From NCBI RefSeq assembly GCF_001447785.1, contig NW_015174844.1, positions 408,525 to 472,524 of the forward strand: a DNA stretch of 64,000 nucleotides. Direction: 5' to 3'. Origin of the DNA: Gekko japonicus (lineage: Eukaryota). The notes beneath the pieces were generated by a model. It searched no databases, was not told the DNA's origin, and worked only from the letters and a program-made list of their open reading frames with translations. The position numbers were made by a program, and so were the translations under genes. Positions within the stretch are counted from its first letter, which is position 1. Each line of letters opens with the position of its first letter. This document shows, in pieces, positions 1-64,000 of this stretch.

Positions 1-1365
1 AACTCTTTGGACCAGGACACAGCATATGTCTCATCGAACGGGAGAGTTCACTGAACATGGAGGTGTGTGACATGTGGCAGTCCAAACCTTATTCCAGGAT
101 GCAGTGAGCAAACAGTCAAACCAGTTCCTTATGCAAATCCTTTTTTTTGAAATACAAGTTNNNNNNNNNNNNNNNNNNNNNNNNNNNNNNNNNNNNNNNN
201 NNNNNNNNNNNNNNNNNNNNNNNNNNNNNNNNNNNNNNNNNNNNNNNNNNNNNNNNNNNNNNNNNNNNNNNNNNNNNNNNNNNNNNNNNNNNNNNNNNNN
301 NNNNNNNNNNNNNNNNNNNNNNNNNNNNNNNNNNNNNNNNNNNNNNAGATTGTTTTGGGGTGCAGCCTCTCCCCAGTGTCTGCCTGTGTGATTTTTCTGG
401 GGCACTGCACTTTGGAGCAGCTGGCACAAGAGCCGCGCTTTGGACCAGTACACGGCATATGTTCCCTCGAAGGGGAAAGTCCGCTGAACATGCGGGTGTA
501 TGAAGTGTGTAGGTCTAAATCTCATTTTGGGTGCAGAGGGCACTTCCTTATTAAAATCTTCTTTGAAATACAGGCCTTTGGGAGGCACTCCGAATAGAAG
601 CTTGTGGCGCCAGAACCAGTGTTTGGTCCAGGCATCACTGAATGTCATCTTGCAGGGGACAGTCTTCAAAGCATGGGGGTGTTTCAGTTGGGGTGGTCCA
701 AAGATTGTTTTGGGGTGCAGCCAGGCCCCACTGTCTGCCTGTGTGAGTTCCCTGGGGGCACCTCACTTTGGAGCAACTGGCACAAGAACCATGTTTTGGA
801 CCAGGACACAGCATATGTCTCCTCGAAGGGGAGAGTTCACTGAACATGAAGATATATGACATGTGGCATTCCAAACCTTATTCCAGGAAGTAGTGGGCAA
901 ACTGTCAAACCAGTTCCTTCTTCAAATCTTTTTTTGTAATACGGGGTTCTTGTGTGCACCTGAAATGGAAGCCTGTGGCTCTGGAACCAGTGTTTGGAAG
1001 TGGGCAAACAGTCAAACTAGTTCCTTCTTCAAATCTTTTTTTGAAATACGGGGTCCTTGTGTGCACCTGAAATGGAAGCCTGTGGCTCTGGAACCAGTGT
1101 TTGGAGTGGGCATCACTGTATGACATCTTGTATGTCATCCAGAGCATGGGTATGAGTCCTTTGGGGTGGTCCAAAGATTTTTTTTGGGTACAGCTTGGCC
1201 CCAGTATCTGCCTGTGTGATTGTCCTGGGGATGCCTCACTTTGGAGCAGCTGGCACAAGAACCACACTTTGGACCAGGACACAGCATATGTCCCCTCGAA
1301 GTAGAGAGTTCGCGGAACATGGGGGTGTATGAACTTTGGGGGTCCAAATCTTATTTGGAATTCAG
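1..1365. repeat. End of a tandem satellite array, ~360-bp monomers in alternating A/B types
   Basis: The anchor TTGGACCAG..CAC.GCATATGT...TCGAA..GAACATG recurs at 7, 440, 796 and 1269. An assembly gap (N) lies at 161-346 inside the array. All ORFs here are repeat artefacts. Confidence 0.85.
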
Positions 1366-1858
1366 AGCTTTCAAACTCTCATCACTGTTTTTGGATGAAT
1401 TCATGAATAAGACACGAATAAGGAATGAATAAGGAACTGGGAATAAGGAACCAACTTTAGCCTCGTAAATCTCTTTCTGTTTCTGTGGTGAGGGTCACTG
1501 ATGGCAACATATTCTGAATGGCCATGGATGTCTCCATAGGCAAACCAGTCAAATTAAACAGTTCTCTTTATTTGCTACACTCAAGACTCAGCATCTCAGT
1601 TTATCTTTTTAAAAACTTCACACTACGAGCAAAGCAAATTAACCTGTTTGGCCCATAAATTACTACATTCCAAATAACATTTTCTGTTTATCCACACACA
1701 CACACCCCCGGAAACTACCCAATACATGATGATTCAAAATACCCTGGGAACACTATGTAGCTTTCCTTCTTGTTTGTCCATTGTAACAGAGCTCATTTTT
1801 CAGTGGTGGTTTTCCATTATTTCTAGGAATACTGTGGTCAAACCCATGTACTCCCAAG

Positions 1859-2063
1859 CAGTGTTCCCTCTAAGCTGAGTTAGTGTGAGCTAGCTCACAG
1901 TTTTTTAGCCTCTGGCTCACAAATTTTTGTCTTGGCTCAGGAAGGATGTCTCCAGAGCAAACTAATTGATGCAGTAGCCAAGTCGCTCGCTCACAACTTT
2001 AATGCAGTAGCTCACAAAGTAGAACTTTTGCTCACAAGAGTCCACAGCTTAGAGGGAACATTG
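1859..2063 (+). mobile_element. hAT-type MITE, family A (CAGTGTTCCCTCTAAGCTG TIR)
   Basis: TIRs CAGTGTTCCCTCTAAGCTG...CAGCTTAGAGGGAACATTG; perfect 8-bp TSD CTCCCAAG at 1851-1858 and 2064-2071. Confidence 0.93.
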
Positions 2064-2530
2064 CTCCCAAGCCTTTTGATCTCCTGAATCCTCTTCATAT
2101 CCCAGAAAAAAAAGTCAGTGATTAAGACAGAGTTCCTTAAAGAACACATAGTCAGGCTTCTGTTTGACCAAAATGGTTTCCCAGTGAATCAAACCTTTCT
2201 CAGCTCAGGGGGGGTGTTCCACAATAGGCTCTGAAAAGATGGCTAGAGCAATTGTCCTGTTTAGTGATCCACGAAAGGAAAAGAGTCCTTAGTGAAGGAA
2301 GACCTTACACTAAATCTGACCTGACACTTCAGGAATAAGACAATAAAAGGTCAAGGGGACTAACGAGAGGAAAAATCCAAACAATAGATGCCACAGCTAG
2401 CACACAGCTCCTGCCACACAGACTATGGGGCAGCAGCATTAACTGCCTCAGACATGTGAAGGGTAAGTGAAGCGTAAAGAACTTGAAGTTTCCTTCTTAA
2501 GAATTGTGGGCCAGAATTTTCACAACTTAC

Positions 2531-3181
2531 CCAGGCCTCCCAAAAAGGTCAAAGTGACACTGTAAGGTCTGGGAGGAAATTAAGAAAAAAATTAAATTAT
2601 CTTATGGGGAAGGAAGGGGGGGGGAGGGAAATAAACATGTTGCATTCTTGAATTTAAAAAAAACACAGACCAGTAATTGCACAGGTTACACAGGTAATTT
2701 CAGGGAGAAAAGTATAAAAGGAAACTGCAGGAAACCTGTTACCTGTATATACGGGTATATATGTGAGAGTCACTGAGTGTATGTATTGGTGTAAATGTGA
2801 CATTTATGTGTCTTCAGCCACCATTTTTAAAAACTAAACATTTGGAAGAAATTTGCCAGGGCTTCAGATTCAGTAGTGAGAATTTCCTTTAAGCATTCAG
2901 CGTTGTCTCTTTCTCAGTGTGAATGAATTCTTTTTCTTGTGATCTGCCTAGAGACAAAAGGAGGAATTTTTGTGGCTCCTGTGTGTAGCTCTGTTGTCAA
3001 TGGCATCTCCATTATCATGTCTTTGTAACAAGGCTCTGCCCTTGTTAAAATGAGCAGCCCCTTCCTGGTCAAGTTGGGCAGATACTCTAATTACTTACTT
3101 TGGTGTGTATGCATCAGCAGGCCAATCTTTACAGATGCTAACAGCTACCCACAGCTCCTCAATAATGTTCCTCATTGTCAA
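2531..3181 (-). pseudogene. Cluster of three candidate minus-strand exons (3181-3099, 2947-2743, 2568-2531) of an unidentified gene, pseudogene or lncRNA
   Basis: Pyrimidine-rich AG acceptors and GTAAGT/GTAACA donors. 3181-3099 reads open as LTMRNIIEELWVAVSICKDWPADAYTP; 2947-2743 has stops in all frames. No homology recognised. Confidence 0.3.
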
Positions 3182-4933
3182 CTACAGGAAGAAAATCTTT
3201 CCTTTTTCTGTTTGTCATATAAATGGGAAATGTTTGTGCCATTTAAATGGCATTCTTCTGCTTCTCAGGGCATCATTCTCCAGGAAGTCCACAGGCATTG
3301 CCATTTATAAGAGTATAATTTCCAGGTACTAATGGTTATACTTGAAAGACTTTACTAAGCTTTTTAGCCACAGACCCTGTCTGAAAACAACTCACTATAC
3401 GGTGGTGTGTTTTTTTTAGCAAGTCATCTTAGATAAGGAGTTCAGGAGTTCAGAAATATTTTAATAATTAAATAGTATTATTAAGCTGATAGACACTCAT
3501 GAACACAAAGAGCCCTCCTTGAACAAAACAATGGTCCATTTANNNNNNNNNNNNNNNNNNNNNNNNNNNNNNNNNNNNNNNNNNNNNNNNNNNNNNTCTG
3601 GCTCCTTCCAGCAACTTGCAATCTTAAGTATAATGCATCTGAAGCTTCTATTTAGCTTTCAAGGCTAATAAAACTTGGGCTCATCCCTTAAGCACATTTA
3701 TTTATTTATTTTTGTTGATTTCTATCCCGCCCATTCCGGCCTAGGCTAGCTCTGCATCCTGCATTAGGGAATTCTACAAATAAATTTCAGTACCATGTCA
3801 TGCATATCCTGGAACTGCTAAGTGTATTTTGAATGTTTGATGATATACTGTATACCAATAATTTCTTTCTAGTTGCTGTCGTCACCACCACCACCACCAC
3901 CACCACCACCTTTCCATATAGATAGCTGAACTGGTTTACAACAGAAGTCAATGAACACTATATCAACTTAGTCATATGACATTTTGATCCCCCAAACCCA
4001 TCACCCTCTTAGCTTTCAGATGAGTAGAGGACGGATATGGCAGGTAGAGAAGAGCCAATGTATCATGATACCAGGGGTGTGTGGCTGGTGAAGTAATACT
4101 TAATATTAAACAGGGGCATTACAAACATGTTCTTATTTTCATCTGTGGAATGTTGGAGGTTATATTTTAGCCATGAAGAAAAAAACCAGTCAGTTCGGTA
4201 AATACCAAGTGGCCCCTCTGCAGAACCAAACAGAGCAAAGAATTGAGAGCCACACCACCTTTCTCTGCTATCACCCTACTGATAGCAAAAGGAGACACAC
4301 AATCAAGATGTCCCAAATCTCTCATCTGGAGCAAAGGATTTCTATCTCAGTTTGTCTTAGACACTGAAGCAGAATTACCTTTTCCCTCAAGTAAGAAGCA
4401 ATGGTTAACATGTATGTCAGCTAATTATGAACACTAACTCCTAAAAACAACAATAGAACAAAACATGTTAATGGCCAGTAACAAATCCATGGATATTTTG
4501 AAGAAACAAATTAATCTTTACTGCAACATAATGGGCAATCTATTAGGACAGAAGGTAAAGCAAGATGCAGTCTGATTCCTTTAATGTGAATCATTGCAAT
4601 CAACACATACTGACCTCAAGGCTACAGTCAGCCTCTGCTTAGCTAATGCAATCCTCACAGACATGGTTAAACATGATCACATTCCAAAGTGAAGTAAGCT
4701 CTAAAAGGAATAGAAATCCCAGGGCAATTTGGAATTTTAATTTCTCACATGCCTGTTCCACAAGATCGGATGGATTTAATGAGAGAGTGATAACTTCTGC
4801 AATGCCCTTATTTATCTCAATATTTTCCTGTGTGTTGGTGCACATGCACATCGGACTATCTGACATTCACCATTTCTTAGGGCCATCTATACAGAATCCA
4901 ATGGTAAAGGTTTTTTTGGATGGTGTTTTTTCT

Positions 4934-6395
4934 GGAGAATTCTTATGGATTAAAAATTGGTTAAATGGCAGGAATCAAAGAGTAGGAATAAATGGATAGT
5001 TTTCACAATGGAGGGAAGCAAGCAGCAGGGTCCCACAAGGATCGGTATTGGGGCCAGATCACTACAATGTTAATTTATTCATAAATGAGCTGGAACTAGG
5101 GGTGAGTAGTGTAGTGGCCAGGTTTGCAGGTGACACACAAAATTATTCAGTATGAGGAAAACCAAGGCTGACTGTGAAGAGCTCCAAGAGGATCTCTGCA
5201 AACTGGGTGAGTGGGTGACAATGTGGCAAGGTGATGCACACTGGGACAAAAAATCCCAACTTCAAGTATAGGCTGATGGGGTCTCAGCTTACTAAGACTG
5301 AGAGGAAAAATTATCTTGGGGTTGGAGTAGATAGCTCAATGAAAGTGTGAACCCAGTGTGCTGCAGCAGTGAAAAAGGCAAACTCTATGTTAGGGATTAT
5401 TAGGAAAGGGATTGAACATAAAATAGCTGATATTATAATAACCTGTATAGATCTATGGTGCGGCCTCATTTGCATACTGTGTACAATTCTGGTCACTGTA
5501 TCTCTAAAAGGACACTGCAGAGCTGGATAAAGTACAGAAGGTGGCAACCAAGATTATTAGAGTGTTGGAACACCTTCCCTATGAGGAAAGGCTGAGGAGC
5601 CTAGGGCTTTTCAGTTTAGAAAAGAGATAGTTAAGGGGAGACATGATAGATGTTTATAAAATTATGCATGGAGAGAGTTGACAATGAGAAACTTTTCTCC
5701 CAAAATACTAGAACTTGAGGGCATCAAATAAAGCTGAGGGGCAGGAGATTCAGGACAGACAAAAGGAAATGCTTCTTTACACAGTAACTAAAATGTGGAA
5801 TTCATTGCCAGAAAACATAGTGATGGTCACAGGAATAGACAGCTTTAAAAGGGGGTTAGATAGATTCACAGAGGATAGGTGAAAAGTACGCAGACGGACG
5901 AGTTATTTCAGCTTAGCATACTTTATTTGGCGTAGAACAAGACAACTTTAGCCGGCTCGCAGGCCGGCTTATATCCCCGTGAATCCACCACCCGGAACAC
6001 CCCCCAACTTCCCAATAGGTCCTAACTAGTGTCCGAGAGTCCCATAGGCCCTCGGCCCGGAGCCTAGCCCTCTAATTGGTGCGGGCTAGGATCCGTATCG
6101 TCCTTTGTTATTTGGAGCGAAGCTCGATGGTTGTGCTTTACCGCGTGGCGCTCAAGCTGACCATGCGGTTGGGACATGATACAATAGTGGCTACTAGCCA
6201 TGGTGACCAAGGGGAGCCTTCACATTCAGAGGCAGTTAGCTTTTGAATTGCAGTGCCAGGAAGCAACATCAGGGGAAGGTTTTCACCTCTGTGCCCTGTT
6301 GTGGCCCTCAAGAGGAACTGGTTGGCCACTGTATGAGACAGGATGCTAGACTAAATGGACCACTGGTCTGATCCAGCGGGGCTCTTTTTATATTG
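4934..6395 (+). mobile_element. CR1 LINE 3' fragment (decayed RT C-terminal half plus 3'UTR), interrupted by a solo LTR
   Basis: WIKNWLNGRNQRVGING, GVPQGSVLGP and VARFA-like motifs, with frameshifts; colinear with the CR1 at 34415-36858. Confidence 0.92.
5880..6183 (-). mobile_element. Solo LTR (Gypsy-like), 304 bp
   Basis: TG...CA ends; CpG-rich; minus-strand TATAA (~5970) followed by AATAAA (~5925). Flanks are ATAGG/ATAG(T). It splits the CR1 sequence GAGGATAGG|..AGTGGCTAC. Layout resembles the LTR at 47123-47412. Confidence 0.8.
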
Positions 6396-7721
6396 TGTTT
6401 GTATGTGTATCCAGACTATGAGAGAGACTGTATGTTTGAAATATCCCTGTGAAAATCTTCCCTGAACATAGCCAATAGCACATCAGGGAGAACACTAGGC
6501 TCTACCTTTCTCCTTGACATGTTGATTTGCTTGTACTTTGCAGCTGCCCACTTGCAACCTGAATCATTTGATTCAGATAACTGGCATGTAGATATTATAA
6601 GCCTGGGCATTGTAATTCTACCCAGTGCACTATTGGTCCCAAACCATGCCTTGGCCATATTAATCTTGTCCATTCCACTAAAATGGCAATTTATAAAAAT
6701 CAGCTTAAGACCATAATTTTAAAAATGGGCTATATACCAGAGCATAAACAACTGAAACCAACCTATTCAAGTTGCCACAATTCTAAACCTATTTATTTGG
6801 AAGCATGTCACTGAAACCACTTCCATTCTAAGTGAACAAGTTTACATGGGCAACAAAGGAAACATTTTAATTTGTAAGGTTTCAAGCAAATGGATGCCAG
6901 AAACAAATTAAATGACCTCTTTAAATATAGATATACTTAGTGAACAGATTTTTTCTTTTTTTGTCCTTCTGTGTCTTTCTGGATCATCAAATTAATTTTT
7001 TTCACGGATTTGACAATTAAGTGTGGGCTGATACCTGTCAATAAGCTGACCATTTAAGACTACAAAAACCTTTAACAAGGACGGATAGGAAATCATTGAT
7101 TTAGGGAGGAAGCCTGAGTTAACTGAAGATTAATTAAACACTCTTAAAGGGTTGAACAGAAGCTGAGAGATGAGGGGAGACTAAATTTTGCCTGGAGCAA
7201 AACTGCTATCAGAGCTAGAGATTTGGATAACAGCAGTGGAGGCATTGGAGCATAATACTGGGACCGTTTTTTGAGAATGCTAAAGCCATTCAAATAAAAC
7301 TGTAAAATCAATTCAATGCCTTGTTCCCAAAATTTAAAAAGTAGATTTCCCAGTATCTTATATTATTTAAGGACAACTTTTGCTTGCATTCAGCATATTT
7401 GTATAATATACTCAGCTTTCTGGCCATCAAATCGTTATTTTGCAGGTAATCTATAGGGCTACCATTATGTTTATGTATGTTTTGGGGTTATAATATCCCT
7501 TTTGTGTTGCATTTGTAGAGAAAGGTATTGGATGAAAATACCTTATTTATATGTATTTAATAACCCCTACCTCATTTATGCATCTCCTAACAAAGTTCTA
7601 ACTAAGTCTGTCAGCAGCATCCCACTGCACTGTAAACTGCTAATGGCTAAGCCAAGCAACTGACAGACACAGGATCAAACTGAAGCTGTGTGTGTTCTGC
7701 ATTGTTTCCAGTTCAAAAATG

Positions 7722-7885
7722 GTGCTAAGCAGGACTGACTCTGGCAAGTACTTGGAAGGGTGACCTCCAAGGAATCCAGGACTGGGACACAGAGATAGGT
7801 TATCAAGCTACCTCTCTGAAATGTCCTAGGGGTCATCAGAAGTCACCATGACTTCTAGGCTCGCAAGTACGTGCACACACACACT
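7722..7885 (+). mobile_element. 5S rRNA-derived SINE (SINE3-type), decayed
   Basis: GCTAAGCAGG..TGGCAAGTACTTGGAAGGGTGACC resembles the 5S internal control region; RTE-like tail ending in (CA)n. Confidence 0.6.
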
Positions 7886-8184
7886 GCTCACAAAACTAGT
7901 AAAAAAAAAGAATGGTGCTGATGATGGATGTGGGATAAGACATAAGTTACCATCAAACAGAGATAAAGAGAAACTATCATTAATACTGGAAGAGAAGAAC
8001 ACAAAAGCCAAGTAGGGAGCATCCAGATTAGTACACAATTGGAAGAACAAGACATACCTGAAAAAGATGGGGAAAGCTCCCCATGCAATAGCCTTGCATG
8101 GTCTGAAGTAAAGTGCCTGAGCCAAGCTTTTTAATTAATTTTTTATTGAAAGAAATAAGAAATAACAAAAAATAGAAATACATC

Positions 8185-9978
8185 GACTTCTGGTGGGTGG
8201 ATCGGTGATGGCGGTCGCTCTCCTCAATGCCCGAGGAGGTGACTAGCACACATTCGGCTCGGAGGGGTGCCACCTCAAGTGGCACCCCCACGGAGCCCTT
8301 GTGAAGGGTTCCAGGCCAGGGGGCTCTTGAGGGTTAGCCTCTTCGACGGCTTGATGCCAGAGAATAGAGGTTTCCCTCCGCCATGATGGTCCAGCCGATG
8401 GGTGACCTTAGGGTACAAGCCAATCTAACCGGGATAAGCACAGGAGATCGAGCAGAATAGCGTATGAAGAGAGTGGGGTCAAGATGTGACCAACAATGAA
8501 CATGAGTTTGAATTAAATGGACTATTTCTCTAAAACGGATTCCCCCCGTGGGAAAAACGGAGCACAAGGAGGGACGCCTCCTAAGCGCTTGAGCAGATTA
8601 ACGAAGCGAAGGGGGGAATAGGGGAAAGAAACAGCGATTTGTTTTGAGAGACTTACTTGAGCACCCATACTGAACCGACGAGTCTTTTGAGTTCTGGCAA
8701 AGCGGTTTTGAACTGTAAACAAAGTGGGAACATGGCCGCTTCTCAAGGGAAGCTGAAACCGAAAGGCAGTCAGAGTCCAAGACCGGAAGAGGGAGCAGAC
8801 GTCATGAAGATGTTGGCGGATATGCTGAAGCTGGTACTGGAGCAACTCAGTGGTATTAACCAGCAACTGGCCATGCTAAACCAAAACTTTGCTCTGCAGC
8901 AGCGCCAGCTGGCAGAGACGGAGAAGAAGGTGGAGCATGCAACTGAAAAAATAACAGAGATGGACACTGCAAACAAGAAGATGAAGAAAAGAGTGACAGA
9001 TGTGGAAGTTAAACAAAAGCTGCAGGAGAATCGTTTGTTACAGCTGCAAATTGATAAAGCCAACATGATTCTCAGATTTCAGTGAGTGCCTGAAAATGAA
9101 AAAGAAGATTTGAAGAAGACTCTGGGTGAGATCATTGCCCCAGTAACAGGCTTACCAGCGGATGAAATAGTCAAAGATATGGAGACTGCCTATCGGGCAT
9201 ACTCCAATTACATTAAAAAAAACAGCCTGCCAGGGGAGATTGTGGTCAAGTTTGCAAGAAGACAAACCAGAGATGCAATATTAAAGGCAACTTCGGCAAA
9301 TCCACTGAAATGTGGGAATGTTAAGACTTTAAAAGATATCCCATTTGAAATTCGTCAAAAGAGGGAGAAATTAATCTCATTTCTTCAGACAAATGGAATA
9401 CAGTACAGGTGGGCGAATCCTGGAGGTGTCATCTTTAAAATCAACGATAAAAGAGAGAAGATTGACTCCATCTTTAAAGCGAAGGAATTTCTGAGATGGC
9501 AGCTGGGGTCAGGGGAAGAACTTAAAGAAGAAGAAACAAAGTCAAGTGACTCTGCCACCTCTGGAACGAATGATGACTCTGTGGGTGAAGTGGGAGCAAG
9601 TAAAACTGGGCATGATTTTAGAGAGAGAAAGCAGAAGTAAGGGCAGAAGGACTCTTGAAATGCCCCTTTGAAGTAAAGAAGATGCTCAAGAAGTGTTCTC
9701 AAAATAACTAACTTACTAATATTGAAGCAGTAGTTTAAAAAAAAGGAAAAAAGAACTCACAAATATATTGTTATACTAACACGTATTAACTTACATATAG
9801 ATTAACATGAATATGATCTCCTACTCTTGGGTTTTTAGTTAGTGTGGGTATCTTTCCTTTATCCCTAGTTGTAGTCCTTCCCTTTATTTTCTGTTGTAGT
9901 TATGTAGTCTTATGAAAAAATAATAAAATTACCCTTTCGGGGGTTTCAAAAAAAAGAAAGAAAGAAAAGAAAAGAAAA
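8185..9978 (+). mobile_element. ORF1-only (half-L1/HAL1-like) retroposon, copy 1
   Basis: Starts GACTTCTGG; GC-rich 5'UTR; ORF1 at 8732-9640; ~300-bp 3'UTR; AATAAA at 9922; A-rich tail at 9948-9978; no ORF2. TSD not resolved. Confidence 0.85.
8732..9640 (+). pseudogene. L1-type ORF1 protein (coiled coil, RRM, CTD) with one in-frame stop at 9083-9085
   Basis: Track ORFs 8657-9085 and 9086-9640 are in one frame and together align end to end with the intact 318-aa ORF at 50197-51153 (LRFQ.V.E, YIKKN.LPGEIVV.F, LKDIPF, YRW..P.G). Confidence 0.88.
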
Positions 9979-10285
9979 TCAACTTGTGTTTCATACATTA
10001 AAGCAAAGCTTTTGACCTTGTGGATCATGAAAAGTTATGGCCGGTTTTAAAAGAACTGGGTGTGCCACAGCATCTGATTGTTTTCACTCACAAACTGTAC
10101 TCTGGACAAGATGCTACTGTTAGAACAGAACATGGAGAAAAAGAATGGTTTCCAATCGGCAAAGCTGTCAGACAACAAGGATGTATTTTATCTATTATCT
10201 CTTCAATATATATGCAGGGCATATCATAAGGAAAACTGGATTAGATTTAGATGAAGGTGGAGTGAACATTGGTGGAAGGAACATT
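9976..10285 (+). mobile_element. RTE/BovB-related LINE internal RT fragment
   Basis: KAFDLVDHEKLW..LKELGVPQHLI..LYSGQDATVRTEHGE.EWFPIGK.VRQ.GCILS. Confidence 0.85.
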
Positions 10286-10375
10286 CCCACTTGAGACATA
10301 AAGGAGATTGTAAGACGCTCTGAGACTCTGAGTGAAGGGTGGGGTATAAATCCAATCTCCTCCTCTTCTTCTTCA
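10286..10375 (+). mobile_element. 3' end of a Squam3-like SINE
   Basis: GGAGATTGTAAGACGCTCTGAGACTC..GGGTATAAATCCAATCTC(CTT)n matches the end of the copy at 23590-23897. Confidence 0.75.
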
Positions 10376-12531
10376 TGATTATAAATTTTCTCTTACTCCA
10401 TGGTTACAAAGAAAGGCTCTCTTTTTTCTATTGTTTAAATTCCTTATTTATCAAAACTACAAGCCATCAAGTCATTATTATCTGTTTCATGCAAAAATTC
10501 TATAAGGGGTTTCCAATCAGCAATAAACATAGTTATTGTCTTTAATCAATGAAGTCAGTTTAGCCATCTCTGCAAGTTCCAGCACCTTCACTAACCATTC
10601 CTCTATTGTAGGCAATGTTGGACTCTTCCACTTTTGTGCATATAATAATCTCGCAGCTATTGTCATATATAAGAACAAAATTCCATGACTTCTTTCCAGC
10701 TGAGTGTCCATTAAGCCCCAAAGAAAAGACTCTGGTTTCAATTGTCTATTAATCTTCAAAATCTAAATTAATAAATGTGTTTGTATCCTTTTTTTTTTGC
10801 TTTCTTACACGTCCACCACATATGGTAAAATGTTCCTTCATGTTGTTCATATTTCCAACATAGACTTGAAGTACCTTTATACATCTTGGCGAATTTCTCC
10901 AGAGACAAATACCAGCGGTACATTATCTTATAAAAGTTCTCTTTAAGGCTAGAATTTAAAGTATATTTCAGTCTTTTTAACCACATGTTTTCCCATTGTT
11001 CCATTCATGTCATGTCCAAAAATTTGGGCCCATTTTATTATAGATTATTTCACTTGTTCTTTCTCTGTCTCATATTTCAACAAAGGTTTACACATTTTGG
11101 CAATAAAATGTTCATCATTTGTATAAAGTTCTCTTTCAGAATTCAGTCTTAGATTGCTCAAAATCATAAAGCCTTTTATCTACTTTAAACCTTTCTTTGT
11201 AAATATGAAAACCATTGGCAAGTATATCCTTGGTTTTATTTTATATTCACCTAGCAAAAATTCTAAGATATCATGGTATGTTAACCATTTATGCAAACTT
11301 GTCATTTCTCTTCTATAATGAGCTTCTTGGGTCAATAGCCACAAAGGTATTTTTGGACAAATCCTAGGTTTATATTTATTCCATATTCTCAAGATGGCAT
11401 GTAACATAGTGGTTATTAAATTCTACATTAACCTTAGCTTTGTCATACTACAAGTATCCATGCCACCCAAATCTCAAATCATGTCCTCCTAAATCCAATA
11501 ATTTTCTGTTATTTAGCATGATCCATTCCATCCACACTAAACAACAAACAGCAAAATATAATTTCAAATCAGGTAAACCCAATCCTCCTCTTTCCTTTAC
11601 ATCCTGTAATATCTTATATTTAACTCATGGGTTTTCACCCTTGCCACACAAATCTAGATATATCTTTCTGCCGTTGGTTAGATGGAACCTCTTTTATCAA
11701 AACAGGAACTGTCTGAAACAAAAATAACATTCATCTTAATCATAGACAGTCTCCCCAAAAGTGACAGTTGAACTTTGTCCCATCTTAACAAATCTTTTTA
11801 AAATCTCATTCCAAGTCTTAACATAATTATTTTGAAATAACATAAAATTCATATTTGTCAAAGTAATATTCCAATATTTTACCTTTCTCAATTTTAAAAC
11901 CTGTTTTTATCAATTTTGTTTGTTCTTGTATTTTCATTTTTTTGTTAACATCTTAGTCTTCTGGTTATTGACTTTAAAGCCCGCTACTGCACCAAATTCT
12001 TTCAATTTGACCATTAAAGTTTCAATTTCCTTTACAGCATCTTCCAAGACCAGCACGAGATCATCAGCAGAGGCTCTTAATTTATAAGACTCTTTTTTAA
12101 TCTTTACACCTCCAATTCATCTTGTCTTATATCTCTATTCAATATTTCAAGAACAAAAATAAACAAAAGGGGTGACAGTAGACAACCTTGTCTTGTTGCT
12201 CTTTATATCTCACATGGTTTACTCAGATCTCCATTGATAATTATTTGTGGTCTGAGAGGTATAAATCAATTTTTACCCATTTCACAAAATTTTCTCCAAA
12301 ATCCATATCCTCCAAGACTTAAAAAAAAGTTCTAGTTCAAATTGTCAAAGGCCTTCTCTGCATCTAATAAGATCGATGCGGTTTGTTTTTCATTGTTTTT
12401 CCAAATATTCCAAAATACAGTTCTAACATTGTTTCTCAACTGTCTTTTAGGTAAAAAACCACTTTGATCTTTCAGCTATTGTGAACAACTTGTAATCATT
12501 ATTCAATAATGATATTTGTCTATAATTTCTT

Positions 12532-14312
12532 TCTTTCTTTCTTTTTAAACGTTTTAATTGCTTTTCTAAACTACACACACAAACAAACTAAAACTACGAG
12601 GAGCAAGAGATCGTTAATACAATTGTTTAAAGTAAGGACAATTCCCTATTGTCAAAGTAGTAATACATGAGAGTTAATACAATAGTTATATAAAAGATTG
12701 AGCGAGTGTTCACAAACAAATTTGGTTAGAGTGTATGCTTCTTAGTTCAGGATCATTGGTTCCTGATAATTATCAGGCCATTAGAGTTTCATTATTTTAC
12801 TTATTTCCTTCCTCTATGTTTCTTTTCAAACTCCTTTTTATTTTTAGGGGGCTTAGGAGCTGTAGCCCCTAGTTCTGCTTCAAAATCTAAGGATTCAGCC
12901 GACGAAGAGTTGGTAGAACTTTTCTCAGTTTTATCTTCTTCTTTTTCTGCATCCTTGTCATCCTCCAGTTTCTCAGGTCCATCTTTATCTTGTTGTTGGT
13001 GCTCAAGAATTTTTTTTGCTTTGAAGACAGAGTCAATTTTTTCTTTTTTGCTGTTGAATTTGAAAGTAAGCCCTTTCGGGGTTAACCATCTGTATGGGGT
13101 GTTGTGCTCCTGAAGAAACCATGCCAGGTCTCTGTACTGTCTTCTTCTTTTTCTGATCTCAAATGGAATGTCTTTTAAAATTTTAGTTTGTTCTCCTTGC
13201 ATTTTAAAAAAAAGGTCCATTTGTCACTTTCAGGATTAAGTCTCTTGTTGACCTTTTTGAGAATTTAACAAATATTTCCCCAGGCAGCTTATTTTTCTTT
13301 ATATATTCTGGGTATGTATGGTATACTATATCCATGTTGTTTTGTATTGCTTCTGTTGTTAAGCCTACCACGGGGGCCAGTTCTTTGCTTAAAATCTCTT
13401 TCAGGTTTTCACCTTTTTGCTCAGAAATGTTCTGAAATCTCAGGACATATGCTGATTTTTTCATTTGGAGACATAGCAATTGGTGATTCTCAGAGATGTT
13501 ATCCTTTTCCACCACCTCCAGTCTTCGTTCAACTTTTTTCAGCTTCTTATTTATCTTCTCTGTTTTTGCTGAAGTATCTTGAAGCTACTTGTGCATCAAA
13601 TCCATTTTCTGGTTGAGAGTGGTCATCTGGTCCACTAGAGGGCGCAGGGCTGCAGCAATCATTTTTGGGAAGTCTGTGGCTGGTTCCGGTTTGGTAACTG
13701 GAGATGATGAGCTGGCTGATCCTGTAAGTTTCACTTTCACCACCATTTTTTCTGCACACTGTGTCATTGTTTAAACTTAATAGGAAGTATTACAAAGTCT
13801 CTTAAAGCCTCTTAAGTCTGGAAAAATCGCTTTGTTGCTAATCTGCACCCCACTCCATCACCATTCACTCTTTTCAAGCCGCCCTTGCCTCCCACTTTCA
13901 CTCAGTCTGTTCGGGATGGGGATCCCCCCCCCAGCCGCTTGTTTGGGGCTTCAGGTCAGCTTTACTACCAGCAATCAAGTGGAGACTCGCTAAATCATAA
14001 GTTTGCTCCCATTCTTACTTGCGTTCATTACTGTGGTAGGGAAGATCAGTTCAGGAGGGTCTCTTGCGCGCTTGGTCCGGTATGCACCTCTAGGTACCAT
14101 TGCTGGCTCCGTGCTGCAAGGACCTATTGGGGCAAAAATCTGCCTCTATCCCTTGGCATTCCGCCTTGGGAGAGGCACCTCTCATGCCCCAGGCTGCAAC
14201 CCTCCTACAAAGGGTTGCGGGGGTCCAAGATCAACTCGGACCCCTCCCCATCGGCAATGATGGAGCAATGATGGAGCGCACCCACTTGCAAGTTGCCGAA
14301 ACCTGGAAGCTC
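12532..14312 (-). mobile_element. ORF1-only (half-L1/HAL1-like) retroposon, copy 2, nested in L1 ORF2
   Basis: Perfect 18-bp TSD ATTTGTCTATAATTTCTT at 12514-12531 and 14313-14330. Starts GAGCTTCCAGG; frameshifted ORF1 at ~13767-12801; ATTAAA plus (AAAG)n tail; 1781 bp, no ORF2. Confidence 0.92.
12801..13767 (-). pseudogene. Frameshifted L1-type ORF1
   Basis: Track ORFs 13585-13767, 13204-13515 and 12801-13220 are consecutive pieces: LRFQNISE..YIKKNKLPGEIFVKF..ILKDIPFEIRKRR..YRWLTPKG. Confidence 0.88.
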
Positions 14313-14736
14313 ATTTGTCTATAATTTCTTGTTAATGTTGGGTCTCATCCATCTTTGGGTATTAATGTTATATTGGCCTCTTTCCATGCCACCATGGCCT
14401 CCAGCATCTTTCCTCACTGTAAGACAGAATTTATTGTATTTTGTAAAGGTTGTAAAAGTTCATCCTCAAAGCAATATCCTTGCATGGCCTGAAGTAAAGT
14501 GCCTAAACTGAACCTTAAGACACTTCTATTAGCAGCCGGATTCTTCATACAGAGGACAGCACACAGCAAGCCCAAATCAAACAGTTTGCCTCAGGCAGCA
14601 GGATCCATGTGGCTGAAGCTTAGTCCAGACAAGACAGAGATGCCATTGATCAACAAAGCTGCTCCATGACTGCAGATTCAGCCTGTCCTATCAGAGGTTG
14701 CACTCTTCCTGATGGAGCAGGTTTTGTAGCTTGGGG

Positions 14737-14943
14737 CAGTGTTCCCTCTAAGCTGAGTTAGTGTGAGCTAGCTCACAGTTTTTTAGCCTCCAGCTCACAC
14801 ATTTTTTGTCTTAGCTCAGGAAGGATGGCTTCAGAGCAAACTAATTTATGCAGCAGCCAAATTGCTCGCTCACAACTTTAATGCCAGTAGCTCACCAAGT
14901 AGAATTTTTGTTCAGAAGACTCCAAAGCTTAGAGGGAGCATTG
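14737..14943 (+). mobile_element. hAT MITE, family A
   Basis: Same sequence and TIRs as 1859-2063; flanks CTTGGGG / CTTGGGGG. Confidence 0.9.
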
Positions 14944-14957
14944 CTTGGGGGATGCTG

Positions 14958-15290
14958 TAGGGTTGCCAAGTCTTCAGCACTCACCGGCGGGGGAGCGTTG
15001 ATCCGGTCCGGGAGGTGACGAGTGATGCATGCGCGCGCCACCAGAACGTCACAGGAAGTGACGCACGACGTAAAGCACGTTGGGGGCACGGCCCAGATCG
15101 TCGGGGGGAAACCATATGGTCCCCCCCAATGATCTGGGCCACGCCCCCAACGTGAGTGACGTGGCTGCGTCACCAGAGGTGACGCAGCTTTGGGGGGCGG
15201 AGTTCCCCCCGGGGGCCGGCTCCACCCCGGCGGAAATCGGGCCTCCAAAGCGGGGTTTTCCCCGCCCCCCGCCCCCACTTGGCAGCCCTA
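14958..15290. mobile_element. hAT MITE, family B (TAGGGTTGCCA TIR), CpG-rich, with an internal hairpin
   Basis: TAGGGTTGCCAAG...CTTGGCAGCCCTA; perfect 8-bp TSD GGATGCTG at 14950-14957 and 15291-15298. Confidence 0.92.
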
Positions 15291-15674
15291 GGATGCTGCC
15301 AGATTCCAGCTACAGTTACAGACTTAGATCTCCTCTGTGGCATGTAGTACCTTTATCAGCTTTGGCCAAACCTCGTAATCTAGCCGTAGTGTTCCATGTT
15401 CTGATCCTATTCAGGTTAGTCTATTATGATGTGTGCTCGATGGGGCTGGCCGCCTTTGGTAACAGTCTGGAATCTTCAGTTGGTAATTCTTACCTTTATA
15501 GCCATAAATGGCTTGAAGGAATACACCTACCAATATTGTCAAGTCCTCCAGTGAAGGTCTCCCTTACAAGCCTTGCTCTCTGTCCCCCTGCCTTAAGAGG
15601 TGAGGTGCGTGGTGACCAGAAACAGGGCTTTTTCAGTGGTGGCACTTTACCTGTGGAATACCATGAATACGTGA

Positions 15675-15862
15675 AGCTGCTTTATACTGAATCAGACCAT
15701 TAAGGTCAGTGTTGCCAACTCAGACTGCCACCAGCTCTCCAAGATTTCAGGCAGAGGTCTTTCATATCATGTACTTCCTGGTCGTTTTAAGTAGAGATAA
15801 CAGGATTTGAACCTGGGACCTTCTACATGCAAAACAGATACCCTACCACCGAGTAACAGCCT
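15675..15862 (-). mobile_element. tRNA-derived SINE
   Basis: Minus-strand B box GGTTCAAATCC at ~15803-15813; body similar to the decayed + strand copy at ~33975-34142. Confidence 0.7.
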
Positions 15863-16681
15863 TATCCTTGAGGATTACCTGGTGCATACCCTACTTTCTT
15901 TTAGGATTTTTTTTAAAAAAACCACTGTTAATCTTTATGGCTGCCATTATGTTTGTGTACATTTTAGCACTTAAAGTCCAAACAGAATTATTTCACCATT
16001 AAGAATTATTTTAAATGAACATAGGTTCCAAGCAGACAGTTCATTGTGATGTCATGAAGCTTATTAATCTTGTCTGTTAGGGGAGTGTAACAAACAGTGT
16101 GCCATGTCAGAGTCAAACTGTGTTGCTTGAGAGATCTGTGATTGTGTGATTGGATTTTACTTTAATGTTAAAAGTCAAGGGTCAAAACAGGCAGGAAGTT
16201 CTGAACCATTCATGCCATGTCCCATATGTTTTTGCCTGGGAATTAAGATAGCAGGGAGACTGTCTCACCAATCAAAGAAGCTTGTCTGATAGGCACATGA
16301 GAAAGGGCCTTTTTGGTGGCGGCCCCACAAGTATGGAACAACCTCCCCAGGGAGGTTACCTGGTCCCCTCACTGTCAGTTTTCAGGAGGTGGTTGAAGAC
16401 AGTTTATTTAGGACTGCATTTGACTAATTTAGTTTCTATTTATTTATCTAATTGAGATTTTAATTGTAGTATTTTAGGTTTTAAAACAAACAATTGTTGT
16501 TTTATTGATATGGTATACTGCCTTGAATTCTGCAAGTTAAAAAGGTGGCTAATAAATGTTTTAGATAAATATATAGATAGGTTGCCAAATCACCAGGAGA
16601 AAAATGCCTTGCCCTGTAATAGTGGGTTAAGGGGATGTTATTTACCATGTGGCAGTTGAAGACAGTTTTATTTAGGACTGC

Positions 16682-17592
16682 TGTGATGGAATGCATTTTT
16701 AAAAGTTTAAAAGTGCTATGTAAACAAGTAAAGAACTGTGAAGGGTTAATTCCTTACAGAGCCAGAGAGCCTTGAGTAAAAGGCTGCTCCAAGAGATCTG
16801 ATTGGATAGGTTAACATCTGTTGAGCAGAGAAAGACGTCTGAACTGGATGCTGAAGAGAATACATTCTGAATTCAGCCCTGACAGAGAGTAGTTTAACAC
16901 AGATGGAGTACTGGGGGAGGCTGGCAAGAGGAGTGGGTAGTTAGAAGAAGACTCCCATCCAGGTCAGAAAAGAAGATACATCTTCTAGAGAAAGTTACCC
17001 AGTTAAAACATTTAGATAGCTATGAAGAGTGGAGAGATCCCTGGTCTGGTGTGGTTAGAGACTGCCTTCTGTAATCTTAACAGTCAATTAAAACTCAAGA
17101 AGAGTACTGGTGTGTTTAGAGAAGGGGTTTGGGTACTGGATAGAGTGTCCCAACCTTCTGGAAACCAAAAGAGTAAGTGAATACTCAATGAAAGTGTATT
17201 GGAATGTTTGGGAAACATTCTGAATCCTAAATCACGGGCAAAAGCTTATGAAACTCTCAATAGCCTGAAACATATGAACAAAAGTCTGTGCATATACTGA
17301 TTTAGTTCAGAGTTTCCAGAAATTTTACCCCTGATTTCACGTGCCCTTTCCCCTCTATGTTGAATAAAATATTTTGTTAATTTGGAATTTTAAAAGTCTA
17401 AAATGCCATTTAAGTTTAAGTTAAAGGGGGCTCCTGTTCCTTCCCTCAGGTTCCTGGGCTGAGCCAACAGCCAAAATATCATACTGTGACAGGGTGGGGC
17501 AGCCAGAGTTCTTCAGAAAAGAAGAAAACCTAGGCTGGCTCAGTCAGAGGGGGGCGGGGAATCTTGCCTCTGAGGGAGGAAAGTAGAAATGG
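16682..17592 (+). mobile_element. Probable LTR (16682-17491) plus a short internal stub
   Basis: TGT...ACA ends; AATAAA at 17363; followed by PBS-like GGGTGGGGCAGC. It interrupts an L2-type 3' end (GGACTGC|ATTTGACT) that is intact in the neighbouring copy at 16393-16430. Confidence 0.55.
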
Positions 17593-20500
17593 GATGCATT
17601 TGACTGATATAATTTTTATTTCTTGGCCATCCTAATTGAAGTGTTTAAACTGTGATTTTTATAGGTTTTTATAATTGTTGTTTTAATTATATTGTTTTTA
17701 TTGAGCTTTTAATAATCATTTTATATATGCTGTAAGCCACCTTGAGTTCTGCAAGGGGAAAGGTGGCTAATAAATGTTATAAATAAATAAATAAATGTCA
17801 TTTCCACAATAGAAATCAACTCCTGCCTAAGTTTTCTTGGTAACCATATGAAACTCTTTCACCTAAGATGATCACTAATACTAGCAAAGCCCAAAACAAG
17901 CTTTTAACTGTTTTATACATTTTCTACTTTCTCGTTTTATCAGATGTCATTGAAATATGCAAGAATTATGGACATCTATCAGCAATGAGATTCCCCCCCA
18001 AAGAACTCTAAGATTCCTTCTCCCTTTGCTTTCTGACTTTAAGAATTCCCATGCATTTACCTGTACTGAAGGATGAATGCAGTTTCTAGAATATCTCAGA
18101 GGAACAGCAATTGGTAGGCAATAACAATAAAACAACTTTTTTAAACTTTGTTTAAACAGCCTATATCTATTCAGTGAACAATTGGACCAATACACAGCCC
18201 ATCCCATGCATCTTTACTTGTATTTATGATTAGAGCCTTAGGTGCTTTCAAACCTGTGCTTATTCACTTGTGGTTTATGAACATTTTTTTCTGATGATAT
18301 CTGAATAATTTTCATGAGTAATGACGTCTTCATGAAAGAATTATTTGCAGGTGTATTGCTGCTAAGAAGCAGTTTGATTGATACAGTGATTACACTGAGA
18401 TGTTTCTCTATAAACTTCCTCATTAAACAGATACAAATATGTGGACCAGCTGCACCCAGCCCACTCTCAATATTTCTAATTCTTAACATGGCCAGATCTG
18501 TAGATATTTAAATTCAAAGTTTGGAGTGATGACCAACCAAGACAGAGCTTTCTACAAAGCTGAAAAAATGTCCCAGGTGTGCGGAAAAATCTTAAATCTA
18601 TTTTTAATGGGGGGTTATATACCCCAAAATAACAGAAGCAGTACCTGTAGCTTTAAGAAACATGTCCTCAGTGGCCATTGCTAGGCAACTACAAAGTGTT
18701 GACAGGGAGTTCACTGACAAGAAGGCTGAAGAGGGGACAGCATAGGCAATTGACTGAAAAAGAGGAGAATGAGGACTGTTGAAAAGGGCAGAGAAGATAG
18801 AAAACTGAAGCAAGAATGGGCTAATCAGAGAAATGAGAGAAATTTTATAATTTCTTGTATCTCAGTAGGGAAGGAAAGAAAAGTGTATAGAAAGCAGTTT
18901 GAGAGACTTGCTGGCTCAAAAAGGAGATGAAAAAATGGGCAGGGGCCTGAGGATACTTAGAGAACAATCCTAAGGAGGTGTGGCCAGATCTATTCAGTTA
19001 GGTTTATTCCTAGAACAATATTCTTAGGATTGCAATATAATGGAGATATGGAACTGATTTTTTTAAATTCCTCTTCTGCAATTCTTTTGAAAGTGAACAG
19101 GGAGGTATTGAATTTGGCTCTGCTTCTGGCAGCAGTCATTTTGAGTTTGGCTCCACCTCTTGTAACAGCTATGTTGGGGTGGTGCTCACCACTCCTATCA
19201 AAATTCTAAAGGTGCCTGCAGGCACAAAAAGGTTGGAGACCCTGCTCTAGTAAATTCCTGCTTAGCATTCCATCCATTCATTAGGTGGCAACATGTTACA
19301 GGACCCTTTCCATGGTGGTATCAAGGTTTTAGAATCCCTTCCCCCAAATGGTTTGATTAAAAAGTTCATTGGTGACCTTTATAAAAGGTATCAAGGACTT
19401 GTTTTGTCTGAATTAAGTTTGATCTGCTGTCTTTGGATTGTTCTGTGCTTTTTTGTCTTTTTTTAAAACAACCTTACTAGCCATTTTAATGGATTATTAT
19501 GTTGTGTTGTCTCAGTGCTTTAGTATGGTTATTTTAGTGTTTTGTAAACCACTTAGGAAGTGTGTCATACTGTAAAAAGGTTTGTGTGGGGGTGTAAATA
19601 TTTTGAAATATTTTTTCCAAACATTTGTACAATTAGATCAGTTCTTTGTTATACTTGGTTCCAGAAGATATGGACAGCTTTGCAGTTCCAGATACATGTG
19701 GGTCAAGATAGTAGTAGGTTCTCCACATCTCTAGCAATTAAATTTGTGAAAGAACTTGACCATTATATTTTTCTATATGAGCCTATAAGTATTAAAGTAA
19801 CTATAGAACTGAGGGTCTGTTTCCACAGTATGATTTAATGTAGTGCTTTCCTTATATGACAGTGTAAAGGAATGGTAGTTTTGGAAGCAATGGAAGTCTC
19901 TCGGAAACATTGTCAAATGGGACTTTGTCATGACTAACTTCTGTTTGATTGTGCTGACTTAATGGAAAAGCCATGTGGGTCATTCCATTATATGAAAACA
20001 CATGCAACTATAATGTGAGAATAACAAAGCACACAATTCACTCAAAGAGAAGATCCAGCAATAAAGAGACTCAACAGTGGTTAAGCTCCCAGAATTTTCT
20101 TCTGAACCACATATATGTGCTAGCATTTTTACATTACCTTTCTTAAGATTTTCAAATATGGCAATAATTTATAACAATGTTACCACATATTTAAATTTTA
20201 ATATGTAATAAGGTTTTGAGTTGAGACCAATCCTACATGAAACTGTAAATTAAATTGTTATGGTGCAATCTGGAGCCATTTATATCAATAGAAGTTTTGC
20301 TTTTGTGTTGTAATTTTGTAGGCTGCTTGTGTTGATTTCAAAAGAATACAGAAAGGATTCTTAAAAATTTTATGGAAAAGAACTGAGAGCTTTCTGCTTT
20401 AAATCTAGTTAATGTTTTGTTGGCAGAGTTCCCCCATCTGGAAACTCAGTATTGTTTCTGGACAGAGATGATTAATACCTGATCCAACTTGGAAATGCCC

Positions 20501-20843
20501 AAGTAAAATCAATGAGGTTTAGTTCCAAACCATGGTAGAAGCTAAGAACCATAAGTGAAGCTCCAGTCATAGAAAAATCTTTCCTCCAACCCCTCCCTGA
20601 AGCATTCCCCTGAAAAGATACTACTTAGGATTCAAGGATACTCAGGAATAACATGAGATACTGTGTGGTAAGAAATTGAAACTTGAGGTGGGTATCTATG
20701 GAAATCACATATCTTGTATCTGCAAAAGTATATTGTGGTTGCAAAAAAGAAACAGGAGCTGGATCCAACCCCATATATTTAAGATCAGGTTGCAATGTGT
20801 TTTGAGATAATCTAATTCTCAAGAAACCAATCATACTTTGAAA

Positions 20844-21062
20844 TAGGATTGCCAGCCTCCAGGTGGGACCTGGAGATCTCTCACTTTTACAACTGATCTC
20901 CAGCTGACAGAGATCAGTTTCCCTGGAGAAAATGAATACTTTGAAGGATTGACTCTATGGCATTGTACCAAGCTGAGGCCCCTCCCCTCCCAAAACCCCA
21001 CCTTTTCTTGGATCCACCCCCAAAGTCTCCAGGTATTTTCCAACCCAAACCTGGCAACCCTA
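20844..21062. mobile_element. hAT MITE (TAGGGTTGCCA-type TIR)
   Basis: TAGGATTGCCAG...CTGGCAACCCTA; perfect 8-bp TSD CTTTGAAA at 20836-20843 and 21063-21070. Confidence 0.92.
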
Positions 21063-22924
21063 CTTTGAAATAGCATATTAAGGGTTACCCCTGAAGTATC
21101 AGTGACACAGTATGTTTGAGCCTGCCAGATAAAACCTCTGCTTCTTCAGCCTGCACTGCTGTTACTCTGTGTATTGTTCAGGAACCATGAGTTAGACTTT
21201 TTGTATTTGAACTGAAACAAACAGCACCTTCTTACTTTATGAATAATATTTGCAGTGTTGAAATCCTTAGTAAACTTCATAAGATCCATATTTGGCCCCT
21301 CAGAGAACTTTTGGATATTTACTGCTTTTATCTCGCTTGTTTGGCCATATTGTCTGGTAAATGCCTGTGGTAACCTTGCTTGCAAAATCATAGAGGTCCT
21401 TTGTTTCTGCAGTAAAGCTAGTTGGATAAGCTATACATGGCAGCTGTTAACTTTACTAAGAATGCTATTAACCATGAACATTCTGTCCAGACCATGGCTA
21501 TACCCACCTCTTTTTCAAACTTCTGGGAAATTGACCACTTGTAAAACTTGGGATATTAACTACTCTTTATCTGCAAAAGCTCTCTCCCTCTCTCCCTCCC
21601 TTTAAGTTAGTAACTACAGATCTCATTTTTCCTGTCTCCAGAGCAGCTGTGTGTAATTCATAGCAACAGCTTTTAAAAACTAGAGAAATAGTAGACCTTC
21701 TAACTATGGAAGAAATCTGCAAAATGTTTAAAAGAATGCAGCCATGCAGGTCACATGGAATGTTAAGCAGAAACTGTGTACCACATTCCCTCAAGCCTTT
21801 TGAAATTTCTCTCCCATAACAATCATTTTTATATTATTTAAAACATCTCATGTTAAAGTAAAAATTCCATATCACTTTTGAATCTTAATGGCACAGATAG
21901 GACAAAATGTTCCTCTCAGTGGGTGATACTGAAGAATACTGGAAAATAATGAAGCATTTTGATGCTGGTACAGAAAAAGGAAAGTAAGGAAAATGAAAAA
22001 TATAATTAAGCTGAGCTCAGTTTAGAAAAGTTATTGGTTTCCTTCTGGAATTAACAAAACCAGAAGGAGGAATTTCAAAGGGGGAGGCAGCTGAAATCCT
22101 TTACCACAGAATTGCTATGCTTTACCATTTCCCCAGAGTTGCATGCAGTCAAATTGGTAATTTTCTGCCACCTATTTAGTTTTTTAAAAGTCAAGGCATT
22201 CTTTAAAGTGCAAGATGCCACTCACATCAAACTGCTATAATTTTCCAAAGGCTTTATAAAATTCCAGGCATACTTTTAGTCTAACAGGAGTAAATCTTTT
22301 GCAACTATTATCATTTGTGTCAGTCACTGAAGAAAATTGACAAATCAGTAAAGTTCAAGTCCAGCTGCACACTGCTAAGGACCTAATTTAATCTTAAGTC
22401 TGGCATTTCTCGTCCTGTTTGGAATGTGAAATATGGATTGACCATGATCACCCACTAATGGATGCTTTTGAAAGAGAACTCTTTTAAGGCCAAAGAGAGG
22501 AACAACAAATTCACAGTCTTTAGTCATGTGAAAAATCTACTATTTTCTCAAGCAACTAGAAAAACAAAGAAAGAGCGCCACAACCTGACTTTGTATTATC
22601 AGTATATTACGAAGTTGAGAGTGATACAGCTGGAGTTTTCTCTTAAGCTGATGTTTTGACAAACCATCTAATCCCCCCCCCTTGGTTATTTTATCATTTT
22701 GCTTTCTTTCTAATACCAGATTCAAACTAGAAAGTAAAATAGTAAGCAGTTAGTATGGATGATATAGTGCTTTAAATTTTTTAAACATTAAAATGTTGGC
22801 TGTTTGTACTGTGGCCACAGTTAATATAACTAGGATAAGCTTCAGAAGTATCATACGATGTTAACCATCTCCTGCGCTTTGATTTCATCTCTGTTTCTAA
22901 AGGCTAGGTGTGCTTCTTTTTAGG

Positions 22925-23030
22925 CTGAGAGTGCTGTGACTTACCGAAGATCACAAGTGGGGAATCTAACCCGGTTCTCCATCTTAGAGTCCAGCACTCT
23001 TAACCACTACAGCAAACTGGCTCTCTTGAA
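22925..23030 (-). mobile_element. tRNA head of a Squam3-like SINE
   Basis: Reverse complement reads AGAGAGCCAGTTTGCTGTAGTGGTTAAGAGTGCTGGACTCTAA..GGTTAGATTCCCC (A and B boxes). Confidence 0.7.
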
Positions 23031-23589
23031 TCCAAATGATTACCTTTTATCATGCAGAACTCCCAATAAGTATATAATTACTTAAGCAGGAGAATTGGAG
23101 AAACCAGCCGTCTAGTTTTTTGTTTTTAAAAACGACTTCCCAGTATCGAAAACCTGCCGCAAATGTCCACACCTAGAACACATACACAAACTCCAGGTTA
23201 TGAAGTCTCTGCTTGCAGATGAGGCTAGAGTCAATATGTGAACTATATAGGCCTGGCTTTGAAGGAAGGCAATGTGTTGACTTGCCTCAGATTTCTCCCT
23301 CTCATTGTCAAGCTATTTGGACCTCAATGACCGTCTTTTCTGTGGAGGATGAAAATATTGGGAACTGTTGCCATTTCAACAGTGGAAGTGGATCATGTGA
23401 TTTTTGCACAAGTGTTTTCACACATACTTTCCTATTCACAGCTCCTATGATCAGATGATCTTGAGCAATGACTGAAAGTATAATCAATTATTTATTAAAG
23501 GAAAATATTCTAGACAGAAATTTGGTGACCAAGTAGGTTGGTCTAGCATCAGATAGGAAATATTATCCCAATGAAGTTGATTAAACAAA

Positions 23590-23897
23590 GAATGTGTTAA
23601 AAGCAGTGTGATTCAACGATTCCTAAAAATGGTAGAAAAACTACATTCCTATTAATCTGGGAGAACTGGGTTTGATTCCCCACTCCTCCACTTGCACCTG
23701 GCTGGATGACCTTGTGCAAGCCATAATTCTGGCACAGCCGTTCTTGAAAAAGAGCAGTTTCTGTCAGAGTTCTCTCAGCCCCACCTACCTCACAGAGTGT
23801 CTGTTGTGGGGAGGGGAAGGGAAAGGAGTTTGTAAACCGCTCTGAGACTCCTTTGGGTAGTGAAGGGCAGGGTATAAATCCAATATCTTCTTCTTCT
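23590..23897 (+). mobile_element. Squam3-like tRNA SINE with (CTT)n tail
   Basis: B box GGTTTGATTCC; body CCTACCTCACAG.GTGTCTGTTGTGGGG; tail GGGTATAAATCCAATATCTTCTTCTTC. Confidence 0.82.
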
Positions 23898-24399
23898 CTA
23901 AGAAAGAACAGCAGACCTTCAGCTTCCAAAGCAAAAATCATCCTTAGCCTTAGCTTGAAAGTTCTGAGCCATTCTCTGGCTTCCAATGACTTGGGGTCGA
24001 GTTCAGCTCTGAGGGATACAACTGAGATGCAACAGGGAGTTCTGAATTCACCAAAAGCCAGACAGCAGCACCATATAGTAATTGGAGTATTAGTTTGGAG
24101 CTGAACACTTGAATTGTACTGGGGATATATCTTTATTCTCCTGTAAAGAAGAATTGAGATATTACTCCAGAAGCAGGCTTAATCTTATTCAGAGCAAATT
24201 TACACTGGTGAGACCAAAAGAGATTTGAAGAAAAAACAATCCCCAGGTAGCAGAAATTCTTGACTTGTTCTATGTCTGAGTTTGCTGTAGTCCATTTGGA
24301 AAGACCCAGGTTGCCATTTTTAGAAAAAAATCAAGATTTTAGTTATAATTTACTTGCAACTCCTCATTTAGGCAATAGTTTGAGAAACATCTCAGGAGT

Positions 24400-25240
24400 T
24401 TCTTCAGGCCAATCTTGGTGCAGGAGATAAGAACTGAATCATCAGCATACAGGAGCAAGGGGTATTTCTTTTGAAGCTAATCTGAGGGCATGAAACTCTA
24501 GAGAAGAAAGACTTGACATCAGGTCATTTAGATATAAACTAAAAAGAAGGGGAGCAAGCAGACAACCTCGCCTCACTCCCTATCAATAATGAAATCCTCT
24601 GAAAGTTGTCCCTCACCACCACAATGAACCTAGGCCGTAGTACTGGTGTATAGGATCTTGATTAGCCATAGTAGTCTTTCATCAATGGATAGACCCACCA
24701 GTTTCTCCCACAACTTGCTTCAGCTGACTGAATTGAATGCTCCCTTAAAATCCATAATGGTGACGTAAGCTTCCCACCAGGACTAGGTGTATATTTTTCT
24801 GCTAGATGGAAAATTGATCAATAGTGGTAAAGCCTCTCCTAAAGCCAATTTATTTCCAGCCCAGGATTTTATTGGTCTCTGTATTCTTCCCTTTTGCATC
24901 AAGAATTAATGGAATGGATCGAGACCAATAAAATCTTCGGCTGGGAATAAATTGGCTTTAGGAGAGGCTTTTCCACTATCTTTGATGCAAAAGGGAAGAA
25001 TACAATTTCCCAACAGATGATAGGAAGCTAATTGGCTGATAGTCTTGATCTGGCCAACTATTGCCCTTTTTGATAACTGGAACAATTATAGAATGCTTCC
25101 ATACTGGGGGGATTTCTCCCATCTGATTTACCTGAGAACAGGTGCTAGAATTCTTACCCACTACAATGGATTTAATTTAAGAAGCTCAAATGGGACTTTA
25201 TCTGGGCCTAGGGCCTTGCCAGATCTCATTTGATGGATCT
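24400..25240 (-). mobile_element. Decayed RT fragment of an RTE-X-like LINE, containing an internal inversion
   Basis: WKHSIIVPVIKKG..YQPISFLSSVGKLY, GVRRGCLLAP and LLYADD motifs; same type as 26537-28154. Confidence 0.75.
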
Positions 25241-25244
25241 TAGG

Positions 25245-25998
25245 TATAGGCAGATTATACCACACTATTGACAGAAAATAGTGAAGGTTAAAGCAGAAAG
25301 TACCAAAGCAGGATTACAGGTGAAAATTAAGACAAAAATAATGACTATTGGGGAATTATACAACTTTAAGGATGACAATGAAGAAATTGAAATGCTTCAA
25401 GATTTTCTATTCATTGGTTCCATCATCAAAGAAAAGGGAGACTGCAACCAAGAAATCAGAAGGAAACTGAAACTGGGAAAGGCAGCCATAAAGGAATTAG
25501 AAAAGATCCTTAAGTGTAGGGATGTGTCTCTGGCAACCAAGATCAATTAATTCATGTCATAGTATCCCCCAGTACTATGTATGGATGTGAAAGTTGGACA
25601 ATGAAGAAAGCTGACAGGAACAAAGTAGATTCCTTTGAAATGTGCTGTTGGAGGAGAGTTTTAGGAATACTGTGGACCACCAAAATTCAAATAAGTGGGT
25701 TCTAGACCAAATCAAGGTTGAACTGTCCCTAGAAGGTAAAGTGACTAAACTGAGGGTATTGTACTTTGGTCACATTATGAGAAGACAAACGTCACTGGAA
25801 AAGGCAATAATGCTAGGAAAAGCTGAAGGCAGCAGAAAAAGAGGAAGGCCCAACATGAGATGGATTGACTCGATCAAGGAAGCCATGGCCCCTAGTTTGC
25901 AAGACCTGAGAATGGCTGTTTTAGGATGTTTTGGAGGACATTAATCCATAGGGTTGCCATAAGTCAGAAGGGACTTGATGGCACTTAACACACACACA
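25245..25998 (+). mobile_element. RTE-clade LINE 3' fragment
   Basis: ADYTT..ES.KAGL, MYGCESWTMKK and YFGHIMRR..SLEKAIMLGK.EG.RKRGRP.MRWID motifs; (CA)n tail. Confidence 0.9.
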
Positions 25999-26536
25999 TT
26001 GTTATTTAAATAAAAGAGATTGTATTTTAAGGTTAAATAGAAGATGCTAGAAGTAGTAAATGTATACAACGGATTTAAATGAAGAATTCTAATTTTAAGG
26101 TATATCTACATGCTAATGATATTGATTTAAATATGAACAAAATACAGCTTCAGAAGCAAAACTTGTTAAGAAATGAGCATAGTTTAGAAAATGGAACTAG
26201 ATATAAAAATCAATAGAGCTAATTGTACATTACTAGTTACTATTGTACATTACACATACTATTGTAACTGTAAGTGGGAAGTAACTTCTTTCTGTAATTA
26301 GAGAAGCAAAGGCCTGTAAAAATGGAAAGGCAGGAAGCGGGGCATTTTTAAGACCTTTTCAATTTTTCTAATGGAATTCCCCCCCCCCTTTTAAAAACCC
26401 TTGGTCAGAATTATTTGCTATATATATCCTAAATACTTTAAAATATTGTTTTAGTGGCATTTAGGACTACCAACTCCAGCTTGAGGAATACTTGGAGATT
26501 TGGGGAGGAGTAGACTCGTGGGGAGAGTAGTGTTCA

Positions 26537-28154
26537 AGTTCAAGTTTATTAATACAGTCACGCGACCAGCCAATTTAGAACATTCCTAAGAAGAAGAAGA
26601 ATATAAATACATAATAAATACCTACATAAAATTCAAATGGATATATAAAAGAACATTAAAACAAATACAGGAGCAACACAGTATATCTAGGGTACAAGCT
26701 TAACCTCTTTTTAAGAGCCAGGAAGCAAATTTTTGCAACGGCTAAAGATATCCTCTCTTTCCGGTCTTCCAGCAGAAAAGTTAAAATCCTTAATTCCGCA
26801 AATTTCAGCTGGACATCCAAGGGTTTAAATTTGGACAACAATGGGAAAATTAGCAGCTGTCTCTCCCTAGCATAAAAGTTACAATGCAACAGAATATGTG
26901 AGACCGACTCTATTTCAAGATTTGTACAAGGGCAACATCTTTGGGAAATAGGCCAACACAAAAACCTTCCTTGTAACAAATTAGAGGGTAGGGCATCAAA
27001 ACGTGCTCTGGAGAAAGCCCATCTATAACCATCGTATATGATGTTAGAAAGATATGGAGCAGGAGCAAATCCTGTCCAGGATTTTAAAACTCTATATCTT
27101 GAGGGTAAGAGGGCTTCCTCTGTCTGAGCCTCTATATCTATTAGGCGTTGGGTCACTATAGATTTAGCTTTAGTCAATCCTAGGTCCAAAAGACTTGCAG
27201 GGTGAAACCCGATTGCTCCAAGCTTAGCTAATATTTTGGAGGCCCATTCAGGATAAGGAGTGGCCACTAGAAAAGATGGAATTAGACCTGTAGGCTTCAA
27301 ATGCATTCGTAACCAATAAAAAATCGAAGCAATCCAGATTTTCGTTTCCTTTTTTCTCACCCCAATGTCCTGCCTAAGAACTACATTTGCTGTACATTTA
27401 GGCACATTAAATAATGATCTGATAAATTTAGATTGAACTTTTTCGAGGTCCTTAAAATTATTATCACTTATTGTAATTACTTGCGTACCATATGTAAGTT
27501 GAGTTAAGACCTTTGCGTCAAATAGTTTCATAGCCGCTAGAATTACACCTTGACCCTCCTTCCTAAAAAATCTTATAATAGCATTGACATTTCTCTCAGC
27601 AGAACAGACTGTAGAGGTTATATGTGCTGAGGAGCTACCATTATAACTGAAAATTATCCCTAAATACTTATGTTTTTACTTGCTCTATACATTGTCCATT
27701 TATTCTCCAAGTATCTTTCTTGTAAGCCCTGTTAAAACAAATAATCTTAGTTTTGGAATAATTAACTAAAGATTCTTAGGGCCCGTTTAAGACCAACTCT
27801 AGTTTGGGACAGTAAAATAGCATCATCCGCATACATCAATATTGGAACCACCTCTCTTCCTGAAAAGTTAGGGGCGTGAACATCTACCCCATGTAGAGAC
27901 TGAATAAGGGAATTAACATATATATTAAACAAGGAGGGGGCAAGTAAACAACCCTGCCTTACATGCTTCCGAGATGGAATAGATTTTGATAACATTCCTT
28001 CACCATTACATCTGATTTGTAGTTGCGTATTCTCATGGACTTTAATCAACAGATGCAGAAGTCTTTTATCTATGGTTGAGCAGTTCAGTTTTGCCCAAAG
28101 TCTTCCCCAAGATACAGAATCAAAGGCCGCCTTCAAATCTACAAAGGCAACAAA
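26537..28154 (-). mobile_element. 5'-truncated non-LTR retrotransposon, probably RTE-X clade, inserted in a hAT MITE (26462-26536 and 28170-28250)
   Basis: RT motifs KAAFDSV, RQGCLLAPSLF and LMYADD; C-terminal CPC..ESVSHILLHC knuckle (ORF 26656-27531); AATAAA(CTTGAA)n tail; perfect 15-bp TSD GGAGAGTAGTGTTCA at 26522-26536 and 28155-28169. The clade name is from recall. Confidence 0.85.
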
Positions 28155-29542
28155 GGAGAGTAGTGTTCATGGAGGGGGGGGAGGGACCTCAGCATGTATA
28201 TGATGCCATAGAGTCTGGCCTCCAAAGCTGCCATTTATGGAGATCCATTTCATTCTCCAGACTCTACTACGAGGTTGACAGTTCTACCATTTAATCCTTC
28301 AGAAAGGCAAATTTTATGCAATGATCACAAAATCTAGTGTATTAGATAAATACAACTAATATATCTTGTATCCAGATAATAACCAGAACTATTAATATCC
28401 TTTAATACAGTGAATTGTATAGACCAACTTCCTGTCTCTTCTGGTACACAGATGTTGCCTATTTGTGTATTGTTTCTGGGTAATGCTGGCTGGATAATGC
28501 TTTGTGGCTGGAGAAGCAACTGATATGTGTAAATTCATCTCATCTCCCAAGTGTGAACTTTATGAATGTCCTGAACTACTTTTTTGTCCACTTTGCTCTT
28601 TCCAGGAAGAACAGAGACTGAGTGCACAAGACCACAATCCTCAGAACACTTTCCTGGGAGTAAGCCCCGTTGAATAAAATGGGACCCCTCCTCCGATAAT
28701 TTTTAGAAGGATAAATAAAAAACACAACTCCCTCATCTGAAAAGAAGAAAACCACCATATCGCTCCCTTAGTTTTGGGATGCCATTCAGATAGGTTGGCC
28801 CGCACTGGTAATTGGTGTATCAGGAAAATTTTTGCTGTCCCTGATGTAGTTAAACTAAACATCTGGACTTGTGGTTTGGGGTAACTTCCAGCCAAGCTTT
28901 TTAATCTGATCCCTCCTTTTAGTGTTGTTATGAAATTTATTTTATTAGGGTTAACATGTATTAGGTTACTTGTTAAACAATATACTATATCTTTGTGAAC
29001 TTCTCTGTGTGTCCAGCTACTAATATTCAGCAGTGAGGTGAAGATCCTTTATGAACATCCTTTATTTTCACTCCAGTAACATTTAGTTTTTGCAGGGGAA
29101 CTAGAAGTAACAACATTCTAATACAGGAAAGCACATTGCTATAAGAGAAGTAGAGGGGGGGATCAGCAAAAACTAGGTAATGTAGAAGAATGATTTTTTT
29201 AGCCATGACAATTACATGAATAGGAACAAATTGCTATATTGTTTGCTAGTAAACTCATGTATCTCCTTTGGAAAGACAAATATCCTTTAATTTGGGGAAT
29301 TTTTGATGACAATGGACTTTTGAAAATAAAAATATTCTTATAGAATTGTATTTGGTGATGGAAAGCAGTCTGGTACAAATTTAGAAAAAAATTGGGGCCA
29401 CTTTCCACCTCCCAGTTTTAATTTTTTTTGAAAAACATCTCCCAGTATTTTAGTTCAAAAGCTTCTACTAGTGGAGCTTTTTCCCCTTTAAAAATAAAAC
29501 ATTTTGCTATGCTGTCATCTCTACATGGCTAATAGTTCTTTG

Positions 29543-29715
29543 AAAGCTAACTAGGGTCAGCCACAGTTAGTACTTGGATGGGAGACCACCAAGAAAGACT
29601 GGGGTTGCCATACAGAGGAACGTAATTACAAACCACTTCTGCTCATCTCATGGTCCTGGGGTTACCATGAATCTTGAGACTTGAGACTTGATGGTACAAA
29701 TTATAATAATAATAA
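29543..29715 (+). mobile_element. 5S rRNA-derived SINE
   Basis: AAGCTAACTAGGGTCAGCC..TTAGTACTTGGATGGGAGACC matches 5S box A/C, then a non-5S body and an RTE-like tail. Confidence 0.72.
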
Positions 29716-29776
29716 TTAATGCTGTCTAGTTTTCTTAGTTTATGAGGAAGACTGTTAGAATATAGATCCATCTATG

Positions 29777-29925
29777 TTAGTTTATTTATTTATGGTCAAC
29801 AACCATATTCAGAAATACAACAGAATAAAACAAAGTCACATGTTTAAGTTATTATATCTAAATATGTTTTGATTCTGTTGTATTTCTGAATATGGTCATT
29901 GACTGTAAATAAATAAACTGTAACT
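29777..29925. mobile_element. 149-bp fold-back insertion with a 12-bp TSD
   Basis: Arms at ~29776-29832 and 29865-29924 are inverted copies; GATCCATCTATG at 29765-29776 and 29926-29937. Confidence 0.85.
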
Positions 29926-30393
29926 GATCCATCTATGGCTTAGTTTTCACAGAGAGTTGCCAACCTGAGTCTGTGGAGATAAGGTAGCATATAAAATAAA
30001 TACACAGTAAATTAGGCAGTAAACTTGTATCCTGGCTACACCACTTCGGACTGCAGATGAGGGCTCATGAGACCGAATAGCTAAGTAGATGTTAAGAATT
30101 CTAGTCAAGATTCTTATATTACACTTTCTCTGTCCTGGGAACCCTATCTACACTCTGAAGAGCCATTCCTGAGGACTCGAATATCATAATGCCCCTATGT
30201 AAATCAATGGTGCGACCTCATTTGGAATACTGTGTGCAGTTCTGGTCACCACACCTTAAAATGGATATTATAGCTTTGGAAAAAGTGCAGAAAAAGGCAA
30301 CACGAATGATAAAAGGGATGGAAAACTTTTCCTATGAAGAAAGGTTAAAGCGCTTAGGGCTCTTTAGCTTGGAGAAATGACGACTGAGGGGTG

Positions 30394-31266
30394 ACATATT
30401 ATCATGTTTGGTGGAACTGTGAAAAAATTGCTAAATTCTGGAAGATTACCAAAAAAGTAATAGAAGAAATTACAAAGGTTAAATTGCAGCTGAAACCAGA
30501 AATCTTTTTACTCAATATCACACCAGATGGCATTAAACGAGATGATTTAATAATCATACTGTATATCAGGGGTCATTTCGTAGAAAAAGAGGTGCAGGAG
30601 CTCATTAGCATAACTTATTTGCATATGCCACACCCCCTGACATCACCGGAAGTGTGTCAGAAGGCAACACCCACCGCTCAGGCTCCACTGGACTGTTTTG
30701 GATTGCTAGCTACTGGTGTGTGGGGGGGGGGAACTGTGCAGATCTGTCCTCACAGAGGAGGGAGAGCTTGTACCTGAATAAAACTTGGTCTTAAAGGTGC
30801 CACTGGACTGTTTTGGACCCGGGGGCCGGGGGGAGCTTTGAAGCTTACCTGGCTGCTTCTTGCTCTGACTGAGGGCTGCTGGGAGCAGGGGGTGGGGCTT
30901 GTTGCATGTGCCTGCCCCCTGGGTTCTTTACTGCCGGAGCTCCACTCCTGTGCGCTCCTGCATGAAATGACCCCTGCTGTATATACTTACTATGTCGAGA
31001 ATATTAATTGCAAAACAATGGGAAAAGGATACGATACCCAGTAAAGAAGAGCTAAGGGATAAAATTATTGAAATAGCTGAATTAGATAAACTAAATATGA
31101 CTCTTTCAGGAAAAGATGAAACAACTTTTCAAAATAGATGGCAGAAAGTTTATAACTGGATGGAAAAAAACTGTTAGACGATCTTCCATTTGTACTTCCA
31201 ACAAATGTATATGTATTACTCTGTTATTTTATGTAATAGAAAACGTACCAATAAACTTATTTTAAA
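30394..31266 (+). mobile_element. L1 3'-terminal fragment
   Basis: TYYHVWWNCEKIAKFW..RILIAKQWEK..FQNRWQK (ORF2 C-terminus); AATAAA at ~31250 and a short A tail. Confidence 0.85.
30567..30976. mobile_element. hAT MITE, family C (CAGGGGTCATTTC TIR), nested in L1
   Basis: CAGGGGTCATTTCG...TGAAATGACCCCTG; perfect TSD CTGTATAT at 30559-30566 and 30977-30984. Confidence 0.92.
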
Positions 31267-34200
31267 AAGTGCAGAAGAGGGCAACTCGAATGATAAAAGG
31301 GATGGAAAACTTTTCCTATGAAGAAAAGTTAAAGCGCTTAAAGCTCTTGGAGAAACGACGACTGAGGGGAGACATGATTGAGGTTTATAAGATTATGCAT
31401 GGGATAGAGCAGGTAGAGAAAGAGATACTTTTCTCCCTTTCTCACAATATGAGAACTCGTGGGCACTCAATGAAATTGCTGAGCAGTCGGGTTAGAACGG
31501 ATAAAAGGAAGTACTCCTTCACCCAAAGAGTGATTAACACATGGAATTCACTGCCACAGGAAGTGGTGGCGGCTACAAGCATGGATGGCTTCAAAAGGGA
31601 ATTAGATAAGCATATGGAGCAGAGGTCCATCAGTGGCTATTAACCACAAGGTATAGATAGGGGCTCTGGGGCAAGTGATGCTCTGTCTTCTTGGTGCTCG
31701 GGGGGGTCAACAGTGGGAGGGCTTCTAATGTCCTGGCCCCACTGGTGGACCTCCTGATGGCACCTGGTATTTTTGGCCACTGTGTGATACAGAGTGTTGG
31801 ACTGGATGGGCCTTTGGCCTGATCCAACATTGGCGTCTCTTATGTTCTTATGTATGTTAGAACTACACCACTTTTCTTCTCCTCATCTGATGGTAAGGAT
31901 TCGGAAAAGTCATTTATAAATGATAAAAGATACTTTTTAGATTTAAGTATGAAGTATTTTATTATTGTGTTTTTATGGTGCCTGATCAGATATTTAACTG
32001 GAAGTTTCTGTTGTTGCTTTTAGTTTTGGTTCAGAGCAGGAAAGGTAACCAGATTTATGCCAGACCACTTGGCCTGGCACAGCAGCTCCCTTGCTGTATT
32101 CCAAAAGCAGGAGTAAATCAGGCTGGGCTACGGCTCAGCTCCGGGAGAGACAATGTCATCAACTGGAACTGTCCATCACTTAGAAGTGAGATTGGGTTTG
32201 TGGTTCAAGGTTTTTGGAGAAGTTTCAAGACTTTTCTATTTCCAGAAGGCTTTCAAATGAAATGTGTTGATATTATTGTCTGGTAGGTACTCAATGGTAC
32301 TTTTATGTTTTATCTGATTGAATTTTATAGTTTTAAAAAAATTAACTGACTTGAATGTCTATGAGGCAGAAATTAATTAAATATATCTTTTATTTCCATT
32401 TGGCACATTGTGGAATATGTGGTGGACTGTTTGGAAGATCCTTAATTGTACTAGGGATCTGGATAAGAAGACCTTTTGGACTTCCCTATTTTATAAGCCT
32501 GTGACTTTATACAGTAAAATTTAACCATTTTCTTTGGAGGCAATTTTCTTGGAGGAAGAAACATAAATATGGTTTAATTGCCACAGAAGTTACCAACACC
32601 TTATACCATGGAAGGTGGAAGAGAAGACCAAGTGTGTATATACCTAAGACCTTTATCAGTCCAATAGCCTAGGAATGAAAGCAAGTAAGGAGACAGCCCT
32701 AAAATAGTAGGTAGATCCACCTCCCAGACCACCCAGTAATTCAAATGCTAGCTTTAGTTAAGCTGTTTGTCACATTTTGTCCCAGTGCTAGTTTTCTGGA
32801 TGAACTTGCATAATGTAATGTAACTGACCCTTTTCTTACCTCTGCTTCAAAGAAGGGTCAGTTAGGATAAGGGGTACTTTTAAAAAGACAGACCCCAGAG
32901 ATGAATAGTTTAGGGTCAGTTGCAGGATAACCTCTGGAGAAAGGTTATCCTGGGGTTACTATTTCGTATGAACTAGACTTCAGACATTGAGCTTTAAAGG
33001 GTTTCTCTAGCCTAGCTATAAATCAGCCTGAAAGTTTGCATGGAGCTCAGATTTGGTTAAAAATAGTGTCAGGGCTGCCTCAGTGCTTTGCATTTGGAGT
33101 TTAAGACAATATCCAAAACCAGGTGTGATTTCCAACAGAGGTTTCACACAACTGCTGTTATGGCTGAACAAGGAAAATTTGGGTGGAAGAAAGAGTGGGC
33201 AGTGGAAATTTTAAACAAGAACATCATGGATGTACAAAGAAATGTAAGGGCCTTAGCTACAAGCTCTGTGAGGGAAAGGTTCTAAAGCTTGCATCCAAAA
33301 GAAAGCTATTTATTTATCTTAACTCTCATTCTCATTAGGAAGGCAAAAAAAAATAATGAAATTGATACCATTTCTTTTTTTGGGGTGGTGGGGAGGCTGG
33401 CTGTGGTTGCATAATAGCACTGTCCTATAATCTTATTCCAAATGTGTGGGTGCCTCTTAGGTTTCCTCAAATATTTTATGGAATGTTTTCAAAGATTCCT
33501 ATAAAATCAAGCCAACAATGTCTGCATCCTCTACCACATCAGTGAAGAACTGCACCATGTTTCAAAGTCATGTAAAATCCTCTTTATGGGAAGCATTTAT
33601 ATTTGACAAAGTATAAATTTAGCAGACCATTTCCCTGAGGTAAAACATACTGGTGGTGAAACTCCACAAACGTCATTAGATTACACCAAGCATTCATTTG
33701 TCCTAGTGGACTACAGCTGGCAAGCTAAAGAGGACTTGGCTGGTGCTACCTTCAAATGCAGCAGAAACAAAGGATAGATTCAAATTACTATTTATTTCCT
33801 ATTGCATAGTAACATCTGCAGTTATCGTGTGTCAAAATCCACATGGAATCCTGGTTGCTCAATATGGTTTAATTCAGTTGCAACCACATGACAAGCAACA
33901 ACCTTTTTACCTGACGATGCCTTTGGAAACAATGGGCCCCACTGGGCAATCTATCTTTATACGAGTACCACTACCTGTACAGCAGGGTCAAAGATCAATC
34001 CCACATTCAATCTCTGACATCTCAGATAGCAGGCTGAATCATATGGGATGTAATCTCCCCTGCCTAAGACCTTGGAAAGCTTTGGAAGACAGTGCAGGGC
34101 TAGGTGGATGAATGGTGTGAATCAGTATGAGGCAGTTTCATAGTATTGTAAAACCAAATGCATATAGAAGGACAGACGCTGTATAATGGTCACTGAATTA

Positions 34201-34414
34201 TCCCACATGGCAGATATAATTGCATGAGAAGATATATGGACTCCAGCCATATAGTGAATGGAGAAGTCCAGTTCTTCCAAAGTTGAACAGGCCCTATTCT
34301 CACATTTGACACACGCACACACACACACTCTGAGCAGTAAGGCATGTACTGCCCTATGATTCCCTCCCACGAGGCTGCAGTATGTGTGAATACAATGAGG
34401 TGTTTTTCATCTAC

Positions 34415-36858
34415 ATAACATAAGAACATAAGAGACGCCAATGTTGGATCAGGCCAAAGGCCCATCCAGTCCAACACTCTGTGTCACACAGTGGCCAGAA
34501 ATACCAGTGCCATCAGGAGGTCCACCAGTGGGGCCAGGACATTAGAAGCCCTCCCACTGTTGACCCCCCCCAAGCACCAAGATGACAGAGCATCACTTGC
34601 CCCAGAGTCCCTATCTATACCTTGTGGCTAATAGCCACTGATGGACCTCTGCTCCATATGCTTATCTAATTCCCTTTTGAAGCCGTCCATGCTTGTAGCT
34701 GCCACCACTTCCTGTGGCAGTGAATTCCAAGTGTTAATCACTCTTTGGGTGAAGAAGTACTTCCTTTTATCCGTTCTAACCCGACCGCTCAGCAATTTCA
34801 TGGAGTGCCCACGGGTTCTTGTATTGTGAGAAAGGGAGAAAAGTACCTCTTTCTCTACCTGCTCTTTCCCATGCATAATCTTATAAACCTCAATCATGTC
34901 ACCCCTCAGTCGTCGTTTCTCCAAGCTAAAGAGCCCTAAGCGCCTTAACCGTTCCTCATAGGGAAAGTGTTCCAACCCTTTTATCATTCGAGTTGCTCTT
35001 TTCTGCACTTTTTCCAAAGCTATAATATCCTTTTTAAGGTGTGGTGACCAGAATTGCACACAGTATTCCAGATGAGGTCGCACCATTGATTTATATAGCG
35101 GCATTATGATATTGGCTGATCTGTTTACAATACCCTTCCTAATAATCCCCAGCATAGCATTGGCCTTCTTTATTGCAGTCACACACTGTCTCGACATTTT
35201 CAGTGAGTTATCTACTACAACTCCAAGATCTCTCTCTTGATCTGTCTCTGCCAGTTCAGACCCCATCAACGTGTATTTATAGTTAGGATTTTTGGCTCCA
35301 ATGTGCATCACCTTGCACTTGGCCACATTGAACCCCATTTGCCATGTTGACGCCCACTCGCCCAACTTTGACAGATCCCTTTGGAGTGCCTCACAATCCT
35401 CACTGGTTTTCACCACCCTGAACAACTTCGTATCATCCGCAAATTTAGCCACTTCACTGCTTACTCCCAACTCCAAATCATTAATGAACAAGTTAAAAAG
35501 CAGTGGACCAAGTACTGATCCCTGTGGTACCCCACTGCTTACACCCCTCCACTGGGAGAACTGCCCATTTATACTCACTCTCTGTTTTCTATTAATTAGC
35601 CAGTTTTTGATCCATAAAAGGACTTGTCCTTTTATCCCATGATTTTTGAGCTTACTTAGGAGCCTTTGATGAGGAACTTTATCAAAAGCTTTCTGGAAGT
35701 CAAGGTAAACAATATCTATTGGATCCCCCTTGTCCACATGTTTGTTCACCCCCTCAAAGAACATTAACAGGTTAGTGAGACAAGATCTTCCCTTACAGAA
35801 CCCATGTTGAGTCTGCCTCAATAGGTTTTGTTCATCTATGTGCCTACTAATTCTTTCCTTAATAATGGTTTCCACCAATTTACCCGGTATCGACGTCAGA
35901 CTGACTGGCCTGTAATTTCCCGGATCTCCTCTGGAACCCTTTTTAAAGATGGGAGTGACATTAGCTACCTTCCAGTCCTCAGGAATGGAGGCTGATTTTA
36001 AGGAGAGATTACATATTTTTGTCAGGAGATCCACAAGTTCACAATTGAGTTCTTTCAGAACTCTTGGATGTATGCCATCTGGGCCTGGTGATTTATCAGT
36101 TTTTAAGTTGTTTATCAGTTTTAGGACCTCCTCTCTCGTCACCTCAATCTGACTCAGGTCTTTCAACACCCCTCCCGAACTCAGCGGCTCTGGAGTGGGC
36201 AAGCACCTCTCATCTTCCACAGTGAAGACGGAGGCAAAAAATGCATTTAGCTTCTCAGCCATTTCCCTATCATCCTTCAGTACTCCTTTTACCCCTTGGT
36301 CATCCAAGGGCCCCACTGCCTCCCTGGCTGGTTTCCTGCTTCTAATGTATTTGAAGAAAGTTTTATTGTTGGTCTTTACGTTTTTCGCTATATGCTCCTC
36401 ATATTCCCTTTTTGCCTGCCTGACCACAGACTTGCATTTTATTTGCCATAGCCTGTGTTCCGTTTTATCAGCCTCACTGTGACTAGCTTTCCACTGCTTA
36501 AAGGAATCCTTTTTACCTTTTACAGCTTCCATTACTTTGTTAACCATGCAGGCTTTTTCCTATACCTGTTTGTGCCTTTCCTAAGCTGCGGAATATATTT
36601 TTTTTGCGCTCTAGGATTGTAGTTTTAAATAGTTTCCAAGCTTCCCCAATGGTTTTGACCCTTTCTACTTTTCCTTTCAGTTTCCGCCCCACATGTCCCC
36701 TCATATCAGAGAAGTTACCCCTTTTAAAGTTAAAAGTGGTTTTGTCAGTCTTTTTGGCCAATTTCCTATTTATACAAATGTTGAACTCAACAACATTATG
36801 ATCACTGTTCCCAAGCGGTGCAATCCCTTTTACATCTCTCACCAGGTCTTGAGTGTTT
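34415..36858 (-). mobile_element. Young 5'-truncated CR1 LINE
   Basis: ORF2 from the end of the endonuclease (LGNSDH) through RT to the stop codon; 3'UTR; (TTCTTATG)n tail at ~34415-34432. Confidence 0.97.
34628..36547 (-). CDS. CR1 ORF2 reverse transcriptase, uninterrupted 639-codon stretch (element truncated, upstream frameshift near 36600)
   Basis: KSPGPDGIHP, NYRPVSLTS, YLDFQKAFDKV, GVPQGSVLGP, KFADD and [13 protein letters not shown] motifs. Confidence 0.95.
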   Translation of the reverse strand: MVNKVMEAVKGKKDSFKQWKASHSEADKTEHRLWQIKCKSVVRQAKREYEEHIAKNVKTNNKTFFKYIRSRKPAREAVGPLDDQGVKGVLKDDREMAEKLNAFFASVFTVEDERCLPTPEPLSSGGVLKDLSQIEVTREEVLKLINNLKTDKSPGPDGIHPRVLKELNCELVDLLTKICNLSLKSASIPEDWKVANVTPIFKKGSRGDPGNYRPVSLTSIPGKLVETIIKERISRHIDEQNLLRQTQHGFCKGRSCLTNLLMFFEGVNKHVDKGDPIDIVYLDFQKAFDKVPHQRLLSKLKNHGIKGQVLLWIKNWLINRKQRVSINGQFSQWRGVSSGVPQGSVLGPLLFNLFINDLELGVSSEVAKFADDTKLFRVVKTSEDCEALQRDLSKLGEWASTWQMGFNVAKCKVMHIGAKNPNYKYTLMGSELAETDQERDLGVVVDNSLKMSRQCVTAIKKANAMLGIIRKGIVNRSANIIMPLYKSMVRPHLEYCVQFWSPHLKKDIIALEKVQKRATRMIKGLEHFPYEERLRRLGLFSLEKRRLRGDMIEVYKIMHGKEQVEKEVLFSLSHNTRTRGHSMKLLSGRVRTDKRKYFFTQRVINTWNSLPQEVVAATSMDGFKRELDKHMEQRSISGY

Positions 36859-37210
36859 CTTAGTGTTACTTATCTCTCCCAATTTCACCCATAGTGCTGT
36901 GGTCATCACATCAGATGGGCATGGCCTATTCATTAGTCTTTCCCATTAATATTTTGAGGAGCTGCTGATCGATGTGCCACTTTACATACATAATACAGCA
37001 CTGTGGAAGAACTCCATGGACAAGTGGCTACTATGCAGGGGGGGGGGAGAGAGATCTTAGAAACCTAAGAAATGCATATATGATATAATTTGACTTTGGT
37101 GATGGAGCCTTTTGGTGACGGGTTCTCTATGAAAACAGATAATGAATAACATGGAATGTTATCACACCAGTGTCAGTGACTTATGGTCACATGCAAGATT
37201 ATATCCCATG

Positions 37211-37436
37211 TAGCGATGCCAGCCTCCAAGTGGGGCCTAGGGATGTCCTGGAATTAACAGCTCATCTCCAGACTACAGAGATCAGACTACAGCAATGCTT
37301 TGGAGGATAGACACTATGGCATTGTACCCCACTGAGGTCCCTGCAACCCCAAATCTCCAGGGGTTTCCCAACCTGGATCTGGCAACCCTAACTCCCCACT
37401 TGCCGCCGTTTGCCGGGGGGGGGGCTGAGAACCCTA
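37211..37436. mobile_element. hAT MITE with a doubled right end
   Basis: Similar to 20844-21062; ...GGCAACCCTA at 37390 and ...GAACCCTA at 37436; TSD ATCCCATG/ATCCTGTG (CpG-decay variants of one sequence). Confidence 0.8.
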
Positions 37437-37706
37437 ATCCTGTGTTATTTACCTATCCCATATAAGTAATCCAGAATGGATTGGGAGGAGGCCACAGGCC
37501 TATTCTTTAACATCTGGGTTTTGACTACTGGAATAGATGTCACCTTTTAATTAATTCACTGTTAATATACTTCTCGATTTGCATTTATATTTATATTTGA
37601 CAAAGTATAAATTTAGCAGACGATACACTAAGCACAGGTGATGGAAAGTCAGCACAACATCACTAATTGTCACTATTTCTAGCAGTGAAGTTCATGGTGT
37701 TATGCC

Positions 37707-38478
37707 CAGGGGTTGTTTGGGGCTGGAGCATGCTGGAGCGCTGCTCCGGCAGCCCGCCCCGGCAGTCCCGCCCCTCCCCCTCCACAGAGAAGTCACAGGG
37801 AGGCATTTAAATGTCTCCCCACACTCTCCCCATCCCTTCCAGGGAGGCGAACCAGGAGAGGGTGGGGAGGCCACTAGGAGCCTTTCTTGGCTCGCCCACT
37901 TGGGCGGGCAAGCTGAAGAAGGCACGGGGAGGCATTTAAATGTCTCCCTGCTCTCTCCCTGGCCCTTTCTGGCTCACCCGCCAGGCAGGCGAGCCAGGAG
38001 AAGGCGGGGGGGCTCCAAAAGCAGGCTGGCTGGGGAAGCAAATAAAGGGGGGGAGGCATCTTCAAAAGCCTCCCCTTCCTTTACCCAGCCGGCCTGCCAA
38101 GGTGGGCTGGGGGGGAGCGAAGAGAGAAGGGATTTAAAATGTAAACCCCTTCTCTCTGGAGTCGCACCGCAGCAGTGGCACAATCTTTCCATTGTATTCT
38201 ATGGCCCCATAGAATATAATGGAAAGATGACTCTAGAGACTCTATAAACTTTAAACCCCTTCTCTCTTTGCTTCCCCCCCCCCCGTGCCCACCTTGGCAG
38301 GCCGGCTGAGAAAGGGAAGGGGAGGCTTTTGAAGATGCCTCCCCCATTTCTGCTTCCCCTTCTGACATCACTTCGGTGATGTCAGGGGGCGTGGCATATG
38401 CTAATGAACTATTATGCTAATAGCCTATTAAATATGCTAATGAGCTCCTGCAGCAATTTTTCTATGAAATGACCCTTG
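37707..38478. mobile_element. hAT non-autonomous element, family C, GC-rich, with internal direct and inverted repeats
   Basis: Perfect TSD GTTATGCC at 37699-37706 and 38479-38486. The right ~120 bp is the reverse complement of the left end of 30567-30976. 38045-38155 and 38250-38345 are inverted repeats. Confidence 0.88.
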
Positions 38479-41400
38479 GTTATGCCTATCACTAGGGCAT
38501 GGAAAAGGAACCCTCCACAGACCAGGTAGAATTTGTGCATCTTTTGTGAGATCCCTCGGGTACCCCATCAAGCAGCGAGCAGGCTCATTTCCCTCCAGGA
38601 TCCATAGCATGTCTAAGATACTTGAGTGTTTGTTAGCAGATGTTGGGAGAGCTGGTATGTTAAACCAAATCCCTTGCTAAGTTGCAGAGTGCAGCAGAGC
38701 TCCTTTGTTTAGCATATGTTTGAAAAACTACAAAGTTACACAGAACCACTCATCAGTTTAAAAGAAAACAAGAACTGACTTGTTTAGGAAATACATACTT
38801 GATAGTGCAGCGTAGAGAAAGGGACAGATCCTATTCTACATAGTTAGTGATGGATGTGGATGCAGAGAGGCATTTGGCATCCATGGTGCCAAAGATGGAG
38901 AAATTTGTCCTCCCTCTTTGTATGTGTGTGGGAAGAGAAAGAAGGAGATGGGAGAAAGTTGTTTTCCCTAAGAGTAGCAATACGCACTTCAAAGGGTTCA
39001 ATGACAGAAAAGTAAACAGGAAGATGCTTAGTGTCTGCCTGTCTATCTGTAACTCTCTAATCACTTGCTTCTTGGAGGCTGAGGCACAGGGACATTGCAT
39101 CTAGTTCTTCCAGCAGCAGAGAAATGGGAAGTGGAAATTAGTCTGCTCCGGTCTCTTACAGTTTCTTACAGTATCTCACAAGGACAACATTAGGGCTAGG
39201 AGATGCACACATCTAGGATGGTATGTCCTTTTAAGAGCTCTGAGCACTTAAGTGGGGTAAGTAATTAGGATCAGAGGTGGGCCAAACACATACATATGTG
39301 CCTGCCGTCCAATGACTTTTTAAGTTCAGAAAGGGATGAAACCCCTAAAGTTATTGTTACATAGGAGACAAAATTGGGGTTTTAGAGTTATGTCTATGAA
39401 ATGCACAGTTCCAAAACCCAACTCCTCCACCTCTTGGTTCTCCTCTACTGCTTAGGGAGATGGAAGTAAAGGTGTCCCCTCCTGCGATGTGCCTTTCAGT
39501 TGCAGGCTAGATAGGCAGCTTCCTGGTCTCCTAGCCCCAAATGGCAACAGTCAGGACAATTCTATTTCACCATCAGGGGAATTTCCCATTAGATTCCCCT
39601 TCCCTCTTTTTCTATTGCATGCTCCCATCTTCAGTCTAATAATGAATTGATTGCCCATGGCTGGCCAATACAACAACACAACAAGATGACCCAGTGAGAA
39701 GCTGGCAATTTCTCCATACCTGAAGACTCCCAAAGCATGCAGAAATAAATATTTTGTTTAGATGGAAAAACATCCAGATTTAAAGACTGAGGGCTTCATA
39801 GGCATGCGGTCCTCATGCCCTTGAAATTCTGCCGACCTGAGGGCAGAGCTTCCTTGCAAATCCTGAATGTTTCAGGAGTCAATTATACTTAAACAGGTTT
39901 TTTCTTTTACCTCAATATACTTTAAAATGGCAACAGGAATCATCACACCAGAATGTAGTTGGGGAATGTACTTCCAAATACACATCCCACTAAAAAGTCC
40001 AAAGTTGCTAACAAAGCCCAAAACAATAAAACAATTTTGCAATACAATTACCATAAAATATTATACAATAAATATCAGAATTCAAAACAGGAAAATACAA
40101 CTATAAGACCAACAAGCCTTTATAAATAAAAATGGTATATGGCAAAATCTAAATGACCTTGAACTTGTTCATTGATGAGCTTCCTGTTGAAGAATCTCTG
40201 TAATATTGGGGCCACAGCTGGCAAAGAGTTGCTGGGTTTCTTTACTCATTTTATCCCATGAAAAGATGAACCAGGGTCCCCTTCTGAAAGCACCAGGAGT
40301 CCATAGAGGTTTATATTTATAGATGGCAAATATGTTTTGTATAACAACGACAATTACATCTTCTTCAGCATTCATAGAGATCATTTATATGTATATGCAT
40401 GCCTGGTTTTTGTCCCTACAAAAAACAGTGAAAATGACATGAAAAGGAGTTTTCATACTTCCTTTCCTGAAATCAATAAAAATTCAAAAAATGTCAGTCT
40501 TTTCATTCTTTTTGACCATGTACAGCTTGCGTCTGTAAATTAACTCAGTAAACTATACTCACTTGGGAACGACTTTTATGAACAGCTGATGTGAAGCTTG
40601 AAAAGAGGCAACATATTAAATGATGCTTGAAGAGAAAAAAAGTCTTACATTCCAATACAAGAACATCTGGTTTATTGCAGCAAAAACTACTGTAATTATA
40701 TCAGTGTTGTCTGTTGGAAGGACTGCTCTATGTTAGGTTAGGATTGTGGGTTTCCATAATACACACAGTTTTGAAAAAGTGAGTGGTGGGGTTTGGATTG
40801 AATTTCTCAGTATGTTCGATTGAACTGAACTGAATTATAATTTTAGCCAATTCCCCCACACCACACCCCAGGAAAATTTGGAAAGCTGCTGAAGGACAGC
40901 CTTTCTAACAATACATTTCTTGACATTTTGGTAGTGATGTTGGTCCTCCTCCCTATTAAATTAAATGTTCGCTAATGACAAAAGTCTTTTTCAAGACCAT
41001 AAATACCTGGGTTGCTACAATAATAATACTCTTACTGTAATGCCAATATTTATCTCTCACTTTACGAAGGTGAACAATTAATACATCCATTGTAAAGAAT
41101 GAGGAAAACATATTTGTGGGAGAGTGTGCAAATTGCACATGTACTTGGGGCAGAATATGGACCTTGTATTAGAGTAAACCCATATCTGATTTGTTCAAGA
41201 TGGTGCAGATACACAAGTGCAGCATTCCATGGATTTGCATGAGCATTGTATGAGCCTGCCTATTACATGGCTTACAATTGGCCCATCTAGCTAAATATTG
41301 ACTGAAAGTAGTTTTCTAGAGTCTCCACAGAGTTTTGTTTTTCCCTGCACCTGCTTCTTGAGATCCTTTGATCAGAGAGGCCAGAGACTCAACTGGGACC

Positions 41401-41547
41401 ATGTGAAGAAGGTGCCCCCCCCTACCACTGAGTTCCCTTCTAAGGCTGCTGCAATTTGAACCTTACTTTTGCATCAGTGCCCTTTGCAACCCACTGTGTT
41501 ATGCTTGTCCCTTACATAACAGTCTACAGATATGGACCATGATAAGA

Positions 41548-42562
41548 GGAAGTACTTCTTCACCCAAAGAGTGATTAACACTTGGAATTCACTGCCACAG
41601 GAAGTGGTGGCGGCTACAAGCATAGACGGCTTCAAAAGGGAATTAGATAAGCATATGGAGCAGAGGTCCATCAGTGGCTATTAGCCACAAGGTATAGATA
41701 GGGGCTCTGGGGCAAGTGATGCTCTGTCATCTTGGTGCTTGGGGGGGTCAACAGTGGGAGGGCTTCTAATGTCCTGGCCCCACTGGTGGACCTCCTGATG
41801 GCACTGGTATTTCTGGCCACTGTGTGATACAGAGGGTGCGTTCAGACGGGGCCTTTCTGCCGGCATAAATGCGATCACACTTACCTCCATTTTGCGGCTC
41901 CCATCGGTGTATGCCCGGTCACATGCTGCGGGCGTCGGCGTTTGTTTTTTTTAAACACAGTTTGAGCAGGCGCATAGGAAGCCATTCACAAAATGGCGAT
42001 CTTTGCGCATGCTGACCCCCCCCATTACATTTAAACTTTAAAGGTAAGGACTTACCTTTAAAGTTTAAAGCCCAAACTTTAAGGGGCTTTAAACTTTAAG
42101 GGGCTTTAAAGTTTAAAGCCCCTTAAGTCCCGAACTCCTCCGGATAGTTAAAGTAAGGGCTTTTTTTAAAAAAACAAACGCTCAGGGCGAAGCTTTGCCC
42201 AAGCGCATATTGCTCAGTTTTTTAAAAAAATGGCGGGGGAAAAACGGAAGCCTCAGGCTTCCGACGGAAATGGCTAGGCACCGGTGGAGAGCGATCAGAC
42301 GGCGAGGTACAGCGTTTACAACCGTTGCACTCAGGATACCACCACTTGGGACCTAGTGGCAGAGTGCAATGGTGTAAAGGGCTTTACACCGGTTAGGGAC
42401 AGGAGGCAGATGTTCCCCGTCTGAACGCCAGTGAGTACAACGATTGCAACCGGCACCTATACCGATGTAAAGCCCCCATCTGAACGCACCCAGAGTGTTG
42501 GACTGGATGGGCCTTTGGCCTGATCCAACATTGGCATCTCTTATGTTCTTATGTTCTTATGA
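41548..42562 (+). mobile_element. CR1 3' end interrupted by a DNA transposon
   Basis: Near-identical to the CR1 3' ends at 31500-31853 and 34415-34760; (TTCTTATG)n tail. Confidence 0.93.
41834..42491. mobile_element. PIF/Harbinger-like non-autonomous element, 658 bp
   Basis: 18-bp TIRs GGGTGCGTTCAGACGGGG / CCCCATCTGAACGCACCC (1 mismatch); 3-bp TSD AGA, defined by the intact CR1 target GATACAGAGTGTTGG in sister copies. Confidence 0.88.
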
Positions 42563-43324
42563 TCTCCTGAAGCCCACATGTTTTGCTTAAGTGGAGCTGG
42601 GTTGTAAAAAGAAATCCCTTTTTCTTTCGTGTGTCAAACATGTTTTGAGCTTTTAATATAGAACTGAAAAACAATAAACTTTTTAAAGCCCAAGACATAG
42701 TTTTCAGTTCTCCTGCTTTTGTTTCTGTTTTTATAGCATTTCATTAGTAACCTCTAGACAGCAAAAAATTTGCTCATGGCTGACTGACTTCCTCCCTTGG
42801 TGATCGTAAGTCATCCCTGATTGGTCTGCCTGCCTTTCATCTTTGCTTAGCTCAAATCAGACTTGCTCTCAGGATGTGTTCATTTCCAGTTCAAGGTCCC
42901 CACACTACATTATGCAGATAAAGCTATTTATGGTGCTGGCTGTACTGTAGGTAGAGAAGACAGCGTAGCACCTGGATCTTCTAGAAGATCCGGTTGCCCA
43001 CCCATATATTATTTCAGCTTTCCCCTTGGAGAGTCTGTACTGCTCATTCACTTTGGAGAAGCTATTTACATGGTAATTTGTGAAGGAATTTATTTCTTTA
43101 CAGATGGATAGAAAACACAGATGGAAGACATTTACTCATCTGTTTGGGACACAGGAATAATAATAAAAAAGGTCCTGGAATTTTAAATCTTCCTCCTCCT
43201 GGAATGGTTTTAAATCAGTGTGGCATGAAAGCTGGAAGAGATGTAATCTTTTACAGCAAGCATGATTTGGGACCAATATCTGTGTGGGAAATGGAGATAT
43301 CAATATATATTCCCGATATCTATG

Positions 43325-43720
43325 AAGTGGCTCCAGATGTAGATGCTGTTGCACCATTTTGGATCAGTGACCACAGCGCTATTAAGTTCAGCATTCGTGT
43401 CAACTGAAAGTTACCTGTAAAGTTCAAAACAGTCAAATTTGATTTCAAAAGAGGGAACTTCACGAAAATGACAGGACTAGTTAGAAAGAACCTGAAAGGG
43501 AAGCACAAGAGACTTAGATCCCTAGAGGATGCTTGGAAGCAATTTAAAACTATACTAATTAAAGCTCAGATAGAATGCATTCCCTGGGTTAGGAAAGATG
43601 CTGCAAAGTCTAAGAGGTGCCTGCATAGTTAAGAATCCAAGTCAAGGAAGCCATAAAAGACAAAAAAGCTTTTTTTTTAAAGTAGAAGTTCTGCCTAATG
43701 TAAAGAGAGGGTCTGGCAAA
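43325..43720 (+). mobile_element. Decayed CR1 ORF2 internal fragment
   Basis: VAPFWISDH..FDFKRGNF is homologous to IAPLGNSDH..FNFKRGNF of the CR1 at 36540-36842. Confidence 0.78.
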
Positions 43721-43984
43721 AGAAAAGAGAATTAAAAGAGTGAATGCTGAAGTTACCTAGGACAATCAGCCTAGGGGTCATCAACACCATCCCCAAAACC
43801 ACCTTTGTCAGCTCAGACAGGGAGACTATTAGGTAGTAGGTGGGTGGTACACCAACAGAATCGCTATCCTGTCTCTTAATCTCAACATTAGGTACAGTGA
43901 CACCACCTCCCACCAGACTTATGCTGATATATCACCAAGTACCCTAGGGACACACTTGGGTCTCAGCGATACCTGCAAAGTGAA

Positions 43985-44170
43985 GGGGGGGAGTCAGTTT
44001 TATACCCTGCTCTTCACTACCTGAAGGAGTCTTGGAGCAGTTTACAATCACCTTTCCTTCCTCTCCCCACAACAGACACCCTGTGAAGTAGGTGGGGCTA
44101 AGAGAGTTCTGAGAGAACTGTGACTCACCCAAGGTTATCCAGCTGGCTTTATATGGAGGAGTGGTGTAAA
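43985..44170 (-). mobile_element. Squam3-like SINE fragment
   Basis: CCCCACAACAGACACCCTGTGAAGTAGGTGGGGCT is the reverse complement of the SINE body at 23780-23815. Confidence 0.8.
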
Positions 44171-44461
44171 TTCTGGATGGCTGCTGTTTTTCCTGTGACC
44201 GACCTGGCATTTAGCAGCAAGATTTTATAGCCTGGTGGGTTGTTGATATGGTTACTAATATCACTTCAGCTGGATGAAGAGCCAGACAATGTGCAATTAG
44301 CTGTTGTCCCTTCCCTGGCCTGTTGTCTTCTCACCATCATATCTCCCCTTACCCCACACACTATGGATCAAAGCATAATCTTTCTTTCTCTACAAGCATA
44401 TCTCTCTGACCAGCAGGCAAAGGAGCCAATTAGCCAAGAGGCAGCAAAATAAAGACACAAG

Positions 44462-44527
44462 CAGTGTTCCCTCTAAGCTGAGTCAGTGTGAGCTAGCTCA
44501 CACTGACTCAGCTTAGAGGGAACATTG
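44462..44527. mobile_element. 66-bp palindromic derivative of hAT MITE family A
   Basis: Self-complementary except one pair; perfect TSD GACACAAG at 44454-44461 and 44528-44535. Confidence 0.92.
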
Positions 44528-44556
44528 GACACAAGTATAGACAATACTCATTAAAC

Positions 44557-44865
44557 CAGTAGTCCCTAGCCTTTTTGAGCCTGCAGGCGCTTTTGGAATT
44601 CTGGCACAACCACAAAATTGGCTGCTGTAGGAGGTAGAGCCAGCTACAAAACGATTGCTCCAGCTTCCCTTCAACTCCACAGTGAAGATCCTTGTGCTGC
44701 CAAAGCCAACATTTATAAAAGTTTGCACAACCAATCAAATCTCCAGTGGCTAATCAGAAGTCTTACTGGGTAAAAGCCACACCTGGCCCACCCATTTTCT
44801 AAAAACACTTGGAAAGTACCAGAAAAGTGCTATGGCACCCACGGGCATAATGTTGAGGATCCCTG
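44557..44865. mobile_element. Older hAT (Charlie-like) MITE
   Basis: CAGTAGTCCCTAGC...GTTGAGGATCCCTG; TSD CATTAAAC/CACTAAAC; related fragment at ~19110-19245. Confidence 0.75.
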
Positions 44866-47800
44866 CACTAAACAAAAATCCAGACTCACCTCTCACCTGG
44901 ATCTTGGAAAACAATAAAATAAGATTTTTTTCTCTGGAATAGGTTAGGTAAATGATGGAGAAGGATGCTGCAATAAAGAAAGCATGAGAACAGGCAGAGG
45001 AAGAGCATACTACCTGTAATTGCTTTCACATTTTTAATGATGGCAAATGGGGAGGGGTGATCATACTGTGGTAGAGAAGTGATGCTTCAGTTATGTGGGT
45101 CCTAGTATCTCAATTGCACAACAATCTATAGGTAATTTACTCTTTGCACATTTAAGCTATGGTCCAATTCCCATCTATTCGATGATGTTAATTAGAGAAG
45201 CTAACAACCTTATGATTCCAAGAATGGGTATAAAAAATGTGAGTCCAGAAGAGACAAGAAAGCTATATAACCACCATGTACTCATGTCAGAACACACACT
45301 AGTGGAAGTATAATCGAAGGCTGGTGAAGAATCCACTTTTTGTACCTCTTTCAGCACTCTAGCTAAGATGTGCTTGAAGTGCATTAATTAATAAGTAATC
45401 TACATAAAGTGATCTTGAGTATGCAACACTGTTCTGGTGCCCTAGACAGAATTACTCTTCATAGCAGTCCTTGTCTTTGTGCTAAACATTTATTCCCATG
45501 GTGATACGCTTATGATTTCATAAATTTAATAAATTATAGTACATTTACAGTGCAGTCCTAAGAAAAATCACACACTTCTAAACTCATTGCAACTGGGTTT
45601 AGGATTGTACTGTTAGATTCAGGATTTTGTTATGATGTGCATTGGGTATTTGCTATAAGTGGACCAGAGTGGAGGCAACTGAAACTAAAGGCTTCCAAAA
45701 TCTTTCCAAACTGCTTAGCAACAGAAAGAAATAGGCATGAGCATTGGGTTCAAGCCCTTAACTCTATATAATATAGTTTCACAAGCTACATTAATGCCAC
45801 ATCTCAAGTCAATACATTACACTCAGGTACAAGATGTTTCATAGGATTAAAGAGCCAAATGTTCTTAATCTATTGACTATCAAAATGGCTACCTCTGGTT
45901 TGCTACTCATACCATCTGTTGGCAACAGGTTTTATCTGTAGTGTTAGGCCAGATTATTAATTGTTAACTGATTCTTAAATGCTGACTTTTTAGAAGCCTG
46001 TCTTTAACAACTGAGAAATGTCTTCTCTCATTGATTTCATTAGATTTTTTTGCAAAGCTGGGGGTTGGGAAAGCTTATACTGCATAAGGCTGTTTAGGAT
46101 TATTTCTTCTAGCTACATGTGATACAAATAAAGCCCCAGGATTTTGGCTCAGAAGATGGAATGATGCTACTATCTCTCAGACATTTCTGGTGTCCTTAAT
46201 TGCAGAAAATTTTGAATTATGGGTGTCACATTAGATATAGCTTAAATATTTCAATAGTCTTCACAACTCCAAATGCTCTGGTTTCTTCGGCACAGAAGAA
46301 CTTGCCAACCATATACAATCACAATTACTTACTGAATTTCTTTTTCCCACCCTCTCAGCCTCAGGATACAGAGTTATCTGGAATGTATAGTTGGAAGAAA
46401 AATGGCTCCTTCATCTTAGTTCCACTAAGTATTACTAAAATGGTTGCTCCTGTCTCCTTGGCATGGATGTCTAAAAACCAGACAAACATTTTTTTAAAAA
46501 AATTACATTTCTTTCCAATCTCTACAAGATCTTTTCTGTAGATCACACATTTGGTCATTAAATTTCCAGTTTGGAAATGATCACAATGTAACTCTACCTT
46601 TTTTTATTTCTCTTGCCCCTCACAATATTAATCCTGTGAACTTTATCTGGATTACAGATGCCTTATTTCTTTATTTCTATGGTGGTTAGACATATACCCA
46701 CACTGAATTTTTAGTTGTCTCTGCTCTTTTCATTACCTCATGTTGCAGTGCAGGGGTAAAGCAATCATGCTGGCCATTCTTCATTTTTGAAGTGTCAAAT
46801 ACTAATTACACAAGGGCACGCTATCATTAAGTATTTCAAAGTGCTGCCACTTTTATATATGAGAATTATTATTCCATGCTTGAGCCTCCTGTCAGTTGAG
46901 ACATTCTGTTCCCTTCATTCAGTTACTGCCAGCCTTCCCTCTTCATTTTTTTCTATGCCACTTTCACTCCTGTTACTTATCAGGAATTTGCCTTTATAGA
47001 AAATTTCATGACCACACACCCTTCCCCTACCTGACTGGAACTCTTGATGTGCTTACAGGACAACAACCCACATCCAATGTCTACAAAAACAGCAGCAGTT
47101 TCTCCATATTATTATTCTCTTCTGTTAAATACTGTGTTCCATGGATGGTCCGATCCCAAGCTTAGTGATCAGCCCTACTTTATTAGTGATTCAGCAAGAA
47201 CAAAAACCCAATAGCCAGGGCAACTGCCCTATTTAAATAGCATGCAACTCCACCCACTTCCCCAAACAACTACCAATGATAGGCCATTGTCAGAACCATT
47301 GATTTCTCATTGGCCACCTCCAGAGTCCTGGTGGGCTATTGTTCTAGAGCTCCAAGCTCAGCCAGTCTCTGGTAGAAACAGTCCTGCAATGTTCCGGTCG
47401 CAATACATAACACCCCTCCCCCCTAAGTTCCAAAACACCTTAACACACATATTCTTCCAGGTATGCTGGCTTGCACCTTTCCTGGTGAGAGCGTCTATGC
47501 TCGGTTGCTGCTGGAGCAGTCACAGGAGCTGTGTCTGGGGTCGCTGTAGTGGTGCTGGGAAAAGGTGGCGACGCAGGAACAGAGTCCGAGGGCTTTGGAA
47601 CAGTCTGTATGGGCGTGGGTGACTCCGCACGGTTGGGATGGTCTCTGGTGCGCAGTGCATCACCCTTCAAGCTGTGCTCTGGCAGCAGTGGTACCAGCTC
47701 CGGGCAGTTGGCTTCCACAGCGGCTGGTGCTGGCTTGGCTACCTCTAGCAGGAGACAGCGGCGAAGCTGGTCAATGTGCCTGTGCAGGATCTCTCTATCG

Positions 47801-48671
47801 TCCGTGGAGACATTGTACAACACTGGATTGATGACCCTGATGACCTTTGTGGAAACCCACAGAGGGTCGCTGGATTAGTTCCGAGCATAGATGGGGTCAC
47901 CTGGGAAGAACCCTCTGGGTGCTTCTTGCACCTCCGAAAATGGGGGGTTCTCTGGTGCTCAATCCAGGTGCAGCCAGTCTAACTGGGTTGTGAGGCACCA
48001 GCCCATAAGGAGCTCCACTGAGCTGCGGCCGGTGGTGGAGCTCAGAGTTACCCAGTGACCCAAGAGGAAAATTGCCAACCGGTGCTCCCAGTCGCCCTGG
48101 ATGAGCCACCTGAGGAAGGTCCGCACCATCCTTTCCGCTTGTCCGTTGGTGGCCAGGTGGAACGGTGCAGACTGGATGTGGTGGATCAGGTAGTAGCCCA
48201 AGAATTTCTGAAACTCTCCTGACGTAAAAGCAGTCCCATTATCCGTCACGACCATGTCAGGCAGGCTGTGCGTGCAGAAAATCTGAGTGAGGGCCTGGAT
48301 GGATACCTGGGGAGGAGGTGGAGGCGACAGGAACAACCTCCAGCCATTTGGTATAGAAGTCCAGGTGCACCCGGGACCATGGCGTGTGAGTGGACTCCCA
48401 CTGCTGTACAGGAGCTTGGGGGGGCTCTGGTTGGGTCTCCTGGCAGGCCTGGCAGCACTTGACCCAGGCCTCAATCTCTCAATTGATCCCTGGCAACCAC
48501 ATGTAGCTGCGGGCCAGGGCCTTCATCCTTACAATGCCGGGGTGTGCCTCGTGGAGAGCCGCGAGGACCCTCTGTCTCAGGGTTCCCCAGAGCAGGCACC
48601 CCTTGTGTGTGGAGAGCTCACTGCGGTGAGATGAGAAAATTGAAAAATCTGGGCCCACCCAGTTGGTGGGC

Positions 48672-48981
48672 TAGGCTTGCCCAATGTGCCCGGGGGGCGG
48701 GTAACCCCCCACTTTGGAGCCCCCGATTCCCGCCCTGACGGAATCGGGGCCCGGGAGAACCCCGCCTCCGAAGCTGCGTCACCGACGTTGGGGGCGTGGC
48801 TGAGCTCGTCGGGGGGGGGGGGAATCATATGTTTCCCCCCCGACGAGCTCGGCCACGCCCCCAACGTCTGACGTCACTTTCGGTGATGTTGCGGCGGCGC
48901 GTGTGCACGAGCACACACGGACTGCTCCCGGACGGGACGGAGCCTCCCCTGCCGGTGAGTGAAAACTATTTGGCAACCCTA
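48672..48981. mobile_element. hAT MITE, family B, nested in Gypsy pol
   Basis: TAGGCTTGCC...TGGCAACCCTA; perfect TSD TGGTGGGC at 48664-48671 and 48982-48989; homologous to 14958-15290 in opposite orientation. Confidence 0.92.
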
Positions 48982-49669
48982 TGGTGGGCCATCCCTCCAC
49001 ACCTAATCCAAAATGTGGGAGAGGATGCAGTCCTTGGAGGAATGGCGGGCAACGTCCACAGCATGGATAGGCCAGTCTGGGAGTTCCTCAACGAGGAGGA
49101 TCTGGTGTGCGGGAGCCGGGTCGGGGTCAATGGAACGCAGTGGCAGGTGGCTGAGTGTGTCAGCATGTCCCACCACCTTCCCTGGGTGATACTGAAGACC
49201 ATACTGGTAGCCGGCGAGGAAGATCGACCAGCCCAAGACCCACAGTCGCGGCATTTGTGGCATCTGGCAGTCTGGAGCAAAGAGGCCCAGCAACCGCTTG
49301 TGGTCTGTTATGATGGTGAAGGGCCGGCCATACAGGAAGTCATGGAACTTCTTCACCCCCACCATAATTGCCAAGCCCTCCTTGTCTATCTGCATGTAGT
49401 TGTGCTCGGCAGATGACAAAGTGCGGGAGTAGTATGCCACTGGGCCCTCCCAGCCATGAGGCAGCTTGTGCCCCAAGATGGCGCCAACTCTGTACGGGGA
49501 GGCATCACAGGTGAGGATGACTGGCAACTGTTCATCGAAGTGGGCCAGGACCGAATTGGATACCAGCAGGTTCTTGACTGCCTGGAAAGCATCGACTTGC
49601 CTTTGGCCCCAGACCCAGTCCTCTTCCACGAGGTGGTGATCAGAACATCATCAAAAAATGGTGTGACTC

Positions 49670-51487
49670 ACTTCCGGTTTATAGCGTCCCGGGGATGTAA
49701 ACTGCACACCAGCATGTGGGAGGGGGTCCGACAGGTCGTGCCCCCCCCGAGCCTTGGTAAAAGGCTCCCAGCCAGGGGGCTTTTGAGGGGCGACCTCTTC
49801 GATGGCCGAAAGCCGGAGAATTGAGGCGCCCCTCCGCCCTGAAGGTCCTGCTGCTGAGTGACTGCATGGTACGAGTGCTGCTGACCGGGACAAGCTTTGG
49901 AGATCGGGCAAAATAAATGATGATGAGCAACGCCGAATGGCCAACAGCGAACTGTGAGTCGGGTTGAAGCGAGCATAAAGATATAAAAAGAAGCTGCCCC
50001 CCCTAAAAAGCTATGGGAAAGTGAGCGGGGGAGGGATCCCTCCCAAACGCATAGACAAAACACAGACGGAAACAGGGGGGAGCAGAAAAATAAGCGACTA
50101 AAACTGTTATAAGAGACTTACCAGAATGCAGAAAAGCGTTTGGGTGAATATCAGAAACTTTAGCAACTGCTTTGAAAAGTAAACAAATCCAAAAAGATGG
50201 CGGGGAAGAAACCGGAGAAAGAGAAGCTGTTGAAATCGAAACTAGGGGCCAGTCCTCGAACGGATGAGGTCACTGAGCTCTCAAAACTCTTAGCTGACTC
50301 CCTGCACCCCCTGCTGGATGAGATCACTGGCATTAAGCAACAACTGTTAGTAATTGGGCAGAGTGTCACAGCTCAGCAGATGCAACTGACTCAATCCTTA
50401 AAAGCAACAGAGCAAATGGGAGAGAAGGTGAAGGAAATGAACGTCACTACGAAAAAAGTTAAGAAAAAGGTGCAAAAGCTGGAAATGAAGCAAGCTACAA
50501 AAGAGTCAAAGCTTTTACAGCTACAAATGGATAAAGCAAATTTGATCCTGTGGTTTCAAGGGGTCCGGGAAATTGAAGGAGAGAATCTGAAGCAACGGCT
50601 GAGTGAAGCAAAAGCCCCAATGACAGATTTAACAGCAGAATACCTTTGCAGTGAGATGGGTGTGGTCTACAGGTCTTATTCATCGTACATTAAGAAAAAT
50701 AATCTGCCTGGGGAAATAGTGGTCAGATTCTCGAAGAGACATGTGAGAGATGCTATTTTGAAAGCAAATTCGGGAACACCCTTGAAAATTGGGGGCAATA
50801 ATATCAGGATTTTAAAAGACATTCCATTTGACGTAAGACAGAAGATAAAGAACTATAAAGAATTAATCCTTTTCTTACAAACAAATGACATCAGTTACAG
50901 GTGGTTAACCCCAGAAGGCGTCATTTTCAAGATTAACGATAAAAAAGAAAAGATTGACTCTGTTTTTAAAGCACATGAATTTCTGCGGACACAGCTTGGG
51001 GAACCAGAAGATGGCAAAGAGGAGGGGGGGAAAAGCAAATCTAATGGCAAGTTGGGCTCGGGGTCTTTGGACGAGGACTCCCCTTCTGAAAAGGGGGTGG
51101 TTGCCCCCAAAAGCCCTTACAAACTGTGGATTAGAAAAGATAAGAATAAATAAGGGCTGAAGGTCTCTGATTTGTGCCTGAAAAAAATGTTGAAATAACT
51201 TGGGGATGCTCTGGGAATTTCTTTAAACAGTTAAAGGGATAGTTAAACGATAATTAATCTAGCATAACAGACTAAGTTCATTGTATTATTAGTAGCTTTT
51301 TGAAAATAGCATGGTGTTAAGCTGATGTATGATCTCCTACTCTTGGGTTTTAGTTAGTTGTGGGTCTTTTTTCTTTACTCCCTAGATGTAGCTCCCTTTC
51401 CTATATTTTCTGTTGTAGTTTTGTAGTCTGGGGGGAAAAACCCCAATAAAAACCTCCCCCTAGGGGGATGAAAAAAAAGAAAAAAAG
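49670..51487 (+). mobile_element. ORF1-only (half-L1/HAL1-like) retroposon, copy 3, full length with an intact ORF
   Basis: 16-bp TSD AAAAATGGTGTGACTC at 49654-49669 and 51488-51503. Starts ACTTCCGG; CpG-rich 5'UTR; one ORF; AATAAA at 51445; poly(A) at 51471-51487; no ORF2. Confidence 0.93.
50197..51153 (+). CDS. L1-type ORF1 protein, 318 aa (coiled coil, RRM, CTD, acidic/basic tail)
   Basis: Open ORF in a strong Kozak context (AAGATGG). Heptad-rich N-terminal half; NLILWFQGVRE, PGEIVVRF, IRILKDIPF and YRWLTPEG are typical of L1 ORF1p (Transposase_22-like) by recall. Confidence 0.88.
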   Translation: MAGKKPEKEKLLKSKLGASPRTDEVTELSKLLADSLHPLLDEITGIKQQLLVIGQSVTAQQMQLTQSLKATEQMGEKVKEMNVTTKKVKKKVQKLEMKQATKESKLLQLQMDKANLILWFQGVREIEGENLKQRLSEAKAPMTDLTAEYLCSEMGVVYRSYSSYIKKNNLPGEIVVRFSKRHVRDAILKANSGTPLKIGGNNIRILKDIPFDVRQKIKNYKELILFLQTNDISYRWLTPEGVIFKINDKKEKIDSVFKAHEFLRTQLGEPEDGKEEGGKSKSNGKLGSGSLDEDSPSEKGVVAPKSPYKLWIRKDKNK

Positions 51488-53922
51488 AAAAATGGTGTGA
51501 CTCCAGGGATCCCTTTAAGAATAGAGTCCATTAGGTTTTGGAAGATCCCAGGAGCCATGCTGACCCCAAACTGTAGCCGTTGCACTTGGAAAGCACCCTG
51601 GTGTGTCACTATGGTTTGGGCCTGTTGGTAGGCCTGCACTAAGTCCAATTTCCCAAAGATTTTTGCACCAGCCAGCATGGCCAGGACATGGCTGATGACT
51701 GGCACTGGGTAGGCATGGTCCTGCAGTGCCTTGTTAATTGTGCATTTGTAGTCCGCACAAATGCGGACGTCCCCATTGGTTTTAATAGGAGTGACTATTG
51801 GCGTCTCCTAGAGCATGTGGGGGACCGGCTCCAGAACCCCTTGGGCTGCCAAGTGATCTATCTCCTCCTCCGTCTTGGGTTTCAGTGCAAAAGGGACGTG
51901 CCAAGCCTTGAACCTTATGGGCCACACCTCTGGGTTGAGCTGGAGTGAGATTGGGGGGAGGGGTCAGTGTAATTGCCAAGCGTTCTATCAAAAATGGCTG
52001 GAAACTCATCACACACCTGCCGGAAATCCCATAGTTCATTTTGGTTCATCCCCGTTACCTTGAACCCCAAGAGTGCAAACCATGCCAGCCCCAACAGACT
52101 CGTGCGCTGGCCCTCGACTACAAATAAGTCCAACAAACCATTGAATTGCCAGTACTTAACCTGGAACTTGCCCACCCCTTTCACGGCCACCATGTTCTGT
52201 TGAAAGTCTCTGAGGACGATGCTGGCCAGTTTAAGGTGAGGCCCTCCCCCAGGGCACAGCCTCTGTAGAAATGATGGTCATGGAAGACCCTGTGTCCAAC
52301 TCCATCCTGCAAGGGGTGCCCTCGATTAACACAGTCACCTTTTTTGGGGTGTCCTCGGGCAAATGTACTACCTGCAGTGGCTGGACGGACGTGGTGTGTA
52401 GCTCTTCGGGGTGCAAGCACTCCTGGTTAGTTGCCTGTCTCTTCTGGGTTCCCTTTGAGTGACAGGCGCATACAATGTGGCCGGCCTTCCCGCAACTCCG
52501 ACACGTTGAATCCCTGGAGCAGCAGGAGCGGTATTCATGGAGGTCCCCTCAGCTGGTGCAGAGCGTTGGTGAGGCAGTCTTGGTGGTGCGGCGTGGGCGC
52601 AAACCCGACGAGGCAGATGGGTGAGCATCTCGGCGAGCTGGACAGTGCATCTGCATGCAATTCCATCCACTTCCTCAAACAACTACCAATGATAGGCTGT
52701 TGTCAGAACCATTAATTCCTCATTGGCCACCTCCAGAGTCTTGGTGGGCTATTGTTCTGGAGCTCCGAGCTCAGCCAGTCTCTGGTAGAAATAGTCCTGG
52801 AATGTTCCAGTCCCAATCCATAACATCTTCAGAAGCAAAGCGCTTCACTTCTGTACTATATGCATTGCCAATGCTGTTGTTTCTCACTGTGTCATGTCTG
52901 GGCTGAAAAGGGAAGCTGTAGCTGGTCCCATATTCCTTTGCACTGAGAGTCAAATCCACACATATAAAACAGAGGGTGAATAGTATGTTTGTGTTTGTGT
53001 GTGTGTTAATTTTACAACAAATGTATATGGTGCTAAACTCTCTTGATAGCTTCCCTCCCCACAGACTGTTGCCAGACACTTTTCTCATTACATTCCAGTA
53101 CTAAATCTAAACTTGGTTGGGTAGGAAAACAGAGGGGAAGTGCGAGGAAGTAAGTGGTAGGCAGGGAGAAGGTGACCACACATCTTGATTACTCTAAAAA
53201 TCACCCACCATATGAGACTGGGGTAGACCTGGGTTTAAATAAACACACTATGCATGATCACATCTCGCTTGACTCAGTCAAGGAGTTCAGATGTACCATT
53301 TTATAAAAGGGCTAAGTGACAAATACAGGAACTGCTGCTGGATGTATTCATGTACAGCTTTCTTCAAACTGACATTTCTCTATGAAATGGAATCCATTTG
53401 AAGAAGAGGAATGTATGTAGGGGGGGGAATCCTATGTATGTTGGCATTTCAAATTTAGGACTGGGTGTTCAACAAAATTTATTCATTCAACATGTTTATG
53501 ATGAAAAATAATTAAACATAATTAAATAAAAATAAACATATCCCCCCAAAGGCCAGATAACAATGTGGGTTAATCTAAGGTTTATTACAATCATTAAATA
53601 GCTGAATTGCAACTCTTTCTTTCTTACCAGCACAGGTTCTCTAGACTTCATCAGCATTTGTGCAGAACCACCCTGGCTAAGAGCTTGGAGCAATAATATA
53701 GCCATGCCTCATGTTTCCTTGTCTGCACTCTAAAAGGTGCCAAGAGATGCTACTCATCAATACATAGATCATTGCCTAATGGGATACATGTACCCCTAAT
53801 TCTTCATACCGCTGCATTAGAGTGGACTGGATGGCAGGATAAGGAATCTTTATTCTCCCAGCTTCCGCTACTGTTCTCTGCAAGTCCCTGTTGTCATATC
53901 ATCTAGCAGTATCTACCTTGCA

Positions 53923-54207
53923 CAGGGCTGCCACTTTCCTGACAGCGGTAGGGGATTGCCCACCCCTGGCTCACATCTCCTGCTCCCACTTTTGTGGCTA
54001 CTTGGAGAAAAATAATCAGGGGAAAAGCCATCAGTCATGATGCGATATCACTTCCAGGGAAAACCAGGAAGTGATACCTGTCGTCTCTAGGAGTCACTGG
54101 AAACACTATAGGTTTTCCCTGGAAGTGACATCACACTTGCCAACGGCACACCCATGTCCCCACCCCCCAGACTCCTGTTGATTGCCGGCCACTGGCTGGC
54201 AACCCTA
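53923..54207. mobile_element. Decayed hAT MITE (TAGGGTTGCCA-type)
   Basis: CAGGGCTGCCA...CTGGCAACCCTA; internal inverted repeat ATCACTTCCAGGGAAAACC / GGTTTTCCCTGGAAGTGA; TSD not seen. Confidence 0.65.
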
Positions 54208-55678
54208 ATCCTATGGGATTCTACTGGTATCCTTCCATATTTTTTCAGACCACAGAAGTGCCACCTCTAAAGGACTACTCCCTAGATAGCTCCAGGTCTT
54301 TTTGGGCATGGTGGCTGAGTGATATATGTAAGGTATGGCCAAAAGGGGGCCTTGCCGAGCCCCATTCTCACTGAAGGCTAGCCAGTTTCTGGCATGGCAT
54401 CACTTGGTGTGATCAAACAACTTTTCTCTATAGAAACCGGGAAACATCCTTTGAGCAACAATTTGTGGTGGGGTTTGCCATGGGATTAAAAAAGCAAGCT
54501 GATAAAATTAGAACAATGCCTGTCAGCTAAACAGTGTTAGTTCCCCCCCACCCACTGCAGACCTCCAACCCCCCATCTGTTCCTGAGGGGGGGGTGTCCC
54601 CTGTTTTCCAGGAGCAGCATTTCAAGGGCTATTTTAGCCTACAACAAAAAGGGGGAAGCCCTGCTAGCAGAAATCCCTTCTGTCAGTGGAAACTGCTGCT
54701 GGATCCAAACCAGTATATGGAAGATCATGAAATAATAAGAATACTACCTGTTTATAATTTATTTATTTAAGCTATATAAAAAGAAGATAATTACAAACCA
54801 GTAAGTTTGATTAGAGTTTTAGGTAAGTCAAATTCTTTCCATCTTCACAACTTCACAAATAAATGTCAGACTTGTGATATGTGAATTAGTAATAAAGGAA
54901 ATGGATATTTCATGTATATCCTGCCTCTACAAATCTGGGACTAATTATATGCCAAATCCATTAAGTAATGCCACCCAGTTTGGTTTCTTTTGACTTGCTG
55001 GCACACCATTTAATATTATTTTCCAGTTTTGAAAATATAAAGATCACTTTGTTTTTCTGCTGCCCTCAGCCTTCCAGACAGAGCTGGAGAAGGAGTGATA
55101 AAAACTGCCCTTCTATATTTTTTTAAGAAAGAGTCTCGATTTTTATTATATTACTTTTGTTTTTTGGAATAATTTGGAGAATCGCAAGAAGGCTTGACTT
55201 ACTTTTCCTTAAAATTACTTACCTTTAGAAGCCAGTTAAAGCTTAAGAAGCGAAAAACACAGTCAGAACTACTAGTTGCTCAGGCAGGTCTTGTCAATCA
55301 CCTCTAGGTCTTCCCTTGTTGAATGGTGGGTGGGTGGGTAGGGAAGAACAGGCATCCTGTCAGTCCCAGCCATGGCTTCCTCATTGGTTAGAAAAAAAAA
55401 GAGAGTATGGAACATGCCTGTTTACACTGTATAATTAATCACATCATATAAATCAATCTGAATAAAACCTGAACAACCAGCCAATATGGCTACCCTAACA
55501 AAGAAGGACGAGTGGCAACTGTGGCAATTTGCTCTGGACCCCTACAGAGAAAGGGGCCCTCAGCCTCAATCTCCCTTCTATGCACCCAAATGCAGAATGG
55601 GTTTTGTTGTTCTCCTTTTCTTCCTTAGTTCCTAACTTGACACAGGTTTAGAACAGTCAATGTCAAAATGTTAATATC

Positions 55679-56199
55679 GGCTGCGGTCACACGGAACAGA
55701 AGCCACACAAGTGAGACGGAAAACAGGCGGAGTTTCCGGGCGCGATCTCACCAGCACATCTGGGAAGCGTAGCACTCCCATGGCTCAACCGAGGCTTCCA
55801 GCTGAAACTGCGTGGCAAAAAACTAGTACCTCGGAGGTACTAGTTTCCGGAAACTGCGGGGCAAGGGCGGGCGTTTGATCGCGTTTCCGGTGGCATCCGG
55901 CGCCCGCCCATGTCCCCTTGCAAATAAGGTGGGGTTTTTTTGTCCAAGTCTCTGTGGATGCGCACACGCACCCAACAGAGCATGCGCATTTGTCGTGTAC
56001 ACACCAAAAAAAACCAGTTTGCCGCGGCGCACGCTTCTTCATTGCGCGCCGGCTTGTCCTGTGATCAGCACCTCTCCCTTGCCATGGAACCTCCACGGTA
56101 CCTCCACGGGAGGTCTGATCGCGTAACTGCGCAGTAGTTTGCCCCAGGGCAAACAGCCACGCTTCTCCCCCGCAGTTTCCTGCCTGTGTGACCAGGGCC
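55679..56199. mobile_element. CpG-rich Harbinger-like non-autonomous element
   Basis: Imperfect TIRs GGCTGCGGTCACACGG / CTGTGTGACCAGGGCC; internal palindrome AAACTAGTACCTC-G-GAGGTACTAGTTT at 55820-55846; repeated GAAACTGCG motifs; TSD unclear. Confidence 0.62.
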
Positions 56200-57164
56200 T
56201 TTGTTTACTTAATGGCCTGTCACTGAGGTAAACTCTCTCTGTCTTGTCATGCTTCCATGTCAATGAATGGGAAAAACTCACTTGTTCCCAGGGCAAAAGA
56301 AAAGCCATCCACAGAAATTCTCACCTGTGATCGGTGTGTACAAGAATTCTCGTGTGTGGCCCTGAGCTTTGTACATACACTTGTGGGCCACTGTGGGGCC
56401 TTCTTTAGTCCCCATAAACTCTGGGTAGCCCACATAAGCAAGAAATGCCAGAGCTGAAACCTTCCCTACCAGGGATGTGCAGTGAACAGAAAGCTGCACC
56501 TGCTAATGTTTATCAGTTAGACAAGTAAGAAAGGCACAGGAGTTTTACGGAAGGTATTCTTTGCAGGTGGAGTTCTCTGCTCATCAGCAATCCCTACAGA
56601 CAAAACTTTGCATTGGGACAGGTGATGGTCATTCAGACATTACCAGAGACAGGCTTTTCCTGATATGGAGCTTAATCTCTGTCAGAAAAAGTAGCATTCA
56701 AAGCAGCCTGAACTTGTTCTATCTTACCCTCACTTGTGATGAAGATCCTTCAGGGCAAGCTAGGTTAGTACATGTGTAATTGTCTGGAATTTAATATGCC
56801 AGAGGAAGGGAATCCAGGACAATCCTCATTCCCCAACTGCATTGCTTTCCTACCAGAGGGACTTGTTCTGCATTAACATGTACAGTGCACACTAGATATG
56901 GAAGTTCTGTACATGCCCGAAATGTGGAAACAAAGACTACACATTAGACAACTATTCAAATTCCCATTTCAAAACTTTGTTGCAAATTGATGGGATAGAT
57001 AAGAGAGATGGATATGAGCAGAATGTTGAAGGTTTCGGGAAATTCAGGTAAAATATTACTAGAGGACACAGTGCTTCAATTGCTTCTTTAAGTGACATGT
57101 CAATAAAAGGAAAAGCCTTGCACTGTGATTTCTGTTCTCTGTAATGTTGCCCATTTGTAAACAG

Positions 57165-57201
57165 TGTTGTTGTTGTTGTTGTTGTTATTATTATTATTAT
57201 T

Positions 57202-57239
<38 letters not shown>

Positions 57240-57246
57240 TATCATC
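57165..57246. repeat. Compound trinucleotide microsatellite (GTT)n(ATT)n(ATC)n
   Basis: Directly visible; it explains the homopolymer-peptide ORFs at 56952-57539. Confidence 0.97.
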
Positions 57247-57300
57247 CCTATCCCAGCTTGCGCCAGGCTCTGGGCGATGTACATGGGGGCAAAATGCCAT

Positions 57301-57570
57301 CTTATATATATAATTATCCTAATGCATTGGCCATTTCCAGCTCTCCCATTTGCTGTGCGGTGCGCTCCATCAGCCATTGGCCCATCAACTGCCACTCAAG
57401 AGTATTCGCGTGCAATTGGCTGGGTACTGGGTCTGCTCCTCTTCCCCGCCCACTGCCACTGTTCCCTGTAAGAATAACTGCCAAAACAGCCATCTCTCCT
57501 GATGAAGACACTTCTCCTGCTTGGCTCCTCTGGGACTAATTTTTCCCTTAGTGGCTGTTGCTAGGCAAAC
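57301..57570 (-). promoter_or_regulatory. Candidate Pol II promoter: TATA, three CCAAT boxes, GC box, RFX X-box-like site
   Basis: Minus strand: TATATATAAG at 57310-57301; RGCCAAT at 57326-57330, 57376-57380 and 57415-57419; GGGCGGGG at 57444-57451; GTTGCTAGGCAAAC at 57557-57570. Local CpGs retained. Confidence 0.5.
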
Positions 57571-57653
57571 AAGCTTGGTTCTGTCAGTAAAAAGGCAAAG
57601 GAATGAAGCCCTTTCCAGGCCTTTGTGGGGAACTCATTGGGGCCAGTCCTGAC

Positions 57654-57832
57654 TAGGGTTGCCAGCTCCAGGTTGGGAAATTCCTGAAGATTTTGTGCTG
57701 AAGTCTATGGAAGCCAGGGTTTGGGGAGGCCTCAGCTGAATAGAATGCCATAGAGTCCACCATCCAAAGCAGTTATTTTCTCCAGGGGCAGAGAGAGATC
57801 TTTTTTCTGGAGTTCAGTTGTGATACCAGGTG
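57654..57832. mobile_element. hAT MITE fragment
   Basis: TAGGGTTGCCAGCTCCAGGTTGGGAAA start; reverse complement of the 20844-21062 body. Confidence 0.75.
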
Positions 57833-57837
57833 ATACC

Positions 57838-58035
57838 ACAGCCAGTGTGGCATAGCAGTTAGCACTTCAGATCAGGGTCTGCCAGACCCAGGTTCTTGCT
57901 ATGGAAGCCGAGTGGGTGATTTTGGACCAGTCACAGACTTTTAGCCTAATCTACCTCACAGGGTTGTTGTGCAGATCAAAAGGGGAAGAGGAGAATGATG
58001 TAAGCTGCTTTGGTCCCCACTGCAGAGAAAGACTG
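57838..58035 (+). mobile_element. Older Squam3-like SINE
   Basis: AGCCAGTGTGGCATAGCAGTTAG head; CTACCTCACAGGGTTGTTGTG body. Confidence 0.7.
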
Positions 58036-58244
58036 TATGTTTCCTCCTGGAGAACCATTGTTGCCAATCTGCAGGTAAGGGCTGGAGATCACACAGAATT
58101 AGAACTGCTCTTCAGATGGCAGAGATCAGTTTCCCTGGAGAAAACAGTGGACTCTGGGTCATTATACGACACTAAGGTCACCACAGCAAATTGATGCTGA
58201 GTGCCCAAGGCCAGGGCACGTGTCCAGAGCCTCTTTCTAGAGCT

Positions 58245-58690
58245 CGTTGTATTTATTTCCACAACAGGACTTATTCTTAGTAAAAACATAAAATATTAAA
58301 ATTCTACAAACCAGTTTAAAAAACTAAAAACACAATAGAGTCTATAATGATGGCATCATGGAAATTTTCAGCCTAACTTTGGACCACCAGGCCAGTTTCT
58401 GGGTAGGGGGAGAGAGAATTCATAGCAGCCATTCAGAAGGGGGAGAGGGGAAAAGGGATGGTGCCAGGCAAAGAAAAAACATTGCTGCCCTCAACCAAAA
58501 GCCTGGAGGAACATCTCTGCCTTGCAGGTCCTGCAGAATTGCATAAGATCCTGCAGGGCCCTGATGTCATTTGGCAGAGAGCTCCAACAGGTCGGGGCGA
58601 GGACCAAAAAGCACAGCTGGACAACCCTAGGGCCCGGGATCACCAGCAGATCATTATCAGTAGAACACAAGAAATGTAGTGCATTCCTTT
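58245..58690 (-). mobile_element. L2-like LINE 3' fragment
   Basis: Minus strand reads AFLVLAPTCWSSLPNDIRALQDLMQFCRTCKAEMF, an L2 ORF2 C-terminus pattern, followed by a T-rich UTR and (AAAT) tail. Confidence 0.7.
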
Positions 58691-61600
58691 GAGGTAACAG
58701 GACCTCACACACTGGTACCCTAAAATGCACCTCATAGGATCCACCTGCTCAAAATGTATCTGGTGTCCCATCCTGACATAAGAGGGAACAAAAAAATCAT
58801 CCACCATCCCAATTAAGGCAGGATAGCCCTGACTTTTCAAACCGTGTGCTGGAGAAACCCTGGCCTCCAAACATTCCAGTTCCCATTAAGTTTTATTTTT
58901 GCACTATAATACATTTTTATTATTTAAAATATTTATTATTTGTATTTTTTATTATTTTTTTTAAATCTCTTTAGTGGTATATTTTTTCATGTAATTTGAT
59001 GCCACCCAGATTATGGTTAACTAACCCCTCTGAAAAATCCCATAATTGTTGATCACATAACAGTGTGATAAGGCATGCAAAGAAATTGGCATCATTTTAA
59101 TTTGCTTATTCTACCTCTTGAAATGCAAATTAGATGCATTTCTTTTTGACTGCTTCCTTCTCCAGTAACTCAGATTGAAGAAACAAGGTCTAGGCTGTAA
59201 AGTTTCCAGAAATGGGGGGTAGAAAACACTAGGAGATGAAAGGCCTTTCTTTAGCCTTTTATGGAGATTTTAATTTATTGATGACATCAAAGTGAACATC
59301 ACAAAAAATGAAATTGCCTTCATCCATTGTGTTCATCATTTATTTATTTTTAAATGTGCCTTTGTCCTGAAAAGTGGTTAGAGGGACAGGGGGAAGTGTG
59401 AAAGAACAGAATTTAGGTGTGGAAGTCTTTTTTAAAAAAAAATGAAGGGAAGGAATTTATGTGAAAGTTCTGCTTAGACTTTGGTTCAGAAGCAACCTGT
59501 CTCTTAAATTTTACTTTTGTGGAAAGGCAGAATACAGAATTTATTCATTGTTGAGGAAAAAACACTCTGTGCATGCTCAGAAGTACTTTTCTTTCTGTGG
59601 TAGGTTACTCATTTAATGCTGTGCCTCAGTGTTCCTTAACTGACAAATGTTGTCTAGATTGTATAAATGCAACAAAATACATGTATTTGACTTGCCTCAC
59701 TGCTTTTATGTACTTATTTATTTAGAATATTTTATTCCACTTTTCTCCCACATTGATTTACAAAAACACAGTCATCCCACCCTGATAAATCTTTAAGTGG
59801 GTAATGAGCCACAAGTATGTCCCAGCTCCCAAGTGGTCAATGGTTCTGCTAGCATGGTGCATGCAGGGCCACAGGCTTCTGCCTCTGGCTAATTCCAGGG
59901 TTTGATTTATATGAATTTATACAAATGTGCAGCCCAGGTAGCTTTGATGTTCCCAATTCTCTCCCTTCTTTTGCCTTCCAAAGAGGCCTGCACCTTGTGG
60001 AACATTTGAGTCTGGATTATGTTGGCCCTGCCATTGTACACCAGACCATGCTGTGCTGTGCACCCCCTGCACCCAGCCACAGCCACTCAAACACAGGACT
60101 GACCCTCTTTTGATCTGTGGGATGTCAGTGGTTATGCAGGAGTGGCTTGTATCTGTACAGAAAAGCTCCACACTTTTGGGGTCAGGACATGACAGGAGAG
60201 GACCTGCTACATACGAAACTCTACTTCTGTTCTTTGACTGCAGAGCCTCCAGGAGGTTACAGATTCCTTGCTCAATATGGTGGAAGTTCTCTTGGCAACA
60301 GCTTCGAAGCCAGGAAAGGCTGATTTCAGAAAGTCACAGGTTGTAAGGTGAGTTCCACAGATGAATCTAAGCTGGTCTGCATATTTAGTTTAGCCTATCT
60401 CACCCTTGATAAGCCAGGTAGTTAGTTCTTGCAATTTAAACCCCTTCTAATCAGCCTAGACCAACAACCCTTACAGGATGACTGGTTCAGTCTTCTGCAA
60501 TTGCTAGCCACGTGCACATTCCTGCAATATTCCCTTGAAGAAACATATCTGCAGGGAAGTGTCCCCGCCCAGCACAAGCCTCCCAGTGAAGCACTGTAGC
60601 ATGCTCTTCAAACATACTTTTGATGAATGATGCTGCATGTAGCATTATCTAATTAAATAATGGCTAACAACTTTTCCAGCGTGGGTGATATTTCAGCACG
60701 CAATCTCCTCCTATCACTGCCAGGCAAAACAATTACATCGTATCTCAAAGAGAGATCTATTCTGTGCAGCACATAATAAAATCGACACGCAGGATGCTGT
60801 TCTGCAATGGAGGCCAGCTTTGATTCCTGTCTTGGCAGGTATGGTATTCCTATCTTGGCAAGGCTGCAGTTCAAGAGCTTGCTTGTTGAAGGCACAAAAG
60901 CATGTATTAGCTGAAACGTTCCTTTCTACAGGCATGTTGCTTGCTTTGAGCTCAGGATTTCAAAGAATTTCATATCACTGTGCAGGGCTGTTGCATCATT
61001 GCTTCTTGACACAATGTTATCCATTGTGATGTACAGTATTTGCATCATGCTTCGACTACACCCGTTAATTCAGCCCCCACATCCATATCCCACAACAAAT
61101 ACAGTGATTGGGATTTTCAGTAGATTTTTTTTTTTTTGGTCTCTGAGCAGATAATCCACACCACAGACTGAAAAACAAATAAAGCAATCACCTTTTGCCT
61201 CAAAGAGAAGTTCCTGATCACTACAAAGGTGATACTAAGGCCAATTCTGATGCACAGTTTTTATCCATAAAAGTGGTATTGTTCTTAAATTACTTTTGTG
61301 AATGCACATGGAAAACATTGCACTGGGACTGAACATCCATGTGAATTTTACTGGAAAACTCCATAAACTGAAGCCAGTAACATTCTATTAACTTCCTCCC
61401 AGTTCCTTCCTGAAAAATCCACATGGATTTTCAATTCTGATGTAATTTTTCCACGTGTATTTCTCTACGGGATTCCTTCTGAAAGCCTCACAATCAGCTC
61501 TAGGAGTCTGTTCAGTGTGATCTCCTTCCAAAGAGGCCCCAATATTTTTTTCTCAGGATTTTCATGGTAGATTGGTTTGCTTGAATGTGGTATGCAGACT

Positions 61601-62639
61601 TGGGGTTTGAAAGCAATATGCTTCAGGAAACCTACAACCATTATGCCCATTGATATATGGTTTGAAAATTATGACGGCCATGCTTAGAATAAAAAATGAG
61701 GTAAGAGTTATTTATATGATTGACATTCTGCTTCAGTGTTTTCACACAAAGGCCTCTCTCTCTCTGTGATATGCAGACACTGCATTCCCCACACATTCTT
61801 GCAGCCTACACCACATAGCTGAACAATAGAGAGCCTTCTTTCATTTTCCTGCCTAGTTTCTGTGAACAGGACTCTGTTGACAACACAGTCTGTTCTCACT
61901 CCTGAAGAATTCCAAAAATTGAACAATCTAAGGACAGCCTGTGACTTTCAAGAGACATCTTAAAGCATTTGGTTTTTTAAAAGTGTAACTGGGTGCTTCT
62001 CTCTCTCTCTCTCTCTTTTTGCTTTTTGTCGTTGTTTCAGAGGAAACCTACAAAAATGCAGTTGCTCTACAAATCAGTCCCCACACCAGAGAGAGCTGTT
62101 CTTGACATGACACCATTAATGACAGCAATAAAATGCAACTATGCAAGACCGGCTTGCTCTCTTTCACCTACCACAAATGCATTTCCCCCCTCACTCTGTG
62201 TATGTGTGTGAGGTGAACTTTGATTCTCGTGAAGAGCGCCAGATTTACAATTCCATGGCTTGATATCTACAAAGAGATTGTGCAGAATCCAGGCAAAGCT
62301 TCAACCAAAAACAGATAGGCCACCTAAAGGGCTGATAGGACAACCCACTTCCTTTCCTTCATGCTCTGTGGGTCGTCTTGGAGTACCAGTTAGGGCTTGT
62401 CCATTCTGCATATTCTGTGTAGTCATTCACTGAGTCAAAAGTGATTTAATCAGAAATTATCTTACAGTGACTGTATATCAAGATTTGGAAAGTGGTGTAG
62501 GCACCACCCTCGTGTGGTGAAGATATAATCCTAGAAGCCTGCAAACCATCGTTGGCAAACTGAAAACTAGCCCTTGGGAATACATGCTTTTCTCTCCATC
62601 TCATTTTATCCTGCTCTTCCTTCAAGGAGCTCATGGTCG

Positions 62640-62795
62640 CTTCCCTGGCTCTCCCTGGCTCTCTCTTATTTGTACAACAACCCTGCAGGACAGATTAAAT
62701 TTAGTAGGAATGACAGGCCCAAGGTATCCCAGCAAGCTTCATGGCTGAGTGGGGATTCCCAAAGTCCTAGTTCAACACTTTGATTCCTGTACCAC
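62640..62795 (-). mobile_element. Decayed SINE (Squam3/MIR-like)
   Basis: ACAACAACCCTG..GGCCCAAGGT.CCCAGCAAGCTTCATGGCTGAGTGGGGATT pattern. Confidence 0.6.
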
Positions 62796-62969
62796 ACAAA
62801 TCTCATGTACCCCTTTCCCTTCACATTGGAATTGGCTATGCTTGATCATTACATCTGCTCCGGACATTAACTGGGGTCAACATTATCATTTAATCCCTTC
62901 TCACCACAGTTTGAATGTGGGGTTTGTATGCTTAGTGTTGATGTATATCTAACACTAAACCATCATGAA

Positions 62970-63502
62970 CCTAAACATTATTAGGCGAACCTAAACAGCA
63001 TGATAAAAAGTAGAGACATCACCCTGCCAACAAAAGTCCGCATGGTCAAAGCAATGGTATTCCCAGTAGTCATGTATGGCTGCGAGAGTTGGAGTATAAG
63101 GAAGGCCGAGAGCCGAAGAATAGATTCTTTTGAACTATGGTGCTGGAGAAGACTCTTGAGAGTCCCTTGGACTGCAAGGAGATCAAATCAGTCAATCCTA
63201 AAAGAAATCAACCCTAATTATTCCCTGGAAGGCCAAATACTGAAGCTGAAGCTCAAATACTTTGGCCACCAAATGAGAAGGGAGCACTCACTGGAGAAGA
63301 CCCTGATGCTGGGAAAGATTGAAGGTCAAAGAAGATGGGGACGGCAAAGGATGAGATGGTTAGACAGTGTCATAGATGCAATGAACATGAAGTTGAGCAA
63401 ACTTCAGAGGATGGCGGAAGACCGGAAGGCCTGGCGTGATCTGGTCCATGGGGTCGCGAAGAGTCGGACTCGACTGTGCGACTGAACAACAACAGCAACA
63501 AC
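62970..63502 (+). mobile_element. BovB (RTE) LINE 3' fragment
   Basis: KSRDITLPTKVRMVKAMVFPVVMYGCESW..HGVAKSRTRL is the BovB C-terminus; (CAA)n tail; 13-bp TSD AAACCATCATGAA at 62957-62969 and 63503-63515. Confidence 0.95.
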
Positions 63503-63809
63503 AAACCATCATGAAAGCTCACTAAAAAGTTTAGTAGACAAGGGAGAATTTGTGCTGGGGATGGAATGACTCTTTTCAGAACACTTCTAAAGGTGATGTG
63601 TCCAAGGCTTAAGGACCAATTGACACACCACAAAGTCATTGCAGACTTTGGGTCAGATGTATTCTGGGGGGCTGTGCTTCCCATGTGAAGCCATGGGTTC
63701 AATTAATATCAAGGAGCACAGTGCTCAGGGAGAGAGCATCTTGTGCCATTTTCCCAACCTGAAACAGCCCCAGGGAGCTGCTATTTGCCCTGTTGGGGAC
63801 ACTTGCATG

Positions 63810-64000
63810 CAACGCTCCCTCTAAGCTGTGGAGTCTTGTGAGCAAAAATTCTACTTTTGAGCTGCTGGCATTAAAGTTGTGAGTGAGTGATTTGGCTACT
63901 GCATAAATTAGTTTGCTCGGGGGCCATCCTTCCTGAGCTAAGACAAAAATGTGTGAGCTGGAGGCTAAAAAACTGTGAGCTAGCTTACACTAATTTAGCT
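63810..64000 (-). mobile_element. hAT MITE, family A, cut by the window edge
   Basis: Reverse complement of 1859-2063. Confidence 0.9.

What the first reader, a model, noticed from the sequence alone, without database searches (positions are those of the whole stretch)
49670..51487. Family of ~1.8-kb retroposons encoding only an L1-type ORF1 (half-L1 system), three diverged copies in 64 kb
Seen: three elements of matching length and layout (8185-9978, 12532-14312, 49670-51487), each with a 5' CTTC(C/T)..GG start, ~530-550-bp 5'UTR, one ~300-320-codon ORF1, ~270-320-bp 3'UTR, poly(A) signal and A-rich tail. Copies 2 and 3 are bounded by 18- and 16-bp TSDs with A-rich starts, so each was inserted as a complete unit. 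They are not L1s broken after insertion. Copy 3 keeps an intact 318-aa ORF. Established: L1 needs ORF2 for TPRT and usually inserts 5'-truncated, and ORF1-only HAL1 elements are known, mainly from mammals. Inference: this is a long-lived non-autonomous lineage that supplies its own RNA chaperone and borrows L1 ORF2. The three proteins differ widely yet share the same motifs, implying several subfamilies under purifying selection. I cannot tell whether this reptile family is already catalogued.
Basis: partly seen in the sequence, partly recalled or inferred. Interest (0 to 1): 0.85.

Follow-up and report, generated by a model that had tools for sequence, protein, structure and literature searches.

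The report
ORF1-only half-L1 retroposons in a squamate
Three 1.8-kb retrotransposon copies in this lizard- or snake-type genome carry the start, the RNA-binding gene (ORF1) and the tail of an L1 element but no reverse transcriptase, so they most likely spread on the enzyme of complete L1s; this "half-L1" design is known from mammals.

Summary
Three units of 1781-1818 bp align end to end. Each has a 527-566 bp 5'UTR, one ORF of about 300-318 codons, a 250-320 bp 3'UTR, a poly(A) signal and an A-rich tail. Copies 2 and 3 have perfect 18- and 16-bp target-site duplications; copy 1 has none that is clean. Only copy 3 has an intact ORF (318 aa).

The protein is an L1 ORF1p. Pfam misses it, but a 62-sequence family profile hits human L1 ORF1p at E 4e-14. 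An AlphaFold model (pLDDT 84) matches the ORF1p trimer structure as a coiled coil, RRM and CTD. All named homologues are squamate.

The 5' ends fit the published Anolis L1 clade-1 start, GACTTCCGGTG..ATGGCG. The 3'UTR resembles an L1 3'UTR in length and GC content. It has stops in every frame and no endonuclease trace.

The copies share only 36-53% of residues, yet pN/pS is 0.39-0.50. They therefore come from separate source lineages whose protein was under selection.

Mobilisation by L1 ORF2p in trans is inferred, not shown. Whether the design arose once or several times is open.

This scan has already found and followed up the same family on other DNA of this genome. I found no published squamate HAL1; Repbase and Dfam could not be checked. 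Verdict: a new member of a known kind.

The parts
49654..49669 (.). Copy 3, 5' target-site duplication (AAAAATGGTGTGACTC)
   Evidence: 16/16 identical to 51488-51503
49670..50196 (+). Copy 3 5'UTR (527 bp, 52% GC, CpG o/e 0.71). It starts with ACTTCCGGTT. The block 49741-49915 is conserved with copy 1.
   Evidence: (73% over 175 bp). The start fits the Anolis L1 clade-1 consensus in PMC5381506.
50197..51153 (+). Copy 3 intact ORF1, 318 aa. Coiled coil aa 25-114, RRM aa 117-207, CTD aa 211-267, disordered acidic/basic tail aa 268-318. Strong Kozak context (A at -3, G at +4).
51154..51470 (+). Copy 3 3'UTR. It holds a pyrimidine-rich module (51328-51470) conserved with copy 1, and AATAAA at 51445-51450.
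   Evidence: (80% over about 165 bp). Stops in all frames.
51471..51487 (+). Copy 3 A-rich tail (A8 G A7 G)
51488..51503 (.). Copy 3, 3' target-site duplication
8185..8731 (+). Copy 1 5'UTR (547 bp). It starts with GACTTCTGGTG-N12-ATGGCG.
8732..9640 (+). Copy 1 ORF1 (302 codons), broken by one in-frame TGA at 9083-9085
9641..9978 (+). Copy 1 3'UTR, with AATAAA at 9922-9927 and an A/G tail at 9948-9978. No clean target-site duplication.
14313..14330 (.). Copy 2 target-site duplication on the element's 5' side
   Evidence: 18/18 identical to 12514-12531
13747..14312 (-). Copy 2 5'UTR (566 bp). It starts with GAGCTTCCAGG and shares a block of about 105 bp with copies 1 and 3.
   Evidence: (z 8-9 against shuffles)
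12801..13746 (-). Copy 2 ORF1, broken by TAG at 13585-13587 and by a frameshift in a T run near 13204-13220
12532..12800 (-). Copy 2 3'UTR with an ATTAAA signal and an (AAAG)n-like tail (12532-12546). Outside the tail it is not significantly similar to the 3'UTRs of copies 1 and 3.
   Evidence: (z about 3)
12514..12531 (.). Copy 2 target-site duplication on the element's 3' side

Best explanation
These are full-length copies of a non-autonomous, ORF1-only derivative of squamate L1, a HAL1-type or 'half-L1' element. Each unit keeps three L1 parts: the L1 5' terminus with its presumed internal promoter, an ORF1 that encodes a coiled-coil/RRM/CTD RNA-binding protein, and an L1-like 3'UTR with a poly(A) signal. 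ORF2, which supplies the endonuclease and reverse transcriptase, is absent.

Proposed cycle: the 1.8-kb RNA is transcribed from its own 5'UTR. It is translated into ORF1p, which coats the RNA that encoded it. The particle then uses ORF2p made by autonomous L1s for target-primed reverse transcription at T-rich sites. This leaves 16-18 bp duplications and an A-rich tail.

Shown here: the anatomy, the identity of the protein, insertion of whole units, absence of endonuclease and reverse transcriptase, purifying selection on ORF1, and conserved non-coding modules.

Inferred: promoter activity, cis-coating by ORF1p, and supply of ORF2p in trans.
For: Protein identity:
- Atlas features point to Transposase_22 clusters at 0.94.
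- A profile search gives 357 homologues. Every named one is squamate, and UniProt calls some 'L1 transposable element RRM domain-containing protein'.
- 15 of 62 homologues hit PF02994.
- The 62-sequence profile hits human L1 ORF1p (2ykp, 2yko) at E 4e-14 across coiled coil, RRM and CTD.
- The AlphaFold2 model has pLDDT 83.8. Its best Foldseek hits are the ORF1p trimer, at E 2e-10 and TM up to 0.74.

L1 origin of the ends:
- Copy 1 starts GACTTCTGGTG-N12-ATGGCG and copy 3 starts ACTTCCGGTT. The published Anolis clade-1 consensus is GACTTCCGGTG-N8-ATGGCG (PMC5381506).
- The 3'UTR length and GC content fit clade-1 3'UTRs.

No ORF2:
- Two homologues that carry an endonuclease domain match the units only in their ORF1 part.
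- The 3'UTRs have 5-13 stops in every frame.

Insertion of whole units: perfect duplications that start in A-rich sequence, and A/G tails.

Selection: pN/pS is 0.39 (0.32-0.46) between copies 1 and 3, and 0.29 in the RRM and CTD, with pS 0.78, which is saturated. Yet each copy has at most two disabling lesions. Most of the divergence therefore arose in functional source lineages.

Conserved non-coding modules between copies 1 and 3: 73% over 175 bp in the 5'UTR and 80% over about 165 bp at the 3' end. Both are far better kept than synonymous sites.
Against: - Pfam itself does not reach the window proteins, and phmmer against PDB gives only E 0.89. Homology rests on profile and fold.
- No autonomous partner L1 was identified. 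The two L1 ORF2 3' fragments in this window have 3'UTRs unrelated to these elements.
- The conserved 3' module does not fold better than shuffled sequence (z -0.1 to +1.5), so its function is unknown.
- Copy 2's 3'UTR is not demonstrably homologous to the others.
Confidence: 0.85

Rival explanations
1. The ORF1-only design arose more than once. The copy 2 lineage and the copy 1/3 lineage were each born separately from different L1 families by loss of ORF2, as HAL1s were born repeatedly in mammals. On this view there is no single ancient ORF1-only lineage.
For: - Copy 2's 3'UTR is not significantly similar to those of copies 1 and 3 (z about 3, mostly the tail).
- The shared 5' block is weak evidence for a shared ORF1-only ancestor, because lizard clade-1 L1 families conserve their 5'UTR starts across families anyway (PMC5381506).
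- The path length between copy 2 and copy 1 is 1.85 changes per site.
- HAL1s originated independently several times in mammals (PMC5753468).
Against: - The three copies and P0001 form one clade (SH-aLRT 93), with no protein known to be linked to ORF2 inside it.
- All three have a similar short 5'UTR (527-566 bp, against 792-1465 bp in Anolis clade-1 L1) and nearly the same total length.
Confidence: 0.3
2. The copies are sporadic by-products of autonomous L1s: prematurely polyadenylated or internally deleted transcripts, each inserted once. On this view they are not a self-propagating family.
For: Premature polyadenylation of L1 transcripts is well known in mammals (cited in PMC5381506). No partner or parent L1 could be compared here.
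Against: - Three copies with 36-53% protein identity share the same boundaries and layout.
- There is no endonuclease remnant, and the 3'UTR has stops in all frames.
- The 3'UTR has L1-3'UTR-like length and GC content, while clade-1 L1 has almost no inter-ORF spacer.
- pN/pS well below 1 shows that the ORF1-bearing sources persisted under selection.
- Other windows of this genome carry many similar units. These are unchecked scan notes.
Confidence: 0.07
3. The copies are processed retrocopies of one or more host genes domesticated from L1 ORF1, in the manner of L1TD1. On this view they are not transposable elements.
For: L1 ORF1 has been domesticated in mammals as L1TD1 (PMC4161310, listed). 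Annotators list squamate homologues as ordinary genes, for example 'apolipoprotein A-IV-like' and 'trichohyalin-like'.
Against: - Each copy begins at the canonical L1 5' terminus.
- Young copies, with perfect duplications and zero to two lesions, differ by about 40% at the DNA level. This requires several concurrent sources.
- Three copies sit within 64 kb, all inside other transposons.
- The gene names are automatic labels on coiled-coil proteins.
Confidence: 0.04

Closest known systems
Mammalian HAL1 (half-L1) families: Repbase HAL1, HAL1b, HAL1M8 and lineage-specific HAL1s (Smit 1999; Bao & Jurka 2010, as cited in PMC5753468)
   Same: Both are non-autonomous L1 derivatives that encode only ORF1p. 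Both show L1-type insertion hallmarks. Both are presumed to borrow ORF2p. HAL1s are known to have arisen repeatedly.
   Different: This family sits in squamate L1 (clade-1-type 5' terminus), so it is an independent origin. Its protein is about 18% identical to human ORF1p in the structural alignment. It has two conserved non-coding modules and at least two or three deeply diverged subfamilies with young copies, which matches the many-families pattern of lizard L1.
Autonomous L1 of lizards, Anolis clade 1 (Boissinot & Sookdeo 2016, PMC5381506)
   Same: The 5' extremity motif, an A-rich ORF1 of about 1 kb, a 3'UTR of about 200-570 bp at about 33% GC with pyrimidine tracts, AATAAA and a poly(A) tail. 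The 5'UTR start is conserved across very divergent families.
   Different: There is no ORF2 (3.7 kb missing). The 5'UTR is about 550 bp instead of 792-1465 bp. Total length is 1.8 kb instead of 6.4 kb.
Drosophila HeT-A (telomeric non-LTR element that encodes only Gag/ORF1 and relies on reverse transcriptase in trans); comparison from general knowledge
   Same: An ORF1-only non-LTR retroelement that persists long term and depends on another element's reverse transcriptase.
   Different: HeT-A belongs to the Jockey clade, has a different Gag fold, targets telomeres and serves a host function.
Non-coding L1 parasites (Alu, SVA, processed pseudogenes)
   Same: Trans-mobilisation by L1 ORF2p, target-site duplications and A tails.
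   Different: Those encode no protein. This family keeps its own ORF1p under purifying selection.

Membership tests
HAL1-type (ORF1-only) non-autonomous L1 derivative | Encodes a protein homologous to L1 ORF1p | tested here: met
   The family profile hits human ORF1p at E 4e-14. Foldseek's top hits are 2yko, 2ykp and 2ykq at E 2e-10. Atlas gives 0.94.
HAL1-type (ORF1-only) non-autonomous L1 derivative | Lacks ORF2 (endonuclease and reverse transcriptase) | tested here: met
   Each 1.8-kb unit holds a single ORF. Homologues that carry an endonuclease domain match only in their ORF1 part. The 3'UTRs have stops in all frames.
HAL1-type (ORF1-only) non-autonomous L1 derivative | Inserted as a complete unit by L1-type target-primed reverse transcription (target-site duplication, A-rich tail, poly(A) signal) | tested here: met
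   Perfect 18- and 16-bp duplications for copies 2 and 3. Tails and signals are present. Copy 1 has no clean duplication.
HAL1-type (ORF1-only) non-autonomous L1 derivative | Non-coding ends derived from L1 | tested here: inconclusive
   The 5' extremity fits the published Anolis clade-1 consensus. The 3'UTR fits only in length, GC content and pyrimidine tracts. It is not similar to the two L1 3' ends in this window.
HAL1-type (ORF1-only) non-autonomous L1 derivative | A propagating family, not single deletion derivatives | tested here: met
   Three independent insertions share the layout but have 36-53% protein identity, with pN/pS 0.39-0.50. Genome-wide copy number was not measured here; scan notes report many more.
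HAL1-type (ORF1-only) non-autonomous L1 derivative | Mobilised in trans by L1 ORF2p | not testable with these tools
   This needs a retrotransposition assay or a partner identified from the whole genome.
L1 ORF1p type II (Pfam PF02994 Transposase_22 / coiled coil-RRM-CTD) | Reaches the Pfam model | tested here: not met
   No PF02994 hit at E up to 0.1 for any window ORF. 15 of 62 homologues hit it at E up to 0.01, the best at 3.8e-5.
L1 ORF1p type II (Pfam PF02994 Transposase_22 / coiled coil-RRM-CTD) | A long N-terminal coiled coil followed by an RRM and a CTD | tested here: met
   The AlphaFold2 model has a helix at 25-114, a beta-alpha-beta-beta-alpha-beta RRM at 117-207 and a CTD at 211-267, with pLDDT above 90 over residues 40-260. 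It aligns over about 200 columns with the trimer structure.
Mammalian HAL1 families, by descent | Derived from mammalian L1 lineages | tested here: not met
   All named homologues are squamate and the 5' end is of the lizard L1 type. The resemblance to mammalian HAL1 is one of design, by independent origin.

The most novel reading that the evidence does not exclude
Squamate L1 may run partly as a two-component system. In this reading the ORF1-only elements are co-evolving partners of ORF2-supplying L1s, some of which have decayed ORF1s, and not mere parasites. The strongly conserved 3' module of about 160 nt would be the sequence-specific handle by which ORF2p picks its template. That would amount to stringent 3'-end recognition within the L1 clade.
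Probability: 0.1. Interest if true: 0.85.

Novelty: new member of a known kind. Interest (0 to 1): 0.55.

Why it matters
HAL1 elements are the only L1 parasites that keep a protein, and so far they are described only from mammals. A squamate family with young, intact copies has three uses.
- It would show that the half-L1 strategy arises wherever L1 is active.
- It would offer a natural test of whether an element's own ORF1p, acting in cis, is what earns it access to ORF2p.
- It would explain a class of squamate gene models annotated as 'apolipoprotein A-IV-like', 'trichohyalin-like' or 'M protein-like', which are L1 ORF1 homologues.

Repeat annotation of squamate genomes should include this family.

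Tried and rejected
Searches that gave nothing or little:
- Pfam on all ORF pieces: only coiled-coil noise.
- Word-indexed protein search: no hit.
- phmmer against PDB: only E 0.89.
- The first AlphaFold run, on a 5-row alignment, failed for the RRM and CTD (pLDDT 50). It was replaced by the 62-row run.
- Rfam on copy 3: nothing above noise, so there is no small-RNA-derived head.
- The bacterial-type promoter and terminator scan is irrelevant here and came back empty.

Hypotheses tested and not supported:
- A stable fold in the 3' module. It is not better than shuffles. Only a small hairpin just before the tail is visible in copies 1 and 3.
- Similarity between the 3'UTRs and the two L1 3' ends in the window. 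It is not significant.
- A vestige of ORF2 in the 3'UTR. None was found.
- The only long reverse-transcriptase ORF in the window (34628-36547, minus strand) is CR1-like by its motifs and unrelated.

Expression and the genomic context of homologues therefore stay untested.
- Bao & Jurka 2010 is not held in the library.

Other limits:
- JC-corrected dN/dS is undefined because pS is at or above saturation. I report uncorrected pN/pS, which is conservative.
- I did not read the Gypsy pol through the insertion site of copy 3. I only describe the two flanks.
- Literature searches for a squamate HAL1 were blank.
Full report
**1. What is there**

Layout of the three copies:

| Copy | Coordinates, strand | 5'UTR (bp) | ORF | 3'UTR without tail (bp) | Poly(A) signal |
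|---|---|---|---|---|---|
| 1 | 8185-9978, + | 547 | 909 nt; one in-frame TGA at 9083-9085 | 309 | AATAAA |
| 2 | 12532-14312, - | 566 | 946 nt; TAG at 13585-13587 and a frameshift in a T run near 13204-13220 | 251 | ATTAAA |
| 3 | 49670-51487, + | 527 | 957 nt; intact, 318 aa | 319 | AATAAA |

- Each copy ends in a short A-rich tail with interspersed G.
- All three ATGs sit in a strong Kozak context.
- The repeat finder gives perfect target-site duplications of 18 nt for copy 2 (12514-12531 and 14313-14330) and 16 nt for copy 3 (49654-49669 and 51488-51503). Both begin in A-rich sequence.
- Copy 1 has only a degenerate candidate duplication.
- blastn and tblastn find no other copy or fragment of the family in the window. 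All three members present are therefore full length.

Each copy landed in another transposon.
- Copy 3 lies between RNase H and reverse-transcriptase fragments of a Ty3/Gypsy-type pol on the minus strand. I describe these flanks only and did not read the gene through the insertion.
- Copy 2 lies in the reverse-transcriptase region of a decayed, 5'-truncated L1 ORF2 on the same strand.
- Copy 1 lies next to a LINE reverse-transcriptase fragment.

**2. The protein is an L1 ORF1p**

Direct searches are weak.
- Pfam gives only coiled-coil noise.
- The word-indexed protein search finds nothing.
- phmmer against PDB finds human ORF1p at E 0.89.

Deeper methods agree with one another.
- Language-model features place the protein with Transposase_22 clusters at 0.94.
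- A profile of the window proteins finds 357 homologues among 1.84 billion representatives, 193 of them at E 1e-10 or better.
- Every homologue that carries a name is squamate: Gekko, Eublepharis, Varanus, Pantherophis, Pseudonaja, Micrurus, Ahaetulla, Vipera, Anolis and Sceloporus. UniProt labels some of them 'L1 transposable element RRM domain-containing protein'.
- 15 of 62 homologues reach PF02994 at E 0.01 or better.
- The 62-sequence profile hits the human L1 ORF1p crystal chains at E 4e-14. The match runs from the end of the coiled coil through the RRM and the CTD.
- With that alignment, AlphaFold2 gives a confident model (pLDDT 83.8). It has a 90-residue helix, an RRM and a CTD, followed by a disordered tail.
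- Foldseek's best eleven hits are all human L1 ORF1p structures (E 2e-10 for the trimer, TM up to 0.74).
- Two homologous gene models (P0031 and P0137) continue into an Exo_endo_phos domain. The protein family therefore includes the ORF1 of ORF2-bearing L1s.

**3. The ends are L1 ends, and ORF2 is truly absent**

Boissinot and Sookdeo (PMC5381506) report that Anolis clade-1 L1 families share the 5' extremity GACTTCCGGTG-N8-ATGGCG. They also report that lizard 5'UTR starts are conserved across families that are very divergent in their ORFs.
- Copy 1 begins GACTTCTGGTG-N12-ATGGCG.
- Copy 3 begins ACTTCCGGTT.
- Copy 2 begins GAGCTTCCAGG.

The same paper gives these figures for clade 1: an inter-ORF spacer of 0-110 bp (ORF1 and ORF2 often overlap), and a 3'UTR of 345 +/- 118 bp at 33% GC with pyrimidine tracts, AATAAA and poly(A). 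The 3'UTRs here are 251-319 bp at 31.5-37% GC. They contain pyrimidine-rich stretches.

The 3'UTRs have 5-13 stops in each frame. They show no similarity to the endonuclease parts of P0031 or P0137.

The 5'UTR of about 550 bp is shorter than the 792-1465 bp of Anolis clade 1. It is 52% GC, with CpG o/e about 0.7 in copies 1 and 3.

**4. Evolution**

- Protein identity is 53% between copies 1 and 3 and about 36% between copy 2 and copy 1.
- Between copies 1 and 3, synonymous sites are saturated (pS 0.78) while pN is 0.30.
- Uncorrected pN/pS is 0.39 (bootstrap 0.32-0.46) for the whole ORF and 0.29 in the RRM and CTD. It is 0.46-0.50 for pairs that include copy 2.
- Each copy carries at most two disabling lesions, and two of them have perfect duplications. 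The insertions are therefore young compared with their mutual divergence. Most of that divergence built up in functional source lineages whose ORF1p was under selection.

Two non-coding blocks are kept far better than synonymous sites between copies 1 and 3.
- One is 175 bp in the 5'UTR, at 73% identity.
- The other is the last 165 bp or so of the 3'UTR, at 80% identity.
- Either they are constrained cis elements (promoter; 3' function) or they were exchanged between subfamilies by recombination. I cannot separate these two explanations.

Further points on the modules:
- The 3' module does not fold more stably than shuffled sequence.
- Copy 2 shares the 5' block (z 8-9) but not, demonstrably, the 3'UTR (z about 3).

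In a maximum-likelihood tree of 101 proteins, the window copies and one unnamed database protein form a clade: (copy 2,(P0001,(copy 1,copy 3))), with SH-aLRT 93. This clade sits inside a 35-row group (99) that also holds gecko proteins and the endonuclease-linked snake model P0031. Rows shorter than 240 aa or longer than 700 aa were left out, and the root is arbitrary. For most rows it is unknown whether ORF2 follows, so one origin cannot be distinguished from several.

**5. Partner L1**

The window holds two L1 ORF2 C-terminal fragments: one at about 10425-14440 on the minus strand, interrupted by copy 2, and one at 30395-31265 on the plus strand. Their 3'UTRs are unrelated to those of the ORF1-only copies. 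The donor of ORF2p is therefore not identified here.

**6. Comparison and novelty**

[quoted passage not shown] Here it is built on squamate L1, so it is an independent origin.

Full-text searches found no squamate HAL1. The main comparative paper on lizard L1 does not mention one. Repbase and Dfam could not be queried.

This scan has already noted the same kind of element in many other windows of this genome, and two follow-ups reached the same reading (s1-814602 and s1-821544). I treat those notes as leads, not as evidence.

What this report adds:
- the match of the 5' terminus to the published lizard L1 consensus;
- the argument that the 3'UTR is an L1 3'UTR and not an inter-ORF spacer;
- quantified purifying selection;
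- non-coding modules that are more conserved than synonymous sites;
- the tree;
- a negative result for 3'-end sharing with the L1 fragments in this window.

**Verdict**

This is a new member of a known kind, of moderate interest.

Noticed in passing
window 30280-31375: A 5'-truncated L1 ORF2 C-terminal fragment (about 30395-31265, plus strand) is inserted in CR1-like sequence. It is flanked by an unusually long direct duplication of about 112-118 bp at 93% identity (30280-30397 and 31264-31375). The fragment itself carries an internal insertion of about 400 bp (about 30570-30975) that contains a 23-nt repeat.
   Followed up: partly
window 10425-14440, minus strand: A decayed, 5'-truncated L1 ORF2 runs from reverse-transcriptase motifs to a C-terminal ORF at 10517-10759, followed by a short 3'UTR and tail. 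Copy 2 of the ORF1-only family sits inside its reverse-transcriptase region in the same orientation. The L1's 3'UTR is unrelated to that of the ORF1-only elements.
   Followed up: partly
window 34628-36547, minus strand: An intact 639-aa ORF with an RVT_1 domain (E 4.7e-36) and CR1-like C-terminal motifs. A 100-aa ORF directly upstream (36540-36842) has no Pfam hit. This may be a young CR1-type LINE.
   Followed up: partly
window 10005-10364, plus strand: A LINE reverse-transcriptase fragment (RVT_1 E 0.0015; BovB/RTE-like by my reading of the motifs) lies immediately 3' of copy 1. It is presumably the element that copy 1 inserted into.
   Followed up: partly
window 49003-49629 and 51460-51705, minus strand: RNase H and reverse-transcriptase fragments of a Ty3/Gypsy-type pol lie on either side of copy 3, in the order expected if copy 3 split the gene. 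I described them only and did not read them through.
   Followed up: partly
homologues P0002, P0014, P0052, P0053, P0039, P0031: Public squamate annotations name L1 ORF1 homologues 'apolipoprotein A-IV-like', 'M protein, serotype 6-like' and 'trichohyalin-like', or fuse them into PRDM9 and UBE2E2 gene models. These are probably transposon-derived misannotations.
   Followed up: no
window 51454-51469, 9931-9945, 12547-12556: A short palindrome or hairpin lies just before the tail, with a different sequence in each copy: CCCCCTAGGGGG in copy 3, ACCCTTTCGGGGGT in copy 1 and AAACGTTT in copy 2. The wider 3' module does not fold better than shuffles.
   Followed up: partly
window 161-346 and 3543-3596: Runs of N (assembly gaps or masked sequence). 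I left them untouched.
   Followed up: no
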